From: an uncultured Anaerolineaceae bacterium
GTDB taxonomy: Bacteria > Chloroflexota > Anaerolineae > Anaerolineales > UBA11579
Length of the DNA stretch: 64,000 nucleotides
Reading direction: 5' to 3'
NCBI GenBank assembly: GCA_964572455.1
Contig: CAZNFL010000009.1
Span: forward strand, 443-64,442
Part shown: positions 1 through 64,000 of the stretch, piece after piece
Layout of the letters: each line of letters begins with the position of its first letter
How positions within the stretch are numbered: position 1 is the first letter of the stretch
The notes under the pieces: model-generated
What the model was told of the DNA's origin: nothing
The model's input: the letters and a program-made list of their open reading frames with translations, nothing else
The model's database searches: none
Made by a program: the position numbers and the translations under genes

Positions 1-714
1 GGTGAGGCGCACCACGTGGCTGCCATCCGCGTCCATCACATAAATCTCAGAGTTCCCATCCCGCCGGGAGACAAAGACGATCCTCTCCCCGTCAGGGGAC
101 CAGGTCGGTTCGTAGTCATAGGCCGCCTCGTCAGTGAGCTGGCGGATGTCGTTGCCCTGCATGTCCATAATGTAAAGGTCACGGTTTTTCTCGCGTTCTG
201 ACATATACACAATAAGCTCGCCGTCCGGGGAAAAACTGGGATAGCAGTCAAATCCGGGCAGCGTGGTCAATTGGCGTTGCTCCGGATCCGCGCTGACCGT
301 GACCAGATAAACATCGCGCAGCACATCCGAGCCGGGCACGCCATCGAAGGCGATAAGCTCCCCATCGGGGGACCACACGGGCGCTTCGGCAAAGGAGTTG
401 GTCAATCCGCCGGTCAGGTTGAATTCGCCCGTGCCATCCGGGCGAATGAGCCATACGTCGCGGCGGCCGCCTTCGCTGGCGGTGAAGGCGATCCAGCCGA
501 GGTCGGAGAGTGCCAGGGACTGCTCGGCGTTCGGGGTAGCCACGTGCTCGGGGGAGGGGCTCGAAGATGGGCCGCCGGTCTCGGGTGCATTTTCAACTGT
601 TGCGGTGGGTTGCGGTACTTGAACGGCGGCGCTATCGCAGGCGAAGAGAATGAGGGAAAACGCTATAAAAACCAAAAGGAGCGGCAATGTAGGCTTCAAT
701 GAAGGCTGGAACAT
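1..714 (-). CDS. TolB-like PD40/WD40-like beta-propeller lipoprotein (C-terminus lies beyond window start)
   Basis: Not in the ORF track because it has no stop in the window. The minus-strand frame is open from ATG 714..712 to base 1 (238 codons). N-terminus MFQPSLKPTLPLLLVFIAFSLILFAC is a signal peptide with a lipobox Cys. Repeated blades VWSPDGELIAF / SFSPDGELIVY / TWSPDGERIVF are each followed by D(V/L/I)Y. Confidence 0.75.
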   Translation of the reverse strand, partial: MFQPSLKPTLPLLLVFIAFSLILFACDSAAVQVPQPTATVENAPETGGPSSSPSPEHVATPNAEQSLALSDLGWIAFTASEGGRRDVWLIRPDGTGEFNLTGGLTNSFAEAPVWSPDGELIAFDGVPGSDVLRDVYLVTVSADPEQRQLTTLPGFDCYPSFSPDGELIVYMSEREKNRDLYIMDMQGNDIRQLTDEAAYDYEPTWSPDGERIVFVSRRDGNSEIYVMDADGSHVVRLT

Positions 715-716
715 TC

Positions 717-1994
717 TTAGTCCTTTACAGGATTGTCTTCTATCACATCCTTGGCAAGCCTGTTGAGAACGCCACTATCTTTCTCGTCCACATGGGCGCT
801 CTTCCAATATATATCGAGCAATTGGTAAGCCGAAAGCTCGCCTACGCGCTGGTCTTCGGGGATGCGAATGCGCGCCTCGGCTTGTGGGCGCTTCACCAGA
901 TGGAATTCGAAGGTCTCGGCGGCGGCCTCGCGCAGCGCGGCTTCGTCCAGGTAAGGCTCCAGTTCGCGCGGATAGTCGATCGTCAGGCGCACAATGGCGT
1001 CTTTCATATCTGCCTTGGAAGGTAGGGCGGCTTGAAGCCTCTTCATCACGTTATCCGGCGAATTAAGCACGACGCGGCGGTCAAAGAACGGACGGATGTT
1101 CTCCAGTTTGCGCCAGGCATAAGTGGTTGCCCCCCTTTCAAGATTCACTAAAACGTAGAACTTGTCATCGTGCACTTCGCCAAAATCGACGCGTTCGATG
1201 GAGCCGGCGTAAACCACCGGCGGGAGATTTTCTTTTACCGGTACATTCGGTACGATCTTAAGTGCGGCGTTGTTCACGTCCTGTGCTTTGTGGATGTGGC
1301 CCAGGGCGACATAGTCCAGCTTTTTGTTTTTGACCAGCGAAGGGGACAGTACAAGGTCGGCGCCCAGCATCACGCTGCGCTCGGCGCCAAACAGAGCGCC
1401 TTGCACCGAGGCATGTGCCATCATCACCGTGGGCAGGCCGGCCTCGCATTCGGCGATAAATTGCTGCACCAGCTCGCCCAGGCGCTCTTCCAATGCGGAG
1501 TAGATTTCGCTGCTCTCAGTGGACTCGACGTTGCCAGAAGCCAGCATTTGGGAGCGCGCCACCCAGGGCAGGGCAATGACGTTCAACGGCAGGTCCCAAA
1601 GGTCTGCGGGGCCCAAACGTTCCGGTTTGGCCAACACGCGCACGTAAGGGATCTCCAGCGTGTTGTATTCTTCCATGGCATGGGCGCGCCCGAGGCTGGG
1701 CGAAAGATCGTGGTTGCCCACCAGCAAGAGGGTCGGAATGTGCGCCCTGGAAAGGCGCATGATGCGCCTGCCCCACTCGCGCTGGAAGGTGGGCGCCGGG
1801 TTGCGGTCTTTATAGGCATCCCCCGTGAATAGGACCAGGTCTACTTTTTCGCTGATGGCCGTATCGATGATCTCATCCAGCGACTTAAGGAAGTCCAGCA
1901 CGCGCACTGGCAGGCCAGTCTGCGGGTCATGGCGGCCATAATTGGCGATGTCAATATGGGCGTCGGAGAAATGCAACAGCTTGAGGGCGCTCAT
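717..1994 (-). CDS. Mre11/SbcD-family metallophosphoesterase (DNA repair exonuclease)
   Basis: Calcineurin-like motifs LLHFSDAHID, FTGDAYKD, VGNHD, GHIH. Start moved to ATG 1994 (MSALKLLHF), which forms an ATGA overlap with the upstream stop. No SbcC/Rad50 partner is adjacent. Confidence 0.8.
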   Translation of the reverse strand: MSALKLLHFSDAHIDIANYGRHDPQTGLPVRVLDFLKSLDEIIDTAISEKVDLVLFTGDAYKDRNPAPTFQREWGRRIMRLSRAHIPTLLLVGNHDLSPSLGRAHAMEEYNTLEIPYVRVLAKPERLGPADLWDLPLNVIALPWVARSQMLASGNVESTESSEIYSALEERLGELVQQFIAECEAGLPTVMMAHASVQGALFGAERSVMLGADLVLSPSLVKNKKLDYVALGHIHKAQDVNNAALKIVPNVPVKENLPPVVYAGSIERVDFGEVHDDKFYVLVNLERGATTYAWRKLENIRPFFDRRVVLNSPDNVMKRLQAALPSKADMKDAIVRLTIDYPRELEPYLDEAALREAAAETFEFHLVKRPQAEARIRIPEDQRVGELSAYQLLDIYWKSAHVDEKDSGVLNRLAKDVIEDNPVKD

Positions 1995-3373
1995 CCAGTG
2001 ATCCCAAGGGCTCGCAATTGCTCCCAACCTGCCCAAAAGTTAGGGTTAATGCGTACCGATTCCCGCAGGTCGGCGATAGCGTTGTCCGTCTCACCGAGAG
2101 CCAAATAAGCCAAGCCGCGCCAATAAAGGCTTTCTTCCAAGGTGGGGTCGTCCATGGGGTTCAGTGTAGTGTTCGCCAAACCAATTACATCGTTGTAGCG
2201 ACCACTGTAATAATATGCCCAATATGGCCCTGTCTGATACCACATCATACGATAGGGTAGTTTTATGCTGTTGTCATCAGGCAGCCCTGCGTACAGTTCA
2301 AACGCGTAATCATAAGCAAAGGCGGCGTCCACATATTGGAACAAGCGCACATGACTGCTGCCCACATTGAACCAAGCGAAATACTGATCAAGGCTGGTCA
2401 AGGTTGTGGACTCTGCCTGGGCGATTTCAAGGGCGTGTTCGTTTGCCCACTGCTCGTCAGCCCAAGGGCCAAGTAACGTAATTACTTCGTTCAGGCGCTC
2501 TTCAGGGTAAATTACGAAAAACAAATAATTGAAGGCGCGCCACTGATTATTAAATTCATCATAGGGGGAAGTCAGGTTGGCACCAGTACCATCTTCTCCT
2601 GTACGCAAGTACACATCCTGGACAGTGAATTGTTGTTTGGCATCGTCGTACCCCGTCACAAATAAATAATGGCCACACCAAGTGATTTCTCCGGAAGTCT
2701 CACATTCGGAGCCTTTCTCAACCACGACGGGGAAACCCGCTGCGATGAAGCGCTTGATGCGCTCCAAGTCGCCACCCACACGTACTACGGCTTGCAAACC
2801 CGGAACCTGGCTATCAACAAAATCCTCCAACTCGTAGGGCATTACATTCTTATCGGGCCTTCCGCGTTCTACGCGGTTCAAGTTGGGGTCATCGAGACCA
2901 GGTTTGACATAATCCTCGACGTCGTTACGTGTTCCATCCCAGCCCCAATACGTGAGGGCTGTGGCTAGCGTGGCTGGTCCGCACAGGTTCCAACCGCCAT
3001 GCTGGTCGATATATTTGAAGCCGGTCAAGGTCATGGACGGAGGAATCGGATCCTCGGTGGGCAGGGGAGTCGCGGAGACGCGAACCGGAGTCTGGGTTGT
3101 TGCAGGCGTGAGCGCCAAGGCCGTAGCCGATGCGATGGCAACCTGGTTTTCCTCCGGTATGAAAATTGCTGCCTCGGGTGGGTTGAAATAGTGGCTAATT
3201 TGGGATCTGAGCTCGTCAACGCGCCAGGCCAGCCGATCGTGGACGAAGGGGATATTGTAGATAATGAAAGCTAAGGCCAAAATGCCAACTACGGCGCCCA
3301 ACCAATAGCGCCAGCGAGAGCCGGGTTTTTTATAGGTAGAGAAACGGCGAAAAAATGGATTGTCGTTCGACAT
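1991..3373 (-). CDS. membrane-anchored C39-like cysteine peptidase domain protein with C-terminal TPR
   Basis: N-terminal TM helix (WRYWLGAVVGILALAFIIYNI). Papain-like core with NLCGPATLATAL and a later CGHYLFVTGYDD segment. C-terminal LYWRGLAYLALGETDNAIADLRESVRINP is TPR-like. Confidence 0.6.
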   Translation of the reverse strand: MSNDNPFFRRFSTYKKPGSRWRYWLGAVVGILALAFIIYNIPFVHDRLAWRVDELRSQISHYFNPPEAAIFIPEENQVAIASATALALTPATTQTPVRVSATPLPTEDPIPPSMTLTGFKYIDQHGGWNLCGPATLATALTYWGWDGTRNDVEDYVKPGLDDPNLNRVERGRPDKNVMPYELEDFVDSQVPGLQAVVRVGGDLERIKRFIAAGFPVVVEKGSECETSGEITWCGHYLFVTGYDDAKQQFTVQDVYLRTGEDGTGANLTSPYDEFNNQWRAFNYLFFVIYPEERLNEVITLLGPWADEQWANEHALEIAQAESTTLTSLDQYFAWFNVGSSHVRLFQYVDAAFAYDYAFELYAGLPDDNSIKLPYRMMWYQTGPYWAYYYSGRYNDVIGLANTTLNPMDDPTLEESLYWRGLAYLALGETDNAIADLRESVRINPNFWAGWEQLRALGITG

Positions 3374-3608
3374 TCGCTCGATTATATCGTCGCAGGTTCA
3401 GGCGTGTGGCAAGCGACAAGTTATTAGTACGTCGGCGTTGGCGCCAGCTCGGCAGCCCCGACCGTGCTAACCGGTGCCCCGATCTCCTACGCTTCGCTTG
3501 ATGCCGCCCAGATACGGAAGGCTTGTATCAAAGCTACATCGCCACTGCGGCGATGAGGATCATCCTGGCTTTTTTTCGTTGAGCATCCATCGAGTACCCT
3601 GGCGCCTG

Positions 3609-3708
3609 GATTGCAGAACTAGTTTATGCGGAAGACTAGGTTCTATGGATTCCTCGCTGTTCTGGAATCTCAATTGGGTAAAGACTTAGAGACCCGCTCG
3701 GAATGACA
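3609..3708 (+). repeat. dispersed ~100-nt intergenic repeat, family A (TTGCAGAAC...TATGGATTCYTCGCT...CTCRGAATGACA)
   Basis: Alignable by eye with 6085-6184, 10600-10700 and the three tandem units at 44789-45169. Confidence 0.8.
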
Positions 3709-3721
3709 AAGAAGATGTAAC

Positions 3722-3756
3722 AAAAAAGAGCCGAGAAAAATCTCGGCCCTTTTTTC
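3722..3756. terminator. bidirectional rho-independent terminator after dnaK
   Basis: Stem gagccgaga/tctcggc flanked by an A-run and a T-run, 2 nt from the dnaK stop. Confidence 0.7.
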
Positions 3757-3757
3757 G

Positions 3758-5680
3758 TTACGCTTCGGTAAATTCCCCTTCGATCACTTCGCCCTCACCT
3801 TCGCCGGGATGGCGGCCGCTATGGCCGTTCCCGTTCGGCGCAGACCCGTTGGCCTGCGGCGGTTGCTGTGCGCTGGAACCAGCGCTGGACAGCTGCTGGC
3901 TCAACGCGTGGAAGGCATGCTGCAAGTCCTCGCTTAGGCGCTTGATCAGCTGGGTATCTTCGCCTTCGAGCGTTGCGCGCAGGTCCTTCACTTTGGCGGC
4001 GATGGCGCTGCTTTCAGTTGCAGGGACTTTGTCGCCCAGCTCCGTCAGCGTTTTCTCTGTCTGGTAAGCCAGGCTGTCGGCGGTATTGCGGGCTTCCACC
4101 AACTCACGGCGTTTAGAGTCTTCGCTTTCGTGCTGGCGAGCTTCCTTCACCATGCGCTCGATGTCGCCTTCGTTCAGGTTGGTGGAGGCGGTCACCGTGA
4201 TCTGCTGCGCCTGGCCGCTGGCGCGGTCTTTGGCGCTCACATTCAGGATGCCGTTGGCATCGATGTCAAAGGTGACCTCGACTTGGGGCACGCCGCGCGG
4301 AGAAGCCGGAATGCCTTCCAGGCGGAAGTGGCCCAGGCTCATGTTGTCGCCGGCTTGGGCGCGTTCGCCTTGCAGGATGTGCACGTCGACGGCTGTCTGG
4401 TTATCGTCAGCGGTCGAGTAGACCTCGGTCTTCTTGACCGGGATAGTCGTGTTGCGTTCGATCATCTTGGTCATCACGCCGCCCAGGGTTTCGACACCCA
4501 GGGAAAGCGGGGTTACGTCCAGCAAAAGCACATCTTTCACTTCACCGCCCAGCACGCCGGCCTGAATGGCAGCCCCAATGGCCACCACCTCGTCCGGGTT
4601 GACGCCCTTGTGGGGCTCTTTGCCGGTCAGCGAGCGCACCAGGACTTGCACCATGGGCATGCGCGTAGCTCCACCTACCAGCACCACTTCGTTCAGGTCA
4701 CCGGGTTTCAGCCCAGCGTCCTTCAAGGCGGCGTCAAACGGGCCGCGCAAGCCGGTTACCAGTTTTTCAGTGAGTTGCTCCAGTTTGGCGCGGCTCAGCT
4801 TGGTGACGAGATGCTTGGGACCGGATGCATCCGCGGTGATGTAAGGCAGGTTGATCTCTGTCTCCATGACCGAAGAGAGCTCGATCTTGGCCTTTTCGGC
4901 CGCTTCACGCAGGCGTTGCAAGGCCTGGCGATCTTTTCTCAGGTCGATGCCCTGTTGGGATTTGAACTCGTCAGCCACGTAGTTAACGATGGCTTCGTCC
5001 CAGTCATCGCCGCCCAGGTGCGTATCGCCATTGGTAGCTTTCACTTCCACGACGCCCCCACCCACTTCGAGGACGCTGACATCGAAAGTACCACCACCCA
5101 GGTCGAAGACCAGGATGGTTTCATTGTCTTTCTTCTCCAGCCCATAGGCCAGGGCAGCCGCGGTGGGCTCGTTGATGATGCGCAAGACCTCGAGACCGGC
5201 AACTTTGCCGGCGTCTTTGGTGGCCTGGCGCTGGCTGTCGTTGAAGTAGGCCGGGACGGTGATGACCGCCTTGTCGACCTTTTCGCCCAGGTAAGCCTCG
5301 GCGTCAGCCTTCAGCTTGCCCAGCACCATAGCTGAGATCTCTTGCGGGCTGAATTCCTTTTTGGCAGCCGGGATCTTGACGCGCACGTCATCCCCAGGGC
5401 CTGCCACAACCTCGAACGGCACCATGTGGCGCTCGGTCTCCACTTCGGCGAAGCGGCGGCCGATGAAGCGCTTGATGGAAGCCACGGTGTTCTCGGGGTT
5501 GATCACGGCCTGGCGTTTGGCGGTTTGGCCCACCAGGCGTTCGCCGTTCTTGTTGAAAGCCACCACCGAGGGCAGCAGGCGCGAACCTTCGGCGGTCGGG
5601 ATCACGGTGGGATCCCCGCCTTCGATCACGGCGGCCACGCTGTTGGTGGTGCCTAAGTCAATTCCTATAATTTTTGCCAT
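3758..5680 (-). CDS. dnaK: molecular chaperone DnaK (Hsp70)
   Basis: 640 aa. Hsp70 signatures [34 protein letters not shown] upstream. Confidence 0.98.
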
Positions 5681-5964
5681 TGGTAAAACTCCTCTATTAG
5701 TAAGTTGTGATAGTGAATAGTCGATTAGTCAATCGGTAAAAAAATTCAATTGGTGACTATTCACCAGTCACGCTGCAATGATAGGCGAGGAGCACAAGAA
5801 TGACGTTAACGAAATATCGATTCTTTATAAGCGTAATCCCGTCCAAATTCCCAACTCTACACTCAGCCTCTTGGTTACTTGACAGGAATAAAGTTGTATT
5901 GTGCCGAGGACTTACAAGGGGCTCGTGTAAACTTGACAAGGCTCTAGCTCACCACCATCCCCTG

Positions 5965-6069
5965 CCCCTTCCCCTTCAAAGGGGAAGGGGAGACGCTATA
6001 AATGCATGGAATTCGAATTAGGTGTGAGGATTTCGGAGTTTTGTCAAAGGGCGGGTCTGAGACCCGCCC
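5965..6069. repeat. two GC-rich stem-loop repeat elements
   Basis: ccccttcccc-ttcaaa-ggggaagggg (5965-5990) and gggcgggtc-tga-gacccgccc (6049-6069). Both are perfect hairpins in a non-coding gap. Confidence 0.6.
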
Positions 6070-6084
6070 TACAAAACCACGGAT

Positions 6085-6184
6085 GATGCAGAACGTAAGG
6101 ATCCCGGTGAGATGGGCTACGTGGATTCTTCGCTGGTGTTGGGCGGCGGTCTGGTGAAGGCTTTAGCTCCCGCTCAGAATGACA
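6085..6184 (+). repeat. family A intergenic repeat copy
   Basis: gatgcagaacg...gtggattcttcgctggtgtt...cgctcagaatgaca. Confidence 0.8.
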
Positions 6185-6352
6185 CAAGGATGTACGGCGG
6201 GGAGACACCGCCAAAGGCGGACCCACAGGCTCAGAGGGGACAAAAACAGTGGTATCGTGAGTATTCGATAGTCATATTAGCCAACCCCAACAGGTTGCCG
6301 CGGGCGGCTGACGGCAATAACAATTGAGGAAAAAACGATAAGAAACATTGCA

Positions 6353-6715
6353 TTGGTTGCTACGGTAATTCTCTTTGTGGGGAATTTGATGCCCTGGGCC
6401 ACCTTAGTTAGCATCTATGGCTTCGCTGTATCAAAAATAGGAGTTGAGGGGCTTGGCTTTTTTTCCGCAATGATGGGTATGATCGGATTTATTATTGCTT
6501 TAACAAAGCTGGAAGTTCCGGGAGATCGCTTCTCCGTTGCCATCGCTATTTTTGGAATATTCACGCTCGCTATACTCGCGTATGATTGGACACACCTTAT
6601 AAACAATGATGACCCCACTATCACTATCCACACAGGAATTGGAATTTACGTGACTGGGTTTGCAGCAATACTTATGGTTTTTTCCGGTTTTGCCAAGAAT
6701 ACCTCAGGGGAATAA
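6353..6715 (+). CDS. small polytopic membrane protein, unknown function
   Basis: 120 aa with four hydrophobic helices. Lower GC than its neighbours. Confidence 0.55.
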   Translation: MVATVILFVGNLMPWATLVSIYGFAVSKIGVEGLGFFSAMMGMIGFIIALTKLEVPGDRFSVAIAIFGIFTLAILAYDWTHLINNDDPTITIHTGIGIYVTGFAAILMVFSGFAKNTSGE

Positions 6716-6741
6716 AAGTGGCAGTGACCCGGCTGCGCCGG

Positions 6742-7420
6742 ATAACGCAACTCCACGCTAGATTTTCCGCTTTTGTCGCCTTGAAGGCCACACTCTTTGG
6801 CGCATTACCTCAAAGGCCAAGGCCGCAGTGGACGAGGCGACGTCCAGGTCGGCCTTGAAATCCCGACCATAAGGGATGGACAGCAGCACGTCGCACAAGG
6901 CGAGAGCAGACGCAGTAAGGCCGCGCCGTTCCCCGCCGATCAGCATGAATAAGGGCCCGTGCAGGTCTACTGCATAGACCGAGACGCTGTTCTTTTCTTT
7001 GGCGGTGCTGGCCCCACGGTGAAGCCGCGGCCCTTGAAATGAGCAATGGCTTCTTCGGGCGTGGCGGCCTTAGCGGTCGGCATATACTGGGAGGCGCCGG
7101 CAGAGGCGCGGGTCACCACGGCGAGGGCCGAATCCCAGTTACGCTCGGGCACAACCAGGCCATGAGCGCCGGAGGCGTAGAGGGCGCGCAGCGCCTGGCC
7201 GTAGTTGTAGGGATCCTCGACGCCATACAGCATGGCGACGAAGGGGTTGGGAATGCCAGCAGCGAGCTTATCTAAAGCGAGGAAGTCGCGGGGACCAGCG
7301 GTGGCAAGCACGCCGCCGTGGGAGCGGCCTTGGGCCAGGGTTTCAAGCTCGGGACCGGAAACGCTGTGCAGCGGGATGCCGCGCTCGGAGGCCAGGGCGC
7401 GGATGCGGGGGGCTTCGCGG
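6742..7420. repeat. segmental duplication, copy 1 (offset 1775 nt to copy 2)
   Basis: Aligns base-for-base with 8517-9195. The central ~450 nt are near identical (the + strand shadow ORFs 7039-7275 and 8814-9050 translate identically). The outer ~100 nt at the 6742 end are much more diverged. Confidence 0.9.
6758..7420 (-). pseudogene. 5'-truncated, frameshifted copy of a TrmH/SpoU-family RNA methyltransferase
   Basis: Homology to the full copy stops at ~7420 (EAPRIRALASERG), so the first ~35 codons are missing. It carries the same frame break at CCCC 7012-7015 as copy 2. Confidence 0.8.
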
Positions 7421-7480
7421 CATTTACTGGGCAATCGCGCGGGGTATCGTTTAGAATTAGAAACAACCGAGATTACACGC

Positions 7481-8188
7481 ATGAAAATACGGAAACAAAC
7501 AAAAGCTGGCCTGGTGCAATTGCTCAGAGGCTTGTTCGATGAACTGTTCCTGCTGGAAAGCCGGAACATTTTCAGGTGGCGCCAGATCCACGCACTGGAG
7601 GAAACCGGCCAATTTATCGAAGAGCAGCTGCCCTTGGCGCACTCGTTTGAAACTCGCTACGCCCTGTTTGACTACATCCTCAAGAGCCAGCAAATTAGCG
7701 AACGGGAAGGATTGGTCTGCGAATTTGGGGTGGCAACCGGCAAGAGCATCAATTACCTGGCCGGCAAGTTGAAAAGCAAGACCATCTTTGGCTTCGATTC
7801 ATTTGAAGGATTGCCGGAAGCGTGGAGGGGCAACTATCCGAAAGGAACGTTTGAAACTGCATTGCCTGCCGTGCGCGAGAATGTAGAACTGATACCAGGC
7901 TTGTTCGACGACACGCTCGGGCCTTTCCTGCAAAAGCATTCAGAGACCGCCCTGCTGCTTCACCTGGATGCCGACCTGTATAGCTCAACAAAAACAGTTC
8001 TCGAGATCATCAAGTCCAGGATCGTGCCCGGCACGATCCTCGTCTTTGATGAGTTCTTTAATTATCCGGGATGGCAAGAAGGCGAGGCCAAAGCCTTTTC
8101 CGAGTTTATCGAGAGCACGAAGCTGCGTTTTGAATACCTTGCCTATAACTGCCTAGGCACCCAATTAGCAGTCCAAATAATCGAATAG
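7481..8188 (+). CDS. class I SAM-dependent methyltransferase, TylF/macrocin-O-MTase-like
   Basis: VCEFGVATGKS (SAM motif I), FGFDSFEGLP, LLHLDADLYSST, ILVFDEF. Start set to ATG 7481 because the ORF-track extension to 7232 is antisense to the SpoU fragment. Confidence 0.7.
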   Translation: MKIRKQTKAGLVQLLRGLFDELFLLESRNIFRWRQIHALEETGQFIEEQLPLAHSFETRYALFDYILKSQQISEREGLVCEFGVATGKSINYLAGKLKSKTIFGFDSFEGLPEAWRGNYPKGTFETALPAVRENVELIPGLFDDTLGPFLQKHSETALLLHLDADLYSSTKTVLEIIKSRIVPGTILVFDEFFNYPGWQEGEAKAFSEFIESTKLRFEYLAYNCLGTQLAVQIIE

Positions 8189-8200
8189 AAACCGACACCA

Positions 8201-8437
8201 CTAAATATCTTTGGCGTGACAATCCCAGCAAAGGATTTGTACGTCAGGCCCTAAGCTGCCGTCCGTTGTAGTAATGCGTTGAGCTTCCCAAGCGCCGTCA
8301 CCATATATCCCGCGGTTGATCCAATTTAGCCGTTTGCCGCAGCGTTCACCGGGATGTTTGTGATGAGGGCGGCGACATTCGCACAACCCACCGGCACGCT
8401 GCCATGCCTGTTCGATAATTAGCCGCGAAAGAGTCAT
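8201..8437 (-). CDS. small Cys/His-rich HNH-like protein
   Basis: 78 aa with CECRRPHHKH...C...WEAQRI...ILCWDCHAK. This is a treble-clef/HNH-like arrangement, but QR sits where related small HNH proteins usually have HH. Confidence 0.5.
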   Translation of the reverse strand: MTLSRLIIEQAWQRAGGLCECRRPHHKHPGERCGKRLNWINRGIYGDGAWEAQRITTTDGSLGPDVQILCWDCHAKDI

Positions 8438-8516
8438 AGTCTTATTTTAGCCAAGAAGCCACCTCAGGTTGTTGCTAAACCGCGGCTGCTTGAGGATTGC
8501 TTCCCCGTTTCGCCGA

Positions 8517-9195
8517 GTAACGCAACTCCATCCTATTTTTTTCGCTTGTGGCGTATTTGAGGCCACACCCTTTGACGCATCACTTCGAACGCGAGCGCGG
8601 CGGTAGACGAAGTAACGTCCAGGTCGGCCCTGAAATCCCGGCCATAAGGGATGGACAGCAGCACGTCGCACAAGGCGAGAGCAGGCGCAGTAAGGCCGCG
8701 CCGTTCCCCGCCGATCAGCATGAATAAGGGCCCGTGCAGGTCTACTGCATAGACCGAGACGCTGTTCTTTTCTTTGGCGGTGCTGGCCCCACGGTGAAGC
8801 CGCGGCCCTTGAAATGAGCAATGGCTTCTTCGGGCGTGGCGGCCTTAGCGGTCGGCATATACTGGGAGGCGCCGGCAGAGGCGCGGGTCACCACGGCGAG
8901 GGCCGAATCCCAGTTACGCTCGGGCACAACCAGGCCATGAGCGCCGGAGGCGTAGAGGGCGCGCAGCGCCTGGCCGTAGTTGTAGGGATCCTCGACGCCA
9001 TACAGCATGGCGACGAAGGGGTTGGGAATGCCAGCAGCGAGCTTATCTAAAGCGAGGAAGTCGCGGGGACCAGCGGTAGCCAGCACTCCGCCGTGGGAGC
9101 GGCCTTGGGCGAGGGTTTCAAGCTCGGGACCGGGAACGCTATGCAGCGGGACGCCGCGCTCGGAGGCCAGCGCGCGGATACGGGGGGCCTCGCGC
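8517..9195. repeat. segmental duplication, copy 2
   Basis: See 6742-7420. Confidence 0.9.
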
Positions 9196-9299
9196 AGGTC
9201 CTTGCCCTGTTGGAGGTAGACGGCATGCACTGGCCGGACGCGGGCTTCGAGAGCGGCCAGGACGGAGAGGGAGCCTTCGAGGGTCAGGGAGGGTTCCAT
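8533..9299 (-). pseudogene. TrmH/SpoU-family RNA 2'-O-methyltransferase, full length but split by a 1-nt frame break
   Basis: 8742-9299 encodes the N-terminal and central part (...AIAHFKGRGFTV). 8533-8721 encodes the knot motifs (LIGGERRGLT...LLSIPYG...LDVTSSTAALAFEV). Adding one G to the run at 8787-8790 joins them as GFTVGASTAKEKNSVSVYAVDLHGPLFMLIGGERRGL. Confidence 0.8.
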
Positions 9300-9432
9300 G
9301 GGCGGAGTATAGCTTGGGTTACTGCGCCAAGGTTTGCAGCACTCGGTTATGTGGAAGACAACATTATGATATTTCTTCGGCTCGCCGAGCTCGCCTCAGA
9401 ATGACAGGATATGAGCAGATATGCGCCTATAA

Positions 9433-10599
9433 TTGCCGCTCATGCACCACAGCAACCCATTATTTGTCGCCACAACCTCTGCGCAACTTAGCCAGTTGGC
9501 CGGCCGGCTGGCGCAGCAGGAGTTGCTGAGCGTGGACACCGAATCCAACAGCCTGCATGCTTATCGCGAACGGCTGTGCCTGGTGCAATTTTCCTCCGCG
9601 GAAGAGGATGCAGTAGTGGACCCACTGGCTGTCGAAGACCTTTCCCCGCTGGCGGGAATTTTTGCCAATCCTGAAATAGAAAAGATCTTCCACGCCGCTG
9701 AATACGACCTGATCGTGCTCAACCGAGATTATGGCTATCCAGTCGTCAACTTGTTCGATACCATGATCGCCGCCCGTATCCTGGGGCGAAAAAAAGTGGG
9801 GCTGGGCAATTTGCTGGAGGAGGAATTCGGCATCACGCTGGAGAAGCGCTACCAACGCGCCGATTGGGGCGAACGCCCTTTGCGCCGAGAGCTGCTGGAA
9901 TATGCGCGCCTGGATACGCACCACCTGATTGAATTGCGCGACCGGCTAAAGGCCGAGCTGGAGGAGCGCGGCCGCTGGGAGCTGGCCAAGGAGGATTTTG
10001 AGCGCTTGCCGCATCTTGTTCAAGCGGGCAGTGAGGCGCAAGAAACGGAGCAAGGCCCGTGGAATATCAAGGGCGCCCGGGACCTGAGCCCGCGGCAGGC
10101 AGCCATCTTGCAGGAACTGGCCCGTTATCGCGAAGCCAAGGCTGCCGAGGCGGACAAGCCGCTATTCAAGATCATGGGGGATAGCACGCTGAGCGCCATC
10201 GCCGCAGCCCAGCCGCAAAAGCCTGCCGATCTGGAAAGCATCGAAGGCATGACACCCGGCCAGATCCAAAGGCATGGCAAGGGGCTACTTGACGCGGTGA
10301 GACGCGGCGAGCTGGCGCCGCCGCTCAAGCGGCCGCGCCGCGCACCGTATGATGAAGCCTACGTGGAGCGGGTGGAGAAGCTGCGCCTGTGGCGCAAGAA
10401 AGCCGCCGAGGAGCTGGAGGTAGAGTCCGACGTGGTGCTGCCGCGCGATCTGATGCACGCGGTGGGGCGCGCCAACCCGCGCGATCTGGCCGAATTGGCG
10501 CCCATCATGGCGAGCGTGCCCTGGCGAATGGAGAATTATGGGGAGCAGATGCTGAAGGCGCTAAAAGAGCCAGCTCCGCAAAGGAATAAGCAGAGCTAG
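9433..10599 (+). CDS. rnd: ribonuclease D (DEDD 3'-5' exonuclease + HRDC)
   Basis: LSVDTESNSL, IFHAAEYDL and YARLDTHHL (DEDDy motifs). C-terminal HRDC-like region LFKIMGDSTLSAIA. Confidence 0.8.
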   Translation: MPLMHHSNPLFVATTSAQLSQLAGRLAQQELLSVDTESNSLHAYRERLCLVQFSSAEEDAVVDPLAVEDLSPLAGIFANPEIEKIFHAAEYDLIVLNRDYGYPVVNLFDTMIAARILGRKKVGLGNLLEEEFGITLEKRYQRADWGERPLRRELLEYARLDTHHLIELRDRLKAELEERGRWELAKEDFERLPHLVQAGSEAQETEQGPWNIKGARDLSPRQAAILQELARYREAKAAEADKPLFKIMGDSTLSAIAAAQPQKPADLESIEGMTPGQIQRHGKGLLDAVRRGELAPPLKRPRRAPYDEAYVERVEKLRLWRKKAAEELEVESDVVLPRDLMHAVGRANPRDLAELAPIMASVPWRMENYGEQMLKALKEPAPQRNKQS

Positions 10600-10700
10600 A
10601 ATTGCAGAATCTTTTATTTTTGGAAAATAAGGTTGTATGGATTTCTCGCTTTATTGATTCTCTAACTGGTAAAGACTTCGTTATGCCACTCGGAATGACA
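10600..10700 (+). repeat. family A intergenic repeat copy
   Basis: aattgcagaat...gtatggatttctcgct...cactcggaatgaca, directly after the rnd stop. Confidence 0.75.
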
Positions 10701-10736
10701 AGTCTAAGACAATGATGAGAAAGTGATCAGGTAAGC

Positions 10737-12134
10737 ATGCAACTTCATTTTTTCGGCGCAGCGCAAACGGTCACCGGCTCCCAGCACCTACTAGAGGTGA
10801 ACGGCCACAAGATCATGCTGGACTGCGGAATGTACCAAGGGCCTCGCAGGGAAATGGTGACACGCAACCGCAGCTTCCATTTCGACCTTGGCACACTGGA
10901 TGCCATGCTGCTATCGCATGGGCATATTGACCACAGCGGCAACCTGCCCAACCTGGTGAAGAACGGCTACGGCGGCCCGATCTACGCCCAACGCGCCTCC
11001 AGCCACCTGACCCGGCTTATGCTGGAGGACTCCGCCCACATCCAGGAGGCGGACGCCGAACATCTCAACCGCCGGCGAGCCAAGCAAGGCGGGCCGCCGG
11101 TGGAGCCGCTGTACACCGCCGCGGACGCGGCGCAGGCCAACAGCCAATTCGTGGAGCGGGACTATGACGAAAGTTTCGAGGTTGTCCCCGGCGTGCGGGC
11201 AACTTTCGTGGAGGCGGGCCACATCCTGGGCTCCACGGCCATCGTGCTGGACATTGAGGAGAAGGGGCGCCGCCACCGCTTGTGGTTCTCCGGCGACATC
11301 GGCCGCGCCGAACTGCCCATCATCCGCTCTCCCAAGCTCCCTTCCGCAGTCGACACGCTGTTGATGGAATGCACCTACGGGGACCGCAGCCATCCCTCGC
11401 CCGCCCAGGCCTATGAGCAGTTGCGCGCGATTGTGAGCGACACGATCGGGCGCGGCGGCAAGGTCATCATCCCTGCCTTTGCGGTGGGCCGCACGCAGGA
11501 GATCGTGTACAGCCTGCACCGCATGGTGGTGGCTGGTGAGATCCCGCGTGTGCCGGTGTTTGTGGACAGCCCCCTGGCGGTTAATGTGACCGATATCTTC
11601 CGCGACCACCCCGAGTGCTTTGACGAGGAGACCCGCGCTTTTATAGAGTCCGATGTGAAGCGCGAAGCGCTGGGTTTTGAGATGCTCACCTACATTCGCT
11701 CCGTCGAGGAATCGAAGGCACTAAACGGCCGCAAGGAGCCGATGATCATCATTTCAGCCTCGGGCATGCTAGAAGTGGGGCGGGTGCTGCACCATTTGGA
11801 GAACAACGTGCACGACGTGAACAGCGTGGTGCTGATCGTCTCGTGGATGGCGCCGCACACACTGGGGCGGCGCCTGGTGGAGGGCGAGACGCGCATCAAG
11901 ATCTTCGGTGAGGAGTATGAGCGCAAGATCCGCGTGGCGCATATCGACGGTTTTTCGGGACACGCTGGCCAAAACGGCTTGCGCGATTACGCGCTGGCTA
12001 CCAAGGAAACCGTGCGCAACGTGTTCCTGGTGCATGGGGAGGCCGGCCCGGCGCAGGCGCTGACGGGCTTGCTGGCGGCGGACGGCTTCGGCAGCGTGCA
12101 CTATCCGGTCTGGGGCAGCAGCGCGGAGCTGTAG
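10737..12134 (+). CDS. MBL-fold beta-CASP ribonuclease
   Basis: LSHGHIDHSGNLP (HxHxDH) followed by a beta-CASP region and C-terminal FLVHGE. Confidence 0.8.
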   Translation: MQLHFFGAAQTVTGSQHLLEVNGHKIMLDCGMYQGPRREMVTRNRSFHFDLGTLDAMLLSHGHIDHSGNLPNLVKNGYGGPIYAQRASSHLTRLMLEDSAHIQEADAEHLNRRRAKQGGPPVEPLYTAADAAQANSQFVERDYDESFEVVPGVRATFVEAGHILGSTAIVLDIEEKGRRHRLWFSGDIGRAELPIIRSPKLPSAVDTLLMECTYGDRSHPSPAQAYEQLRAIVSDTIGRGGKVIIPAFAVGRTQEIVYSLHRMVVAGEIPRVPVFVDSPLAVNVTDIFRDHPECFDEETRAFIESDVKREALGFEMLTYIRSVEESKALNGRKEPMIIISASGMLEVGRVLHHLENNVHDVNSVVLIVSWMAPHTLGRRLVEGETRIKIFGEEYERKIRVAHIDGFSGHAGQNGLRDYALATKETVRNVFLVHGEAGPAQALTGLLAADGFGSVHYPVWGSSAEL

Positions 12135-12178
12135 CACATTAAAACCTGACAGCCACTCTACTCGGAAGATGAGGTTAT

Positions 12179-12739
12179 ATGGGAAAAATCGTATTGGGAA
12201 TGACAATGTCTTTGGACGGTTACATAAATGATCGCGACGGAAGCACGGAGGGTTTATATCCTGACCTCGAAACGCTGCGGTACACGGAGCCTCTGAAAGA
12301 GCAGATCCAAAATACCGGAGCGGTGGTTATGGGGCGAAATTCGTTTGACATGGCAGAAGACCCCGATGAGTTGGCGGGCAACTACGAGTTTCAAGTGCCC
12401 ATATTCGTGCTGACGCACAAACCACCCAAGAAGCAGCCGAAAGAAACCGATCAACTAACCTTTACATTCGTAACGGATGGAATTGAGAGCGCTATAAAGC
12501 AGGCGAGGGATGCGGCAGGCGACAAAGATATTACAGTCATTGGCGCCGCAATTACCGCCCAGCAATGCATAAGGGCAGGTCTTGTCGACGTGCTGGAGGT
12601 CGACATTATGCCTGTGCTTCTCGGCGGAGGATTGAAGCATTTTGATGGCTTGGGTCCGGAACAAATTAAGCTCGAAAGAACGAAAGTGGTGGAGCTACCT
12701 AACGGGCGAACTCATTTGCGGTTCCGCGTTATCAAATGA
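12179..12739 (+). CDS. dihydrofolate reductase family protein (RibD C-terminal domain type)
   Basis: N-terminal VLGMTMSLDGYINDRDGS and C-terminal VDVLEVDIMPVLLGGG, typical of the family. Confidence 0.7.
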   Translation: MGKIVLGMTMSLDGYINDRDGSTEGLYPDLETLRYTEPLKEQIQNTGAVVMGRNSFDMAEDPDELAGNYEFQVPIFVLTHKPPKKQPKETDQLTFTFVTDGIESAIKQARDAAGDKDITVIGAAITAQQCIRAGLVDVLEVDIMPVLLGGGLKHFDGLGPEQIKLERTKVVELPNGRTHLRFRVIK

Positions 12740-12774
12740 GAGGGCGCCGATAGCCAGCCGTTATAATCCTCGGC

Positions 12775-12862
12775 GGAGAGGTGCCAGAGTGGACGAATGG
12801 GGCGGTCTCGAAAACCGTTGTGGTCCTTTGGGCCACCGAGGGTTCGAATCCCTCCCTCTCCG
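12775..12862 (+). tRNA. tRNA-Ser (anticodon CGA)
   Basis: 88 nt. Acceptor GGAGAGG/CCTCTCC, anticodon stem GCGGT/ACCGT with loop CTCGAAA, long variable arm, T-arm GAGGGTTCGAATCCCTC. No encoded CCA. Confidence 0.9.
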
Positions 12863-12966
12863 CTACACAGGCGCTGACGCAGGTACTTCGCACCTGCTAA
12901 TGAAGTTGCTACCGGGCTAACGCCCGCTAACGCAACGTCCAGCGCTTTTGATAAAGTACCTTCGCC

Positions 12967-13554
12967 ATGAAACCCACCCGACTCGAGGCTTTCAGTGACG
13001 GCGTTATTGCGATCGTCATCACCATCATGGTTCTGGAGTTGCGCGCTCCGGCAGGCGCCGAGTTAAACGACCTGCGTCCGCTGCTGCCCGTTTTCCTGGC
13101 TTACGTTTTGAGCTTCGTCTTTATCAGTATTTATTGGAACAACCACCATCACTTGATCCAGGCCACGCGGCGGGTGAGTGGCGGCATTATGTGGGCCAAC
13201 ATTCACCTGCTATTTTGGCTCTCGATCATTCCTTTTACGACCAGTTGGATGAGCAGCCACCCGGGCGAACTATGGCCAACGGTGCTTTATGGCATCAATC
13301 TGCTCATGCCAGGCTTTGCCTTCCGCCTGCTGGTCTCGGCGATCATTCGCGAGCATGGCCCAGATTCGGATATCGCCCGCGCCATTGGCTCTGACCTGAA
13401 AGGCTACGCCTCACTTTTCTTTTATATGCTCGCTATTGTGGTGGCTTTCTTCAATCCGTGGATCTCGTACCTTATCTACGCGGGCGTGGCGGTGATCTGG
13501 CTTATCCCGGACCGGCGGGTGGAGGGGATCGGCCGGGAGAAGGCGGATGGCTAA
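12967..13554 (+). CDS. TMEM175-family (DUF1211) potassium channel-like membrane protein
   Basis: RLEAFSDGVIAIVITIMVLEL signature helix and six predicted TM segments. Confidence 0.7.
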   Translation: MKPTRLEAFSDGVIAIVITIMVLELRAPAGAELNDLRPLLPVFLAYVLSFVFISIYWNNHHHLIQATRRVSGGIMWANIHLLFWLSIIPFTTSWMSSHPGELWPTVLYGINLLMPGFAFRLLVSAIIREHGPDSDIARAIGSDLKGYASLFFYMLAIVVAFFNPWISYLIYAGVAVIWLIPDRRVEGIGREKADG

Positions 13555-14083
13555 GTACGCCGCCTTCCTGCGCGGCATCAACGTGGGCGGGCGCACGATC
13601 AAGATGGACAAGCTGCGCCAGGTGTTAGAGGAGCAAAGCTTCGATCATGTGAAGACCCTGCTGGCCAGCGGCAACCTAGTGCTCGAAAGCAAAGCCGGCG
13701 CCCCGGCGGTGCGCGCCAAAATAGAGCTGGCGATCAAAGACGCCTTCGGCTTTGAGGTGCACGTGATCGTGCGCAGCGCCCAAGAGGTCCTGGACCTGGT
13801 GAAGGAAAACCCATTCAAAGGGGTCAAGGTGACACCCAAGACCCGGCTGTACGTCACCTTTCTGTCCAATCCGCCGAAAACGAAGTTGAAACCTCCCTAT
13901 ACATCGCTGGGCGGCGATTACCAAATTCTAGAAGTCACCAAGGGCCACGTCGTCAGCGTATTAACCCTCACGCCGAAGAGCGGTACGGTGAAGGCTATGG
14001 AGATCCTGGGCAAGGAATTTGGAGCCGAGGTCACCACGCGCAATTGGAACACGATCGGAAAGCTAGCCAAATTGCTGGGTTAG
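13547..14083 (+). CDS. DUF1697 domain protein
   Basis: MAKYAAFLRGINVGGRTIKMDKLRQVLEE is the family hallmark. Confidence 0.7.
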   Translation: MAKYAAFLRGINVGGRTIKMDKLRQVLEEQSFDHVKTLLASGNLVLESKAGAPAVRAKIELAIKDAFGFEVHVIVRSAQEVLDLVKENPFKGVKVTPKTRLYVTFLSNPPKTKLKPPYTSLGGDYQILEVTKGHVVSVLTLTPKSGTVKAMEILGKEFGAEVTTRNWNTIGKLAKLLG

Positions 14084-14100
14084 GGAGGGATTTCAGTCAG

Positions 14101-14691
14101 GTGAAACCGGTTTTCTTTACAAACCCGACCAAGTTTCGCAGCTGGCTGGCCGTCAACCACGGCAAGGCCAGCCAGCTGCTGGTCGGTTTCCACCGGGTCG
14201 GCAGCGGCAAGCCCAGCCTCACCTGGCCTGAGTCGGTGGACGAGGCGCTGTGCTATGGGTGGATCGATGGGCTGCGCAAGGGCATTGATGCCGACAGCTA
14301 CACCATTCGCTTCAGCCCGCGGCGGCCGGGCAGCTTTTGGAGCAAGAAGAACATCGCCAGCGCCAAACGCCTGATCAGGGCAGGCTGCATGCGGGCGGCG
14401 GGTCTGAAAGCGTTCAAGGCGCGGCTGGGCGAAAAGTCCGGTGCCTATTCATTCGAGCAAGACGAGATTCCCCCGTTCAATGCGGCAATGATGAAGCCTT
14501 TCAAAGCAAAGAAAGGCGCCTGGGATTTCTTCAGCGCCCAGCCGCCCGGCTACCAGAAGACCTTGCGCCACTGGGTGCTCAGCGCCAAGCAGGCGGAAAC
14601 TCAGCTGAAGCGCTTGGATCGGATCGTCGACATGTCGGCGCAAAAGCGGCGTGTTGACCTGGAGGCGCCTTTTGGCAAACGCAAAGGCTAA
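14101..14691 (+). CDS. YdeI/OmpD-associated family protein
   Basis: FRSWLAVNHGKASQLLVGFH...CYGWIDGLRK...FWSKKN. GTG start at 14101 lies behind the GGGAGGGA RBS. Confidence 0.65.
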   Translation: MKPVFFTNPTKFRSWLAVNHGKASQLLVGFHRVGSGKPSLTWPESVDEALCYGWIDGLRKGIDADSYTIRFSPRRPGSFWSKKNIASAKRLIRAGCMRAAGLKAFKARLGEKSGAYSFEQDEIPPFNAAMMKPFKAKKGAWDFFSAQPPGYQKTLRHWVLSAKQAETQLKRLDRIVDMSAQKRRVDLEAPFGKRKG

Positions 14692-14695
14692 ACCA

Positions 14696-15079
14696 GTGAA
14701 GAAGGCGAGCCCAAGCTCTGAACGTTGGACCGTAGCGCGCTATCTAAGCGACAAGAAACCCGGGCCCGTGCGCCTGTTCCGCACCTTCGAAAAGATGGTC
14801 AAAGCCTGCGGGTCAAGTAAGACCGAGGCGCACAAGAGCGTAGTCTACTGGAAAGACAAGCGAATTTTTGCCGGCGCGTTCGTCACCTCCAAGCGCTTGG
14901 AGATCGTCATCGACCTGCGCCGCCGCGTGCCCCACCCCACGCTGCGCGTGGCCTGGAATACTACGTTAAAGGTAGTCACCCATCGCATGAAGATCGAACG
15001 CGAGGAAGAGTTGGATGACACGATCGCAAAGCTATTACGCGAGGCTTACATCACAGTAGGACCCGGGACGAAGGATTGA
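14696..15079 (+). CDS. DUF5655-like small protein
   Basis: ERWTVARYL...VRLFRTFEKMV...LEIVIDLRR. Start uncertain (GTG 14696 chosen; the ORF track gives 14651). Confidence 0.5.
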   Translation: MKKASPSSERWTVARYLSDKKPGPVRLFRTFEKMVKACGSSKTEAHKSVVYWKDKRIFAGAFVTSKRLEIVIDLRRRVPHPTLRVAWNTTLKVVTHRMKIEREEELDDTIAKLLREAYITVGPGTKD

Positions 15080-15329
15080 GCATGAGCGCCAATGATTGGT
15101 CCCGCGTCGAACGCCCACGCCAGCCGATGCCGGCGGACGTGCGCGCCGCGCTGGAGCACCGCGGCCTGATGGCGAAATATCGCCAACGGCCGCCTTACCA
15201 GCAGAACGAGATCTGGGCTGGCTGGCGCGCGCCAAGGGTCCCGAGACGCGGCAGAAACGGCTGGATCAGATGCTGGACGAATTAGAAAAGGGCGGGGTAT
15301 ATATGAATATGAAGTGGCATGGCAAATAA
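15076..15329 (+). pseudogene. YdeI C-terminal-like small protein interrupted by a frameshift
   Basis: Frame 1 (15076-) reads PMPADVRAALEHRGLMAKYRQRPPYQQN. Frame 2 (to 15329) reads DLGWLARAKGPETRQKRLDQMLDELEKGGVYM. The two join if one nt is added near 15208-15211. Confidence 0.6.
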
Positions 15330-15369
15330 TCCGCGGATGAACGCGGACTATTATTCTTTATGGCATTAA

Positions 15370-15924
15370 CTACCGAAGCAATTTGGCCATCTCATTGAAC
15401 TTCATTTGCGTAGCAAGTTCTAAGGGGCTCTTGCCATCGTAAGTCTTTACTTCTTTTGAAGCGCCATGCTCGAGGATCCAGGCTGCCAGCGGCAGCCGGT
15501 TCTTCATTACTGCGCCTAACAAGGAGTTCTTCACTTCCTCCTGTGCGCCGGCATCCCACAGCAGCCGCATGAGTTCGATATCCCCGCTCAGCGCGGCATG
15601 GAAGGCCAGTGGAATATTATGCGCCCCGCCTAAATGGGCTAACTTGGGATCCATCTCCAGCGCCTCCTTAACCACCTCGCGGCGCCCAAGCATGGCCGCC
15701 GCGGCCAGCTCCAACTCGGCGCCAGAGGCCAGCAGCAGCTCGGCAATATCGGCGCGGCCCATGTGGCCGGCCGCGGCCAAGGCGGATTCGCCCAGCACCG
15801 GGTTATAGGCCCGGGCCAGCGCCGGGTTGGCGGCCAGCTTGCTCGCCACGGCCGCCGGGTCGAAGTGGCACTCCAGGATGAACTGATTGGCTTCTTCTTG
15901 AGTGAAGGTTTCCGGCATGATCAC
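15370..15924 (-). CDS. ankyrin repeat protein
   Basis: Several ~33-aa repeats with G-sALh.AA..G+.-hh.hLL..GA. Confidence 0.75.
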   Translation of the reverse strand: MIMPETFTQEEANQFILECHFDPAAVASKLAANPALARAYNPVLGESALAAAGHMGRADIAELLLASGAELELAAAAMLGRREVVKEALEMDPKLAHLGGAHNIPLAFHAALSGDIELMRLLWDAGAQEEVKNSLLGAVMKNRLPLAAWILEHGASKEVKTYDGKSPLELATQMKFNEMAKLLR

Positions 15925-16029
15925 TCCTCAAACAGCACTGGCCCCGACACGGGGCCAGCGCTGCTATTTTCCTGCTGGCTGATAGGGAAACAGAACGACG
16001 CTTAATATAAAACCAAATGAGCGGCAGGC

Positions 16030-16272
16030 TCAGGCTGTGGCAGCCTGCGGCACCATGCCCTGCAAAACCATCTCCAGGGCCATGGTGTGGCTGCAGCGGT
16101 CCCGGCCAACAAAGAATTCGCAATCGCAATGCCAGGCCCCGTCTTTAAATTCGACGTGGTGCGGGTTATTCACACCGGTGAAATTGACCACCAGGGATTC
16201 GACCCGCATGCGGTCACGTTCCTCGGCATAGCTCTTGGCTTTTTCATATTTGCGCATCAAACCTGTGTCCAT
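16030..16272 (-). CDS. SWIM zinc-finger small protein
   Basis: WHCDCEFFVGRDRCSHTMAL matches CxCx(n)CxH. Confidence 0.6.
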   Translation of the reverse strand: MDTGLMRKYEKAKSYAEERDRMRVESLVVNFTGVNNPHHVEFKDGAWHCDCEFFVGRDRCSHTMALEMVLQGMVPQAATA

Positions 16273-16296
16273 CGCCGGCTCTCCTTTGTAGTGAAC

Positions 16297-16327
16297 AAAA
16301 AAAGCACGCGCGCCGCGCGTGCTTTTG
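16297..16327 (-). terminator. rho-independent terminator
   Basis: GC stem agcacgcgcg/cgcgcgtgct followed by a T-run on the minus strand, downstream of the 16456 gene. Confidence 0.7.
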
Positions 16328-16455
16328 AATTAACTCTCGACTGCCTGCTTGAAAGCCAGAAGTCTCATAAAAGAGGCTTTCTCCTTGCGGTCAGTATAAA
16401 CCCTTGAACCCAGCCAGTCAACGACGGCAAGCCTACGCTTAGGCTACGGCGTACG

Positions 16456-16794
16456 CTAGACTACGGGAATACCGTCCAGCCGGTCCTTTTGGGAGCCGCC
16501 TCGGCCGGTAACCAGCGCCGATCCGCGATAGTTTTCCACCAGGCGCACCGGCAGGGTCAGGTCGAACTCGCTGGCCAGGAATTCCCGGCGGCTGCCCACG
16601 TAAAAGCGCTTGCGTTTCTTGAGCCGCTCGACTAAGGCATCCCGGTCGAGCAGGACCACATCGGACCAAGTGGGGCCACGGCGTTCATAGGCCCGCACCC
16701 AGGCCAGCGTTCCGTCAGGGTTGAAATGGGCGGCCTCGATGACGCCATCCAGCTTTTTGAGCTGCTTTGATCTGCGTTTGGCCTTAGTTTTCAT
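16456..16794 (-). CDS. hypothetical basic protein
   Basis: 112 aa starting MKTKAKRRSKQLKK. Start moved to ATG 16794 because the ORF-track extension runs through the tRNA gene. Confidence 0.55.
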   Translation of the reverse strand: MKTKAKRRSKQLKKLDGVIEAAHFNPDGTLAWVRAYERRGPTWSDVVLLDRDALVERLKKRKRFYVGSRREFLASEFDLTLPVRLVENYRGSALVTGRGGSQKDRLDGIPVV

Positions 16795-16796
16795 AG

Positions 16797-16870
16797 TCGG
16801 GGTGGCCGGATTTGAACCGGCGACCACCGCGTCCCAAACGCGGTGCGCTACCAGGCTGCGCTACACCCCG
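16797..16870 (-). tRNA. tRNA-Pro (anticodon TGG)
   Basis: 74 nt. CGGGGTG/CACCCCG acceptor, anticodon stem CCGCG/CGCGG with loop TTTGGGA, T-arm GCCGGTTCAAATCCGGC. Confidence 0.9.
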
Positions 16871-17030
16871 CAGCCCAAGAAGTATACTCGCGGCCTCGAG
16901 GGGTAGTCAAGAAAAAGACAGTCAGGGAGTAGTGATCAGTGAATAGTAATCAGGAAAGCCAGATTCCTGATAGCGGATTGCTGATGCCTGCAAGGAATAG
17001 ACTATACTGCCAACCCATTAGCCATTCGCC

Positions 17031-17705
17031 ATGATCCCCCTGCGAGATAGCAACCGTTCCTACCATTTTCCGGTGATGAACTGGCTGCTCATCGCCGCCA
17101 ACGCACTGGTGTTCTTCTACGAACTAAGCTTGTCCAACGGCCAACTGGAACAGTTCATCGGTGAATATGCACTAGTGCCAGCGCGCATCGAGAATGCCCC
17201 GATCGCCTTTGGCATCACCATCTTCACCAGTATGTTCTTGCATGCGGGCTGGTTTCACGTCCTCAGCAACGTCTGGGTGCTGTTCATCTTTGGGGATAAC
17301 GTGGAGGACCGTATGGGGTCCCTGCCCTATCTGGTCTTTTATTTGCTTTGCGGCCTGGCGGCCGGCCTGCTGCAGACCTATTTGACATCCGGCAGCAACG
17401 TGCCGGTGCTGGGGGCCAGCGGCGCCATCGCCGGGGTGCTGGGGGCCTACGTGCTTCTTTTCCCGCGGGCGCGGGTGGTTACCCTGGTGCCTATTATCTT
17501 TTTCCTTTCGATCATCGAGGTCCCGGCCATCCTTTTCCTCGGCTTCTGGTTCTTTTCCCAACTATTCTCTGGATTGGCATCCATCGGCGCCGAGGCCGTC
17601 CAGGGCGTTGCCTGGTGGGCGCACATCGGCGGCTTTGCGGTAGGCCTGGTGCTGTGTTCGTTCTTCCTGCGGCGACCACCGCCCCGCCAAGTTGAATTCA
17701 TATAA
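17031..17705 (+). CDS. rhomboid family intramembrane serine protease
   Basis: FLHAGWFHVLSNVWVLFIFG, GASGAIAGVLGAY (catalytic Ser), WWAHIGGF (His). Confidence 0.9.
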   Translation: MIPLRDSNRSYHFPVMNWLLIAANALVFFYELSLSNGQLEQFIGEYALVPARIENAPIAFGITIFTSMFLHAGWFHVLSNVWVLFIFGDNVEDRMGSLPYLVFYLLCGLAAGLLQTYLTSGSNVPVLGASGAIAGVLGAYVLLFPRARVVTLVPIIFFLSIIEVPAILFLGFWFFSQLFSGLASIGAEAVQGVAWWAHIGGFAVGLVLCSFFLRRPPPRQVEFI

Positions 17706-17726
17706 CAGCCCGTGTTAAAATGAGAC

Positions 17727-18158
17727 ATGACTTTTCCCCCGGCAAGCCCTAAACCCGTTCCGATCGCCAACCCGAAAACCCGCCGCGCCCATCGCGGCGA
17801 AGTATTCTGGCAGATCCTGCTGCCGCTGTTCGCTGGCGTTCTTGGCGGCGGCTTCCTTATTTACCTGCTGCTGGCCGGCGGTTCCGGCAGCATCGAGCGC
17901 GGCGCACAGATCGCCATTATCCTGTTGGCGCTGCCCACCTTGCTGCTGGGCTTTGCCTTGCTGGCCTTGCTGCTGGTGCTGAACGGCGGCATCGTCAAGC
18001 TGCTAAGCTGGCTGCCCTCACAAGCAGCCCGCGCCCAGCGCGCTGTGGAAACGGTCAACGCCGGCACGCAAAGGACCGCTTCAACCATTATGCGGGCCTT
18101 TATGAAAGTGGATTCGTGGGGCACTGCGGCCCGCAAAGTATTCAAGCGCAACAAGTAG
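17727..18158 (+). CDS. hypothetical membrane protein
   Basis: Two long hydrophobic helices; no recognisable motif. Confidence 0.5.
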   Translation: MTFPPASPKPVPIANPKTRRAHRGEVFWQILLPLFAGVLGGGFLIYLLLAGGSGSIERGAQIAIILLALPTLLLGFALLALLLVLNGGIVKLLSWLPSQAARAQRAVETVNAGTQRTASTIMRAFMKVDSWGTAARKVFKRNK

Positions 18159-18168
18159 AGGGAAGCTT

Positions 18169-18384
18169 ATGGCAGGCAAACGTCCCAATCCGCAAGTCCT
18201 GATCATCAGCGCCATCGTAGGCGCGGTAGTGGGCGTGGCCGCCGGCATGACGCTTCTCAAGCGCGCCGAATCCGACGAGGAGGAGCGCCCCATGCTAACC
18301 GCGGCCGAAGGCATGAGCCTGGGCATGCTGGTCGTCGGGTTGCTCAGGCAGATCTCCAACCTGGGCGCCGAGAAAAAGAAGTGA
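18169..18384 (+). CDS. small membrane protein
   Basis: 71 aa with one TM helix (VLIISAIVGAVVGVAAGM). Confidence 0.45.
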   Translation: MAGKRPNPQVLIISAIVGAVVGVAAGMTLLKRAESDEEERPMLTAAEGMSLGMLVVGLLRQISNLGAEKKK

Positions 18385-18413
18385 GTTCGCGCAACTATTG
18401 AAAGGAGAAGCTC

Positions 18414-18698
18414 ATGGCACACGTACTCGTTCGGGTTAAAGTAAAGGACCAGGCAGAGTGGAGGAAGGGGTTTGAGGAAGCCTCCTCGCTACGCAAGAAG
18501 TTTGGATCGAAAGGCGTGCACGCTTACGCCTCGGCGGATGACCCCAATGCCATCGTCATCATGGGAAAATATGAGAGTTTGGACAAGGCCCGCGAGATGT
18601 TCCAGTCCCAGGAATTCCGAGACGTAGCCCAGCGAGCAGGGGTTGTCGGTCCACCTGAAGTGACCTATTTGACTAAAATAGTCAAGCTGGACACGTAA
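18414..18698 (+). CDS. hypothetical small protein (ferredoxin-like/ABM-type fold suspected)
   Basis: 94 aa with a GGAG RBS. The pattern VLVRVKVKD...W...F...AIVIMGKYESLDKAREM resembles dimeric alpha-beta barrel proteins. Confidence 0.45.
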   Translation: MAHVLVRVKVKDQAEWRKGFEEASSLRKKFGSKGVHAYASADDPNAIVIMGKYESLDKAREMFQSQEFRDVAQRAGVVGPPEVTYLTKIVKLDT

Positions 18699-18720
18699 AA
18701 TCCATTTTTTTTTGGAAATA

Positions 18721-18748
18721 AAAGGCCTTGCACAAAGGCCTTTTTTGT
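18721..18748 (+). terminator. rho-independent terminator
   Basis: aaggcc...ggcctt stem followed by TTTTTT. Confidence 0.7.
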
Positions 18749-18760
18749 TTTAGAATGACT

Positions 18761-18774
18761 AACGAACGTTCGTT
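18761..18774. promoter_or_regulatory. candidate TetR operator
   Basis: Perfect 14-bp palindrome AACGAACGTTCGTT, 4 nt before the TetR ATG and just after a TAGAAT -10-like box. Confidence 0.5.
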
Positions 18775-18777
18775 TGT

Positions 18778-19395
18778 ATGGCAAAGAAAACTGCAATCCA
18801 AGCCAACTTACCCACCAGCGACCGCGTGCTGCAGGCCGCTTTCGAGCTATTCGTCCGCCAGGGTTACCATGGCACCTCTATGCGCCAAGTAGCCAAGGCC
18901 GCCGGGCTGACCCCTGCCAGCATTTACAACCACTTCGCCAGCAAAGCAGACATCTTCACGCAAGTCTTGATCCGCTATCACCCCTACCGGGAAATGATGG
19001 CCAATTTGGAAGCGGCCCAGGGAGACACGGTGGACGAGCTGATCAAAGACGCGGCGCAGCGGGTGATCTCGGTAGCGCGCTCGCGGCGAGACTTGCAGCA
19101 TCTTATGTTCATCGAAATTGTGGAATTCAAAGGCGAGCACGCCTCAGAGATATTTTCGCGGGCCTTCCCCGCTATTCAAAAGTTCCTCGGCAAGCTGCAG
19201 AACGCCAAAGGAAAGTTGCGGCCGATTCCTCCGGAGAGCCTGATCCTGACCTTAATGGGTCTGATGATGTCGCAATGGATGTTAGACGGGCTTTTGTCAG
19301 GAAATAAAGTGATCCCACTAAAAGCCAGTCAGTTTGAAACCTCAATCGATATTTATTTGCACGGCATTCTGGACAGCAAGGAGCAAAACCTATGA
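18778..19395 (+). CDS. TetR/AcrR family transcriptional regulator
   Basis: N-terminal HTH LQAAFELFVRQGYHGTSMRQVAKAAGLTPASIYNHF. Confidence 0.9.
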   Translation: MAKKTAIQANLPTSDRVLQAAFELFVRQGYHGTSMRQVAKAAGLTPASIYNHFASKADIFTQVLIRYHPYREMMANLEAAQGDTVDELIKDAAQRVISVARSRRDLQHLMFIEIVEFKGEHASEIFSRAFPAIQKFLGKLQNAKGKLRPIPPESLILTLMGLMMSQWMLDGLLSGNKVIPLKASQFETSIDIYLHGILDSKEQNL

Positions 19396-20255
19396 CAAAG
19401 AAACTTGCAATAGAAGCCCAAGGCGTGGACAAGCGCTATGGCCACATCCAGGCGCTCAAAGGCGTCGACGTGGCTGTGGAGGAGGGCCAGATCTTCGGCC
19501 TGATCGGCGCCAATGGCGCCGGCAAGAGCACCTTTATTAAACTGCTGGTAGGCGCAGCCCGGGCGGACGGCGGCAGCCTGCAGGTGCTGGGCCTGCAACC
19601 GCGCCACGACAAGCGCGCCCTGCGCGAGCAGATCGGCTACATGCCGCAGTCGCCCGCCCTGTATGAGGACCTGACCGCCGCCGAGAACCTGCGCTTCTTC
19701 GGGCGAGCGCACCGCCTCGATCAGCTGGATGAAAAGGTCGAGCAGACCCTCGACTTGGTGCAGCTCAGCGCGCGGGCCGACGACGCGGTCAGCACGCTTT
19801 CCGGCGGGATGAAGCAGCGCGTTTCGCTGGCCTGCGCCCTGGTACACCAGCCGCGGCTGTTGCTGCTGGACGAGCCCACCGCCGGCGTGGATCTCAAATT
19901 ACGTTCCACTTTCTGGGAGCGCTTTAAACAATTGGCGGCCGAGGGCGTCACCATCCTGGTGAGCACTCACCAGATGGACGAGGCTATCCACTGCCACCGG
20001 CTGGCCATCATCAGCGAAGGCAGCATCCTTACCACCGATACGCCGCAGCGCCTGCTGCAACGCGGGCGGGCCACCTTGCACCTGTGGCGCGGTGAGCAGC
20101 ACGAAAAGCACAGCTTAGCGGATTATCCAACGGACCTGCCGAAGGCTTTACAAAAGTACGGATTAGACTCGCAGGTCACGCGCCTCGAGCTGGAAACGAA
20201 TTCGCTGGAGGCCATTGTCTTGGACATGATGGGCTCAAGCGGAGGAAGGAACTAA
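19392..20255 (+). CDS. ABC transporter ATP-binding protein
   Basis: GANGAGKST, LSGGMKQR, LLLLDEPTAGVD. ATGA overlap with the TetR gene. Confidence 0.9.
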   Translation: MTKKLAIEAQGVDKRYGHIQALKGVDVAVEEGQIFGLIGANGAGKSTFIKLLVGAARADGGSLQVLGLQPRHDKRALREQIGYMPQSPALYEDLTAAENLRFFGRAHRLDQLDEKVEQTLDLVQLSARADDAVSTLSGGMKQRVSLACALVHQPRLLLLDEPTAGVDLKLRSTFWERFKQLAAEGVTILVSTHQMDEAIHCHRLAIISEGSILTTDTPQRLLQRGRATLHLWRGEQHEKHSLADYPTDLPKALQKYGLDSQVTRLELETNSLEAIVLDMMGSSGGRN

Positions 20256-21004
20256 TGGAACCTTTCTTTCGACGTATTTTTTCAGTCACGCAGCGCGTGC
20301 TGCGCCAGTTGAAGCATGATAAGCGCTTCATCGCCCTCTCCTTGATGGTGCCGGTGGCCATCATCTATGTGCTGTATGTCTTTTTCGACAGCCTGAATAA
20401 CCCTTTGCTTAACGCCAATACGTATGTATTTCCCTTTGGGGCTTTCATTGTGCATTTCCTGACCTTCGTGCTCACCGCCATCGTGCTGGTGCGAGAACGG
20501 GTCACCGAGACGCTGACCCGCATGATGGTGAACGGCTACCAGCAGCTGGAGATCATCCTTGGCTACCTGCTGGCCTATACCACCCTGGCCACGGCGCAGA
20601 GCCTGGTGGTGCTGACCGAGATCACCTGGCTGTTCAAACTCGACTACAGCTTGGCCATCCTGGCTTCAATCTACCTGGTGATGTGGCTGCTGGCGGTGAT
20701 CAGCATGGCTCTGGGCATTTTGGTATCCAACTTCGCCAACAACGAAGGCCAGGTCTTCCCCTTTATTCCGCTGGTTATCCTGCCCAGCATTTTCTTGTCG
20801 GGCATGGTGATCTCCATCGAAGTACTGCCGGATTGGGCGCAGGTGCTGAGCCGGTTCACTCCTGTGTATTACGCCACGCAGGTGTTGCACGCGCTGATTG
20901 ATGGCGGCGCCTTGTGGGAGGAAAGCTCGGCGCTATTGAGCCTGCCTATCTATGGACTGGTTGTGCTGGTGCTGGCCAGCTTCACATTGCGCGACAACGC
21001 TTAA
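20255..21004 (+). CDS. ABC-2 type transporter permease
   Basis: Six TM helices, coupled to the ATPase gene. Confidence 0.8.
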   Translation: MEPFFRRIFSVTQRVLRQLKHDKRFIALSLMVPVAIIYVLYVFFDSLNNPLLNANTYVFPFGAFIVHFLTFVLTAIVLVRERVTETLTRMMVNGYQQLEIILGYLLAYTTLATAQSLVVLTEITWLFKLDYSLAILASIYLVMWLLAVISMALGILVSNFANNEGQVFPFIPLVILPSIFLSGMVISIEVLPDWAQVLSRFTPVYYATQVLHALIDGGALWEESSALLSLPIYGLVVLVLASFTLRDNA

Positions 21005-21043
21005 CGATGTTGAGCGCAAAGCGCTCAACGTTATAATCGCGGC

Positions 21044-22051
21044 GTGGCCGCGCCTGCCCTCCTGCTGCTGGGCCGCTTGCAGCGCGATACCATCATCACC
21101 GCGGACGGCAAGGCGCGCATCGACCAGGCGGGGGGCAACCTGCTGTACGCCGCGGCAGCCTGCCGGCTTTGGGGAAAGAATCCCGGGCTGGTTGCCCGGG
21201 TCGACCGCGATTATCCGGCGGATTGGCTGGAGGAGCTGGCCAACCGAGGGTTTGACACGCATGGTATTAGGGTCCTGGACCAAGTACAAGACCTGCGCCG
21301 CTTCATCGCCTACACAGATACTTTCACATCCAAAAGCGACAATCCCATTAAGTATTTTGCCAAGTGGGAGCTTCCACTCCCGAAATCATTGCTGGGTTAT
21401 CCCAAAGACTTGCGCCAACCGGACTCTAAAAAAGAGCGCGGCCCGCTCACCTTGCGCGCCAAGGACTTGCCAGAGGCATACCGGGGCGCCAAGGGCGCCC
21501 ATTTTTGCCCGCTGGATTATCTCAGCCACAGCCTGATGCCGGCCGCCCTGCGCGAAAGAGGCATGATGCAGGTCACACTGGACGCGGGTCCAGGCTATAT
21601 GCTTCCGGAGTTTTGGAACGAGCTCCCAGATTTGGTGAACGGATTGACCGCCTTCCTGGTCGAAGAAGCCTTGCTGCGAGCGCTGTTCAAAGGGCGCAGC
21701 GAAGAGCTGTGGGAGATGATCGAGGCCATCGCGGCATACAACTGCTCGGCGGTGGTCGTGCGCAGTGCGGCCCGCGGCCTTTGGCTATATGAGGCCGCCG
21801 GCCGCAAGCGCAGGCACCTGCCGCCCTACCCGGCGCGGACCTACGACATTACCGACACCGGCAGCAGCTTCTGCGGCGCTTTTGCCGCCCAATTGGCGCG
21901 CAGCCAGGATTGGGAGCGCGCCTTGTTGGTGGGGGCGGCTACGGCCTCTCTGGCTGTGGAAGGCAGCGGGGCTTTTTACATTATGGATACTTTGCCGGGC
22001 TTGGCCAAATCCCGGGTCCAATTGCTCGAAGGGGCGCTCAAGGCAGTTTAG
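21044..22051 (+). CDS. PfkB-family carbohydrate kinase
   Basis: GGNLLYAAAA near the N-terminus and YDITDTGSSFCGAF (variant of the DTxGAGD motif). GTG start. Confidence 0.7.
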   Translation: MAAPALLLLGRLQRDTIITADGKARIDQAGGNLLYAAAACRLWGKNPGLVARVDRDYPADWLEELANRGFDTHGIRVLDQVQDLRRFIAYTDTFTSKSDNPIKYFAKWELPLPKSLLGYPKDLRQPDSKKERGPLTLRAKDLPEAYRGAKGAHFCPLDYLSHSLMPAALRERGMMQVTLDAGPGYMLPEFWNELPDLVNGLTAFLVEEALLRALFKGRSEELWEMIEAIAAYNCSAVVVRSAARGLWLYEAAGRKRRHLPPYPARTYDITDTGSSFCGAFAAQLARSQDWERALLVGAATASLAVEGSGAFYIMDTLPGLAKSRVQLLEGALKAV

Positions 22052-22089
22052 CTCAGGGTCTACCCGCTGAAGAGCCAATGGTACTAAAA

Positions 22090-22116
22090 GGGCGCAGCAG
22101 TGGCTGCGCCCTTTTT
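22090..22116. terminator. bidirectional rho-independent terminator
   Basis: gggcgcagc/gctgcgccc stem with flanking A and T runs, between the convergent pfkB-like and dodecin genes. Confidence 0.75.
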
Positions 22117-22157
22117 CTGCTTAATTGGGCTTGGGTAACTTAAGCCAGGCGCCTGAT

Positions 22158-22376
22158 CTACCCTTCCTTGCGGTACTTGAATGAAAGCTTGAGCTTGGTG
22201 CGATAAGCCACCACCTTGCCCTCTTCGATCTGCATATCCATTTGGGACACTTCGGCGACGCGTAGATCTTCCAGGGACTTGGCTGCCAGCCCCACAGCAG
22301 CCTGGGCGGCTTTTTCCCAGGATTCCGAGCTGGTGCCCACTAATTCGATGATCTTGTAAACCGATTCGTTTGCCAT
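22158..22376 (-). CDS. dodecin family flavin-binding protein
   Basis: 72 aa. YKIIELVGTSSESWEKAAQAAV...VAEVSQMDMQIEEGKVVAYRTKLKLSF is typical dodecin. Confidence 0.85.
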   Translation of the reverse strand: MANESVYKIIELVGTSSESWEKAAQAAVGLAAKSLEDLRVAEVSQMDMQIEEGKVVAYRTKLKLSFKYRKEG

Positions 22377-22602
22377 GCCGGTTCCTCTCTTAGTCTATTC
22401 CAGCTAACGCAGAAAAAGGCATTATCTCCCCCTAAACCAAAGGCCGCAAGGCCTTTTTTTGTTTGCCCATCAAAGAAAATCCCTGTTTGGCCGTCCCCTA
22501 CAGCTTTTGCAAAGAGTACCACCGTCCTATTCAATACTTACTGTATCCTAACTATAATCTAATTGTAATTCGGGCAATCCTCACTCGAAGCAAGGCTAGA
22601 AA

Positions 22603-23418
22603 ATGAAATCGCTCAGCATCTTCATTCTCCTCGGTACGGTAACTGCTCTCATAATAGGGGGTCTTTTTGCCGTAACCCCAGTTTTAGCCGTAACTAACAG
22701 CCCAGCCGAACCCGCAGCTCCCCTAACCGGCGACACCCTGGCCGTTAAACTGGCCCAGGCAGCCCCAGTCGTTGAGCTCAACGTTGACGAGCCTGTCTCG
22801 GTGGCAGCTTCCGCTCTCAGCGTAGACATCGCTAAGGATTTCGCCGCCCAGCAAGAAGTCGAAGCTGAGCTCGCAGCGCAGGCCGAAGCGGCCTCCGCTT
22901 TCAATGCATTTATTGCCTCAGTCAGCAATGGTGATGCCAGCCAGGTGACGGGCATTTACGTGGATGGCGTCCTGGCTAACGCTGTCGTCGGCCAGCCCAA
23001 TGCCAACCCGGCTTACGTATCCGAGGCCGCGAACGTGGTAACCCAGTTCGAAATGGCTGCCCAATACGGAACTCAGGCTTTCTTAGCCCACAACTTACTG
23101 GCAGGTGCCAGCTTCTCCCAGCTTTCCGTCGGCCAAATCATCACTCTTATCTACGGCGACGGCAGCACCGCCAACTTCCAAATACAAACCGTTCTCCGCT
23201 ATCAAGCGCTCTCGCCAAACTCCACCCAATCCAGCTTTGTGGATCTGGAGAACGGCAATGAGCTCTCGGCTCCTGGTCTGTTCTACGCCGTATACAACAG
23301 TGATAATCCGGTAGTCCTGCAGACGTGCATCGAAAATGAGGGCGACAGCTCCTGGGGCCGCTTGTTCGTGCAGGCTACGCAAGTCTTGGATACCACGGTG
23401 AGCGTGACCGCACCCTAA
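22603..23418 (+). CDS. secreted/membrane-anchored sortase-fold protein (divergent)
   Basis: N-terminal signal/TM segment. C-terminal LAHNLLAGASFSQLSVGQIITLIYGD...VVLQTCI...WGRLFVQA matches the sortase His / TLxTC Cys / Arg order. Confidence 0.5.
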   Translation: MKSLSIFILLGTVTALIIGGLFAVTPVLAVTNSPAEPAAPLTGDTLAVKLAQAAPVVELNVDEPVSVAASALSVDIAKDFAAQQEVEAELAAQAEAASAFNAFIASVSNGDASQVTGIYVDGVLANAVVGQPNANPAYVSEAANVVTQFEMAAQYGTQAFLAHNLLAGASFSQLSVGQIITLIYGDGSTANFQIQTVLRYQALSPNSTQSSFVDLENGNELSAPGLFYAVYNSDNPVVLQTCIENEGDSSWGRLFVQATQVLDTTVSVTAP

Positions 23419-23510
23419 CACGCCCACTGCCTATCGCAGCAGTCCCGCTAAGCTGAGCGAGCTACTTTGGCACGAGCGAGCCAAAGGTTAACCGAGGACG
23501 GGACTGTTTC

Positions 23511-23547
23511 AAAAAATCCCCGCTTGAGGAAGCGGGGATTTTATTTT
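23511..23547. terminator. bidirectional rho-independent terminator
   Basis: aatccccgctt/aagcggggatt stem with an A-run before it and a T-run after it. Confidence 0.75.
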
Positions 23548-23567
23548 AATAATCGGGACAGAGAATA

Positions 23568-24338
23568 TTACCCGCTACCGGCGGCGCGCACCGGCACAGC
23601 CACCACCACCACGCGATGGGTGTTGCTCTCATAGGGCCAGCAGGTGATCAGGGTCACACGTTCGTCCTTGGTGGGCTTGATCCACTCGGCATTGGCCAGG
23701 CGCACGTCCAAGGGCTGGTTGCGCTCCTCCAAGATGGCGGTGAATACCACCACGTATTCAAACTCCTCGGATCCGGAATACAGCAGCAACTGATCGCCCA
23801 CCTGGAGGCGGTAAAGATCGCGAAATACTTCCCCCCTGATATTGTGGTGGCCATTTAGCACGGTGTTGCCTGGCACACCCAAGCCTACCGAGGTCCGGTG
23901 CCAGCCGGCGGCGCGGTAATCGGGCGCCAGCCATTGGTCGTAGATCTCTCCTTCAAATTGCAGCTTTTCATAACCGATGGGGACGACGTTCGTTTCCAAT
24001 CCGATGGCGGGGATGACCAGACGATCGGGGGGCAAGCCGGGATCCGCGGTGGGTAGGATCTCCTGCGGGGCAGCCTGCGGCGTGGGGAACGGCTGCGCCG
24101 GAGGCGGCCCCACAGAAACCAATTCGGCATCGGCGACATCACCCTCCTCGGCATACACCGGCAAGAAGCCGGCTTCGATCTGATCGTCGGCCGCCAGGTC
24201 AATCGTGCGACCGGGAAGCAAGACCAAATCGATGAGGCCTTTGCCAAAGGCAAAAACCACCAGCAAAAAGCCCAGGGAGACCAGCACGATCACCGTTCGA
24301 TTGTTTTCAGGATTTGGGGTGATTTGATTGGATCGCAT
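23568..24338 (-). CDS. sortase (transpeptidase)
   Basis: N-terminal TM, LVIPAIGL, VLNGHHNIRGEVF (His), RVTLITCWP (Cys), HRVVVVA (Arg). Confidence 0.85.
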   Translation of the reverse strand: MRSNQITPNPENNRTVIVLVSLGFLLVVFAFGKGLIDLVLLPGRTIDLAADDQIEAGFLPVYAEEGDVADAELVSVGPPPAQPFPTPQAAPQEILPTADPGLPPDRLVIPAIGLETNVVPIGYEKLQFEGEIYDQWLAPDYRAAGWHRTSVGLGVPGNTVLNGHHNIRGEVFRDLYRLQVGDQLLLYSGSEEFEYVVVFTAILEERNQPLDVRLANAEWIKPTKDERVTLITCWPYESNTHRVVVVAVPVRAAGSG

Positions 24339-24370
24339 GGAGTCCGAGTCAGCTATTTTACGGTAGGTAA

Positions 24371-24404
24371 ATAAAAACGGGGCATCCGAAACCTGGATGC
24401 CCCG
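24371..24404 (-). terminator. rho-independent terminator
   Basis: cggggcatcc/ggatgccccg stem with a T-run on the minus strand after the Thr/Pro-repeat gene. Confidence 0.7.
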
Positions 24405-24429
24405 TGTCTAGATACTGATCGCTCCAGCC

Positions 24430-25869
24430 TTAATCGCCACCTTCTTTGTTCCACCGGTCGCGGTCGACTTTAATACCGATACCCAGCAGGACCAGGGCAA
24501 ACCCGAAGATACCGATGCCCAGGTTGAGGAACATGGAGTCACGGAAAAGGCCGGGCAGGTCGATGCCGGTGACCGGGATGAGGACGCCGGAGGTGGGTGA
24601 AGGAGTGGGCGTGCTGGTGGATGACGCCTCAGCGCAGGCGACGCCGGTGTTGAGTGTGCTCAGCGTCTTGGCGGCGCCGTCAGCCGGATCGATCCACATG
24701 ATGGCCACAGTATTGGGCAGCGGACCATCCACGGGTGTTTCGAAATTTATCGTGGTGTTCCCCGGGACCACCAACGGACCACCGGAAGCGGTACGACCCA
24801 CGACCCACCAGACTACGTTGACTGAATAGCTGTTGGAATTGCGTATCTGCCAAGCCAGGGTCACGCCTGGATTGGTGGTGCACGGATCAAGGAGGGCGAG
24901 ACCTCCGGTTACCGGGATAAAGACGGTCGGAGTGGCAGTAAGGGTAGCTGTGAAGGTGGCGGTGAGGACCGGCGGGGTATTGGTCGGGGTGAACGTAGCC
25001 GAGGGGGGCAGGGTCCCGGTGGGTGTATTGGTAAGCGTGTTGGTCGGCGTGTCACTTGGTGTCAATGTGCCAGTGGGCGTGTCGCTGGGCGTCGCCGTGT
25101 TAGTCGGCGTGTCGCTAGACGTCGGTGTATCACTCGGCGTCGGGGTGTTAGTCGCCGTGTCGGTCGGTGTATTTGTTGGCGTATTGGTTGGCGTATCCGT
25201 AGGAGTGCTGGTGGGTGTGTTGCTTGGCGTCGGTGTGTCGCTGGGGGTCGGAGTGTTGGTCGGTGTGTCCGTTGGCGTCAACGTGCCTGTGGGCGTATCG
25301 CTGGATGTCGGGGTGTTGGTCGGAGTGTCACTGGGCGTTGGCGTATCTGAAGGAGTTGGTGTGTTGGTCGGTGTGTCCGTTGGCGTCAACGTGCCTGTGG
25401 GCGTGTCGCTAGGTGTCGGGGTGTTGGTCGGCGTGTCGCTAGGCGTTGGGGTGTTAGTCGCCGTATCAGTAGGTGTAAACGTATTGGTCGGCGTATTAGA
25501 CGGGGTGTTGGTTGGTGTATTGGATGGGGTATACGTTTTTGTAGGAGTATGAGTAGGTGTGCTAGTAGGAGTGCGTGAAGGCGTTGGGGTTGGCGAGGCG
25601 CAGTGATCCTCGTTTACGCCGCCTTCGCCAGAACCGTGCTCTTCGCAGTCCTTACCTTTATCCTCGTTCGGATCGTCCTTACATTCATCGTTTTCGCTAT
25701 TTCCGTGGTCACACTCTTCCTGGCCAGGCGGCATGTCGGTCGAGGGAGTCAAATTAATGGCAGCCCCGGCTTGCCCAAATTGGGCCAGCATAAGAATAAT
25801 GACCAGCCCAAAAACTACCAATCCCAAAAGCGCATTACTAGAAAAGTTCCAAGCTTTTGCGCTTTTCAT
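24430..25869 (-). CDS. secreted Thr/Pro-repeat surface protein with C-terminal IPVTG sorting signal
   Basis: Signal/TM at the N-terminus and an acidic Cys-containing head. About 200 aa of (T/S)[12 protein letters not shown] repeats. C-terminal LIPVTG + hydrophobic helix + KVDRDRWNK tail. A second IPVTG lies ~130 aa upstream. Confidence 0.8.
24954..25593 (-). repeat. in-frame tandem coding repeats (Thr/Pro-rich)
   Basis: Imperfect 18-36-nt periodic units ACNCCNACNRAYACNCCN across ~640 nt. Confidence 0.8.
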
Positions 25870-26648
25870 TCCGCCGCCAAAAGATAACCGTAACGGGTCT
25901 TATTCAGGATCAGTTCGGGCTTGCTTGGATTTTTTTCGATCTTCTGGCGCAGCAAATAAACGATCCATTTAATGCGCTCGCGGATCTTTTCATTGTCCTC
26001 GCCCCATACCTCCTGGGCCAGTGCCTGGTACGGAACGGGTTTGGGGTGGTTCTTCGCAAGGATTTCCAGAACAGCGAATTCGCGGGGAGTCAGGTCCAGT
26101 TGCTTATCGCGAAAGGTGAGCTGGCGAGTGTCGAGATCTAACGACAAACCCAAGGAGGGGAGCGCCAATTTGGAAACGGGCTCCTTTGGCCCGGCCCGGC
26201 GCAAGGCAGCTTCGACGCGGGCCACCACTTCATCGCCGGCGAAGGGCTTAGGCATGTAATCGTCGGCGCCCTCACGCAGGCCTCGCACGATATCCGCTTT
26301 TTGGCTCATGGCGGAAAGGATAATGATGGGTGCATCTGTAATGGCGCGCAATTGGGAGAGCGTTTCCCAGCCATCCATCTCCGGCATCATCATGTCTAAT
26401 AGCACAATGTTTGGGTTAGTCTCCATCCACTTGCGGATGGCCTGCTGGCCGTTCAAGGCCCCCACCACGTTCATACCGGCCCGGCGCAGGGTGAGCTTAA
26501 GCAAATTCAGCGTATCGGGGTCGTCTTCGACCACCAGCACCACGCGTTGGCCGCCCAGTTCCTGGACGGTATCCAAATCCAAGCCAGACGCTTGCTGGAC
26601 TGGGCTAACGGTTTTTTGATCCATTTGTCTTGCTGAAGCAGGTCCCAT
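25866..26648 (-). CDS. OmpR/PhoB-family DNA-binding response regulator
   Basis: REC domain (VLVVEDDPD...[11 protein letters not shown]...PKPF) plus a winged-helix C-terminus ([12 protein letters not shown]...GYLL). Its stop overlaps the start of the downstream gene as ATGA. No kinase gene is adjacent. Confidence 0.9.
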
Positions 26649-26870
26649 TCTCTCCTAATTCACCTACCCCATATTTGGGGTATATAGTCAAAACCCACCC
26701 GTATATAGGTGGATTTCGACTAGGTAAATACTATTTTTCGACTGGGTACAATCAAGATAATATCACATCCTTGCAGAAATGCAAGGACTTCTAATCTACT
26801 TTGCCTGGAAGATAGTTCGGGAACAGCGTTGACCAGACCCTTAATTTCTGGGTCAGTTCAGTCGGTCTGC

Positions 26871-28106
26871 CTAATCAGACAAATCTATATATTTACTTCC
26901 TGTCCCTGGGTTATAACCCAAGCTCGAATCATATTCAATATTTATTTCACCTGAGCCGGCTATCTTCAACTTATTCACGATGACTTGGGCGTCCAGGGAG
27001 AGGGAACCTGAGCTGCCGGTAAGTTTCAAAGTACCTGCCGGAGAATAAATTGTGCCGACAAAGGTCGAGGCGCTGCCACCAGTGATCCTAATCTCGCTGG
27101 TATTGGTTCGCGAGGTAACCAGCAGCAAGCCCGCATAGTCGCCTGAGGTCGGCGCGGTCAAGGTAAATGCACCGCCGCCGGTCAGGTCCAATCTACCGCT
27201 GGTGAAATACATTAGGATCTCGACGCCCGTAATTGAACTGTTTCCAGCCACGGAAATGTCGCCGCCCTCAACGTAATACAGCCCTGGATTCATTGTGAGG
27301 GTGCCACCGCCGGTGACTGTGATTTGACAATAAACTCCCGGGTTAATCGTCCGGGTGCCACCCGTGCTATTAATGCAGGCCCCCGCCGGCCTGGCTGGGT
27401 CTGCCAGGGTTAGCAAGGGGTCGACCATCTGAGGAGCGCCGGTTACCGGTGCGGGGGCTGTAGCCCCCGGGCCCCAGGTGTCGTAACCCCCGGTAATGGC
27501 GATCCCGTCAGTGGCTGAGAGTGTTGCGTTGCTGCCATCAATGTTTAATGCCGATGCGCTGGACGAGTTAATATACACACCGCCAACCACCGTCAGCCGC
27601 GGGGTGCCCGACTCGTCGTAGGCATTATTATCGGTAGGGTTCAGTACGATCAACCCGTTACCGTCCCCAAGCGGGGCGGGAGAAGTCTGTGTGCATTTCG
27701 CCACCGCCCGCGCCGATACTTCAAACGCGCCGCCATAAAGGAGCTGGACGAATCCGGATTCCTGCTGCGCGTTAATGACCACTTCCACATATTCGTCATC
27801 CCCGGTGTGGGGGCCGCTCGTTGGGGGTTGATTCACATCCACGCTGATCTCCGGGTCCGCATCGTCAAATTCGTTATCTAAAGCAGTCGCCTGGGAGGCG
27901 GCTGCCACGTTGCCATCATTGCACATGGCAAGGGCCCCGGCCATAGCTGCATTGTCCGCGGCGCTTTGGGCGCTGCGGCGAGCACCGTACAACACGCCCC
28001 CATCAACAGCCAAGGCGACGATGCCTATCAGCGCGACTAACAGGAGGATAATCAGGACCATGGCCTGCCCGGATTCGCGGTTGCGCTTCGATCTTTTTGT
28101 TTTCAT
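26871..28106 (-). CDS. TadG-like (Flp pilus assembly TadE/G-like N-terminus) protein with Gly-rich beta-helix-like C-terminal half
   Basis: ESGQAMVLIILLLVALIGIVALAVDGGVLYGARRSAQSAADNAAMAGA. Paralogue of 28131-29369. Confidence 0.7.
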   Translation of the reverse strand: MKTKRSKRNRESGQAMVLIILLLVALIGIVALAVDGGVLYGARRSAQSAADNAAMAGALAMCNDGNVAAASQATALDNEFDDADPEISVDVNQPPTSGPHTGDDEYVEVVINAQQESGFVQLLYGGAFEVSARAVAKCTQTSPAPLGDGNGLIVLNPTDNNAYDESGTPRLTVVGGVYINSSSASALNIDGSNATLSATDGIAITGGYDTWGPGATAPAPVTGAPQMVDPLLTLADPARPAGACINSTGGTRTINPGVYCQITVTGGGTLTMNPGLYYVEGGDISVAGNSSITGVEILMYFTSGRLDLTGGGAFTLTAPTSGDYAGLLLVTSRTNTSEIRITGGSASTFVGTIYSPAGTLKLTGSSGSLSLDAQVIVNKLKIAGSGEINIEYDSSLGYNPGTGSKYIDLSD

Positions 28107-28130
28107 GGCGTCGACCTCGGAATAGGCAAA

Positions 28131-29369
28131 TTATTCAACTAGTGAAATGATCGAGTCGCCAGCCCCGCCGTAATTTTGCTCGGAGTTGTAATTCAGCGTG
28201 AGATCCCCGTTCCCCGATACATTGACCATATTTGCAATCAGCTGCGAATTGATGACTGTATTGGAACCGTTCCCTGATACATTTGCGGTGGCGAGCGCTC
28301 CGTAGATCGTTCCGGTGGTTGTGACCATTCCATTGCCTGTGATTGAAATCGTGCTGACGTTGGCCTGGGCCATAAACAGCATCATTCCCTGATAATCGCC
28401 TGAAGTTGGGGCGCTGATGTTAAAGTTGCCATTCCCGCTAAGACTGAAGTCCCCGTCTTCCAGGTAGATCATGACCTCGTTGGCTGTTAGGCTTGCATTA
28501 CCCGAAGCCGAGAAATTACCATCGTCAATATAGTAAACACCCGGGTTCAAGGTCAGAACGGCATTAGCAGTCGCAGAAATTGAACAATATTTTCCAGGAT
28601 CGATGGTTGCCGTATCGTTCGCACTGATCGAATAGTTGAGACAAGCACCGCCAGGCTTGGGCGGTGCAGCCAGCGTGTTAAGGGGATCAGGCATGACCGG
28701 TGCGCCAGTACTTGGCGTTGGGTTGAAATCAGCGTTGCCCGTGGTGCGTACTCCTCCCACTACCGAGATGGCATCTGCATTGACCACAGCATTCCCAGTG
28801 GCACACGCGGCTCGGGTTCCGTTATTCGAATTAACCATGATGCCCCCATTATGGACAGTAATGCTGCCATTGCCGATGGCGTTGAAGGCGCAGGTATTGT
28901 CGCTGTCCAATACCAGGATCCCGTTGCCCCCAGCGAGCTGCCCTCCACCTTGAACGCAAAAACCAACCGCGCGCGCAGGGATGTCAACATCGCCGGCAAA
29001 AATAATCTTTGTGAACGAACCCTCCACTTTGGAGTTGATGACCACTTCGATATATCCGTCATCAACCATGTTAGGGCCGGTTAGTGGGGGGTGGTTTATT
29101 TCCACCGTGTTGGTGATGCCATCATTATTGAATCCATTGCTTAAGGCTGAGGCCAGAGCGGCTGCGTTTTCATCTTCATCAAAACAATAGGCCAGGGCAG
29201 CCGCCAGGGCAGCATTATCAGCTCCATTTTGCGCCGAACGCCGGGCAGCATACCAGCGGCCTCCATCCACAGCCACGCCAACCATGCCGACCAGCGCGAC
29301 GATCAGGATCATAATCAGCACCAAGACTTGCCCGGATTCGCGGCTTCGGTTCGACCCTTTTGTTTTCAT
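28131..29369 (-). CDS. TadG-like protein, paralogue
   Basis: ESGQVLVLIMILIVALVGMVGVAVDGGRWYAARRSAQNGADNAALAAA. Same length and architecture as 26871-28106. Confidence 0.7.
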   Translation of the reverse strand: MKTKGSNRSRESGQVLVLIMILIVALVGMVGVAVDGGRWYAARRSAQNGADNAALAAALAYCFDEDENAAALASALSNGFNNDGITNTVEINHPPLTGPNMVDDGYIEVVINSKVEGSFTKIIFAGDVDIPARAVGFCVQGGGQLAGGNGILVLDSDNTCAFNAIGNGSITVHNGGIMVNSNNGTRAACATGNAVVNADAISVVGGVRTTGNADFNPTPSTGAPVMPDPLNTLAAPPKPGGACLNYSISANDTATIDPGKYCSISATANAVLTLNPGVYYIDDGNFSASGNASLTANEVMIYLEDGDFSLSGNGNFNISAPTSGDYQGMMLFMAQANVSTISITGNGMVTTTGTIYGALATANVSGNGSNTVINSQLIANMVNVSGNGDLTLNYNSEQNYGGAGDSIISLVE

Positions 29370-29881
29370 GGCGTGGGGGGTGGAAAGGGGGTGGATGTAA
29401 CCGGGATGGAGCTTAGGATGAGCGCCTTCACGATGGTGCGGCGCACTTCCGATGTGAAGCCGATCTCGGGGATTTGCAGCAGTGGAAGATAACTCGCCGG
29501 CGTGAAGCGACCAGTCACTTCCACGATCACGCGATAACCCAACTGAACAGAAGCTTGGGTGACAGGGCAGGGGCCGAGCTCGGCTGTGCCTGGGCCGCGG
29601 TCATAGCTGATGAGAACATCTGCATCCTGGACGGATCCGGCCGCGCCAAATTGCCTGGCCAGGGAGCGAATCCCGGCACAATCAATATAGTGAGGCGTGC
29701 CGCCATCACCCTCTCCAACAGAGGAGCCGTATCGGCTGGCTTCACGAGCTGCGGTGGTTACGGCGGCGTAAACCCAAACCGCCCTTGCAATTTCAAAGGT
29801 CGCCAGGACAATTAACAACAAAATAGGAATGGTCACGGCAAATTCAACCATCGTTTGGCCCTGGGTTTTTTGCTTCGTCAT
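29366..29881 (-). CDS. TadE-like pseudopilin
   Basis: GQTMVEFAVTIPILLLIVLATFEIARAVWVYAAVTTAAREASRYG. ATGA overlap with the next gene. Confidence 0.75.
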   Translation of the reverse strand: MTKQKTQGQTMVEFAVTIPILLLIVLATFEIARAVWVYAAVTTAAREASRYGSSVGEGDGGTPHYIDCAGIRSLARQFGAAGSVQDADVLISYDRGPGTAELGPCPVTQASVQLGYRVIVEVTGRFTPASYLPLLQIPEIGFTSEVRRTIVKALILSSIPVTSTPFPPPTP

Positions 29882-30090
29882 CTTTAAAGGTTACCTGTCA
29901 ATAGCATTTTATTATAGCGAACCAGGCTGCGCAGGCCTATCCACCGAAAGCACTAAGCGTTTGGGCGAAGCTCTCAGGCTGCGGAGCCGCAGCCAAAACA
30001 AACAAAAGGGGGCGTTAGCCACGAACAGGGTAGCGAGCTATCGATCTCTTGGCTGCCCGGTGGGTCCGATCAAGCTGCGCGTCTGGCTAT

Positions 30091-30125
30091 TTGACAGTTT
30101 GAAATATAATTGTTATATTTCAAAC
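30091..30125 (+). promoter_or_regulatory. sigma70-type promoter with embedded MarR operator; probably leaderless transcript
   Basis: TTGACA (30091-96), 17 nt, TATATT (30114-19), then ATG at 30127. Perfect 12-bp inverted repeat GTTTGAAATATA (30097-30108) / TATATTTCAAAC (30114-30125). Confidence 0.65.
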
Positions 30126-30126
30126 T

Positions 30127-30591
30127 ATGCGCGGAGAGACGCTACAGGCCTGGATCTGCACGGCGATGATGCGGATCGGCACGCGCATGGCTACCGGCTT
30201 CGACCAGCATTTTGCCGGCCTGGGCATCACCCAAGCCCAGTTCCGCCTTCTGCTGGCGGTATGGAGCCAAGGAGGCAGCGAAGGCATTGCCCCCTCCACC
30301 CTGGCCGATCACTTGCTGATCGAGCGCGGCACGGTTTCCGTGCTAAGCAGCCGGATGGTGAAGCAGGGCTGGCTGAAACGCAAGCCAGGCGAGAATCGCC
30401 GCAGCCACCGCCTGGTGATCACCGAAGCGGGCGGGCAAACCCTGGACAAAGTTGCGCCCCTGGCGCTGGACCTGGCCGAGACCACTCTGTCTGGCTTTAC
30501 GCACCAGGAATTGGAAGCGATGCGCGCCAGCCTTGAGCTGATCGAAAACAAATTGCGTTTGCTTCCCAATCCCAGCCAAGATCTATCATGA
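30127..30591 (+). CDS. MarR family transcriptional regulator
   Basis: ITQAQFRLLLAVW...STLADHLLIERGTVSVLSSRMVKQGWLKR...DRRSH-like wing. Confidence 0.85.
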   Translation: MRGETLQAWICTAMMRIGTRMATGFDQHFAGLGITQAQFRLLLAVWSQGGSEGIAPSTLADHLLIERGTVSVLSSRMVKQGWLKRKPGENRRSHRLVITEAGGQTLDKVAPLALDLAETTLSGFTHQELEAMRASLELIENKLRLLPNPSQDLS

Positions 30592-30660
30592 GCCCTGAAT
30601 CGATTTCTTGCAACATAAATTTTACGATTTCACACGGGTGAGAATGAAAGCGAAACTAGA

Positions 30661-31611
30661 ATGAGCGAAACGATCCTGCAAGCGCAAGACCTGCACAAAC
30701 AATTCGACAAGACCCATGCCGTGCAAGGCATCAGCTTTGAGATCAAACAAGGCGAGATCTTCAGCTTGCTGGGCCCCAACGGCGCAGGCAAGACCACGAC
30801 CATCTCCATGCTGAGCTGCCTGCTGGCCCCCACCCAGGGCGATGCCTGGATCGATGGCCACTCGGTGCGCAGCGAGGCCAACAAAGTGAAGAGTGTTATC
30901 GGTGTGGTGCCGCAGGAGATCGCCTTGTACCCTGACCTGACCGCCCGAGAGAACCTGGCCTTTTGGGGTCGCATGTATGGCATGGGCGGCAGCCAGATGA
31001 AGCAGCGCATCGCGGCGGTGCTGGATATCGTGGGGCTCAGTGAGCGCGCCGCCGAAAAGGTCGAGACCTATTCGGGCGGCATGAAGCGGCGCATCAACAT
31101 CGCCGTCGGCTTGTTGCACCAGCCCAAGGTCCTATATATGGACGAGCCGACAGTGGGCATTGACCCGCAAAGCCGGCGCCGCATCCTGGATACTGTTCTC
31201 GAGCTGAACAAAGAAGGTCTCACGCTGCTGTACACCACGCACAACATGGATGAGGCGGCCGAACTGAGCGACCGGATCGGCATCATTGATCATGGCAAAC
31301 TGATCGCCCTGGGCACCCAGGCCGAGTTGACCAAGACCGTGGGCGAATACGACACGATGCGCATCGGGGTGGAGGCGGACAAGCTGGATACCGCCGCAGT
31401 TCTCAAATCCATAGAAGCCATCAAAGGCGTGCACCGCGTCTCGCTGGAGGACAGCAGCCTCGTGATCCAAACTGAGGATGCGAATGACTCCCTGGCCGAC
31501 GTGGTGAGCCGCTTGGACAAAGCCGGCGCCCGGGTGCTCAGCCTGAAAGTGGAAGAACCCAACCTGGAAGCCGTTTTCCTGCACCTCACCGGCCGGGCCT
31601 TGCGCGACTAG
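30661..31611 (+). CDS. ABC transporter ATP-binding protein (DrrA-like)
   Basis: GPNGAGKTT, YSGGMKRR, VLYMDEPTVGID. Confidence 0.9.
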   Translation: MSETILQAQDLHKQFDKTHAVQGISFEIKQGEIFSLLGPNGAGKTTTISMLSCLLAPTQGDAWIDGHSVRSEANKVKSVIGVVPQEIALYPDLTARENLAFWGRMYGMGGSQMKQRIAAVLDIVGLSERAAEKVETYSGGMKRRINIAVGLLHQPKVLYMDEPTVGIDPQSRRRILDTVLELNKEGLTLLYTTHNMDEAAELSDRIGIIDHGKLIALGTQAELTKTVGEYDTMRIGVEADKLDTAAVLKSIEAIKGVHRVSLEDSSLVIQTEDANDSLADVVSRLDKAGARVLSLKVEEPNLEAVFLHLTGRALRD

Positions 31612-31626
31612 AGATGGATCATTATT

Positions 31627-31716
31627 TGTCATTGCGAGGCCGACGTGACAATCTCCGCCATAACCAGGGAGGTTGCTTCGTCGGCTTTTGCTACGCAAAG
31701 CATCATCGCAATGACA
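31627..31716. repeat. MITE-like element with terminal inverted repeats TGTCATTGCGA / TCGCAATGACA (family C)
   Basis: 90 nt between the ATPase and permease genes. Related to 40281-40379 and to ...gagattgcttcgc...ctcgcaatgac at 51993-52051. Confidence 0.7.
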
Positions 31717-31740
31717 AAGGATGCAAATGAAAGCTAGCCG

Positions 31741-32997
31741 ATGAAGGCTCTCCAAATCGCCTGGAAGGACACCCTGACTCGCTTCCGGGATTGGAAAGCG
31801 CTGGCCGGCATGCTGGCTGCGCCTTTGCTGATCTCGGCGCTGATCGGATTGGCTTTCGGCGGCCTGGCTAACTCCGAGGCGCCCGTTGCTGACATCCCCG
31901 TGACGCTGGTCAACGCCGACGAAGGCCAACTGGGCCAAGTATATGAAGAAGCGCTTGGCTCCGAAAGGATGACGGACTTAATAAGCCTGGAACTGATGGA
32001 CGACCTGGAATCCGCCAAGGGGCGCATCGAAGCTGGCGAATTGCGCGCTGTGATCTACATTCCGCCCGGGTTCAGCCAAAACTTTGTGCCCCCAGCGGGG
32101 GCAACTGATTTTGAGTTTGGCGCAGCCACCGTGCAGGTATTTACTGACCCCGCCGCGGATATCAGCCCGTTCATCGTGATAAGCATCGTCGAACAGATCA
32201 CGACCGGCCTGAACAGCGCGCTGCTGGCAGGCCAGGTTAGCGCATCGCAGGTGGCGCAGCACGCGCTTTTGCTCGGTCCCGCTATGGCGGGCCTAGGCCA
32301 GGCCCTTGCGGAGGAGTTGACTGCGGAGAATTTCAACCTAGAGCAGCCGCGCCTGGACCTGAGCCTCATCGAAACCGGCGAAACCAGCCAACCTTTTGAC
32401 GTCTACACCTTTTTCGTGCCCGGCATGGCGGTGTTCTTCCTTATGTTCAGCATGTTCGATGGCTCGCGTTCCATTCTGCTGGAACAAACCCGTGGCACCC
32501 TGCCGCGCCTGATGACCACGCCCACTGCCACCAGCGAGATCATCCTGGGAAAGATGGGCGGCACCTTCCTCACGGGACTGTTGCAATTTAGCATCCTGGT
32601 GCTTGCCTCCAGCCTGCTCTTCGATATCAGCTGGGGTTCTTCTCCACTGGGAGTGGCCACCATTATGGTGCTCACCGTATTTGCTGCGGCTGGCACGGGC
32701 GCCCTGCTCACCACTTTTGCGCGCAATGAGAACCAAGCCAGCATCATCGCCTCTGCCGTGTCGCTGACCTTCGGCGCCCTGGGGGGCTCTTTCTTCCCCT
32801 CGTCCAGCTTGACTGGTGTAGTGGACCTGGCCAGCAAGCTGACCATCAACCGTTGGGCGATGGAAGGCTTCACTAAGCTCATCGCTGGTGAGGCCGGCTT
32901 CTTCGATATTCTGCCCGAAGCCGGCATCCTGGCGCTGATCGGGTTGGTAACTTTCCTATTGGCCTTGCGCGGGTTCAAACGCCGCTTTGTGAAATAA
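31741..32997 (+). CDS. ABC-2 family transporter permease
   Basis: N-terminal TM, large extracytoplasmic loop, five C-terminal TM helices. Confidence 0.8.
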   Translation: MKALQIAWKDTLTRFRDWKALAGMLAAPLLISALIGLAFGGLANSEAPVADIPVTLVNADEGQLGQVYEEALGSERMTDLISLELMDDLESAKGRIEAGELRAVIYIPPGFSQNFVPPAGATDFEFGAATVQVFTDPAADISPFIVISIVEQITTGLNSALLAGQVSASQVAQHALLLGPAMAGLGQALAEELTAENFNLEQPRLDLSLIETGETSQPFDVYTFFVPGMAVFFLMFSMFDGSRSILLEQTRGTLPRLMTTPTATSEIILGKMGGTFLTGLLQFSILVLASSLLFDISWGSSPLGVATIMVLTVFAAAGTGALLTTFARNENQASIIASAVSLTFGALGGSFFPSSSLTGVVDLASKLTINRWAMEGFTKLIAGEAGFFDILPEAGILALIGLVTFLLALRGFKRRFVK

Positions 32998-32998
32998 C

Positions 32999-34222
32999 AT
33001 GCGCAAAATCTGGGAGATCGCCTGGCTATACCTGTATACGACCTATAAGGATCGCAGCACCTTTCTGTATGGCTTTGCCCTGCCCCTCATCTTTACTTTT
33101 GTCATCGGCGTGGGCATCTCTGGGTTTGCTTCCCAAAGTGAAACGGTGTGGCGGCTGGATGTTGTGGATCATGACCAGAGCGCCCTGAGCGCCCAATTAG
33201 TAGAACGCCTCGACGCCGTCCCCATCTTGGAAGCCGATGTATTGGACGAAGTTGCGGCGATCGAGGATCTAGCGGCGGGCGAGGCAGCCGCCACGCTCAC
33301 GCTGCCCGCCGGGCTTAGCCAGCAGCTGCTGGCCTGGGAACGGCTGACCCTGGAGTTCCGCTTGAACCTGGAAGAGCCGGCTTCCGCCCAGGTGGTGGAA
33401 CAGGCCGTGCAGGCTGCGCTCAATGAGGTCAGCAGCGCCATCGATATCGCCGAGACCAGCCTGCGAGTGGCAGATCGCATGGGGTTGTTTGAAATTTCCG
33501 GCGCGCCTGATCGCGAAAATTATTACCAGGCTGCCCTCAATGCCGGCCGCCAGGGCTGGCAAGCCGGTGCGCCGATCAGTGTGGAGTCCAGCCAGCTCAC
33601 CCGCCGCGAAGATACAGAGCAAACTATTCCCGTCGGCTTCGCCCAAACCTCCCCCGGCATCGGGGTCATGTTCACTATGTTCTTTATCGCTTACGGCGGG
33701 GCGGCTATCCTGCTGGAACGCGAGCAGGGCACCTTGCGCCGGCTGCTCACCATGCCGGTGAGCAAGACCGCCATCCTGGCGGGCAAGGTGCTGGGCGTCT
33801 TCATCGCCGGGGCGATCCAGTTCACGATCATGGTGCTGGCCGGCCAGTTCTTGTTCGGGGTGGACTGGGGCCGTGAGCCGCTGGCCTTGGCGGTGATGAT
33901 CGTGGCCTTTGTGTTGTGCATCACCTGCTTCAGCATGCTGCTGGCCGCCCTGGCGCGCTCCTATGCACAGATCGACGCGCTGAGCACGCTGATCATCCTG
34001 CCGCTTGCGGCGCTGGGCGGCGCCATGTGGCCGATCGAGATCGTGCCGCCCTTCATGCAGCAGATAGCCCTGTTCCTGCCCACCGGCTGGGCGATGCGCG
34101 GCTTCCACGACATCATCACCCGCGGCCTGGGGCTGGCGGATGTGCTGCCGGAGGCCGGCGTGCTGCTGGCCTTCGGCGCGGTGTTCCTGGCGATTGCGGT
34201 GTGGCGTTTCAAGTACGAGTGA
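32999..34222 (+). CDS. ABC-2 family transporter permease (second subunit)
   Basis: Same architecture as 31741-32997. Confidence 0.8.
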   Translation: MRKIWEIAWLYLYTTYKDRSTFLYGFALPLIFTFVIGVGISGFASQSETVWRLDVVDHDQSALSAQLVERLDAVPILEADVLDEVAAIEDLAAGEAAATLTLPAGLSQQLLAWERLTLEFRLNLEEPASAQVVEQAVQAALNEVSSAIDIAETSLRVADRMGLFEISGAPDRENYYQAALNAGRQGWQAGAPISVESSQLTRREDTEQTIPVGFAQTSPGIGVMFTMFFIAYGGAAILLEREQGTLRRLLTMPVSKTAILAGKVLGVFIAGAIQFTIMVLAGQFLFGVDWGREPLALAVMIVAFVLCITCFSMLLAALARSYAQIDALSTLIILPLAALGGAMWPIEIVPPFMQQIALFLPTGWAMRGFHDIITRGLGLADVLPEAGVLLAFGAVFLAIAVWRFKYE

Positions 34223-34331
34223 TCAAAATTTTTGCGGAACTCAGTTCCTGCGCGACTTGCATCCTGAGATCAGTGCTGGACTAATGTTCAATTTACATAT
34301 AGAATAATTCGGCCAAAGCAATTCAACTTTT

Positions 34332-35744
34332 ATGAAATACGTTTTTATCACCTACAACGGTCTCGCGCTTCCCATTGCCTATAAACTTCAACAAGAAGGA
34401 CATGAGGTGATCGTTGGTCAGATCGACCACGTAAAAGACTATGTAATGGAAGAAGAGATCGAGAACGCCACCGAAACGGATTTTGCCAAAAAGCGCCGAC
34501 TCGATCTTTTCAAGGGGATGCTGGATATCCAGCCTGCCAAGCAGGTCATCGAGATGCTGCTAAAGGCAGATCCCAAGAGTTATTTCGTCTTTTTTGAGGA
34601 AAACAATTTATACCGGTGGGCGGATAAGATCAAGCACCTCGACTTTGAAGGCAACTTTCCCACGAAGGAAGACTACCTTTTCGAGATCGATCGCGACTTC
34701 GCTAAAAAGTTCGTGAAGGAACACTATCCCAAACTGTACACTCCGGACGTAGAAGACTTTTCAACGATCGAAGCGGGGATTAAATTTTTACGCAAAACCA
34801 AAGAGATCTGGGTTCTCAAAGGAAAGGACGACAGCGCACCGACCTTTGTGCCTGACGTGGACGTCCCTGATCTTGCCAACGCCCAAGTTATCGACATGCT
34901 CGAAAACTTTCCCTACAAATACCAAAAGCTCGGCTTTATCTTGGAACCTTTTATCCCCCTGGCGCTGGAACTCACCCCGGAAATCATGTTTTACGACGGG
35001 GTTCCGCTCTTCTCGACCATAGGTATTGAAAATAAATCGTTTGGCAGCGGCAATCTATCCATCCAAACCGGCTGTTCCGAAGACCTTGTATTTCCCACCT
35101 ACATGGAAGACCGCATCAACAAGATCGCGTTTCCTCCGATCGTGTATGAAATGGCGCAAAAACATAAGGGCCTTTTTATTTGGGATGCCTCGCTGCTGGT
35201 CAGCAGGAAAGATGGAAAGATCTTCTTTGGCGAATTCTGCAGCAACCGCCCCGGCTACAATTCGTTCTTCACCGAACTTTCGCAAGTAAAATCAGTAAAC
35301 GAATTCTTTGAGTCATCGGTCAATAAGGTCCCGGCATTAAAACCCGGTACGGTTGGCGTATCCCTTCGGCTGTTCAATATGAACAGGGACGAAGATACCG
35401 AACAGATATCCGAAAATATTACTGTTGATTACAAACCGGAGATCGAAAAGGATCTGTGGCTTTGGGATGTAAAACGAAATGGCGGCAAGAAGATCTTAAC
35501 CGTGGGAGCCGACTGGAATTTAGCGATCATTACGGGGGCCGGAAAATCGATTAACGAGGCGGTAAACAAGCTCTACAAAAACGTAGACGGGTTCTCGTTT
35601 GTGGGATCGTATTACCGCTCCGAGGACGATTTTATTTCGCAGGATTATCCAACTTCAATATTAAACCGCCTGAACTATGGGCTGGAGCGCGGCCTCTACC
35701 GCTTGCCGTTTGAAGTGCGGGTCGGGGCGATAGAAACGCGCTAG
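34332..35744 (+). CDS. ATP-grasp enzyme, PurD (GAR synthetase)-like, divergent
   Basis: Rossmann-like start MKYVFITYNGLALPIAYKLQQEGHEV. IWVLKGKDDSAPTFV resembles the PurD VVKADGLAAGKGV strand. C-terminal ILTVGADWNLAIITGAGKSINEAVNKLY resembles the PurD C-domain. Lower GC than its flanks. Confidence 0.45.
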   Translation: MKYVFITYNGLALPIAYKLQQEGHEVIVGQIDHVKDYVMEEEIENATETDFAKKRRLDLFKGMLDIQPAKQVIEMLLKADPKSYFVFFEENNLYRWADKIKHLDFEGNFPTKEDYLFEIDRDFAKKFVKEHYPKLYTPDVEDFSTIEAGIKFLRKTKEIWVLKGKDDSAPTFVPDVDVPDLANAQVIDMLENFPYKYQKLGFILEPFIPLALELTPEIMFYDGVPLFSTIGIENKSFGSGNLSIQTGCSEDLVFPTYMEDRINKIAFPPIVYEMAQKHKGLFIWDASLLVSRKDGKIFFGEFCSNRPGYNSFFTELSQVKSVNEFFESSVNKVPALKPGTVGVSLRLFNMNRDEDTEQISENITVDYKPEIEKDLWLWDVKRNGGKKILTVGADWNLAIITGAGKSINEAVNKLYKNVDGFSFVGSYYRSEDDFISQDYPTSILNRLNYGLERGLYRLPFEVRVGAIETR

Positions 35745-36097
35745 CCTTTGTTGACGGCAGACAGAGCCTCGAACTAATGTTCTGAGTATGGGGCCAGGCA
35801 GAATTCCATGTTTTAATCCATAGGTCCCGACCTTTAATCAATCGTTTTCGAGACCAACGTATAATCAGGCTGATTTCGCCCTAAAGATAAGTTCCTCTCA
35901 GTTATTCCTTTTTAATCGGGCGACAGGCAATAACGCCCACCTTTCAAAATCAGGTGGGCGGGAAGGCGGAGGAAGAATCAAAACTTTGGAGGTCGTCATT
36001 ACCGCTGACCACAGAGGCACGCGAGTTAACACCTGTTGAGCAACAGCTCTGAGGAATAAGATACGATGAAATTTTTTACGAGCGATGGAGGCATCTG

Positions 36098-37120
36098 ATG
36101 GCTAAAAAAGTTCATCCCACAAAAACATCGCTAGCACATCTCATGGCAATGATAGCTGCGGTGCTGCTAGCGATTTCCTTGGGCGCTGGCAGTCTGGCCC
36201 AGGCCGCACCGCTGGCTCAGCAGCCAATTATCGACAATGTTAACTACGCAATGTGGCTTAGCCCACAAGATGCAAAATTGTGTGTTGGACAAACGGTTGT
36301 TTTCCCGGTCAGTGTTCGCTTGATCGTAACTGAGCATATTGGCAACCAGACCCCGTATGATTACCGCGTTTACTACTCTAATGAAGAAATAAAAGCCACG
36401 GTACTCAACGAAAATGTGGGAACAATCGAGCCGACAAGACTAAGGACAAGCGTCTCTCTACACAGCGGATATGACCCCGACTCCGATTTAGCGCCACTGC
36501 TTAACCCTCGGATTGAACGGCGCGGTACGCACGAGCCACTCATTGTAAGTTTCGCATTCACTGCCAAGGAAAAAGGTGTTACAACCATCAGGTTCGAGCA
36601 TACCAGGAGCGCTAAACCCCTCACACATGCCTTGACCCTGACAGCCCAAGTAGAAGTGGTAGATTGCTGGGAAGCCTATTCCAGTGCGCTTGGCCAGGAA
36701 TGGCCAACCAAAGACATCTGCAGCCTAGAGAGGCCTTTTCTCCTTGAAGCAAAGGATCCGAATGCACCAGCTGGCATAACTGGCAATACCCAAGTCTTGT
36801 TTTTTTGGCCTAGCTCATCCGAGGTCTTATTTGGACCCAACTCCCGGGGACCTTATGAGCATGGGAGATATGTATACGTTGAGGAATTCACTGCATCGGT
36901 GGGAGGTCTTAGTACTACCTGTCAGGTAGTTAGTGGAGGTAATTACGAAGTACAGCTATACGACACACCCAAAGAAGGTGACATCCTAATGCTCGGGGAC
37001 GCTACACAATATTGCCCAGGCTCTATCATTACCACTCCAAATGTTGGCACCCGAGTTGCCTTCAGGGCCCTTGGCGAAGGGAATGTATGCCAAGAGTCAT
37101 TGCCCGGACTAAACCCATGA
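36098..37120 (+). CDS. secreted hypothetical protein
   Basis: Signal peptide (LLAISLGAGSLAQAAP); no recognisable domain. Confidence 0.55.
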   Translation: MAKKVHPTKTSLAHLMAMIAAVLLAISLGAGSLAQAAPLAQQPIIDNVNYAMWLSPQDAKLCVGQTVVFPVSVRLIVTEHIGNQTPYDYRVYYSNEEIKATVLNENVGTIEPTRLRTSVSLHSGYDPDSDLAPLLNPRIERRGTHEPLIVSFAFTAKEKGVTTIRFEHTRSAKPLTHALTLTAQVEVVDCWEAYSSALGQEWPTKDICSLERPFLLEAKDPNAPAGITGNTQVLFFWPSSSEVLFGPNSRGPYEHGRYVYVEEFTASVGGLSTTCQVVSGGNYEVQLYDTPKEGDILMLGDATQYCPGSIITTPNVGTRVAFRALGEGNVCQESLPGLNP

Positions 37121-38142
37121 AAAAAAATAGACCTCAACATTGGAATCTGATCGTACTAGGTCTGGTAATTCTTTTTGTTTCCGCGTGTCAGACAAATGGA
37201 CAACCCTCTTCTGCCTCAAGCGACAGTGTTGATACCGAACAGGGAGAGCCTGTGGAACTAACACTGGGGTCCGGGACCTTGCACTTAGCAGATCCGTGGG
37301 TCGGGCTGGAGGACCTGTCAAGTTATACAGCCACTCTAATTCGCTCATTTGAAGGCAGCGTTTCGGGCGAGCCCCAACAATGGACCGAAACTTACGTGGT
37401 GAAACGAGACAATGAAGCTGCGGCCAGTCAGATGACCGTTGACGCCACGGGAGATAATCCACCAGACCAAATCTTTGTTGCCGAGATTGGGGAAAACACT
37501 TATGCAAAATCCGGCGGAGGCGATTGCGTGGCGGAATCAATCAACTCGGAAATTTCCTCCATTGAACGAATTGATCCGGCAGCCCTGCTTTCGGGTTTGT
37601 TGGGTGCGGACGAAGCCGGGCAAGAAGAAATGGTTGGTGTAGCTGCCAATCATTACACCTTCGATGAACGCGCCCTCGGAAAAGCCGACTTGGAAGATTC
37701 CGATGGGGAAATCTGGGTGGCGGCTGAAAGCGGCTACATCCTGAAATACGTATTGACAACCACGGGTGGTTCAAACGCTTTCGGTGAAGGCATTGAAGGT
37801 ACGCTGACCTGGGATTATGCACTGACCGAGATCAACACCACGGTGCTGCCCGCCCTTCCCGAAGGCTGCCAGCTGAACGCGCCTTTACTAGCAGACGCAA
37901 CGAATGTGCTGCACACCCCTTATTGGCTGGCGTATAGCACTTTAACTAGCATCCCAGATGCGGCGGCTTTCTATCAGGAGCAACTGACCAGTTTTGGCTG
38001 GACTCTCTCATCAGGACCTGTGTCCGCCGAAGAAAACACGTTCATGGAATTTGCACAAGGTGATCAAACCATTGGTGTGTTCATCAGCGTGGGTGAAACA
38101 GGCACGGATGTGAATATTGTTCTGTACGACGCCGCGGAATAG
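37117..38142 (+). CDS. hypothetical lipoprotein
   Basis: MKKNRPQHWNLIVLGLVILFVSAC lipobox. ATGA overlap with the upstream gene. The ORF-track start at 37012 is inside the upstream gene. Confidence 0.6.
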   Translation: MKKNRPQHWNLIVLGLVILFVSACQTNGQPSSASSDSVDTEQGEPVELTLGSGTLHLADPWVGLEDLSSYTATLIRSFEGSVSGEPQQWTETYVVKRDNEAAASQMTVDATGDNPPDQIFVAEIGENTYAKSGGGDCVAESINSEISSIERIDPAALLSGLLGADEAGQEEMVGVAANHYTFDERALGKADLEDSDGEIWVAAESGYILKYVLTTTGGSNAFGEGIEGTLTWDYALTEINTTVLPALPEGCQLNAPLLADATNVLHTPYWLAYSTLTSIPDAAAFYQEQLTSFGWTLSSGPVSAEENTFMEFAQGDQTIGVFISVGETGTDVNIVLYDAAE

Positions 38143-38153
38143 CAAATTCTCGG

Positions 38154-38672
38154 ATGAAGAAATTGCTTGTGCCGATTGGGGTGCTTATCCTTTCGCTGGC
38201 GCTGTCAAGCTGCGGGCCGACGGCAACAGGTCAAGCAGATGAGGCCGGGCCAGACGGTGCAACAGAGGCCACAACCACATCGCCTGCGGGTACAGCCACA
38301 GAAACGGTAGCGAGCACGGCCACTGAAGAGCCAATGGATACAGAGGGAGTGGCTCTGGACCTCCTTAAGGTGGGTGATCTAGTTCCCTTTGCCCCGGACT
38401 GGTTTGACACAACTCAGGACATCCACCTCCCCGCGCCAGGGAGTAATGGCCGTTTGGTAAGGTATGGTGGCTTGGAAAGCGTTGTCTTCGCAGAAAATGA
38501 TCATTTGTACATCTATGCGCCTCTTTCTCCCACCGAACCTGGGAAAAATATTATCTTTGGTGGGCTCACACCGGATACCTACATCAATTTCGACTTGACG
38601 GCAAGCTTCAATTTGCAAGGAGGGTATTTAGGAGACTACCCAGCGCCAATTGCGAAGTTAAAATGGTGCTAA
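38154..38672 (+). CDS. hypothetical lipoprotein
   Basis: MKKLLVPIGVLILSLALSSC lipobox. Confidence 0.6.
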   Translation: MKKLLVPIGVLILSLALSSCGPTATGQADEAGPDGATEATTTSPAGTATETVASTATEEPMDTEGVALDLLKVGDLVPFAPDWFDTTQDIHLPAPGSNGRLVRYGGLESVVFAENDHLYIYAPLSPTEPGKNIIFGGLTPDTYINFDLTASFNLQGGYLGDYPAPIAKLKWC

Positions 38673-38687
38673 ACCCATAATGCTGAC

Positions 38688-38779
38688 GAGGAATCCCTTT
38701 GTATTCGTCGACCTCTGTAAAGGGATTCCTCCCATTCGCTTCGCTCAGGGCAGGCTCTGCTTTGCTCCTCGGAATGACA
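38688..38779. repeat. composite intergenic repeat
   Basis: Perfect 13-bp inverted repeat gaggaatcccttt (38688-38700) / aaagggattcctc (38719-38731). It is followed by ttcgcttcgctcagggcaggctctg (also at ~51884-51908) and ...ctcggaatgaca. Confidence 0.65.
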
Positions 38780-38813
38780 GGTTTCTTGTTAAGAATGGCA
38801 ACAAGTTCTAGCA

Positions 38814-39200
38814 ATGCCACTAAAATTTGAACTTTCAGCCTTTGTTTCCCGTCCTCCGCAGGAAGTTTATGATGCCTGGCTGGACTCCAAAGGGCATACC
38901 AAGATGACCGGTGCCAAGGCGAAGGTCAGTGACAAAGTGGGCGGCGTGTTCGAAGCCTGGGATGGCTACATCAGCGGCCGCAACCTGGAGCTCGAGCCGG
39001 GCAAGCGCATCCTACAGTCCTGGCGCACATCTGAATTTGCGGACTCGGAAGGTGATTCGCAGGTCGAAATCCTGTTCAAACCCGCCAAAGGCGGCACCAA
39101 GCTTACGTTGCGCCATACCAAGCTTCCCCAACATGGCGAAACGTATCGGCAGGGATGGGTGGATAATTATTTTGAGCCGATGAAAGCGTATTTCGAGTGA
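38814..39200 (+). CDS. SRPBCC (AHSA1/START-like) domain protein
   Basis: 128 aa. FVSRPPQEVYDAWLDSKGHTKMTG...GRNLELEPGKRILQSW...TKLTLRH. Confidence 0.7.
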   Translation: MPLKFELSAFVSRPPQEVYDAWLDSKGHTKMTGAKAKVSDKVGGVFEAWDGYISGRNLELEPGKRILQSWRTSEFADSEGDSQVEILFKPAKGGTKLTLRHTKLPQHGETYRQGWVDNYFEPMKAYFE

Positions 39201-39224
39201 CGCGCCATTAGAAAATAGCCCGCA

Positions 39225-39713
39225 TTGAAGAAAAGCGGATTCAAATCAAAATTAGCAGTCACATCTTTGGACAAAAAGATCGCTGAGCTTGCGAGCAAAA
39301 GCGATCACAGAATTCTTGCTTTGTGGGCGGCGGATTGCGCAGAGCGCGCCTTGCCCTGCTTTGAGAACAAATCCCCCGGAGATAATCGCCCCCGAAAGGC
39401 AATTGCCGCCTGCCGAGAGTGGGCGCGCAGCGGCGTGTTTAGGATGGCGGATGTGCGCAGGGTTTCGTTGGCGGCGCATGCGGCCGCACGCGAAGTGGAA
39501 GGAGACAACCCAGCTCGCTCTGCTGCGCGGGCTGCGGGGCAAGCCATGGCGACCGCCCATGTTCACAGGCATGCAGTCGCGGCAGCCAGGTATGCCGCGA
39601 CGGCGGTGCGGGATGCAAGCGAGGCTACGGAGGCCCCAGCTGCCACAGCCAAAGAGCGGGAGTGGCAATACAAGCGCTTGTTAGCTCTTGGAAAATTGCG
39701 TGAAGCTGACTAG
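39225..39713 (+). CDS. Ala-rich helical protein of unknown function
   Basis: LALWAADCAERALPCFE...PRKAIAACREWARSG...AAHAAAREV pattern. I recall similar unnamed proteins but cannot name a family with confidence. Confidence 0.45.
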   Translation: MKKSGFKSKLAVTSLDKKIAELASKSDHRILALWAADCAERALPCFENKSPGDNRPRKAIAACREWARSGVFRMADVRRVSLAAHAAAREVEGDNPARSAARAAGQAMATAHVHRHAVAAARYAATAVRDASEATEAPAATAKEREWQYKRLLALGKLREAD

Positions 39714-39743
39714 TCTTTGGCTCTTCAGTCTTGTTTTTAGAAG

Positions 39744-40286
39744 CTAGCTTCCCCTAAGCTTCACCCACAAAAACCAATATTTAGAATTCGGGAACGCCAA
39801 CTTGGCTTCCTCGCCCCAAATGAAGCCGCCGCTTTCGGTCAGGGCTTTCAGCTGGCTGTCGGCGGCGGCCAGTTGGCCGCGCAGGCCGGGTGCCTCGCCC
39901 GCCAGCAATTCGAGCAGGGCGCGCAGGCGCGCCTCGGTGGCATAGTAGGCGGTACGCGGGCCGCGCTGCTCGCCCAATTCGCTCAGGAAATTCGTCCATT
40001 GGCGAAGGCGGGAGGCGAATTCCTTCTCGACCTTTTTCTCCCACGCCGAGCGCCATTCCTTTTTAAGCGCCGCCAACTGCTTGGCGTCGGCGGCGGGCAG
40101 CTCGCCGACGCCTTCTAGAAATTCCTTGGCTAGCAGCAAGTTGCCCAGGGTCAACTGCTGGCCGCTGCCAACGTTCCAAAAGATCTCGTTGGACAGCAAA
40201 TAGTCTTTGAGCTGGCCGAGGCCGTCTTGCAGTAAAGAAATTTCGGAGGTGGCAGAAAATTTCGGCATACTCTTTTTATCTGTCAT
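39744..40286 (-). CDS. hypothetical protein
   Basis: 180 aa, helical. The first ATG lies inside the terminal repeat of the adjacent MITE-like element; an alternative ATG is at 40268. Confidence 0.5.
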   Translation of the reverse strand: MTDKKSMPKFSATSEISLLQDGLGQLKDYLLSNEIFWNVGSGQQLTLGNLLLAKEFLEGVGELPAADAKQLAALKKEWRSAWEKKVEKEFASRLRQWTNFLSELGEQRGPRTAYYATEARLRALLELLAGEAPGLRGQLAAADSQLKALTESGGFIWGEEAKLAFPNSKYWFLWVKLRGS

Positions 40287-40379
40287 TGCGAGGAGTGCCC
40301 CACGCAGTGGGCCGACGTGGCAATGTCCCGGAAGCTTTGCAAATGATCTGGGAGATTGCTTCGCTCCGCTCGCAATGAC
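40281..40379. repeat. family C MITE-like element (TGTCATTGCGAGG ... CTCGCAATGAC)
   Basis: 99 nt filling the gap between two minus-strand genes. Confidence 0.7.
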
Positions 40380-40385
40380 GGTGGG

Positions 40386-41702
40386 TCATTGCATAAATAG
40401 GGAAACCGGGTTCTCCAAATATTGCGCAAGCGCCTGCAGGTAGCGGGCCGCTTCGGCGCCGTCGCTGACCCGGTGGTCCACCGAGATGGTGGCGCGCATA
40501 CGCCAGCCGGGCACGATCTTCCCGTCTTTCACCACAGCCTGCTGCTGGGCGGAGCCCAGCGCCAGGATGGCGACTTCGGGCGGGTTGATGATGGCGGTGA
40601 ACTCGTAGACGTCGTACATGCCCAGGTTGCTGATCGTGAAGGTGGAGCCTTCGATATCCTCAGGGCTCACTTTGCCGCCGCGCACGCGCTCGGCCATCTG
40701 CTTGACCTCTATCGATATCTGGCGCAGCGGTTTGCGATCTGCATCGCGGCACACCACCACCAGCAGGCCATTCTCCACCGCCACAGCCACGCCGATGTTG
40801 ACCTGGCCAAATTGCAATACGGCGTCGCCATCCAGCTTGGCGCTCAAATTGGGAAAGGAGCGCAGCGCCAGGGCGGCGGCCTTGACCACGAAGTCGTTCA
40901 CCGAAAGCTTTTCGCCGCTGCTTTCCAGCAGGGCATTGGCCTGGGCGCGAGCGTCCATCAGGCGGTCCATGTCGTAATCGTGGGTGACGTAGAAATGGGG
41001 CGCCTCGTGCATCGATTGCGTCATGCGCCGGCCGATGGCTGCCCGCAGGCGGCTGAGCGGCACGCGCTTGTCAGCCGGCGGGGGACCCAGCTCAGCCAAC
41101 TGCAAACCCGGGATCCCGGGTAGGGCAGCGCCGGCCTTGGCGCCTTCGATGTCTTTCTTGATGATGCGGCCCAGGGGACCCGAGCCGCGAACAGATCGCA
41201 AATTTACGCCGCGCTCTTCGGCCAGCTTGCGCGCCAAAGGTGAGGCGCGCACGCCCCTCGGCAAGTTGCCGTTGCCATCAAGGGCGTTTTCAACTGGAGG
41301 TGATTTGGCCCCGGGCTTGCTTTGGGGTTCAATCGCTTGATCAGTTAATCGGTTAATCGGTTGCTCTTTATTCACCGATTGCTTTTGATCAACAGATTGT
41401 TCTGTCTTCTTTTCATCCTTCGGTGGAACATCGCTCCCCGGCGCGCTAGCCTCCACGGTCTCGCCTGCTTTGCCCACCGCGGCGATCGGCTTGCCGACTG
41501 GCACAGCGGCGCCTTCGGTAACCAGGTGCTTCAGCACAACGCCGCTATATTGCGACTCAACTTCGACAGTGGCTTTGTCGGTCTCGATCTCGGCCAGCAG
41601 TTCCCCCTTCTCCACCTTGTCGCCTTCCTTCTTGGCCCAGCGCACCAAGGTGCCTTCGGCCATATCGAAGCCCAGCTTGGGCATGCTAATGATGTCAGCC
41701 AT
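40386..41702 (-). CDS. dihydrolipoamide acyltransferase (E2) of a 2-oxoacid dehydrogenase complex
   Basis: Lipoyl domain EIETDKATVEVES, E3/E1-binding domain ASPLARKLAEERGV, catalytic DHRVSDGA. Confidence 0.9.
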   Translation of the reverse strand: MADIISMPKLGFDMAEGTLVRWAKKEGDKVEKGELLAEIETDKATVEVESQYSGVVLKHLVTEGAAVPVGKPIAAVGKAGETVEASAPGSDVPPKDEKKTEQSVDQKQSVNKEQPINRLTDQAIEPQSKPGAKSPPVENALDGNGNLPRGVRASPLARKLAEERGVNLRSVRGSGPLGRIIKKDIEGAKAGAALPGIPGLQLAELGPPPADKRVPLSRLRAAIGRRMTQSMHEAPHFYVTHDYDMDRLMDARAQANALLESSGEKLSVNDFVVKAAALALRSFPNLSAKLDGDAVLQFGQVNIGVAVAVENGLLVVVCRDADRKPLRQISIEVKQMAERVRGGKVSPEDIEGSTFTISNLGMYDVYEFTAIINPPEVAILALGSAQQQAVVKDGKIVPGWRMRATISVDHRVSDGAEAARYLQALAQYLENPVSLFMQ

Positions 41703-42672
41703 TTAACACCTCTTTGACCGCGGCCACTACATCCGCCACCTGGGGCAAGGCGGACTGCTCCAGGGCCCGGTTATAAGGCAGCGGCACTTCTTTTTGCGCC
41801 ACGCGCTTGATGGGAGCGTCGGCGTAGTCGAAGGCTTGTTCATACAAACGGGAGGTCACTTCCGAACCGACCCCGAAGCTCTTCCAGCCTTCTTCCACCA
41901 CGACGGCGCGGTTAGTCTTCTTGAACGATTCCAACACCGGCCCCATGTCGAGCGGACGCAGCGAGCGCAGATCCACCACTTCGGCGTTGATGCCTTCGCC
42001 GGCCAGCTGCTCGGCGGCCTGCATCGAAAGCTGCAGGCCGCGGCAATAAGTAACAATGGTCACATCGCTGCCCTCGCGCTGCACTTTGGAGACGCCGATA
42101 GGTATGGTGTAATCACCTTCCGGCACTTCACCCTTTACCTGGTACATAGCTGCGTGTTCAATAAAAAGCACCGGGTCGTCGTCGCGGATGGCCGCTTTCA
42201 GCAGCCCCTTGGCGTCCCCCGGGGTTCCCGGTGAAACGACCTTGAGGCCCGGAAAATGGGCGAAGATGGCATCTGGCGTCTGCGAATGCGTGGCGCCCAA
42301 TTGGCGTCCGCCGCCGCTCGCCGTGCGGATCACCAGCGGCACCTTCATCTGCCCGCCGAACATGGTGCGTAGCTTGGGAGCCTCGTTGACGATGTGGTCC
42401 ATGGCCACGAAGGCGAAGTTGATCGTCATCAATTCGGAGACGGGGCGCAGGCCCACCAGCGCCGCGCCGATGCCGGCGCCGATGATGGCTGCCTCGGAGA
42501 TGGGCGTATCCCGCACACGTTTCTCGCCAAAGTGCTCGTAAAAACCTTTGGTGACCGCGTAGGTGCCGCCCCACACGCCCACTTCTTCTCCCATGATGAA
42601 GACTTTGTCGTCGCGCTCCATCTCCTCCCAAAGGGCATCGGAGATGGCCTGGCGCATGGTGATCTCAGCCAT
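41695..42672 (-). CDS. pdhB: 2-oxoacid (pyruvate-type) dehydrogenase E1 beta subunit
   Basis: Transketolase-like pyrimidine-binding and C-terminal domains (RVRDTPISEAAIIGAGIGAA...). Overlaps both neighbours. Confidence 0.8.
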   Translation of the reverse strand: MAEITMRQAISDALWEEMERDDKVFIMGEEVGVWGGTYAVTKGFYEHFGEKRVRDTPISEAAIIGAGIGAALVGLRPVSELMTINFAFVAMDHIVNEAPKLRTMFGGQMKVPLVIRTASGGGRQLGATHSQTPDAIFAHFPGLKVVSPGTPGDAKGLLKAAIRDDDPVLFIEHAAMYQVKGEVPEGDYTIPIGVSKVQREGSDVTIVTYCRGLQLSMQAAEQLAGEGINAEVVDLRSLRPLDMGPVLESFKKTNRAVVVEEGWKSFGVGSEVTSRLYEQAFDYADAPIKRVAQKEVPLPYNRALEQSALPQVADVVAAVKEVLNG

Positions 42673-43711
42673 GGTTGTGCTCCCCGCTGGCGTACGTGTA
42701 ATCGAAGAGCGTGTCCAGGCCGGGCTCGGGGCTGCTCTCGGCGAATTCCACAGCCTCTTTCACTTCGTCCTCAACTGACTTTTCTATTTTTTCCAGGTCG
42801 GCCTTGGTGGCCAGCTCCTGCTTCACTAAATAGCGGTTGTAAATACCGATCGGGTCGGCCTTCTCCCATTTGGTGACTTCATCTTTCTGGCGGTAGCGCT
42901 GCGGGTCGCCTATGGAGTGACCCTGGAAGCGATAGGTGACGATCTCGAGGAAATATGGGCCCTTGCCGGTGCGTACGTACTCCAGGGCAGCTTCGCTGCC
43001 CTTTCGTACGTTCATAATATCCATGCCGTCGTCCAAGCGCGAGTGCGGGATGCCGTAGCCTTCGGCTTTCATGTGGATCTCTTCGACCGCCGAGGCGCGA
43101 CCCACAGTGGTTCCCATACCGTATTGGTTGTTTTCGCACACCCACAGCACAGGCAAATTCCAAACTTTTGATAAGTTCACCGCTTCATGGAAAAAGCCGA
43201 TGTTAGTGGCTCCGTCGCCGAACATGCAGATCGTGACAGCTTTGTTGCCCAGATATTGATCGCCGAGCGCCATACCGGCGGCCAGCGGCAGGTGCGAGCC
43301 GACGATGGCATGCCCGCCCCAGTAATTCTTGCTCACATCGGCCATGTGCATGGAGCCGCCGCGGCCTTTGGAGATACCGGTCTCTTTGCCCAGCAGCTCA
43401 GCCATGACCTCTTTGGCGCTGATGCCGCAATTGATGGCCACGCCATGATCGCGGTAGGCAGTGATGACGCGATCTTCCGGTTTGCGGACGGAGATCAGCC
43501 CGGTGCTGACCGCTTCCTGGCCGATGTATAGATGAAGAAATCCGCCGATCTTCCCCTCTTGGTAGAGTTCGGCGGCGCGCTGTTCAATGCGGCGGATGAG
43601 CACCATCTGGCGATACAGCTCCAGATGGTCTATTTTGTTCAATGTCATAGAAGATTGCCGTTCTACCATCTTTTTGGGGGACGCCTTGCTGACTTTTTGT
43701 TTCATATGCAA
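42665..43711 (-). CDS. pdhA: 2-oxoacid (pyruvate-type) dehydrogenase E1 alpha subunit
   Basis: TPP motif GDGATNIG...N, and GKGGSMH-like GRGGSMHMAD. Confidence 0.8.
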   Translation of the reverse strand: MHMKQKVSKASPKKMVERQSSMTLNKIDHLELYRQMVLIRRIEQRAAELYQEGKIGGFLHLYIGQEAVSTGLISVRKPEDRVITAYRDHGVAINCGISAKEVMAELLGKETGISKGRGGSMHMADVSKNYWGGHAIVGSHLPLAAGMALGDQYLGNKAVTICMFGDGATNIGFFHEAVNLSKVWNLPVLWVCENNQYGMGTTVGRASAVEEIHMKAEGYGIPHSRLDDGMDIMNVRKGSEAALEYVRTGKGPYFLEIVTYRFQGHSIGDPQRYRQKDEVTKWEKADPIGIYNRYLVKQELATKADLEKIEKSVEDEVKEAVEFAESSPEPGLDTLFDYTYASGEHNHG

Positions 43712-43723
43712 AAAGCGATTATA

Positions 43724-44194
43724 TCAAGGGTCTTGCAATAAATTCTTGATCGACTTTACATCGACGATAACCCATTCTTGGTTTTGCCTCATTACAAACC
43801 TATGCTTCTTGAACCCATTGCATTTTGCACAAGCCACAAGGAAATTCGACGGGTGATTAGAGCCGAAGCTTTGGCGTGGGACTTTCCTACCAATTGGAGC
43901 TGATGCACCCCGTAAATGTTTGTTAAGTTCGTTCGTGGAAATAGGGATGATGTGATCAATAACGAGGTTTTCGCTATCGCAGTCTTCCACAAGCCGAAGC
44001 TCACACTTGTTTCTACCTTGATCGGCCAGTTCCCGAAGAGTTATTTTCCTTATTTTGTTAAAAGCCGCTCTCTTCAGACGCGGTTCGCTGAAATCAAATC
44101 GAGCCGAAGAAATTCCTTCTTCGCCAAGGATATAAGCGAAAAAACGTTCGTCTTCAGGAAAACCAAAGCCTGGTTTTTGAGTTTTTGTTTGCAC
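43724..44194 (-). CDS. free-standing HNH endonuclease
   Basis: CELRLVEDCDSENLVIDHIIPIS...NFLVACAKCNGFKKHR. AT-richer than both flanking genes. Confidence 0.75.
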   Translation of the reverse strand: MQTKTQKPGFGFPEDERFFAYILGEEGISSARFDFSEPRLKRAAFNKIRKITLRELADQGRNKCELRLVEDCDSENLVIDHIIPISTNELNKHLRGASAPIGRKVPRQSFGSNHPSNFLVACAKCNGFKKHRFVMRQNQEWVIVDVKSIKNLLQDP

Positions 44195-44215
44195 TCCCCT
44201 AATATAATCCTTCTT

Positions 44216-44692
44216 ATGAACCTTGCCACCCTTCCGCTAACCTACGCCGCCACGGTCGAGCCCGATCACCTGGACCACCTCGATCATATGAACGTGATGT
44301 GGTACACGCATTTCTTCGACCTCGCTACCTGGGCCTGGTACGAGACCTTTGATTTCGGCAAAAGTTATCACCACGAAAGCGGCTTCGGCAGTTTCGCCCT
44401 GGAAACACACACCCGCTATTTGGCCGAGTTGCGCGCAGGCGACCAGGTGCGCATTTACACGCGCATGCTGGCGCGCAACGCCAAGCTATTCCATTACATG
44501 CATTTCATGCAGCGCGCTGGCGACGTAGAACTCTCCGCCACCTGTGAACTGCTGGGCATCCATGTGGACATGTCCAGCCGGCGCAGCGCGCCCATGCCGG
44601 AACGCATCGCCGCCCACTTCGACCGGCTGATCGCCGAGCATAGCCAGCTGGGCTGGGAAGCGCCGGTCAGCGGCGTTATCAAGATTAAATAG
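44216..44692 (+). CDS. acyl-CoA thioesterase (hotdog fold, 4HBT/YbgC-like)
   Basis: VEPDHLDHLDHMNVMWYTHFFD... Start set to ATG 44216 because the ORF-track extension is antisense to the HNH gene. Confidence 0.65.
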   Translation: MNLATLPLTYAATVEPDHLDHLDHMNVMWYTHFFDLATWAWYETFDFGKSYHHESGFGSFALETHTRYLAELRAGDQVRIYTRMLARNAKLFHYMHFMQRAGDVELSATCELLGIHVDMSSRRSAPMPERIAAHFDRLIAEHSQLGWEAPVSGVIKIK

Positions 44693-44738
44693 CCAGCAGC
44701 GGGAGGATGACAGAACGAGGGTTACTCAAGGGGGGAGT

Positions 44739-45169
44739 GGACCCGCGCTGAATGACAAGGTAGCTCACCCCAGAAATGAAAAAAAGAAGGTTTGCAGAAC
44801 GCGGTTATTCAGGGAGGTAGGGTTTTATGGATTCTTCGCTGGTGTTGATTCTACGTCTGGTATTGACTTAATTACACGCTCAGAATGACACGGGGAAGAT
44901 GGACCCGCGCTGGATGACAAAGGGGGTTCGCCCACAATGAAAAAGAAGGTTTGCCGAATGCGGTTATTCAGAGAGTAGGGTTTTATGGATTCTTCGCTGA
45001 TGTTGATTCTAAGCCTGGTACAGACTTAGATGCCTGCTCAGAATGACACAAGGGGTAAGTAGCAAGGGATTTGCAGAACGGGGTTATTCAGAGAGATAGG
45101 ACTTGAGGGATTCTTCGCTGGTGTTGATCCTACGTCTAGTAGTGACTTAATTACACGCTCAGATTGACA
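44739..45169 (+). repeat. tandem array of three family A repeat units
   Basis: Core units at 44789-44890, 44948-45048 and 45068-45169. The first two units share an additional ~50-nt leader (ggacccgcgctgRatgacaa...). Confidence 0.85.
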
Positions 45170-45219
45170 TATAAGGTAGGGGCGCAGCAAGCTGCGCCCC
45201 TACATCATAGCGGAGGTGA

Positions 45220-45501
45220 TTATTCCATCGCTTGGACGATATTTGCGCATGGCGCACCGCAGGCTTGGATCTCGTCGAAGATTGCATCGAGATATGGTCC
45301 AACGGTATGAACTACCGCGCCATTATCCAACGTCAAGGATACGTCGCCGCTGTGCAATTGCGCCACCATGGTCACGTCGCCGCTGCGCAGCAGCTCGACC
45401 GCCTGATCCCAGGGGATCGTAGCGCCCTCGGTAGGCAATACCGGCGAACAGGCCGCCAGCAGGAACAAAATCAATAGAACAGGGGTTAGCAGTTTTTTCA
45501 T
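45220..45501 (-). CDS. small lipoprotein
   Basis: MKKLLTPVLLILFLLAAC lipobox. Start moved to ATG 45501. Confidence 0.6.
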   Translation of the reverse strand: MKKLLTPVLLILFLLAACSPVLPTEGATIPWDQAVELLRSGDVTMVAQLHSGDVSLTLDNGAVVHTVGPYLDAIFDEIQACGAPCANIVQAME

Positions 45502-45671
45502 GGCTCCTCCAGATTGTGCTGAAAGAACGATGCCCGGGGCAGAAATGTTCCCGATCGCCAGGTCAATGGCACGGGTGTGCCAAGAATCAGAGTTCTTTAG
45601 CATCGAGATTCGGATAGCTCTTCGCTGCGCTCACAGTGACACGTTAGGTGGCTCAGAGGTACCCGGCTTGT

Positions 45672-46169
45672 CTATTGCTTAACCAGCTTCAACACCTTAT
45701 CCGGCACCCACTTACCTTCGTCATTCTGCCGCTCGTTGTAATGGGCGATCCAATCGCCCTTGGGCTTATTGTCCTTCAGCGGGTCCAGCTTCTCGGCCAC
45801 GCCGGCGGCCTCCAGAGTTTCGGGCCAGCAGGTGACGCCGAATTTCTTGAAGTTGCCACCCTTGACGACCCAGCGGGGATGGTCGCCGCCGGCGGCCAGC
45901 TTGATGCTCTCGACCTCGAACGACTTGCCGTTGCGCGTAGCGCCGCTATTTTCACTCGCGTCCTGGAGTTTGGCATTTTCAAACTCCCGCGGAGAACGGT
46001 TTTCGTTCTCCGCAGTCCAGCCATTATCGGACAGCAGCTGCACGAACAGCTTCACGCGGGCGATGAATTCCTTATCGGATTGCTGCTCGCTCTGGCGCAG
46101 GGTGAATTGGTCTTTGTTTCCCGCCGGGCTACGGAAGTAGCCGTTGAAAGATGCTGATGCTTGATTCAT
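45672..46169 (-). CDS. hypothetical protein
   Basis: 165 aa, hydrophilic, divergent from the NurA gene; no motif recognised. Confidence 0.5.
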   Translation of the reverse strand: MNQASASFNGYFRSPAGNKDQFTLRQSEQQSDKEFIARVKLFVQLLSDNGWTAENENRSPREFENAKLQDASENSGATRNGKSFEVESIKLAAGGDHPRWVVKGGNFKKFGVTCWPETLEAAGVAEKLDPLKDNKPKGDWIAHYNERQNDEGKWVPDKVLKLVKQ

Positions 46170-46282
46170 AGAAACCTCTTTACACTTGTTTGCTGAGTTC
46201 AGATAGCCTGACCGTTCCGATTACAATCCTTGCACAGGCAGGCTTTAGTCGTTACAATGAAACAAGTGTTCTAGATATTATC

Positions 46283-47461
46283 ATGCCACTCGATTTTATT
46301 TCTGTCAAGCAGCAGATCCAGCGCCTGGCGGCGGAAGCGCCGGCCCAGCTCAGGCACCTGGAGATCCTGCGGCGGCACGCCGGCGAACTGCTGGGGGTTT
46401 ACGCCAACAAGCAAGACGAGCTGCGCGCCAAGGTAGAGCAGGCCGCCGGAGAAGATAGCTTCCTGCGCAGCGCCAAGCCGACTGCCGAAGCGCTCAACGC
46501 CACTTTCGCGCTGCCCAAGGCGCCCGCCCAGGCCACGATCATCGCCGCCGACGGCTCGCAGATCAGCCCCAACCGCCACGAGGCGATCAACTATTTCCTG
46601 ATCAATCTCGGCGCCATCCAACTCTCCCCCTCCACCGGCGAAACCCCGACTACCTTCACGCGCAGCGAACTGCACGTAGCCGAATACTCGGCGAGCGGCT
46701 CTATCAATGACGACCAAGTGGCCCAGGCCCGCGACAAGAGTGAGCGCGTGCTGCTGGCCGAATTGGTCGCCCAAGCTCGCGGCCAAACTGTATTTACTCT
46801 CACCGATGGGCCGCTGGAGTTGTGGGGCGGGCGCAGCCGAAACCCGGAGGAGTTGGATAGTTTTGCCAAGCACCTCGAGGAATATTTAACCGCGCTGGGC
46901 TCGTTGCAAGCCGCCGGCGCTGCAACCGCCGGCTACGTGGACAAGCCGCGCGCCGACCTGGTGGTGCGCGCCCTGGAAGTTGCCGCCACTCCGCTGGACC
47001 AGATGGCGGACATCCGCCACCAGCGCCCGTTGCGCGGCGTCACCGACTACGACTTGTTCTCCCGCATGCTGGCGCCCGGGGCGCGTTCGGCTTTGTTCGC
47101 TTTGCAGTCACAGCTCTCCTCAAAATACGAAGGTCCGCTGGCTTTGCATTTCTTTTATCTGAACGTGGGCGACGAAAAGACAATCTGGCTGGCGCGCGTC
47201 GAAGTGCCTGCCTGGGTCGCCGAGTCTGCCGCCATGCTGGATGGCTTGCATGCCTTACTGGTCGGGCAGTGCGCGGTGATGGGCATCCTCAGCTATCCAT
47301 ATGCACTGCACCGCGCCCACGAAATCGCCCTGGTCAGCCGCGAGGAAAAGAACCAGGTCACCCAGATGCTGCTGTCGGCTTGGCGCGCCGAAGGATTGGT
47401 TGTCGGCGCGCCTTCGCACAAACAAGCCATCAAGGATTTGCCGGGCCGAACAATGAGGTAA
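46283..47461 (+). CDS. NurA-domain nuclease
   Basis: IIAADGSQISPNRHEAINYFLINLG, TLTDGPLELWG and GYVDKPRADLV match the conserved NurA Asp-containing blocks. Start set to ATG 46283. Confidence 0.7.
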   Translation: MPLDFISVKQQIQRLAAEAPAQLRHLEILRRHAGELLGVYANKQDELRAKVEQAAGEDSFLRSAKPTAEALNATFALPKAPAQATIIAADGSQISPNRHEAINYFLINLGAIQLSPSTGETPTTFTRSELHVAEYSASGSINDDQVAQARDKSERVLLAELVAQARGQTVFTLTDGPLELWGGRSRNPEELDSFAKHLEEYLTALGSLQAAGAATAGYVDKPRADLVVRALEVAATPLDQMADIRHQRPLRGVTDYDLFSRMLAPGARSALFALQSQLSSKYEGPLALHFFYLNVGDEKTIWLARVEVPAWVAESAAMLDGLHALLVGQCAVMGILSYPYALHRAHEIALVSREEKNQVTQMLLSAWRAEGLVVGAPSHKQAIKDLPGRTMR

Positions 47462-47471
47462 GGACGAGGAT

Positions 47472-48095
47472 ATGGCAGAGAAAACTTATCAGATCGGTCA
47501 CCTGTTGCGTTCCGGCATCGCCGGTTTCGTGGCCGGCTGCCCGATCGTCGACCAGGAGATCCCGCGCTTCGGCGAGCTGGTGCACGCGCCGATGGGCGGC
47601 AAGGACCGCATTTACGGAATTGTACACGAGATCAGCATCGCCGATGACGGGCTGGTGCGCCAGATCATCAACACCAGCCAGCCGGTGGACCCGACCGTGA
47701 TCGCCGACAACCGCACCAACCGCACCGTGCCGATGGAGATCAGCGTGCTGGCCGTCGGATTCCAGCGCGAAGGCGCCATCCACCATTTGCTGCCGCCGCG
47801 CGCCCCACTCAGCCTGGACCTGCTGCACCAATGCAGCGACGCCGAGTTGGCCGAGTTCACCAACGCCGGCCGCTTCGGTTATCTGCGCCACCTGCTGCGC
47901 TCCGGCATGGCCGGTGACCTGCCGGTGGCCGAGCTGATCGCCGCCCACGTGCAGCAAGCCGCGGCCGCCAACGAGAAGGCCGGCAACCGCGATTGGCGCA
48001 AGCGCGTGTCGCAAGAACTGATCACGCTGCTGCGCGACGACTATGCATTGCTGATGCAAGTCCTTTCAGCACTCTCAGATGCAATTGAGAATTGA
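47472..48095 (+). CDS. hypothetical protein between NurA and HerA genes
   Basis: 207 aa, 10 nt after the NurA stop. N-terminal beta-rich part, C-terminal helical part. Its stop codon abuts the left inverted repeat of the four-helix-bundle cassette. Confidence 0.6.
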   Translation: MAEKTYQIGHLLRSGIAGFVAGCPIVDQEIPRFGELVHAPMGGKDRIYGIVHEISIADDGLVRQIINTSQPVDPTVIADNRTNRTVPMEISVLAVGFQREGAIHHLLPPRAPLSLDLLHQCSDAELAEFTNAGRFGYLRHLLRSGMAGDLPVAELIAAHVQQAAAANEKAGNRDWRKRVSQELITLLRDDYALLMQVLSALSDAIEN

Positions 48096-48525
48096 GAATT
48101 TAGAATTTCGAATGAAAAACGAAAATGGCTTGACGCGCGAGAAGGATCTCCCAGCCCGGACCAAGCAGTTTGGTTTGCGGGTCATCCGCCTTGTCGATTC
48201 TCTGCCGCGCAGCAAGAGCGCTACCGTGATCGGCAACCAGTTGTTGCGCTCGGCCACCTCCGTCGGCGCTAACTATCGCGCCGCTTGCCGTGGTCGTTCG
48301 CGGGCAGATTTCATCGCCAAACTCGGCATTGCACTCGAAGAAGCGGACGAGTCTCTATATTGGATGGAAATGTTACTTGAGGCCGACTTGGTTGCTAGGC
48401 CAAAAATCCTGAGCTTGATCGACGAGGCAAATCAACTCGTCGCAATCCTGACGGCCTCTACAAAAACCGCACGAGCCAACATCGCAAGGAAATAATTTTC
48501 AATGGGAAACCAAATTCTAAATTCT
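48095..48525. mobile_element. putative inserted cassette: four-helix-bundle gene bracketed by a perfect 14-bp inverted repeat
   Basis: AGAATTTAGAATTT at 48095-48108 and its exact reverse complement AAATTCTAAATTCT at 48512-48525. AT-rich flanks inside a GC-rich operon. Confidence 0.5.
48112..48495 (+). CDS. four-helix-bundle protein (23S rRNA intervening-sequence protein family)
   Basis: FGLRVIRLVDSLPRS...IGNQLLRSATSVGANYRAA...SRADFIAKLGIALEEADESLYWMEML is the family signature. Confidence 0.85.
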   Translation: MKNENGLTREKDLPARTKQFGLRVIRLVDSLPRSKSATVIGNQLLRSATSVGANYRAACRGRSRADFIAKLGIALEEADESLYWMEMLLEADLVARPKILSLIDEANQLVAILTASTKTARANIARK

Positions 48526-48569
48526 AAAATAAACAATCTAAATTTCTTTTTGTTTTATCGAGGTTTGGT

Positions 48570-50225
48570 ATGAGCGAAAACATACATGGCCGAAAGCGCA
48601 TCGGCTTCGTCGTCGGCGGCAGCCTGAAGACGAACCTGCAGGTGCGGCTCGAGGTGCCTGCGCACGAAGTGCAGGAGGGCGCCTTCGTCGTCATCCAAAG
48701 CGATGACTGGTTCTTCCATGGCCTGGTCACCGACCTGCAGCTCGGCTCCACCGACCCGCGCTTCGCCGATGAGCAGACCGCCAACCGCCTGCCAGGCGAG
48801 CTGGCCGACCTGCTGCACGGCCAGACTTTATATACCAACCTCGAGATCCTGCCCGCCCTGATGATCACCGGCGGCGAGGACCCCCAGGGGCCGCTGCCGG
48901 TCAAGACCGTGCCCGCCCACCACGCGCCGGTCATGCTGGCCAGCGAGGGCGACATCGCCGAGATCTTCGGCGACCCGGCCGCCAAGGGTAACTTCGTGAT
49001 CGGCACGACCAGGGAACAAGGCCACCCGGTGGCTATCGACTTGCGCAAGTTCATCCAGCGCTCCTCGGGCATCTTCGGCGCCACCGGCACCGGCAAGAGC
49101 TTCCTCACCCGCCTGCTGCTGGCGGGCCTCATCCACCACAACGCCGCCTCGGTGCTGGTGCTGGACATGCACAACGAGTACGCCTTCGACGACCAGGATG
49201 AGAACGGCAACCCGGTCACCGGGCTGAAGACCAAGTTCCCCGCCAAGTTGCGCGTCGTCGGGTTGGGCGCCGGCGCCACCATCCGCGGCGCCGCGCCGGA
49301 TTTCAACCTCGAGATCGCCATGAGCGACATCATGCCCGAGGACATCGAGCTGCTGACCCGTGAGCTCAACCTCAAGGAGACCACTCCCACGACCCTGGAT
49401 GCGCTGGCGACCAGCTTTGGCCGCGGCGCCTGGTTCCAGGAATTCAAGAATATGAAGTCCGAGGGCACCATCGAGGGCGACGACGGCAAGCGCATGCCGG
49501 CACCGGGCAGCGTGGCCGCCTGGGCGGCCGAAACCGGCGCCAACCCGATGGCCGCCGAGGGCTTGCACAACAAGCTGCGCCGTGTGTTCAACAAGCCTTA
49601 TATTGCCGAGCGCCCGGCCGCCGACACCATCGGCGAGATCGTCAAGATGCTGGAGGCTGGGCAGCACGTGGTGCTGTCCTTCGGGCAGCACGAGAGCGAC
49701 CTGGACTATTTGCTGGTGAGCAACTTGCTCACCCGCCGCATCCGCCAGCGCTGGGAGCTAGCAACCAACAGCTATAGAACCAGCGGCAAGCAGGAGCCGC
49801 GGCCGCTGGTGATCGCGCTGGAGGAGGCGCACAAACTGCTCAACCGCGAGATGGCGGTGCAGACCACCTTCAGCACCATTGCCCGCGAGCTGCGCAAATA
49901 CTACGTCACCCTGCTGATCATCGACCAGCGGCCCAGCCAGATCTACGACGAGGTCATGTCGCAGCTCGGCACGCGGGTCTCGGGCTGGCTGGGCGACGAC
50001 GACGACATCCGCGCCGTGCTCTCCGGGCTGGCAGGAAGGGAACAACTAAAGGGCATGTTGGCCAGGCTACAACCAAAAGAAGAAGTCCTCCTGCTTGGCT
50101 GGGGCGTCCCAATGCCTCTTCCAGTCAAGTCGAGAAGGTACGACGATACTTTCTGGCGGGAGCTGCTGGGGAAGGCGGGAGGCAAGCGGAGCGCCAAGGA
50201 TATCAATGAGGAGCTGGGGTTTTAG
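48570..50225 (+). CDS. HerA-like (DUF87, FtsK/HerA superfamily) ATPase
   Basis: N-terminal barrel-like segment, Walker A GATGTGKSF, VIALEEAHKL, LLIIDQRPSQI. Confidence 0.8.
   Translation: MSENIHGRKRIGFVVGGSLKTNLQVRLEVPAHEVQEGAFVVIQSDDWFFHGLVTDLQLGSTDPRFADEQTANRLPGELADLLHGQTLYTNLEILPALMITGGEDPQGPLPVKTVPAHHAPVMLASEGDIAEIFGDPAAKGNFVIGTTREQGHPVAIDLRKFIQRSSGIFGATGTGKSFLTRLLLAGLIHHNAASVLVLDMHNEYAFDDQDENGNPVTGLKTKFPAKLRVVGLGAGATIRGAAPDFNLEIAMSDIMPEDIELLTRELNLKETTPTTLDALATSFGRGAWFQEFKNMKSEGTIEGDDGKRMPAPGSVAAWAAETGANPMAAEGLHNKLRRVFNKPYIAERPAADTIGEIVKMLEAGQHVVLSFGQHESDLDYLLVSNLLTRRIRQRWELATNSYRTSGKQEPRPLVIALEEAHKLLNREMAVQTTFSTIARELRKYYVTLLIIDQRPSQIYDEVMSQLGTRVSGWLGDDDDIRAVLSGLAGREQLKGMLARLQPKEEVLLLGWGVPMPLPVKSRRYDDTFWRELLGKAGGKRSAKDINEELGF
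50141..50225 (+). repeat. herA 3'-end repeat, copy 1 (functional gene end)
   Basis: Encodes RRYDDTFWRELLGKAGGKRSAKDINEELGF*. Confidence 0.85.
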
Positions 50226-50469
50226 AACGGAAGCTAAAACAATATGGGAGTAGCTGAGGTATTTATGACTGTTTTAGATGACAAGTTGATTTTCCCACTG
50301 CTTCAAATTTTTTTTATGTTACTTTTTATCAACGGCTTGAGAATAGAATGGCGTTGTTTTACCAGAAAAAGCAATTTAACCATGAAAGTAACCAGGAGCA
50401 AACAGAGCTGGGCGTATTTCGAACTTTTCTTTGGTATTGCTTCACTAATTGCACTGGAGACAATCGCTT

Positions 50470-50554
50470 CGACGACACCTTCTGGCAGGAGCTGCTGGGC
50501 AAAGCGGGCGGGAAACGGAGCGTGAAGGAGATCAACGAGGAGCTGGGGTTTTAG
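50470..50554 (+). repeat. herA 3'-end repeat, copy 2
   Basis: Reads (R)FDDTFWQELLGKAGGKRSVKEINEELGF*; about 80% nt identity to copy 1 by eye. Confidence 0.85.
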
Positions 50555-50570
50555 GGCAACTGTTCCGGTA

Positions 50571-51545
50571 TTAATCCTTTCGCGGGATTAGTTTCAGTGC
50601 ATAATCTTTTGCGTTTTCTAAAATTTCATCATATTCGCTCGAGTGGATGGTGTTAACTTCGTAATCTTTTCTTACGTTATCAATAAATGAAGCGAAATCC
50701 TCATTTTGTTCACAAAGTTTATTCATTAATTCCCAATCAAGCTGTCCGCGTTCCTTTGCAGGAAAAACAACCTCGGAAGAATCAATGTCCTCTAGATCGA
50801 GACGGATGATGCCAATTCCAAAAGCTGTGGACAATCTCTCAAGTTCAGCTAATAAGTCGTCGCGTTGTTCAACAGTTGAACCAACTAAATATCCTTCATT
50901 GGCCCAGGATGAATTTGACACTGCCTGAAAAAACGCTTCGCGATAATTATTGCGATTTATTTGTTTTTTTATTTCAAATGAATAAAACTTTATATTTGAT
51001 CGATCTACAACCTTACTCAAAGCCATCAATTTTGCATTCCATTCTTCAATTGGGATATGGAAGCCGACCATATCGGGATGAGTCCATTCGTTTATTTCTG
51101 CATGTTTTGATTTTTCGTGAAAGATCGTTTTTGAATATATTTGCCGGCCCCTATTAAAAGTTGGGTTTGAGTAAACATAATATGCTAATAATGGATGAAG
51201 TTCACGTTCGCGAAAAACGTGCGCAGTGGGATCTTTATATTTTCCATTATCCCCAACAGAAAGGGCCTTAATCAATTCTGGCGTAATTTCGCTTCCACGA
51301 GATTTTAAAAAGAATCTAGCCGGATACTCTCCAATTTTTAAGAATTGAGATTTTTGATTCTTTACATCTACATATAATCGAGCACCTAATGTTTGCCAAG
51401 GCGTTTTGCCTTGAGATTGTAATTTTTGGTCAAGATTCATTTCCTTTCCCCGCTCCCATATTTCCTGATAGGTCATTGGCGCAGCGGCCGCTTTCAAAAC
51501 TTCCTCTGCGAAATCCAAGAATGTCAAATCAGCTTGCATGGACAT
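50571..51545 (-). CDS. HARE-HTH domain protein with PD-(D/E)xK nuclease-like C-terminal region (HrgA/COG2958-like)
   Basis: N-terminal LTFLDFAEEVLKAAAAPMTYQEIWERG...FLKIGEYPARFFLK is HARE-HTH. The central WTHPDMVGF ... FYSFEIKK matches PD...ExK spacing. Confidence 0.6.
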   Translation of the reverse strand: MSMQADLTFLDFAEEVLKAAAAPMTYQEIWERGKEMNLDQKLQSQGKTPWQTLGARLYVDVKNQKSQFLKIGEYPARFFLKSRGSEITPELIKALSVGDNGKYKDPTAHVFRERELHPLLAYYVYSNPTFNRGRQIYSKTIFHEKSKHAEINEWTHPDMVGFHIPIEEWNAKLMALSKVVDRSNIKFYSFEIKKQINRNNYREAFFQAVSNSSWANEGYLVGSTVEQRDDLLAELERLSTAFGIGIIRLDLEDIDSSEVVFPAKERGQLDWELMNKLCEQNEDFASFIDNVRKDYEVNTIHSSEYDEILENAKDYALKLIPRKD

Positions 51546-51670
51546 TGCCTTTACTCATCTTTTTAGAAGGGCTATTTCTCGATTATACATGCCAATCTCC
51601 GATCTCTCTCTTCCCGCAATCGAACCGGAGGCGTGGTCCAGCATGGATGTTTTTGGTAGTTATAGTAGTT

Positions 51671-51809
51671 TGCGCAGCTTCGCTGCGCGGTAGAAGCTAC
51701 TCGGCTGTGCCGAGTAACGCTTCTCCAGCGGGACCATGGGATTTTTGATTGCTGCGCAGCTTCGCTGCGCGGTAGAAGCTACTCGGCTGTGCCGAGTAAC
51801 GCTTCTCCA
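51671..51809 (+). repeat. two identical 57-nt units of hairpin repeat family B
   Basis: tgcgcagcttcgctgcgcggtagaagctactcggctgtgccgagtaacgcttctcca at 51671-51727 and 51753-51809. Each unit contains the imperfect palindrome gaagctactcggc/gccgagtaacgcttc. Confidence 0.9.
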
Positions 51810-52080
51810 TGGCTATACCGGGATTTTTTGATTTACAGATTGCGGCAGTCTTAAGAGAGAGATTCGGATAGCTCTTCGCTGCTCCTTCGCTTCGCTCAGG
51901 GCAGGCTCTGGCTTCGCTGCTGAAGTGCGGCGTGCGACAAAAACCGTCGCGAACGCCGTCCTCGCAATGACGAACCCTTTATAGGACGTGGCGGGAGATT
52001 GCTTCGCATCGTCACGCCTTGCCTGCGGCAGGCTTACTAGCTCGCAATGACGGTGGAGGCGCATGGTAGGTATGTGGCGT

Positions 52081-52140
52081 TGCTTCGCAACGCCTTGGGA
52101 GAAGCTACTCGCCTACGTCGAGTAACGCTTCTCCATGGCT
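52081..52140 (+). repeat. family B hairpin repeat, diverged copy
   Basis: ...gagaagctactcgcctacgtcgagtaacgcttctccatggct. Confidence 0.75.
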
Positions 52141-52181
52141 AAAGCGTGGTAGGTATGTAAGTATTGTCGGTGTAGGCGGTT

Positions 52182-52226
52182 TGGTAACTATGGTAATTAT
52201 GGTAGTTATGGTAATCATGGTAGGTT
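52182..52226 (+). repeat. five tandem 9-nt units TGGTARNTA
   Basis: tggtaacta tggtaatta tggtagtta tggtaatca tggtaggtt. The array overlaps the last codons and stop of the 52215 gene. Single TGGTAGKTA motifs also occur at 51654, 52064 and 52147. Confidence 0.8.
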
Positions 52227-52862
52227 TGGTTGCCCTTGGGTGAAGGTAGCGCGCAAGAAAGCATTGCGCCGCTCCTCCGCTGGGTCGGGCAGCTCGGGCC
52301 CAGCTTCGATGGACTCCTGGATAAGGCCGTTTAGCAGCTCATTGACCGAGAGTTTGAGCGATTTATCGATGGCGGCGGGGACGGCGAAGTAGTAGATGCC
52401 CCCGGGGCGGAAGAATTTCATGGCGAAGCCTTTTTTGACCAAGACGGTGAGGCGCTTGTGGGTGTTGGCGGGGTCCTGAACCAGGACGCGGCTCAACTGG
52501 GCCAGGGAGGACACTCCGGCGTAGCGCAGGGCGATGAGAGCCTCCTTTTGGCGGTATGAGAGATCGACCAGGGGCATGACGGAGCGGGATTTGGCCAGAG
52601 CTTTTCTCAGCATTTTTCGCTCCCAGTCGCCCATGTTATCCAGGGCGGATTTGAGCGCAAACAGCGGATCTAACCCGGCTTTCAGGGCGCGCTCGATGCG
52701 CTTGCAAAAGCGCGGCCAGGGGCCGTCAAGGAAGTCCAGGTGGGAGGAGGGCAAGCCCTGCAAGACGGCGTACAACATTTCTATGGTGAGCATGGCGGCA
52801 TTATCGGGCGAAACGGGAGTTTCGTGCGAAAATGGGGCGAATGTCAAGGGGCTGGACGGCAA
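52215..52862 (-). CDS. hypothetical protein with winged-helix (MarR-like) segment
   Basis: YRQKEALIALRYAGVSSLAQLSRVLVQDPANTHKRLTVLVKKGFAMKF. TTG start at 52862 overlaps herA-repeat copy 3, so ATG 52793 may be the true start. GC-rich, unlike its neighbours. Confidence 0.5.
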   Translation of the reverse strand: MPSSPLTFAPFSHETPVSPDNAAMLTIEMLYAVLQGLPSSHLDFLDGPWPRFCKRIERALKAGLDPLFALKSALDNMGDWERKMLRKALAKSRSVMPLVDLSYRQKEALIALRYAGVSSLAQLSRVLVQDPANTHKRLTVLVKKGFAMKFFRPGGIYYFAVPAAIDKSLKLSVNELLNGLIQESIEAGPELPDPAEERRNAFLRATFTQGQPNLP

Positions 52863-52910
52863 GGGGCGGGCCGGGGAGCGGAGCGCCTCAATGAGGAACT
52901 GTAATTTTAG
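52843..52910 (+). repeat. herA 3'-end repeat, copy 3 (degenerate)
   Basis: gtcaaggggctggacggcaaggggcgggccggggagcggagcgcc[7-nt gap]tcaatgaggaactgtaattttag aligns to copy 1. Confidence 0.7.
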
Positions 52911-53000
52911 CTAGGAGGTGGCCTCGGGAAACAAAACGAGTTGGTTAAACATGGCAGAGAATAATCGTTATAGTAGAATTCTGGCACTAGGACGGGAACC

Positions 53001-54158
53001 TTGTTGCCAAAAATATTGCATGTATCATCGAGATTCTTAGAAGGAGTGAAGTCTACAACACCCGTACACAACAATACGCATAATTTGTATATATATCCAG
53101 CTAGGTTTTCCCCTCTTTTTGTAAAAAATAGTCTTCTCGAGTTTGCAACTACAAAGGATCTAGTTCTTGACCCATTTGCCGGCGGGGGAACAACATTGGT
53201 TGAGGCCATGAACAGTGGGATAAAGTCTGTTGGGTTTGACACCAATTCACTTGCCTGTTTTATTTCGAAAGTTAAAACAACGCCTCTGACGGATTTGGAA
53301 AGAAAGCATATCTTAGATTGGCTTCCGTGCGCTATTGATCAAGCAAATTTGCATACAGTTCTCAGCAAAAAGTATCGAAATGATGAGCGGGGATATAAGG
53401 ACGGGCTTCCATGGACAATCAGAAAATTTCTTGAATTAATAGTCCGGAGCATGGATGATCTCCGCTCCACAACTGAGAGAGATTTTATAAGATGCACTCT
53501 TTTAAGAGTTGGACAATGGTCTTTGGGGAAACTGTATATTCCCAGCGCTGAGGAGGTAAGGCTCTTTTTCTCTGAATTAGTACAAAAATCCCTAGACGCG
53601 AACAGGGAGCAAAGTCAAAATCTTTCACAAAAAAGACCTAGTATATTTAATAAGTCAATCGATGAAATTGACAAAGCATGGTGGAAGAATACCATTGGTA
53701 AAAAACCCAGTTTAGTTATTACATCACCTCCGTATCCAAATGTCCATGTTTTGTATCATAGATGGCAAATCATGGGGCGCAAGGAAACTGCTGCACCTTA
53801 CTGGATCGCAAATAGGCTTGACGGGAAAAGCCAGTCGTATTACACATTGGGAGCAAGAACAAAAAAGGGAGTAGACGATTATTTTCTTGCTGTGCAAAGC
53901 ATTTTTTCTAAACTCTATGAATTACTTGCGCCAAATGCACTGGTCATCCAATTAGTTGGGTTTTCAAACGATAAGCAACATTTCAATAAGTATTTGGCAG
54001 GAATGGAAAATGCTGGCTTTTTGCGACTAACGATGCAATCAGGTTTTAAATTTTTCCCTTATCTAAAAAGAGAAGTACCTCACAGGCGTTGGTATGCAAC
54101 AATCAAGGAAAGTTTGAGCACTTCATCTGAGTTTCTAATTATTCACAAAAAAGGGTAG
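53001..54158 (+). CDS. DNA amino-methyltransferase (N6A/N4C type)
   Basis: Motif I VLDPFAGGGTTLVEA near the N-terminus and motif IV LVITSPPYPNV ~180 aa later. TTG start. Confidence 0.75.
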   Translation: MLPKILHVSSRFLEGVKSTTPVHNNTHNLYIYPARFSPLFVKNSLLEFATTKDLVLDPFAGGGTTLVEAMNSGIKSVGFDTNSLACFISKVKTTPLTDLERKHILDWLPCAIDQANLHTVLSKKYRNDERGYKDGLPWTIRKFLELIVRSMDDLRSTTERDFIRCTLLRVGQWSLGKLYIPSAEEVRLFFSELVQKSLDANREQSQNLSQKRPSIFNKSIDEIDKAWWKNTIGKKPSLVITSPPYPNVHVLYHRWQIMGRKETAAPYWIANRLDGKSQSYYTLGARTKKGVDDYFLAVQSIFSKLYELLAPNALVIQLVGFSNDKQHFNKYLAGMENAGFLRLTMQSGFKFFPYLKREVPHRRWYATIKESLSTSSEFLIIHKKG

Positions 54159-54164
54159 GTCTTT

Positions 54165-56600
54165 ATGATTAATAATCCAAGGGATTTGTTTTTAGCTCTG
54201 CTAAACTCCACAAAGCCAAGCGGAGTAAAAGTTATTTTGCGGGAAATTGGCGATCATTCTGAAGCTGAGGTTGGAGAAACATTTGGACCTCTGAAGTTAT
54301 GCTGGAAGTTTTATGGCGACAACGAATCTAATATCTCGACTATAAATATCGCGACACAGCCGGAACGCAGTCTGATTGAGCGGATTACAAACGCAATCGA
54401 TGCTGTAATTGAAGGCGAATTTCATAAACGTGGAGGCAAACCTCCTCAATCACCAATGGAAGCTGTTTCATTGTGGTTTGGGAGGCCGACAAGTACCGCT
54501 GAAGGCGGACTGTCGAACTGGGAGGACTACGCTATAAAAGGGCATGATAAACATGTGAACGTCGTCCTCCTTGGAGGAGATGACGACATAAAGCCAACAA
54601 TAGACGTATTGGATGACGGAATAGGCATCAAAGAGGGGTTTTTCCATTTAACAATTCTGAGCCTTCAAGAAGGAAATAAAAGAAAAAAGAAGTATCTCGC
54701 AGGAGCTTTTGGCCAAGGTGGGTCGTCAACTCTAGGATTTAGCGAATTTACGTTCATTGCCTCTAGGCATCTAGATCAACCACAAAGGATCTCATTTACT
54801 TTGGTTAAAAAGCTCATTCTTTCGGAAGATTATAAGGATGATGCTTATGTCTATCTTGCTATCGCAGATGGGGCCGCATCAGAAGTGCCGCACTTTGATA
54901 TAACCGAAGACATAGAACTTTACAATGATTTGTCCAATAGCAATTTACACCTTAAAAATGGGACGCTTGTAAGATCCTACGGATACAGTTTGGAAAGGTA
55001 CAACAAACCACTATCACCTAGCGCAAACAATTTGTATCATCTCCTGCACACAATGATGTTCGATCCCTTGTTGCCTTTCCGAGTTATCGATTTAAGAAAT
55101 CCCCAGGCTTTGAAAAACGAGCTTGTTACAGGGTCGCGCAACCGACTAATGAAGCTCGCTCTCAAGAAGGAAGAGGGCGAAGATGAGGAGGGTCGAACAG
55201 TATTAAAACACCATGGTGTAATGGAAATGGTAAACCCAATAAGCAATAACGAGCCTAGTATTGGGGTTGAATATTGGGTCGTATTTAATTACAAAAAACA
55301 AAAAGGCGAATTAGTATTACGACCATCATCAAATGAGCTTTTTGTAAACAAAGATCGACCAATACTTGGAACTGTCAACGGTCAAAATCAAGGCGAGGAA
55401 ACTGCTCATTTTATTCGTAAGCTTAATTTATCTTTGCTTTCCCGGCATATGGTTATTCACATCAACGTAACCAACGCTAATAAAGACCTTAGAAATCAAC
55501 TCCTATCTACAACAAGAGAGGGTTTTCGTAAAGACAAGGCTTACTATGAGCTTTTAAGAATTGTCGAAGAAAGAATTAAGGATGACGATGCATTGTATGC
55601 ATTAGAAAATGAATTAGTCGAAAGTATCTTTTCCCAAACAGACGAAACGGATGAAACTGTAAAGAGAGAGATAGTTAAACTTTTGCGAAACAGCGGTTAT
55701 GAAGTTAGTGCCCAAGGTTACGTATTAGCCCCAGGAGATGGTGATACCGAAGATCCAACGGGAATCATTAGAAGGCCAAGGCGCCCGCCAAAACCGTTAG
55801 ACCCTCTCCTTACCCTGGCTTACCCAGACGTAACGAAGTTCAAAATAGTTCAACCAGAAGGAAAACTCTCAATACGAGTTGGGAAATATCGACAAGTAAA
55901 AGTTGAGACTGATGCAAATTCCCGATTCGACAGAGAGCACAGAATTGCCATCAGATTTTCTCCCGAGTTGCTGGAACAAGCATCTAAGTCCCTTCTTAAA
56001 GGTGGTCGGATTAATTGGCGTATCCGGGTAAAAGAGGGTCAGGATCCTGGGGGGACTGGGAGAGTAATCGCAAGTCTGACTTTGCCTGATGGGGGTCAGC
56101 TCACCGACCAAATCGATTACGAAATCTTGCCCGCACCACCAGCAGGGGATGAAGAGATTTTGGGTAAAGTTCCTCCATTTGAAATAGTAAGAATCGATCC
56201 GGTTACACAGAGCGAGAAATTTCAACAAATCTGGCAAGAAGTCCCAGAAACAGAAATTCCAAACATAGCGTACAAGCCGCTAGAATCTAATGGGGGAATA
56301 AAAGTGTTTTACTCAATAGGCTTCAAGCACTACGCAAGCCAATTCGAAAAATTAAAACGTCAAGAATCTTTAGCAAAACTATTTCAACAGTCCTACGAAA
56401 TTTGGATTGCTTATCACGCAATCTTACAACACCGAGCCCGAAAAGAGAGCGCCTATTTGAATTCTCAAATTTCCGAGACTCAATTAGATCAAACTTCTGA
56501 AATTGAACGGGCGTTAGTGGCTGAATTGCAAGTTAAGCAAGCCTTACAAATTGCGGCGTTGAAGCATGCGCAAATAAAAGCAAGTCAGACTTCAGATTGA
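54165..56600 (+). CDS. GHKL (Bergerat-fold, MORC/Hsp90-like) ATPase with ~600-aa uncharacterised C-terminal region
   Basis: ERITNAIDA (N box, aa 72-80), VLDDGIGI (G1, aa 148-155), GAFGQGGSS (G2, aa 180-188). Starts 7 nt after the MTase stop. Confidence 0.7.
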   Translation: MINNPRDLFLALLNSTKPSGVKVILREIGDHSEAEVGETFGPLKLCWKFYGDNESNISTINIATQPERSLIERITNAIDAVIEGEFHKRGGKPPQSPMEAVSLWFGRPTSTAEGGLSNWEDYAIKGHDKHVNVVLLGGDDDIKPTIDVLDDGIGIKEGFFHLTILSLQEGNKRKKKYLAGAFGQGGSSTLGFSEFTFIASRHLDQPQRISFTLVKKLILSEDYKDDAYVYLAIADGAASEVPHFDITEDIELYNDLSNSNLHLKNGTLVRSYGYSLERYNKPLSPSANNLYHLLHTMMFDPLLPFRVIDLRNPQALKNELVTGSRNRLMKLALKKEEGEDEEGRTVLKHHGVMEMVNPISNNEPSIGVEYWVVFNYKKQKGELVLRPSSNELFVNKDRPILGTVNGQNQGEETAHFIRKLNLSLLSRHMVIHINVTNANKDLRNQLLSTTREGFRKDKAYYELLRIVEERIKDDDALYALENELVESIFSQTDETDETVKREIVKLLRNSGYEVSAQGYVLAPGDGDTEDPTGIIRRPRRPPKPLDPLLTLAYPDVTKFKIVQPEGKLSIRVGKYRQVKVETDANSRFDREHRIAIRFSPELLEQASKSLLKGGRINWRIRVKEGQDPGGTGRVIASLTLPDGGQLTDQIDYEILPAPPAGDEEILGKVPPFEIVRIDPVTQSEKFQQIWQEVPETEIPNIAYKPLESNGGIKVFYSIGFKHYASQFEKLKRQESLAKLFQQSYEIWIAYHAILQHRARKESAYLNSQISETQLDQTSEIERALVAELQVKQALQIAALKHAQIKASQTSD

Positions 56601-56698
56601 ATTAGTAGACCTTTAATTTCAAAATTATTTTTTGGCCATATTTGACGCTTTTTGTCGGTGTTGCTGATTCGCCCGCTGACGTCAGCGGCGGCCGCCGC

Positions 56699-56780
56699 CC
56701 GTTATCCTTGGAGGAGCTATTAGGTAAGACAGGCGGCATGTGGATCGCGAAGCAGATCAATGAGGGAGCCTTGGTTTTGA
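56699..56780 (+). repeat. herA 3'-end repeat, copy 4 (degenerate)
   Basis: tccttggaggagctattaggtaagacaggcggcatgtggatcgcgaagcagatcaatgagggagccttggttttga reads SLEELLGKTGGMWIAKQINEG. Confidence 0.7.
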
Positions 56781-56828
56781 AGTTGTACGCATCTTTCGCG
56801 GTAGAATAGGTATGATAAGAGGGAAAAA

Positions 56829-57380
56829 ATGATGGAAGTCATTACCGATAAGAAACAAATTTCAGAGGCGCAAGAGTTTTTTCGTAAATCCTTGGTCGAC
56901 CGTGCCGTGTATTCGAAGGAAGTAAACATTGGATATCAAGGCGGGTTAGTCAAAAGGCCAGTTTCTTGGATTCCTGAATTAGGTCTTTGGGCACATTTTG
57001 GCTTTCCCGGAGAAGATAAATCAAATGGAGAAAGATTTTGGTGTGTTTTTGGCTTTGGAGAACCAGGAAAAATGGTTTCCATCAATTGCGAAATAAATTC
57101 GCCGGTTAGCGGCAGAAATCGCCGAACGGGTGGTGTTTATTTACGCGACTCAAACATGAGAGTGCATTTGGGCCACCGAGGTAACATAAACGCTCGCGGC
57201 CGAATATCAAAAGAGATATTCTTTTCAACTATTCGCGGGAAGATTGTACAAGCCTCTGATGGAGATATGATGAATCCCGTTGTTTTGGTTGGCGAGCTCT
57301 ATAAATCAGATTTCCCGCTTAGGGTAAGGGATTTCATTCTGGAAGTAAAAAGACTCAAAAGCATATTGAGGGGAAGTTAG
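56829..57380 (+). CDS. hypothetical protein
   Basis: 183 aa with a GAGGG RBS, 3 nt upstream of the Mrr gene; no motif recognised. Confidence 0.5.
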   Translation: MMEVITDKKQISEAQEFFRKSLVDRAVYSKEVNIGYQGGLVKRPVSWIPELGLWAHFGFPGEDKSNGERFWCVFGFGEPGKMVSINCEINSPVSGRNRRTGGVYLRDSNMRVHLGHRGNINARGRISKEIFFSTIRGKIVQASDGDMMNPVVLVGELYKSDFPLRVRDFILEVKRLKSILRGS

Positions 57381-57383
57381 TTT

Positions 57384-58311
57384 ATGCCAATTCCAGGTTA
57401 TCAATCGATTATGCTTCCGCTTTTATATTTATCCCGAGATGGAAAACCTCATGCGATTCATGATGCAGAAGCCGAATTAGCATTGCAGTTTAATGTCTCA
57501 GAAGAGGAACGTGCCAGACTGCTTCCCAGTGGACAGAATGCCGTTTTTTCAAATAAGGTGTGGTGGGCTCGTACACACCTAAAGAAAGCTGGTTTGGTTG
57601 AATATCCAAAGAAGGCTCATTTTCAAATCACCACCCGTGGAAAACAAGTACTCTCTGAAAATCCAACAAACATAGGACATAAAATTTTTAAAGCAATTTC
57701 CAGAATATGCCGAATTTCGAAAAGTAAGTCAAGTAGACACGGTTGAAGAAGCACAGGATCAAGTAATCGACGGTTTGACACCGGAAGAAACACTTGAAAG
57801 TGCTTACTTGAGTATTAGGACTGATTTATCTGACCGTTTAATAACTTATGTAACAAACAGTACACCTGCTTTCTTTGAAAAACTAGTAGTTGAACTCCTC
57901 GTGAAAATGGGTTATGGTGGTTCGCAGCGCGATGCAGCAAAAGTAGTAGGCCAAAGTGGTGATGAGGGTATTGATGGAATTATTGATGAAGACAGACTAG
58001 GCTTAGACAGCATTTACATTCAAGCAAAAAAGTGGAATAAGAATACGCCAATTGGCCGTTCAGAAATACAGAAATTTGCTGGAGCCTTACAGGGAAAAAG
58101 GGCGAAAAAAGGTATTTTTATAACAACAGCTCGGTTTTCTGAGGACGCTCAGGCTTTTGCTGGATCAATTGATGCAAAAATTGTTCTGATAGATGGGAAG
58201 AGACTCACAGAACTCATGATTGATCATGGCGTTGGAGTTACAACTAGAACTCTGTATGAAATTAAATATTTAGATACTGACTATTTTGGTGAGAGTGCAG
58301 TCCACGAATAA
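57384..58311 (+). pseudogene. mrr: Mrr-family type IV restriction endonuclease, interrupted by a +1 frame break
   Basis: 57384-57746 is the Mrr_N winged helix (IPGYQSIMLPLL...). 57676-58311 is the linker plus Mrr catalytic core (GDEGIDGII...IYIQAKKW...GIFITTARFS). Removing one G at 57675/57676 gives ...NPTNIDIKFLKQFPEYAEFRKV... Confidence 0.8.
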
Positions 58312-58371
58312 ACATCCTCCCCTTTACCAATCCGAAAAAGCCGACGTTGCAGGCTGCTGCGTCACGTGCGC

Positions 58372-58452
58372 CAAGCCGATAGATGTGAGGAACTGCTATA
58401 GACGGGGCGGCAGGCGGAGCGCCAAGATAGCGATTAGGAGCTAGGGTTTTTT
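58372..58452 (+). repeat. herA 3'-end repeat, copy 5 (degenerate)
   Basis: gaggaactgctatagacggggcggcaggcggagcgccaagatagcgattaggagctagggtttt aligns to gggagctgctggggaaggcgggaggcaagcggagcgccaaggatatcaatgaggagctggggtttt. Confidence 0.7.
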
Positions 58453-58455
58453 GGC

Positions 58456-61005
58456 TCACAACCGAGATCTTGGAGCCAATAGCAACATAACCCTGTGCGC
58501 TAGCCTAATAACCGGCTTGCCGAGTTTATCGAGATTCTCGGCCGCTTTTATTAGACCGTCGATGCTAACCGAATACCATTTTTTACTAGGGATCGTCGCA
58601 GTCGCCTCTTCCACAAGTCGTTCGAGGTCGTCTGCTACCTCTTTTGCCTGATCCGGTGCTAATTCTTTACTCATTCTTGCAACAGCTTCGGCAAGTTGTT
58701 CTAAGCTTTGTTTTAATTCAGTTGATATATCTGCATTTCTGGCTTTATTAAAACTGTTTTGTATCGAACCACCTGTAACAAGGTTATCAATCTTTGTACC
58801 ATCTCCAAAATAGAAGTTTTGAGTCACTGTTCCTTCTCCTTCATAGCTCTCCCGGTATTCCTTACTTATAACATCATCGATCAACGACCGCACATTCACC
58901 ATTTTGTAACTTTGCTGACATTGAATCCTATTTTGCTTATCCTCAATGAATTTATGGAGAACTTCGAAACGAAAAAAATATGGGTCCGCTTTTGATTTGC
59001 ATTCTACACAGTTACACGGGATTAACTTGTCATACTTCGGTCTTCTAAAGCTAGCGTGAATATTATCCATCTGGTACATGATTATCGTCATTAGCTCTTT
59101 CTTGTGCGGACCGGATACTCTAACTTGAATTTCACGCTTGCTATAATATTCGACGACTTGGGCTTTTGACTTCTCTTTCTCAAGGACAACCCCGCTTTTC
59201 CAAACATACTTTTGCTCTAGAATAAACCTATGTAAAAGCACAATCAATTGAGTGAGTATGCCTTTGGGCATGAACTCATAAGCGTATCGCAACAATAAAT
59301 TATTATCGGTTTCCCATTCATAAATTGGTTGGTTCTCAGTCAAAAGCTGAGGGGCAATGTAGGTATCAGAACTATCGGGGATCTTATAACATAGACGAAA
59401 CCTCATCATTAATTGCAAAAGTTCCCCATGCATGTTGGAATATTCCTCGGATCCCCATATATTTATTAAGTCTGAGCGAGTGAACTGTCCTAGATTTGTT
59501 ACAACGATAGGATTATCCAGAACTTTGTAAACCGCCCGAGTCGCCCACTCTGGTTTTAGGAAAACTGTTCTCCTCAAGAGATCATCATCCTGAAAATGTA
59601 AAAAAACCCCAATATCATGTAAGTACCCACTCAATTGCAAGCAATCTCTTTCGTCGTGAAAACCGTTTTGCCTGCATAGTGCAAAGTAGTTCTCTAAGGA
59701 GATGTAATTATGAACGTCCCCCTCAAGAAGGCCTCGAACATCCGACCACGATTTCGGAAGCATAGTCCCTACATGTGGCAATGATATTACATAGTGCTTT
59801 ATCTCCTCCTTTATTTTCTCCAACCCTCGATTGTCAGAAAAATTTGCAGGGAGCACTTCTTTTAGATTCGTAAATTCTCCTCTTAGTACCCGTTCATTAA
59901 TTTCCCTTCGCCGATCTTGTTTTTCGTTTTTTATTATCAGTAGAGGACTGTTATCACTTAATAGCTCGATCAGGTTTAGCCAATAATAAAAGTCAGTATC
60001 TTCCTTTCTCGAATCAGCAACTAAGGTATATAGAGATCGCCTAGTTAAGAAAAACTGATGAGTCGTATGATAAATCTCTTGTCCTCCAAAATCCCAAATA
60101 TTTAATCTAAAGTTCTTTTCTTTATAGGGAAATGTCCAATTAAAAATGTCGACTCCCCTAGTTGTAACTTCCTCCTTCAAATTGTAAGTTGAATCAATTA
60201 TTTTATTAGCCAATGTGGTCTTGCCAGCTCCCGCTTCCCCTAATATTAGCAATTTAGCTTCGTACAGTAAATCTCTGCCTAATTCTAATTGCTGATAATA
60301 TTTACCAATTTCATAGAGGCCTTTTCGTGCAATCTCTGGGGGAGGCACAATTAAGGGATTTGAGGACAAAGCTAATTCTTGAAGTCGCTCAAGGCCAACA
60401 ATTTCCACAGGCAAGACCTCTATTTGATTGAATTCTAGATCTAGGTATACAAGTCCCACTAGACCTGATATTGATGTGTTCAACTCCTTTATATTATTCT
60501 CGTTTAAGTTGAGGGTTCGCAAATTACTTAACGCAGATAGGTCGTTTGGAAGTTTAGACAGCCGATTTGAACTCAGATCGAGCCATTGCAACCGTATTAG
60601 CTTGTTTATCCCTTCCGATAGTTCGGCAATTCTGTTATAGCTCAGATCTAGGATTCTTAAATTAACCAGGTCAAAAATAACTAGGGGGATCGTTTCAAAA
60701 CGGTTATCACTTAGATGCAGATTGGTAAGCGATTTTAGTTTTCCAAAGGAACTGGGCAATGTTTGAAGGTTACTTCCATTCAACTTCAGTTCTTTTAATT
60801 TCTTCAATTTCAGAATATCATCAGGAACCTCTGAGATAAAATTTCCTTCCAACTGCAATTCCTCAAGCCAGGGTAAGTCAAACACATCAGCCGGAATCTC
60901 AGTTAGTGGTTTATGGCTTTCTCGCTTCGGTCTAAGGTCGAGCAGCCGAAAGCGACCGTCTTTGGCCTGGCTTATCTGCTTTGCCGCCCATTTAGGGACT
61001 ATCAA
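58456..61005 (-). CDS. Roco-type protein: LRR + Roc GTPase + COR + unassigned C-terminal domain
   Basis: About 9 LRRs (LxxLxLxxNxL). P-loop GEAGAGKTT, switch II WDFGGQE, then a long COR-like region. The last ~150 aa are unassigned. TTG start. Confidence 0.75.
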   Translation of the reverse strand: MIVPKWAAKQISQAKDGRFRLLDLRPKRESHKPLTEIPADVFDLPWLEELQLEGNFISEVPDDILKLKKLKELKLNGSNLQTLPSSFGKLKSLTNLHLSDNRFETIPLVIFDLVNLRILDLSYNRIAELSEGINKLIRLQWLDLSSNRLSKLPNDLSALSNLRTLNLNENNIKELNTSISGLVGLVYLDLEFNQIEVLPVEIVGLERLQELALSSNPLIVPPPEIARKGLYEIGKYYQQLELGRDLLYEAKLLILGEAGAGKTTLANKIIDSTYNLKEEVTTRGVDIFNWTFPYKEKNFRLNIWDFGGQEIYHTTHQFFLTRRSLYTLVADSRKEDTDFYYWLNLIELLSDNSPLLIIKNEKQDRRREINERVLRGEFTNLKEVLPANFSDNRGLEKIKEEIKHYVISLPHVGTMLPKSWSDVRGLLEGDVHNYISLENYFALCRQNGFHDERDCLQLSGYLHDIGVFLHFQDDDLLRRTVFLKPEWATRAVYKVLDNPIVVTNLGQFTRSDLINIWGSEEYSNMHGELLQLMMRFRLCYKIPDSSDTYIAPQLLTENQPIYEWETDNNLLLRYAYEFMPKGILTQLIVLLHRFILEQKYVWKSGVVLEKEKSKAQVVEYYSKREIQVRVSGPHKKELMTIIMYQMDNIHASFRRPKYDKLIPCNCVECKSKADPYFFRFEVLHKFIEDKQNRIQCQQSYKMVNVRSLIDDVISKEYRESYEGEGTVTQNFYFGDGTKIDNLVTGGSIQNSFNKARNADISTELKQSLEQLAEAVARMSKELAPDQAKEVADDLERLVEEATATIPSKKWYSVSIDGLIKAAENLDKLGKPVIRLAHRVMLLLAPRSRL

Positions 61006-61415
61006 GTTGCCCTCCTTAAGAGTACATCATCATAATCATAATCCTAATTCTGCCGCATGGGATCCCATGCAGCTCACTCCCCTAGTTTCCTCCACATGGG
61101 GTGCTCCAGCAAATCATGCAGTTGGGAAGCACTTACCTACACAATCTTCCTCTCCTTTCCCCGCGCCTGCCCGGGGTTGTCTAGGCCTTTTGCGTTCCCT
61201 CGGCTTTAGCCCAGTAGGTCCTCCAATGCGTAACGAATTGGCCCCGCTACCAGTCCGGGAAGCCGTCGCCCATATCTGGAAGTCGCAGTTGGTGAACAGC
61301 AACCCGCTAACAGCAGCTTTAGCTATTTGCATATTTTGTCCAGATGCACTAAGCTTTAGCCTTGGCTAAAATGAAACCGGATTGACAAAGTCAGGTCTAG
61401 AAAGGTGGGTAAAAA

Positions 61416-61901
61416 ATGCAAACCGAATTGTCTGAACTAGCGTTTTCACACCCTTGGCAATTCTTCGCTGGCTTGGCGGTTGTTTGGTTTTTAGGGTCGG
61501 GTGTTGATAAGATACTTGCTGTAGTAAAAAAAGACTTCGATATCAACAGACCCAAGATCGCAAAGCTTAGATCGTGGAAGGATGTTTTCCAAATTCCATC
61601 AGAAAGAGGGTCAAGTTGGATAGGGCGCTCGGAACGAGTTTTATTTTACCTCTCATGGTTTCTTGTCCCCGAGATGATTGCGGGTTGGTTACTATTCAAG
61701 GTAGCTTCGAAATGGGAGGTTTGGAATAACATATACAAAATGCCAGCCAAGTTCGAACGAAACACTGTGAAGGATAGTTTAGTTGCGAGAATTTGGCTGG
61801 GAGCAAGGACCTATCAAAGATTTCTATTAGGAGCTTCACTAAATATTTTGGATTCAATTATTGGACTCATTGTTTTTACCACTCTAGTTAGATATCTCTA
61901 G
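61416..61901 (+). CDS. hypothetical membrane protein
   Basis: 161 aa with 3-4 hydrophobic helices and an AAAGGTGGG RBS. Confidence 0.5.
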   Translation: MQTELSELAFSHPWQFFAGLAVVWFLGSGVDKILAVVKKDFDINRPKIAKLRSWKDVFQIPSERGSSWIGRSERVLFYLSWFLVPEMIAGWLLFKVASKWEVWNNIYKMPAKFERNTVKDSLVARIWLGARTYQRFLLGASLNILDSIIGLIVFTTLVRYL

Positions 61902-62018
61902 AAATAGGCACAAGCACTCTGCGATTCCCTCCCGCCCGCCTAGCTGCGGTCGGCGGCCACACTACCAGTCCGGGAAGCCGTCGTCGCAGGGGGCGCCCTG
62001 CGATGCTGCGCATCGCGA

Positions 62019-62138
62019 GAGAAGCTACTCGGCTAGCGCCGAGTAACGCTTCTCCAGCCTGCTCGCGGTTACGAGGCTTGGGATAGCTACGAAATCGCGG
62101 AAGAAACTATGCGGCTGACGCCGCATGACGCTTCTCCA
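62019..62138 (+). repeat. two diverged family B hairpin repeat units
   Basis: gagaagctactcggctagcgccgagtaacgcttctcca (62019-62056) and ggaagaaactatgcggctgacgccgcatgacgcttctcca (62099-62138). Confidence 0.7.
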
Positions 62139-62222
62139 GCCTGGCCCGCGGTATGACTGGCAGCCCAATCATCATGCCTCCTCAATCTGGAAATCCGCCG
62201 TCCCGCTGCCGTCGGCGGCCGC

Positions 62223-62314
62223 CGTTACGATGCTAAATTCTGGGAGGAGCTATTGGGCCAAGGCGGGAAGGAACCGGGGAGGAGGAGATCAAAGAGGAAT
62301 GGGCGAAATATTAA
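62223..62314 (+). repeat. herA 3'-end repeat, copy 6 (degenerate, frameshifted)
   Basis: Reads RYDAKFWEELLGQGGKEPG, then after a frame slip EEEIKEEWAKY*. Confidence 0.7.
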
Positions 62315-62336
62315 GTTTGAGGACTACTGCAAGTTT

Positions 62337-62372
62337 AAAACTGATGCGGGCTTCTTAAGCCCGCATCAGTTT
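62337..62372 (-). terminator. rho-independent terminator
   Basis: ctgatgcgggc/gcccgcatcag stem with a T-run on the minus strand, immediately after the 62371 gene stop. Confidence 0.7.
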
Positions 62373-62874
62373 ACATTTGAGATATTTCTTTGTCAACTCG
62401 ACGCAAATCCAGTCTCTCTAGGTTCCTCAATATCTGATATTCGCGAATTAATTCTTCCGGTGGCTTTGCTCCATTGTTTAGAAACTTGGCAGAATAACGG
62501 TCAACATGATCCAGCACTCGACCCAACAAGACATTCGTTTCAAAGAAAATCCCCTTTTGCGATCTCTCCGTGCAAAATTTTCTAATTTGGAGTGCCAGTT
62601 CACGCTCATTCATTCCCGAAAGGCTGTCGACGTTCTTTAAAAGAACCTCATTCAAAAACGCTTCGGCAAGCTCAACGCGCTCCTGACGTGATATTTTGGT
62701 TTTCTCTTGAATGCGCATTTCCACCATTCGTATTTCGCCTATCTCTTTCCGGCCCTGGTTTCTTGGAAACTCGAGCAAAGAATTCCCAGCGGCCACCGGG
62801 GCTAACTCAAGCCTGGTGGCAAACAGCTCCTGAAAGACCTCTAGTATTCGTTTCATTTTATCATACACTCCCAA
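62371..62874 (-). CDS. hypothetical protein
   Basis: 167 aa, helical; no motif recognised. Confidence 0.45.
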   Translation of the reverse strand: MGVYDKMKRILEVFQELFATRLELAPVAAGNSLLEFPRNQGRKEIGEIRMVEMRIQEKTKISRQERVELAEAFLNEVLLKNVDSLSGMNERELALQIRKFCTERSQKGIFFETNVLLGRVLDHVDRYSAKFLNNGAKPPEELIREYQILRNLERLDLRRVDKEISQM

Positions 62875-63021
62875 TTACTGGATAGGAACACATAGATTTT
62901 TATTTAAACCGGTCTGATAGCTAGTCCGTTACGGCTGACAGAGACAGAAAACTGCGCTGTTTAATCAACGCAGTTCTTTGCCTTTGGGCGAAAGAAAAAG
63001 CTTTATTTTGTAACTAGACGA

Positions 63022-63609
63022 TTAAACCTCCTTTATTTGTTTTTGAATGCTTTCATTTGTCTGCGCTACTTTCTTAAGCAATTTCATAGCCTGATTCCTG
63101 CGCGAATAAACCGTCGCTTTTGAGGTGTGCAGCGCCTCGGCGATCTCATCATTCGAATAACCTTCCATATCCATATACAGGATCTTTTTATGCGTCTTGC
63201 TTAAACCAGCCACCCTAAACAAATGCGCAACTCCCAATTTGATTCCTGCTTCCTTCACTCCACTAATTAGCATTGCCTCAGGGTTCTGATCTTCGCTCAT
63301 GTCACTGAATTCATCCTCCAATTCAATATCCCGAAAAGACCTCTGATTCAAACCGGCTACAGTCTCTTTTCTAAAAAGATCGTTCTTTAAGTTCAATAAT
63401 GATCTGCGAAGAATTTGCGGGATAGCAGCAAGAGAAAGAATGGCTTGATCAGAATACCCGCTTTCCTTCATTTTTACATACCACATTGGAATCAGGTCTT
63501 CTTTAGTGTAACCACCAAAACTCAAAGGGAGGATAGACGACACAAGGGTTTGGTTCGATTCTATTAATTTATCGAAACAGGTATCACAAGCGGTGGCCTT
63601 TACTAACAT
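63022..63609 (-). CDS. sigma-70 region-4 / LuxR-type HTH protein
   Basis: C-terminal LSKTHKKILYMDMEGYSNDEIAEALHTSKATVYSRRNQAMKLLKK. The N-terminal part is not recognisably sigma region 2. Confidence 0.55.
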   Translation of the reverse strand: MLVKATACDTCFDKLIESNQTLVSSILPLSFGGYTKEDLIPMWYVKMKESGYSDQAILSLAAIPQILRRSLLNLKNDLFRKETVAGLNQRSFRDIELEDEFSDMSEDQNPEAMLISGVKEAGIKLGVAHLFRVAGLSKTHKKILYMDMEGYSNDEIAEALHTSKATVYSRRNQAMKLLKKVAQTNESIQKQIKEV

Positions 63610-63675
63610 TTGGCACCTCGTTGTTTGGTTCGACCTTATACCTATTATACGAAATTCCCTGCGCGAATCTAACAG

Positions 63676-63999
63676 TCAGTCTATTTTGTGAAATCTATCA
63701 CTTCCCTCGTCTATATGGCTTTCAAGCTTTTCACCCAAAACTTTTACCAACTGCTCAATAACCTCACCCTGTGCTAAATAAAGCTCGTCAACATCATAAT
63801 CGTTCTCGATTTCCTCTAATTCATATCCTTTAATTGCTCTTTCGATTATTTTTTCCCCATTGGATTGTAACTTTGGTATTTCCTTTTTAGCTTCAGACAA
63901 CAGGGTGGACGGACCTGTAATGATCCCAACCTTGGACAACAAGGCCGAAAAGGCGAAAACATTAATGAGGGTCAAAACTAAGACCAAAAATACGTCCAT
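63676..63999 (-). CDS. small membrane-anchored protein (start at or beyond window edge)
   Basis: 107 aa. N-terminal TM helix VFLVLVLTLINVFAFSALL and an acidic C-terminal part. Confidence 0.4.
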   Translation of the reverse strand: MDVFLVLVLTLINVFAFSALLSKVGIITGPSTLLSEAKKEIPKLQSNGEKIIERAIKGYELEEIENDYDVDELYLAQGEVIEQLVKVLGEKLESHIDEGSDRFHKID

Positions 64000-64000
64000 T

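Follow-up and report, generated by a model that had tools for sequence, protein, structure and literature searches.

The question raised by this locus is how the 3′ end of a single gene, herA, came to be repeated through the AT-rich DNA that follows it. In the 64,000-nucleotide stretch analysed here (the window), from an uncultured Anaerolineaceae bacterium, five extra copies of the herA 3′ end, all on the + strand, lie within the AT-rich 12 kb downstream of the gene. The first two features listed below (46190-48095, + strand) form the upstream part of a conserved NurA-HerA operon.

46190-47461, + strand: NurA gene (Pfam NurA, E 1.2e-18), syntenic with locus L002
47472-48095, + strand: conserved 207-aa gene between the NurA gene and herA, syntenic with L002
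48570-50225, + strand: herA, 551 aa, the anchor gene (Pfam DUF87/HerA_C/HAS-barrel)

We detected 343 herA relatives in Anaerolineales genomes, and the tail peptide RRYDDxFWxELLG...ELGF* is kept in 80 of 80 retained herA loci. The segment duplicated in the array is the last ~130 nt of the gene (50095-50225). At 50226, directly after the stop codon, GC content falls from 0.66 to 0.44, exactly where an earlier, sequence-only reading had placed a switch from GC-rich to AT-rich DNA. The further copies are as follows.

50465-50554, + strand: tail copy 2, frame and stop codon intact (nhmmer match 50465-50553, 51.1 bits, E 8e-15)
52865-52910, + strand: tail copy 3, degraded, left part deleted, 7-nt gap (nhmmer match 52876-52909, 6.9 bits)
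56683-56780, + strand: tail copy 4, reads PADVSGGRRPLSLEELLGKTGGMWIAKQINEGALVL, internal deletion (nhmmer match 56705-56777, 20.7 bits)
58388-58452, + strand: tail copy 5, stop codons and indels (nhmmer match 58388-58450, 18.1 bits)
62203-62311, + strand: tail copy 6, reads PAAVGGRRYDAKFWEELLGQGGKEPG, then a frame slip (nhmmer match 62223-62300, 14.4 bits)

The window was searched with nhmmer using the last 110-150 nt of herA as the query, and 200 dinucleotide shuffles of the downstream 13.8 kb, which reached at best 6.6 bits, served as the null; the real 48.5 kb upstream of herA yielded a best score of 4.5 bits. Four of the copies, at 14-51 bits, are clearly non-random when compared with the best shuffle. 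The fifth, tail copy 3 at 52.9 kb (72% identity over 53 alignment columns), is borderline by itself but is backed by synteny, as the same 215-aa gene followed by a herA-tail copy is present in L002 (a clean copy of 186 nt) and L006. Earlier translations of the copies agree with those that we recomputed. Tail copy 2 is 86% identical to the herA tail (blastn 85.9% over 85 nt), and direct reading of the sequence reveals differences at 12 of 85 nucleotides that are mostly synonymous, as had been proposed for this intact copy, which indicates coding-type divergence. Tail copy 5 is 85% identical over 47 nt, and tail copy 6 matches a profile of 79 orthologous herA tails with an E of 1.6e-8. An upstream stretch of ~25 nt, previously noted to align weakly with the preceding herA codons, indeed represents more herA codons (P-x-x-V-x-x-R-R) in copies 4 and 6, and therefore both of these copies extend to about -105.

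All sequences used in this study are metagenome-assembled genomes or metagenome contigs, and so one might suspect an assembly artefact in which strain variants were joined at a shared repeat. This explanation is extremely improbable. An independent Logan assembly contig (L083) matches window positions 51780-62027, which argues against misassembly, more than 40 assemblies made with different pipelines show the pattern, and the copies, at 72-95% identity, are too divergent for assembly-graph collapse.

The array carries the following cargo and other features, and the island extends beyond the window end at 64000.

50226-50464: cassette 1, a 239-nt AT-rich spacer with no supported gene; the sole ORF (50244-50525) encodes a hydrophobic 93 aa
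50571-51545, − strand: HARE-HTH protein, 324 aa (Pfam HARE-HTH, E 2.5e-14)
51671-52146, + strand: bulged hairpin repeat, three copies (GAGAAGC-TACTCGGC...GCCGAGTAACGCTTCTC; single-strand DNA z -3.9 to -5.4)
52215-52862, − strand: 215-aa gene, possible winged HTH (MarR_2 match at E 0.22 only)
53001-54158, + strand: N6/N4 DNA methyltransferase (Pfam; PADLOC MTase_II)
54165-56600, + strand: 811-aa protein (HATPase_c_3 at E 0.03 only)
56829-58311, + strand: cassette with a 183-aa protein upstream of a split Mrr
57384-57746 and 57775-58311, + strand: Mrr_N and Mrr_cat parts of the split Mrr
58456-61005, − strand: Roco-type LRR-Roc-COR GTPase (Pfam COR-A, COR-B, Roc, LRR)
61416-61901, + strand: 161-aa ORF, cargo with the Roco GTPase
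62012-62143, + strand: bulged hairpin repeat, two further copies
62371-64000, − strand: further AT-rich cargo, comprising a 167-aa ORF, a sigma-70 region-4 protein (63022-63609) and a 107-aa ORF

Most gene assignments made by the sequence-only reading are upheld (HARE-HTH, N6/N4 methyltransferase, split Mrr, Roco LRR-Roc-COR and sigma-70 region 4), whereas the matches for its ‘GHKL ATPase’ (the 811-aa protein) and ‘wHTH’ (the 215-aa gene) are weak. A PDB sequence search with the methyltransferase and 811-aa protein cassette (53001-56600) returned no match. The bulged hairpin repeat, located within the island, is a repeat family separate from the herA tails. L002, L006 and L007 also have the 215-aa gene cassette, in each case immediately after herA (tblastn 59-79% identity), and its region aligns with L002 at 81.5% over 720 nt (blastn). 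L006 also has the pair seen in the split-Mrr cassette, as a 186-aa protein and an intact 312-aa Mrr, followed by a tail copy.

The tail-copy footprint occurs in 15 of 80 orthologous herA loci overall and in 12 of the 66 orthologous Anaerolineales loci that have at least 1.5 kb of downstream sequence, and at least two same-strand tails are present on 24 of 80 metagenome contigs. In an nhmmer profile search of the window and the loci, tail copies were located solely downstream of herA and in direct orientation; none passed upstream, with ~0.63 Mb of upstream and ~0.58 Mb of downstream sequence compared. Self-blastn produced one opposite-strand hit, at chance level (E 8.5e-4, L004). When 2276 ORF 3′ ends were tested, direct downstream copies were hit 27 times, and 13 of these hits came from the 81 herA tails. 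The duplication is polar and shows a strong preference for herA.

The cassettes form compact units of toxin-antitoxin or restriction type whose ORFs are mostly co-oriented with herA (34 on the + strand versus 9 on the − strand), and they recur in different genomes at differing array positions. Intervals between tails cluster near 750 bp in length and contain compact toxin-antitoxin operons that are intact, and some inserts are tiny (100-240 nt) and lack a gene. By direct reading, cassettes also seem to have putative -10-like promoters of their own, placed immediately behind the stop codon. Alignments of L035 with L073 and of L064 with L079 are continuous from cargo into tail, and an AbrB-PIN cassette common to L060 and L064 has similar tail junctions (-96 and -93), which shows that cassettes travel jointly with the tail fragment on their right. 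For three cassette pairs, similarity exceeds that of the herA bodies from the genomes concerned (80 versus 73%, 78 versus 75% and 84 versus 79%).

These data bear on the possibility that the herA end was copied locally in each lineage, by tandem duplication or replication slippage, and then diverged while cargo arrived independently. Such events would fit the gene-free inserts of 100-240 nt, and also the duplications in L002 and L064 that take in 47-56 nt of identical downstream flank. However, the copies differ mainly at synonymous sites, indicating that each evolved as a coding sequence in a lineage of its own, the same unit of cassette and tail is present in distant genomes, and the expected co-duplication of intervening cargo is not seen. 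We therefore judge this explanation to be very unlikely.

Comparison of orthologous loci yielded empty sites (L081) as well as varying cassette positions. L047 and L060 correspond to L081 plus ~820 bp and ~830 bp of inserted DNA, respectively. Both displaced copies match the native tail and continue without a break into the native flank TCTTTGGGACGCGGA, and both in-gene tails hold foreign substitutions and a different stop codon relative to L081. Thus, the displaced copy is the old native herA end on its native flank, and the gene's present end is an imported surrogate. This comparison directly supports the earlier proposals of repeated insertion at the herA 3′ end, with an incoming surrogate displacing the old end, and of an accretion array of discrete cassettes. 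The two insertions differ in cargo and in left edge (-41 and -96). A dense cluster of mismatches to sister genomes is also evident in the last ~50 nt of herA in L009, whose last 100 nt carry 24-27 mismatches to the sisters versus 6 between the sisters.

There is no fixed crossover site in the herA tail. The left edge of the duplicated segment varies continuously from -25 to -187 nt, and the right edge, usually the stop codon, reaches +56 in L002, +47 in L064 and +17 elsewhere, passing the stop where donor and recipient flanks are alike. No tail copy, however truncated, lacks the right end. Mosaic copies in L002 and L060, in which identical blocks of ~60-120 nt adjoin blocks with many synonymous differences, have the pattern that would be expected from crossover or gene conversion within homology. 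Cargo ORFs stop 0-60 nt before the tail fragment, and similarity usually ends exactly at the stop codon.

Our search for recombinases relied on four seed proteins, and new or distantly related enzymes, as well as genes elsewhere in the genome, would escape it. It detected no tyrosine or serine recombinase in the 64-kb window, no IntI, Xer or resolvase-like gene within 10 kb in 80 genome loci, with the sole exception of an Xer-like ORF ~10 kb upstream of herA in L020, and no recombinase in 388 kb of metagenome contigs; about 2 Mb in total around all these loci was covered with no recombinase detected. Given the lack of a linked recombinase, the variable left edge and the duplications that pass the stop codon, the site-specific integration suggested earlier is not supported. 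One version of it, in which integrase-bearing islands or prophages entered repeatedly at a herA attB and were later stripped of these enzymes and of most other content, leaving small remnants between att scars, has in its favor that this kind of integration classically leaves a surrogate gene end together with a displaced native one, that composition shifts at the boundary, and that ssrA repeats in Dehalococcoides VS provide a precedent in the same phylum (PMC2764846). It is nevertheless quite improbable, as evident by zero integrases downstream of herA in ~40 independent arrays, by ~750-bp intervals that contain intact compact toxin-antitoxin operons rather than debris, by a repeat length that is not fixed like the 19-20 bp of the ssrA repeat, and by the failure to find a tail-bearing phage contig in IMG/VR, a search of limited sensitivity.

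A recombinase encoded elsewhere might instead recognise the last ~25 nt of herA and insert or excise circular one-tail cassettes, as in an integron-like platform. The compact, mostly co-oriented cassettes, their richness in toxin-antitoxin genes as in chromosomal integrons, their presence at different array positions in several genomes, the right end of the tail kept in every copy, the left cassette boundary at the stop codon and the strong preference for herA over other genes are all compatible with this proposal. We consider it unlikely, because, beyond the failure to detect a linked integrase gene, the tail repeat forms no attC-like hairpin (single-strand folding z +1.1) and no conserved motif was found after the herA stop codon in the junction comparison. 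Moreover, foreign sequence in the in-gene tail reaches well left of the last 25 nt in L047 (from at least -25) and apparently in L009 (mismatches clustering from about -52 to -2), so the crossover was not at the extreme end. An integron had been the second model of the sequence-only reading, whose remark that neither standard model fits cleanly was correct.

The footprint and its recurrence, the displacement of native tails, the variable boundaries, the shared cassettes and the absence of linked recombinases are all directly observed, and we hold with moderate confidence that the array reflects homology-anchored 3′-end displacement, a serial capture by ordinary homologous recombination that uses no dedicated integrase. 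Incoming DNA from a related Anaerolineales genome would bring the end of a donor herA plus a small cargo, and the donor end would recombine with the resident herA; we infer RecA-type recombination as the agent, acting on DNA that arrives in linear or circular form. On the far side, an illegitimate join within the resident herA tail could create a new cassette, a cassette-borne tail fragment could pair with the resident tail and so spread an existing cassette, or a small circle could be inserted by a single crossover. The gene would remain intact because the incoming DNA brings a complete surrogate end. Cargo would be placed directly after the stop codon, and the old end, by then a dead fragment with no set length, would be shifted downstream while remaining joined to its former flank. 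Repeated events would stack cassettes, and recombination between direct repeats could delete or reshuffle them.

Some findings sit less easily with displacement by homology. The very tidy junctions are not obviously expected from a random illegitimate join, and some duplicated segments, at just 25-41 nt, are short by the standards of RecA-type recombination. Among near-full displaced tails, 22 of 29 are still in frame, which implies very recent events, ongoing gene conversion or an unaccounted function. The preference for herA would be explained solely as a self-perpetuating founder effect, in that cassettes carry herA homology.

Arrays generated by C-terminal (3′-end) displacement are known for rhs and CDI genes (Jackson et al., 2009, PMC2935791), and Vibrio type VI secretion orphan effector-immunity arrays have been attributed to homology-facilitated illegitimate recombination (Kirchberger et al., 2017, PMC5361080). 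As in these systems, an intact gene precedes a string of dissociated 3′ modules, all in the same orientation, that retain variable-length fragments of conserved gene sequence, no integrase is involved, newer modules can push older ones downstream, and the proposed route is homologous recombination (with circular intermediates) or homology-facilitated illegitimate recombination. However, their displaced part is a different toxin tip that alters the protein, whereas herA receives the same HerA tail and its protein is unchanged. The herA payload also consists of separate complete genes (toxin-antitoxin pairs, restriction-modification parts, a Roco GTPase), and these cassettes are anchored on a conserved gene of a DNA-repair operon in Chloroflexota, not on a polymorphic toxin.

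In Dehalococcoides VS, of the same phylum, an ssrA direct repeat occurs 11 times downstream of ssrA (McMurdie et al., 2009), similarly placing acquired low-GC cargo between many direct 3′-end repeats of a single-copy conserved gene. Those repeats have a fixed length and their islands carry integrase and recombination gene blocks, whereas herA repeats span 25-187 nt with variable edges and have no linked recombinase. Integron arrays (IntI, attI, attC) share the compact, mostly co-oriented cassettes of one or two genes that each end in a repeat, the common toxin-antitoxin cargo and an order that differs between genomes. Unlike integrons, herA arrays have no IntI, their repeat is coding-derived rather than a folded attC, and their cassettes appear to have their own putative promoters.

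Neisseria minimal mobile elements are small accessory units between core genes that lack mobility genes and are considered to move through homologous recombination at their core flanks. For toxin-antitoxin islets that have no mobile-element genes, recombination at the core genes on either side has likewise been proposed as the means of spread (Belot et al., 2026, PMC13617665). The herA cassettes resemble both in size, in lacking mobility genes and in their proposed use of homology at core flanks. However, those units leave no duplicated scar, whereas each herA acquisition leaves a displaced tail, a dated scar from which the order of events can be read. In the proposed reading, the displacement mode operates here on a gene of housekeeping type, at which defence and toxin-antitoxin cassettes accumulate.

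The sequence repeated in the window is the 3′ end of herA, the last gene of a conserved operon. Searching with this gene end (nhmmer) returned five further copies downstream:

46190-50225, conserved operon encoding NurA, a 207-aa protein, a small 23S_rRNA_IVP-family protein and HerA (551 aa)
50465-50553, plus strand, herA-tail copy (copy 2), 51.1 bits
52865-52910, plus strand, herA-tail copy (copy 3), only 6.9 bits
56705-56777, plus strand, herA-tail copy (copy 4), 20.7 bits
58388-58450, plus strand, herA-tail copy (copy 5), 18.1 bits
62223-62300, plus strand, herA-tail copy (copy 6), 14.4 bits

The extra copies noticed in the sequence-only reading are real, as judged from the four that score 14.4 to 51.1 bits when the best match over 200 dinucleotide shuffles of the downstream region reaches 6.6 bits and the best in the real 48.5 kb upstream of herA reaches 4.5 bits. 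The translations given in that reading were also reproduced. Copy 3 is missing its left part and adjoins the start of a 215-aa minus-strand gene on the upstream side, which places it after that gene in the orientation of herA. At two orthologous herA loci, L006 and L002, a herA-tail copy also comes after this gene, the L002 copy being clean and 186 nt long. Copies 4 and 6 share an additional ~25 nt that correspond to further herA codons (P-x-x-V-x-x-R-R-Y). Between copy 2 and the gene, 12 of 85 nt differ, and since these differences are mostly synonymous, both sequences evolved as coding DNA. A 68-aa ORF that begins with ATG (50348-50554) ends, in frame, with copy 2.

The GC content, 0.66 as far as the herA stop codon, is 0.44 past it and then remains at about 0.40-0.49 up to the end of the window, with the exception of kilobase 52001-53000 (0.57), around the 215-aa gene. 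Rfam and ARAGORN searches of this AT-rich island revealed no known RNA or tRNA under the tail repeat. The window belongs to an Anaerolineales (Chloroflexota) genome, and the nearest relative found is the metagenome-assembled genome LejiaD_56_9 (locus L002; 94% HerA identity), from which the tails of the window differ by 13-14 mismatches whichever of them is taken as native. No exact-sequence records were found for the HerA and HARE-HTH proteins of the window, and the L001 sequence adds ~275 nt past position 64000. An artefact of assembly has hardly any claim as the source of the array, and positions 51780-62027 were recovered in an independent Logan contig.

Arrays of this kind are not peculiar to this genome, and their recurrence is the main new result of the analysis. 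The tail peptide RRYDDxFWxELLG...ELGF* is common to all 80 orthologous herA loci fetched from Anaerolineales, one per species-level genome, and a tail profile combined with self-comparison identified extra tail copies at 15 of them (12 of the 66 loci for which 1.5 kb or more of downstream sequence is available). These copies are on the same strand as herA and downstream of it in every case, with ~0.63 Mb upstream and 0.58 Mb downstream compared. No upstream copy passed the profile search of that ~0.63 Mb across the 80 loci, and the sole upstream blastn match is on the opposite strand and at chance level (E 8.5e-4). In the loci examined, therefore, the copies are not scattered without relation to herA. 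An exact-pattern scan of metagenomes returned 80 contigs, 24 of which carry at least two tails, always on the same strand. All copies match the profile of Anaerolineales herA tails and, when translated, give HerA tails of related lineages. Frame and stop codon are both intact in 22 of the 29 near-full displaced tails from other genomes.

Mini-tail scars follow the herA stop codon at L064 (+1 to +50 relative to that codon), L070 (+1 to +50), L079 (+20 to +65) and L067 (+150 to +184). Each is an old displaced (G)AGCAGAATTTG...AAGGAGTTGGGATTTTAG split by a GC-rich hairpin, CCTGTCCCGCCAAAGGCGGGGAAGG, and none has cargo. Because the profile search missed these scars, the true frequency of tail displacement must be higher than counted.

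To place herA among other genes, 2276 ORF 3′ ends from these sequences were surveyed for a direct copy no more than 6 kb downstream. The census gave 27 hits, 13 of which come from the 81 herA tails, the remainder being largely tandem or REP-like repeats. Four ORF ends other than herA (L009 21235, plus strand; L072 5904, plus strand; L079 7380, minus strand; L075 9914, minus strand) have a direct copy of 40-100 nt located 0.4-1 kb downstream, and displacement of this kind may now and then occur at such genes too. Two repeats within the window bear no relation to herA. The minus-strand ORF ends at 6967 and 8742, 1775 nt apart, are 100% identical over their last 120 nt, which indicates a duplicated gene or repeat, and a tandem repeat directly follows the plus-strand ORF ending at 25350.

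Comparison with empty sites at orthologous loci reveals what is exchanged when a tail is displaced. At L081, herA is followed by the flank TCTTTGGGACGCGGA, whereas L047 and L060 carry inserts of ~820 bp and ~830 bp, respectively, at this position. The displaced copy of either locus agrees with the native tail and runs on into the L081 flank, and foreign substitutions are present in the tail still joined to herA, which in L047 also has a different stop codon. The two inserts carry unlike cargo and have duplicated lengths of 41 and 96 nt. Similarly, L009 carries ~200 nt that its sisters L008 and L010 do not, together with a dense mismatch cluster in the last ~50 nt of the gene; its last 100 nt differ from those of L008 and L010 by 24-27 mismatches, compared to 6 between L008 and L010. 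The HerA tail peptide is kept both before and after insertion. These comparisons indicate that incoming DNA brings a surrogate gene end and that the old end is pushed downstream, which bears out the accretion of surrogate ends proposed from the sequence alone. Local duplication of the herA end is, on our assessment, a very improbable origin for the copies. A scan of mismatch density along herA for donor tracts was confounded by uneven protein conservation and was set aside.

The DNA between consecutive tails consists, in relatives and metagenomes, of compact operons (AbrB-PIN, MNT-HEPN, DUF433-DUF5615, BrnT-BrnA and Phd-VapC), along with a NYN protein, KAP and DUF4143 NTPases and Mrr, and the intervals have a median length of ~750 bp. 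Cargo ORFs are mostly oriented as herA is (34 plus versus 9 minus) and end 0-60 nt ahead of the tail copy. In the array of the window itself the orientations are mixed, and the cargo is larger than the cassettes of relatives and looks defence-related:

HARE-HTH protein
type II-like methyltransferase with an 811-aa partner (HATPase_c_3 at an E value of only 0.03)
183-aa protein with a split Mrr
Roco LRR-Roc-COR GTPase

The HARE-HTH, methyltransferase, Mrr and Roco assignments made by eye are thus upheld, but that of a GHKL ATPase is weak, as evident by the marginal match of the 811-aa protein. The Mrr gene is split at 57384-58311 into Mrr_N (120 aa) and Mrr_cat (178 aa), and the homologous cassette of L006 encodes one intact Mrr of 312 aa; the window cassette is eroding.

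Several cassettes recur at different positions in different genomes. The AbrB-PIN cassette is first in L060 and second in L064, and the MNT-HEPN cassette opens the array of L035 and closes that of L073. Both the window and L006 contain the 183/186-aa protein with Mrr, and the 215-aa gene is present in the window, L002, L006 and L007. For L035/L073 and L064/L079 the alignment is unbroken from the cargo through the following tail fragment, and in L060 and L064 the tail junctions lie at near positions (-96 and -93), such that cargo and right-hand tail fragment appear to travel as a unit. In three pairs the cassettes are more alike than the herA bodies of the same genomes (80 versus 73%, 78 versus 75% and 84 versus 79% identity), a pattern that fits horizontal exchange. 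For the remaining pairs, vertical descent is possible.

The sequence-only reading had offered site-specific integration or an integron-like array as explanations, and had seen no recombinase in the window. That last observation was confirmed on a wider scale by phmmer searches seeded with IntI1, XerD, gamma-delta resolvase and the C-terminal part of lambda Int, together with an iterated Xer profile, against all ORFs of at least 80 aa in the window, the 80 genome loci (10-kb flanks) and the 80 metagenome contigs (388 kb), or ~2 Mb in all. No Xer-, IntI-, lambda-Int- or resolvase-like ORF was found in this material bar one, an Xer-like ORF located 10 kb upstream of herA in L020. Likewise, a Pfam summary of 89 downstream ORFs has no recombinase among the top 25 families listed. 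An integrase acting in cis was rejected on the basis of these seeded and iterated searches of ~2 Mb, and islands whose integrases have since decayed are a distinctly improbable source of the arrays.

The repeats themselves also lack the features of an attachment site. The left edges of the duplicated segments, given relative to the herA stop codon with negative values inside the gene, fall at -25, -31, -41, -48, -53, -56, -63, -74, -84, -90, -96, -109, -116, -130 to -143, -157, -175 and -187, with no preferred position across this range. A repeat of fixed extent with a defined core is rejected on these grounds, and together with the lack of a linked recombinase the variable edges argue against integrase-mediated integration. 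Right edges range from -4 to +56 and as a rule coincide with the stop codon; where they lie past it (+56 in L002, +47 in L064 and +17 in L035), both flanks are alike. No motif was found after the herA stop codon. The copies are mosaic, with identical blocks beside blocks rich in synonymous differences, and in L047, and apparently also in L009, the crossover lies within the homologous segment and not at its end. A phage or plasmid attP was rejected after a scan of IMG/VR with the tail peptide gave only one spurious mid-ORF hit. A diversity-generating retroelement was likewise rejected, as the changes between copies 1 and 2 (T>C, G>A, G>C, A>C, C>G, among others) are not adenine-specific. No reverse transcriptase domain is present in the neighbouring genes scanned, and the gene with an Avd-like fold upstream of herA appears coincidental in this respect.

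An integron fails both of its defining tests here, namely an IntI gene beside the site and an attC fold, given that the single-strand folding of the herA tail and copy 2 is no better than that of shuffled sequences (z +1.07, +0.32 and +1.35). The junctions are nevertheless tidy, with cargo ORFs ending 0-60 nt ahead of the tail, some homologous segments span only 25-41 nt, and most near-full displaced tails (22 of 29) are still in frame. These features leave room for a dedicated, integron-like enzyme acting in trans, which we consider unlikely. Somewhat less likely still is a genuine integron-like cassette-capture system that docks at the herA tail and whose recombinase is unrecognised and in trans, or which is coupled to the NurA-HerA end-resection machine. 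If so, there would be one chromosomal address where a whole bacterial order collects and swaps toxin-antitoxin and defence cassettes.

The AT-rich island also carries a family of hairpin repeats:

51671-51746, plus strand, hairpin repeat
51753-51828, plus strand, hairpin repeat
52097-52146, plus strand, hairpin repeat
62012-62061, plus strand, hairpin repeat
62094-62143, plus strand, hairpin repeat

These repeats of ~50-76 nt have the form GAGAAGC-TACTCGGC / GCCGAGTA-AC-GCTTCTC with a conserved 2-nt bulge; several have a second small hairpin ahead, and two pairs are in 82-nt tandem. Exact copies are confined to the island; one exact copy of the core 15-mer is present in L006. Strong folding as single-stranded DNA is seen in four of the five (z -3.8 to -5.4), but not in the copy at 62094 (z -1.2). 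They have no Rfam match and may represent REP- or MITE-like elements. The ends of two independent Logan contigs fall precisely at them, and one metagenome array (L103) contains an ORF, called by eye, that resembles a REP-associated tyrosine transposase. Their candidacy as recombination sites was rejected because they lie off the cassette borders and are absent from related arrays, and we treat them as a separate family.

Upstream of herA and downstream of the 207-aa gene lies the 138-aa 23S_rRNA_IVP-family gene (four-helix bundle, Avd-like; 48079-48495), which is flanked by the two arms of an imperfect inverted repeat (48083-48113 and 48514-48544) with GAATT-rich motifs, AATTGAGAATTGAGAATTTAGAATT. 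At this position L002 carries a different 96-aa ORF and different repeats, which suggests a second small insertion site within the NurA-HerA operon. Dispersed intergenic repeats of 30-80 nt common to the window (40335-40383 and 9330-9409) and L002 (6287-6423 and 9818-9910) around this operon are another REP-like family.

The variable-length core fragments, the mosaics and the lack of a recombinase match the models for rhs and type VI arrays, and on this basis we propose a two-step process. A new cassette would be minted when herA-anchored foreign DNA is joined illegitimately within the resident tail. The cassette might then spread by using its attached tail fragment as a second homology arm, or by single-crossover insertion of a circle, and herA would stay intact at every step. 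Since the cassettes bring herA homology with them, the preference for herA would sustain itself. Both the agent of recombination and the state in which the DNA arrives (linear or circular) are matters that we infer; the mosaic blocks within copies are the one indirect pointer to a RecA-dependent crossover.

Each acquisition at herA leaves a scar in the form of a displaced gene end whose length and decay differ by event, and consequently order, source lineage and turnover can be reconstructed across an entire order of uncultured bacteria. The herA end is in effect an integrase-free cassette dock, and a displacement process known from polymorphic toxins can act on an ordinary conserved gene with its product unchanged. 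Such repeats can be mistaken for att sites, and island finders that assume an integrase could mis-model these loci.

Among known systems, the model put forward for rhs tip displacement combines homologous recombination with circular intermediates and with fragments of the conserved core that vary in length (PMC2935791), and illegitimate recombination facilitated by homology is invoked for the effector-immunity arrays of Vibrio type VI secretion (PMC5361080). As in rhs, CDI and type VI arrays, an intact gene is followed by same-orientation, dissociated 3′ fragments of variable length that retain conserved gene sequence, and the displaced herA fragments derive from one gene clade, with exchange limited by homology. 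Unlike in those arrays, no variable toxin tip or immunity gene is swapped, the cargo consists of separate genes, and the anchor is a conserved repair gene. By analogy, the array would be of the 3′-end displacement type, new in its anchor and in its unchanged product. The tandem ssrA islands of Dehalococcoides are similar in appearance, but have a fixed 19-20-bp repeat and integrase blocks (PMC2764846) that the herA array lacks. Integron arrays resemble it in cassette size, orientation and toxin-antitoxin content and in the repeat that ends each cassette, but differ in having IntI and attC. The way in which small toxin-antitoxin and defence islets become part of chromosomes when no mobility gene is present is still an open question (PMC13617665). 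Belot et al. discuss toxin-antitoxin islets that lack mobility genes (PMC13617665), and the herA array is a concrete, scar-bearing instance of them.

What the first reader, a model, noticed from the sequence alone, without database searches (positions are those of the whole stretch)
53001..56600. Methyltransferase tightly coupled to an 811-aa GHKL (MORC-like) ATPase: an R-M-like pair with no nuclease domain
Seen in the sequence:
- 53001-54158 has amino-MTase motif I (VLDPFAGGGTTLVEA) followed ~180 residues later by motif IV (LVITSPPYPNV). This is an alpha-type order with the target-recognition region in between.
- Seven nt after its stop, 54165-56600 encodes a protein whose first ~190 residues carry all three Bergerat-fold motifs: ERITNAIDA, VLDDGIGI and GAFGQGGSS.
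- The remaining ~620 residues match nothing I recognise.
- The pair forms its own cassette between two herA-end repeats.

Established knowledge: comparative-genomics work has predicted that MORC/paraMORC-type GHKL ATPases function with methyltransferases in restriction-like systems. As far as I know, experimental understanding is minimal.

Inference:
- This is a self/non-self discrimination module in which the ATPase senses or compacts unmodified DNA.
- Its effector could be the unassigned C-terminal region or a neighbouring nuclease (50571-51545 or Mrr).
- SPPY rather than D/NPPY weakly suggests N4-cytosine methylation.
Basis: partly seen in the sequence, partly recalled or inferred. Interest (0 to 1): 0.7.

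Follow-up and report, generated by a model that had tools for sequence, protein, structure and literature searches.

The report
Methyltransferase paired with nuclease-less GHKL ATPase
A DNA methyltransferase and an unannotated 811-residue MutL/MORC-like ATPase form a two-gene unit that travels together across at least seven bacterial phyla. It looks like a restriction-modification system whose "restriction" protein has no recognisable nuclease.

Summary
ORFs 53001-54158 (385 aa) and 54165-56600 (811 aa) exist, six bases apart, with every quoted motif.

- **Methyltransferase.** It belongs to the N6_N4 family, with motif I before an invariant TSPPY.
- **811-aa protein.** It misses every Pfam, NCBIfam and PADLOC threshold. 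A confident AlphaFold model shows a GHKL domain plus S5 transducer (Foldseek E about 1e-10 to GyrB/ParE, Hsp90, SMCHD1 and MORC). This is followed by a helical segment, a disordered linker, an Ig-like sandwich and a long helical hairpin. No nuclease fold or motif was found.
- **Linkage.** 26 of 28 genomes with a full-length homologue carry the orthologous methyltransferase next to it, tandem or convergent. Seeding from the methyltransferase, 58 of 80 metagenome loci have a GHKL of this clade adjacent. Of the 22 without, 21 are cut short by contig ends. The two proteins co-diverge (Mantel r 0.69).
- **Neighbours.** No other window gene recurs with the pair.
- **Distant relatives.** They sit next to C5 methylases or Ssp phosphorothioation genes.

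Best reading: this is a self-contained, paraMORC-type restriction-modification-like module. The ATPase is an ATP-gated dimeric clamp acting on unmodified DNA. How it harms that DNA is unresolved. I rate it a new variant of a known, computationally predicted kind.

The parts
52866..52912 (+). Left cassette boundary. Degenerate copy of the herA 3' end (GGGCCGGGGAGCGGAGCGCCTCAATGAGGAACTGTAATTTTAG).
   Evidence: Read directly. The pattern GCGGAGCGC-N-AATGAGG matches only here and at the true herA end (0.00 expected by chance). Aligned with the other copies.
53001..54158 (+). DNA methyltransferase, 385 aa, TTG start. Motif I (FAGGG) at residues 59-63, TSPPY at 241-245. Motif order I then IV (alpha-like permutation). 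Probably N4-cytosine.
   Evidence: Pfam PF01555 E 2.6e-14; PADLOC MTase_II E 7.9e-20 over residues 24-322; best PDB matches are N4-cytosine MTases. TSPPY and D57/G61/T64 are invariant in 26 orthologues.
54165..56600 (+). 811-aa GHKL-S5 ATPase with a family-specific C-terminal region. Proposed restriction or sensor subunit.
   Evidence: more than 559 full-length homologues, all 'hypothetical'; invariant ATP-binding motifs. AF2 pLDDT 82.8, pTM 0.79. Foldseek matches to GyrB/ParE, Hsp90, SMCHD1 and MORC.
54165..55034 (+). Residues 1-290: N-terminal strap plus Bergerat-fold ATP-binding domain. Motifs: I E72-N76-D79; II D150-G152-G154; III G180-G186; IV G266-T267.
55062..55529 (+). Residues 300-455: S5-fold transducer domain. 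Invariant GSRNRLM (323-329) and GTxNGQNQGE (402-411).
   Evidence: Foldseek alignments of 440-500 columns span the N and middle domains of ParE/GyrB 43K, Hsp90 and MORC..
55536..55793 (+). Residues 458-543: helical segment (458-509), then a disordered Pro/Arg-rich linker (514-543, pLDDT below 50).
55839..56129 (+). Residues 559-655: Ig-like beta-sandwich. Conserved ETDAD..FDR (581-590) and GGRxxWR (613-619).
   Evidence: C-terminal model pLDDT 90.2. PDB hits are Ig-like domains only, best E 3e-5. BFVD hits are of the same kind..
56178..56594 (+). Residues 672-810: small alpha/beta unit plus a long helical hairpin. Invariant Y744/W747/Y750/H751/Q755 (NYEIWIGYHAILQ). Proposed constitutive dimerisation module.
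   Evidence: the whole C-terminal region occurs only at the C-terminus of ~750-840-aa proteins of this clade (243 representatives among 1.84 billion proteins).
56695..56779 (+). Right cassette boundary. Degenerate copy (60%) of the last 85 nt of herA. It is preceded by a 16-nt perfect palindrome, CCGCTGACGTCAGCGG, at 56673-56688.
   Evidence: family D1; alignment; sequence.

Best explanation
This is a self-contained, horizontally mobile, two-gene restriction-modification-like module of the paraMORC type.

- **Methyltransferase.** Motif order is I then IV, with an invariant TSPPY, so it probably makes N4-methylcytosine. It marks the host's own DNA.
- **811-aa protein.** It is the antagonist arm. 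I read it as a homodimer held together by its C-terminal helical hairpin. Its N-terminal GHKL+S5 heads close on ATP binding, as in MutL, MORC, Hsp90 and GyrB. This would make an ATP-gated clamp that engages DNA lacking the mark.
- **Target recognition.** The methyltransferase family is found almost only with GHKL proteins of this clade, and the two co-diverge. The two proteins therefore probably work as a complex, with the methyltransferase and/or the Ig-like domain supplying target recognition. That resembles a Type III Mod-Res pair more than an independent Type II pair.
- **Final blow to unmodified DNA.** No third gene is conserved, so I commit to damage by the 811-aa protein itself, through a catalytic site that current libraries do not recognise. 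Nuclease-free entrapment is the main alternative.

Shown: gene pairing, fold, intact ATP-binding motifs, and absence of known nuclease folds. Inferred: dimer and clamp, sensing of methylation state, complex formation, DNA damage and a defence role.

The confidence of 0.55 is for this statement as a whole. That the pair is a modification-based self/non-self module I put at about 0.75.
For: Pairing, seeded from the GHKL protein
- 26 of 28 genome loci with a full-length homologue have an orthologous MTase (32-42% identity) directly adjacent.
- 16 are tandem (gaps 17-208 nt) and 10 are convergent (gaps 5-706 nt).
- The hosts span Chloroflexota, Planctomycetota, Verrucomicrobiota, Acidobacteriota, Bacteroidota, Pseudomonadota and others.

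Pairing, seeded from the MTase
- 58 of 80 metagenome loci carry a GHKL of this clade next to the MTase.
- 21 of the 22 without it have under 1.8 kb of downstream sequence.
- The one well-flanked exception (L094) has a different GHKL, of the HATPase_c_3+HEF_HK+HATPase_c type.

Co-divergence and autonomy
- Mantel r is 0.69, with 0 of 2000 permutations reaching it.
- No other window gene recurs with the pair, and no third gene family is shared across the 811-type loci.
- Gene order varies. HTH_3 controller-like genes (L002/L004, L010) and VapBC-like neighbours occur in some loci. Decayed copies exist (L028, L036, L041). All of this is typical of R-M-like selfish or defence modules.

Structure
- The fold is GHKL+S5, with E 3.5e-10 to 1e-6 against ParE/GyrB, Hsp90, SMCHD1 and MORC2/3/4.
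- ATP-binding residues are invariant.
- The layout of N-terminal ATPase, disordered linker and C-terminal domain matches MutL.

Relatives use other DNA marks
- A ~750-aa sister group sits with a C5 Dcm methylase and MTaX1.
- ~805-aa relatives are homologous over 683 columns (hhalign probability 99.9, E 1e-33). They sit beside SspB/SspD phosphorothioation genes on three plasmids.

Setting in the window
- The pair lies in a low-GC island (0.41-0.48 against about 0.60).
- It occupies its own cassette in an array that also holds Mrr and a HARE-HTH protein.
- The window copy looks intact, with 5 departures at 187 columns that are at least 90% conserved (family range 1-12).

Prior prediction: Iyer, Abhiman and Aravind 2008 (PMC2292703).
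Against: - There is no experimental evidence of any kind. Every homologue is unnamed or 'hypothetical'.
- No nuclease fold or motif was found by Pfam, NCBIfam, PADLOC, PDB sequence profiles, Foldseek or regular expressions for PD-(D/E)xK, HNH, GIY-YIG, PLD and the MutL DQHA motif. The only regex matches fall on residues that are not conserved.
- E581 is invariant within the family but is Ala in the Ssp-linked relative. H432/D434 are also not conserved in distant relatives.
- One genome (L001) has an intact GHKL gene with no adjacent MTase. That is awkward for a lethal restriction activity.
- Sister subfamilies carry a third gene: DndB-like in 5 loci and a ~370-aa protein in 10. The two-gene form may therefore lack something those systems need.
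- The family is absent from 50,697 phage records and nearly absent from 72,556 plasmids.
- Dimerisation and clamp behaviour were not modelled.
Confidence: 0.55

Rival explanations
1. Nuclease-free restriction. The GHKL dimer topologically entraps, bridges or compacts unmethylated DNA, as eukaryotic MORCs do. It blocks replication and transcription of incoming DNA without cutting it.
For: - No nuclease fold or conserved catalytic cluster was found outside the ATP site.
- The architecture (ATPase heads, flexible linker, helical C-terminal module) is that of a clamp.
- Foldseek matches include MORC2 bound to DNA (9cdj, 9cdh) and SMCHD1.
- The solitary, intact GHKL gene in L001 is easier to tolerate if the protein does not cut DNA.
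Against: - No prokaryotic precedent was found in the literature searched.
- R-M-like modules that spread as addiction or defence units normally rely on DNA damage.
- The characterised paraMORC3/Shedu protein VcSduA needs its nuclease (PMC12137116).
- Absence of a known fold does not prove absence of catalysis.
Confidence: 0.2
2. Classical independent Type II system. The 811-aa protein is simply a large ATP-stimulated restriction endonuclease that recognises its own site. The methyltransferase acts independently, with no complex.
For: - Gene order is variable (tandem or convergent) and HTH_3 controller-like genes occur in some loci, both typical of Type II systems.
- PADLOC's REase_II models PDLC03419/PDLC03485 match the GHKL region of another protein, the 'sensor histidine kinase' of L056/L057. 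Some REBASE Type II enzymes therefore carry GHKL-like domains.
Against: - The 811-aa protein matches no PADLOC REase model.
- The methyltransferase family pairs almost exclusively with GHKL proteins, even ones under 30% identical to each other, and the two co-diverge. Type II R and M families usually shuffle freely.
Confidence: 0.15
3. Not defence. The GHKL protein is a MutL-like repair or epigenetic-maintenance partner of the methyltransferase. It could process lesions or mismatches linked to methylation, or read the mark to regulate genes.
For: - The layout of N-terminal ATPase, linker and C-terminal domain is MutL-like.
- Iyer et al. note that some paraMORCs may have been recruited to repair (PMC2292703).
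- In several loci the pair sits among housekeeping genes.
Against: - Distribution is patchy across phyla, and copies have decayed.
- In the window the pair is in a low-GC island cassette next to Mrr.
- Distant relatives are linked to Ssp phosphorothioation defence genes.
- The MutL endonuclease motif DQHA is absent.
- No link to mutS or vsr was seen.
Confidence: 0.07
4. The 811-aa protein is a conventional sensor histidine kinase, an Hsp90/HtpG chaperone or a MutL orthologue that merely happens to sit next to a methyltransferase.
For: Foldseek top hits include Hsp90 (E 4e-10) and GyrB/ParE. NCBI annotates a neighbouring GHKL protein in L056/L057 as 'sensor histidine kinase'.
Against: - No HisKA, HtpG, MutL or GyrB model is matched in Pfam or NCBIfam. 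Identity to all structural hits is 9-17%.
- The C-terminal region is unique to this clade.
- Adjacency to the methyltransferase holds in 26 of 28 and 58 of 59 loci, so it is not a coincidence.
Confidence: 0.02

Closest known systems
paraMORC GHKL ATPases of restriction-modification systems (Iyer, Abhiman and Aravind 2008, Biol Direct 3:8; PMC2292703)
   Same: N-terminal GHKL domain with intact ATP motifs plus an S5 domain. Lacks the MORC-specific motif. Has a family-specific C-terminal extension. Conserved neighbourhood with DNA methylases. Patchy distribution suggesting lateral transfer. That paper already noted a minority of neighbourhoods combining the ATPase with methylases or restriction endonucleases but lacking a helicase gene.
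   Different: Those systems usually include an SFII helicase and a recognisable nuclease (RE-fold, HNH, Vsr), or a fused nuclease or TIR domain. Here the conserved unit is only MTase plus ATPase. The C-terminal region is an Ig-like sandwich plus helical hairpin. I could not place the family in paraMORC1-5 because no reference sequences were at hand.
Shedu type I-D / paraMORC3 (VcSduA; PMC12137116)
   Same: A GHKL ATPase acting in defence. Predicted as an entwined dimer with a clamp-like middle domain. ATPase mutants lose defence.
   Different: VcSduA is a single gene with a C-terminal DUF4263 PD-(D/E)xK nuclease and no methyltransferase. The window protein has no DUF4263 or Shedu match.
MutL
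   Same: GHKL+S5 N-terminal ATPase, disordered linker and C-terminal domain. Acts with methyl-directed discrimination in some bacteria.
   Different: No MutL family match. The C-terminal fold differs and the DQHA(X)2E(X)4E endonuclease motif is absent. The genetic partner is a methyltransferase, not MutS or MutH.
Eukaryotic MORC / SMCHD1 ATPases
   Same: Fold of the ATPase module (Foldseek E 2.5e-8 to 5e-6, TM on target up to 0.53). Functional link to DNA methylation.
   Different: The MORC S5 motif is absent in 0 of 40. There is no CW or coiled-coil insertion. Sequence identity is 10-12%.
Type III restriction-modification (Mod-Res)
   Same: A dedicated, co-evolving methyltransferase and an ATP-using partner. 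Plausibly the methyltransferase supplies specificity.
   Different: Res is an SFII helicase with a PD-(D/E)xK nuclease, whereas here the partner is a GHKL ATPase with no known nuclease. The genes are often convergent (44 of 58 MTase-seeded loci), which is unusual for Type III.
HEF_HK/Response_reg_2 paraMORC-related elements (Bellieny-Rabelo et al. 2021; PMC8011034)
   Same: GHKL (HATPase_c_3) proteins enriched next to Type II R-M genes. One such protein replaces the 811-type GHKL next to this MTase family in L094.
   Different: The window protein has no HEF_HK or second HATPase_c domain.

Membership tests
GHKL (Bergerat-fold) ATPase superfamily | Motif I ExxxNxxD, motif II DxGxG, motif III GxxGxG, motif IV GT | tested here: met
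   E72/N76/D79, D150/G152/G154, G180/G183/G185/G186 and G266/T267 are invariant in 40 homologues.
GHKL (Bergerat-fold) ATPase superfamily | Bergerat fold by structure comparison | tested here: met
   AF2 model pLDDT 82.8. Foldseek E 3.5e-10 to ParE, GyrB and Hsp90; 101 PDB hits at E<=1e-3.
GHKL (Bergerat-fold) ATPase superfamily | Reaches the curated Pfam threshold of a HATPase_c family | tested here: not met
   PF13589 scores only 14.8-17.2 bits against a cut-off of 25. About 20 of the 120 listed homologues do carry a precomputed PF13589 hit.
GyrB/MutL/Hsp90/MORC subclass (GHKL + S5 transducer) | S5-fold second domain following the ATP-binding domain | tested here: met
   Foldseek alignments of 440-500 columns cover both domains of ParE 43K, GyrB 43K, Hsp90 N+M and the MORC3 and SMCHD1 ATPase modules.
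MORC family proper | GhXhhpXXRhl motif in the S5 domain (Iyer et al. 2008) | tested here: not met
   The regular expression is found in 0 of 40 family members.
paraMORC (sensu Iyer et al. 2008) | GHKL+S5, no MORC motif, conserved neighbourhood with R-M genes | tested here: met
   MTase adjacency in 26 of 28 GHKL-seeded loci and 58 of 80 MTase-seeded loci.
paraMORC (sensu Iyer et al. 2008) | Assignment to one of the families paraMORC1-5 by sequence | not testable with these tools
   No reference sequences were available. paraMORC3 (RE-fold/DUF4263 C-terminus) and paraMORC4 (TIR) are excluded by the lack of such domains.
Restriction-modification system | DNA methyltransferase with catalytic motifs | tested here: met
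   PF01555 E 2.6e-14; PADLOC MTase_II E 7.9e-20; FxGxG and TSPPY invariant.
Restriction-modification system | Partner protein with an endonuclease domain | tested here: not met
   No nuclease family, fold or conserved motif was found.
Restriction-modification system | Restriction of unmodified DNA and protection by methylation | not testable with these tools
   Needs experiments.
MutL | MutL N-terminal family match and C-terminal dimerisation/endonuclease domain (DQHA(X)2E(X)4E) | tested here: not met
   No Pfam or NCBIfam MutL match. The DQHA motif is absent. The C-terminus is Ig-like plus helices.
Sensor histidine kinase | HisKA/DHp domain with phospho-accepting His preceding the catalytic domain | tested here: not met
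   No HisKA or HATPase_c match. The GHKL domain is N-terminal and followed by an S5 domain.
N4-cytosine DNA methyltransferases | SPP[YF] catalytic tetrapeptide | tested here: met
   TSPPY at 241-245 is invariant in 26 orthologues. The closest PDB sequences are N4-cytosine MTases 8s9n/8s9m. The motif is a correlate, not proof.
N4-cytosine DNA methyltransferases | Demonstrated 4mC product | not testable with these tools
   Needs a SMRT or nanopore methylome, or biochemistry.
Known defence systems in PADLOC-DB v2.0.0 | Match of the 811-aa protein to any model | tested here: not met
   0 families at E<=0.01.

The most novel reading that the evidence does not exclude
A restriction-modification system with no nuclease. 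An ancestral MORC-like ATP-gated clamp neutralises DNA that lacks the host's mark by entrapping or compacting it. The same ~800-aa chassis (GHKL-S5-linker-Ig-hairpin) has been re-paired in evolution with three chemically different self-marks: N4/N6 methylation, C5 methylation and backbone phosphorothioation. That would make it a general reader of 'unmarked DNA' and a prokaryotic forerunner of MORC-based, methylation-linked silencing.
Probability: 0.2. Interest if true: 0.9.

Novelty: new variant of a known kind. Interest (0 to 1): 0.66.

Why it matters
GHKL/paraMORC ATPases were predicted in 2008 to work in restriction-modification systems. The one experimentally characterised example the searches turned up is the nuclease-fused paraMORC3/Shedu protein VcSduA (PMC12137116).

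This family offers a minimal test case:
- It has two genes and no helicase.
- It has no recognisable nuclease.
- Its methyltransferase family is dedicated to it.

If it restricts DNA, there are two outcomes. Either it defines a new nuclease active site, or it shows that an ATP-gated clamp alone can discriminate and neutralise unmodified DNA. The second outcome bears directly on how eukaryotic MORCs came to act downstream of DNA methylation.

The family currently has no Pfam, NCBIfam or PADLOC model. Genome annotation and defence-system finders therefore miss it.

Tried and rejected
Sequence and structure searches that gave nothing
- Pfam, NCBIfam and PADLOC scans of the 811-aa protein gave nothing above threshold.
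- phmmer and profile searches against PDB sequences were empty. The full-length protein gave only chance-level hits, and profiles A1 and A2 gave none.
- A separate AF2 model of residues 545-811 was made to expose a hidden C-terminal nuclease. Foldseek found only generic Ig-like sandwiches in PDB and BFVD.
- Regular expressions for PD-(D/E)xK, HNH, GIY-YIG, PLD, Walker A and MutL DQHA found only non-conserved chance matches.

Candidate effectors and partners
- Neighbouring genes as effectors (HARE-HTH 324 aa, orf215, orf183, Mrr, ROCO, HerA) were rejected. None recurs in 54 genome-derived loci.
- The ~420-aa partner of the Dcm-linked sister family was compared with the window protein's C-terminus. 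No similarity was found.
- I considered that the Ssp-linked relatives are SspF, SspG or SspH. The published descriptions (Walker A in SspF, FtsK-like SspH; PMC8092258) do not fit a GHKL protein.

Other checks
- tblastn found no phage copy and only four distant plasmid relatives. A scan of viral contigs found one distant relative.
- The promoter and terminator scan did not exceed shuffled expectation.
- Four literature searches for an experimentally characterised MTase+GHKL two-gene system found none.
- Third genes of sister subfamilies (~370 aa, 578 aa, 680 aa) gave no informative Pfam match.

Full report
**1. Observation**

ORF 53001-54158(+) is 385 aa with a TTG start. ORF 54165-56600(+) is 811 aa with an ATG start. 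Six bases separate the stop from the next ATG.

The methyltransferase carries VLDPFAGGGTTLVEA at residues 55-69 and LVITSPPYPNV at 238-248. Pfam N6_N4_Mtase matches at E 2.6e-14, but only over residues 22-86. In the usual beta-class enzymes this segment lies at the C-terminus, so the protein is a permuted form with motif I before motif IV. A PADLOC Type II MTase model (PDLC03364) aligns over residues 24-322. TSPPY is invariant in 26 orthologues. The best PDB sequence matches, though weak, are DNA cytosine-N4 methyltransferases (8s9n/8s9m, E 7e-5).

The 811-aa protein carries ERITNAIDA, VLDDGIGI and GAFGQGGSS. The key residues E72, N76, D79, D150, G152, G154 and G180-G186 are invariant in 40 homologues.

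**2. What the 811-aa protein is**

Sequence libraries do not recognise it:
- No Pfam family at default thresholds.
- HATPase_c_3 only at E 0.005-0.03, below the curated cut-off.
- Nothing in NCBIfam or PADLOC.
- Nothing significant in PDB sequences, either as a single sequence or as a profile.

It nevertheless heads a large full-length family. More than 559 clusters of about 800-825 aa share 43-49% identity, and all are unnamed or 'hypothetical'.

An AlphaFold2 model built on 40 homologues is confident (pLDDT 82.8, pTM 0.79). Foldseek against the PDB aligns 440-500 columns to the two-domain ATPase modules of ParE/GyrB, Hsp90, SMCHD1 and MORC2/3/4, with E from 3.5e-10 to about 1e-6. Residues 1-455 are therefore a GHKL domain plus an S5 transducer.

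The rest of the protein follows in this order:
- helices at 458-509;
- a disordered Pro/Arg-rich linker at 514-543;
- a beta domain at 559-655;
- a small alpha/beta unit at 672-717;
- a long helical hairpin at 721-810.

A second model of residues 545-811 (pLDDT 90.2) matched only generic Ig-like sandwiches in the PDB and in BFVD. Regular expressions for the common nuclease motifs and the MutL endonuclease motif hit nothing conserved. The MORC-defining S5 motif is absent from all 40 sequences. The C-terminal region occurs nowhere else. A profile search of 1.84 billion representatives found 243 hits, all at the C-terminus of ~750-840-aa proteins or fragments of them.

**3. Do the genes travel together?**

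Yes, in both directions.

Seeded from the GHKL protein, 28 genomes with a full-length homologue were examined. In 26 of them the orthologous methyltransferase lies directly adjacent. Sixteen are tandem, as in the window, and ten are convergent. Of the remaining two, L014 has the MTase lying divergent to an N-terminally truncated GHKL copy. L001 has an intact GHKL gene and no adjacent MTase. The hosts span Chloroflexota, Planctomycetota, Verrucomicrobiota, Acidobacteriota, Bacteroidota and Pseudomonadota.

Seeded from the methyltransferase, 58 of 80 metagenome loci carry a GHKL of this clade next to it: 44 convergent, 12 tandem and 2 divergent. Of the other 22, 21 have under 1.8 kb of downstream sequence. 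The single well-flanked exception (L094) has a different GHKL protein, of the HATPase_c_3+HEF_HK+HATPase_c type.

Pairwise identities of the two proteins correlate (Mantel r 0.69; 0 of 2000 permutations reached it).

No other window gene recurs beside the pair. No third family is shared across the 811-type loci. Some loci have small upstream ORFs, HTH_3 controller-like genes or VapBC-like pairs. Decayed copies exist in L028, L036 and L041.

**4. Wider clade**

Several relatives pair with other partners or other DNA marks:
- A ~750-aa sister group (about 29% identity over residues 47-510) sits in operons with MTaX1, a C5 Dcm methylase, a ~420-aa unknown protein and sometimes a KAP NTPase.
- Other sister forms, paired with the same methyltransferase family, add a DndB-like gene (5 loci) or a ~370-aa protein (10 loci).
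- On three plasmids (Ensifer, Devosia, Hymenobacter), ~805-820-aa relatives lie beside SspB/SspD phosphorothioation genes. The Ensifer one is homologous over 683 columns including the C-terminal beta domain (hhalign probability 99.9, E 1e-33).
- In the Ensifer and Devosia plasmids, a second GHKL protein lies alongside, and its N-terminal part matches PADLOC REase_II models.

The chassis is thus repeatedly coupled to DNA-marking enzymes of three chemistries. The Ssp-linked proteins do not fit the published SspF, SspG or SspH descriptions (PMC8092258).

**5. Setting in the window**

GC content falls from about 0.60 to 0.41-0.48 just after herA (48570-50225). The last ~85 nt of herA recur in progressively degenerate copies ending at about 50554, 52912, 56779 and 58450. 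These copies divide the island into cassettes:
- an empty cassette;
- one with a HARE-HTH protein, hairpin repeats and orf215;
- the MTase+GHKL pair;
- one with orf183 and a frameshifted Mrr.

The window copy of the 811-aa gene looks intact, with 5 departures at 187 columns that are at least 90% conserved (family range 1-12).

**6. Mechanism**

Shown:
- obligate pairing of a DNA methyltransferase with a GHKL+S5 ATPase whose ATP-binding residues are invariant;
- a layout of N-terminal ATPase, linker and C-terminal domain like MutL;
- no known nuclease fold;
- mobility and decay patterns typical of R-M-like modules.

Inferred:
- The protein dimerises through its C-terminal hairpin and closes its ATPase heads on ATP. 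This is established behaviour for GyrB, MutL, Hsp90 and MORC.
- It acts on DNA that lacks the methyl mark.
- It works in complex with its dedicated methyltransferase. Exclusive pairing and co-divergence are unusual for independent Type II pairs and resemble Type III Mod-Res.

The final step is open. No third gene is conserved and the module crosses phyla, so I favour an intrinsic DNA-damaging activity at an unrecognised site. Candidate clusters are ETDAD..FDR in the Ig-like domain and YHAILQ in the hairpin. Conservation of these in distant relatives is incomplete. Nuclease-free entrapment is a serious alternative.

**7. Comparison and novelty**

The closest known kind is the paraMORC ATPases predicted by Iyer et al. 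(2008) to act in R-M systems. The general idea is therefore known. The literature held here describes no experimentally characterised MTase+GHKL two-gene system. The characterised paraMORC3/Shedu protein carries a DUF4263 nuclease.

This family differs in four ways:
- It has a minimal two-gene form.
- It has a unique Ig-like plus hairpin C-terminus.
- It lacks any known nuclease or helicase.
- Its methyltransferase family is dedicated to it.

I rate it a new variant of a known kind, with interest 0.66. I could not check REBASE, so the family may already be listed there as a putative enzyme.

Noticed in passing
window 50141-58450: The 3' end of herA (last ~85 nt including the stop) is repeated four more times in increasingly degenerate form, ending at about 50554 (86%), 52912, 56779 (60%) and 58450. 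The copies divide a low-GC island into cassettes. This looks like serial site-specific insertion at the herA stop codon. No integrase or tRNA was seen in 40-64 kb.
   Followed up: partly
window 57384-58311: Mrr is split into two ORFs in different frames: Mrr_N (57384-57746) and Mrr_cat (57775-58311). About 40 residues of the PADLOC model are missing at the junction. This is a frameshifted pseudogene or a sequencing error.
   Followed up: partly
window 56829-57380: A 183-aa ORF with no family match ends 4 nt before Mrr_N, in the same cassette. It may be an Mrr partner.
   Followed up: no
window 50571-51545 (-): A 324-aa protein has an N-terminal HARE-HTH domain (E 2.5e-14) and an unassigned C-terminal ~250 residues. 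It never co-occurs with the pair elsewhere.
   Followed up: partly
window 51671-52146: Three copies of a 50-76-nt element containing a long hairpin (GGTAGAAGCTACTCGGCTGTGCCGAGTAACGCTTCTCC) lie between the HARE-HTH gene and orf215. They look like REP or MITE elements.
   Followed up: no
window 56673-56688: A 16-nt perfect palindrome, CCGCTGACGTCAGCGG, sits immediately before the right-hand herA-end copy. It may be a recombination or binding site.
   Followed up: no
window 58456-61005 (-): An 849-aa LRR-Roc-COR (ROCO) GTPase lies in the low-GC island directly after the last herA-end copy. Its C-terminal ~140 residues are unassigned.
   Followed up: no
window 46190-50225: A NurA-HerA operon has a 207-aa unknown ORF and a 23S_rRNA_IVP-family (four-helix bundle) gene inserted between nurA and herA. 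HerA also matches PADLOC HerA and mad8 models.
   Followed up: no
L056 (Ensifer pC), L057 (Devosia), L058 (Hymenobacter): ~805-820-aa relatives of the window protein lie next to Ssp-type phosphorothioation genes. SspD matches in L056 and SspB in L057 (PADLOC E about 1e-112 to 1e-116). L058 carries an annotated PAPS reductase, which was not scanned. L056 and L057 also hold a second GHKL 'sensor histidine kinase' (776-786 aa) that matches PADLOC REase_II models, plus a 635-680-aa unknown. This may be an undescribed phosphorothioate-dependent restriction module distinct from SspE and SspFGH.
   Followed up: partly
L040, L046, L049 (Bacillota and Tenericutes MAGs): A sister ~750-aa GHKL sits in a conserved operon: C5 Dcm methylase, GHKL, and an overlapping ~420-aa unknown protein. 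L049 also has an MTaX1 gene upstream of Dcm and a KAP NTPase downstream.
   Followed up: partly
L061-L063, L118, L031; L069, L072 and 8 others: Sister GHKL subfamilies paired with the same methyltransferase family carry a third gene upstream of the GHKL gene. It is either DndB-like (PF14072, E 1e-101) or a ~370-aa protein with a weak winged-helix match at its C-terminus.
   Followed up: partly
L094:6282-10507: This is the only well-flanked methyltransferase locus without a GHKL of this clade. Instead it has an 829-aa HATPase_c_3+HEF_HK+HATPase_c protein and a 578-aa unknown, so a different GHKL type has taken the same slot.
   Followed up: partly
L012, L013, L015, L016, L024, L027 (Bacteroidota): A conserved ~77-aa ORF with no Pfam match precedes the first gene of the module. 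That gene is the MTase in tandem loci and the GHKL gene in convergent loci. It may be a controller protein.
   Followed up: partly
L001:8001-10430: An intact GHKL homologue (P0040) has no adjacent methyltransferase and sits among glycosyltransferase and transporter genes. It is the one clear exception to the pairing among genome loci.
   Followed up: partly
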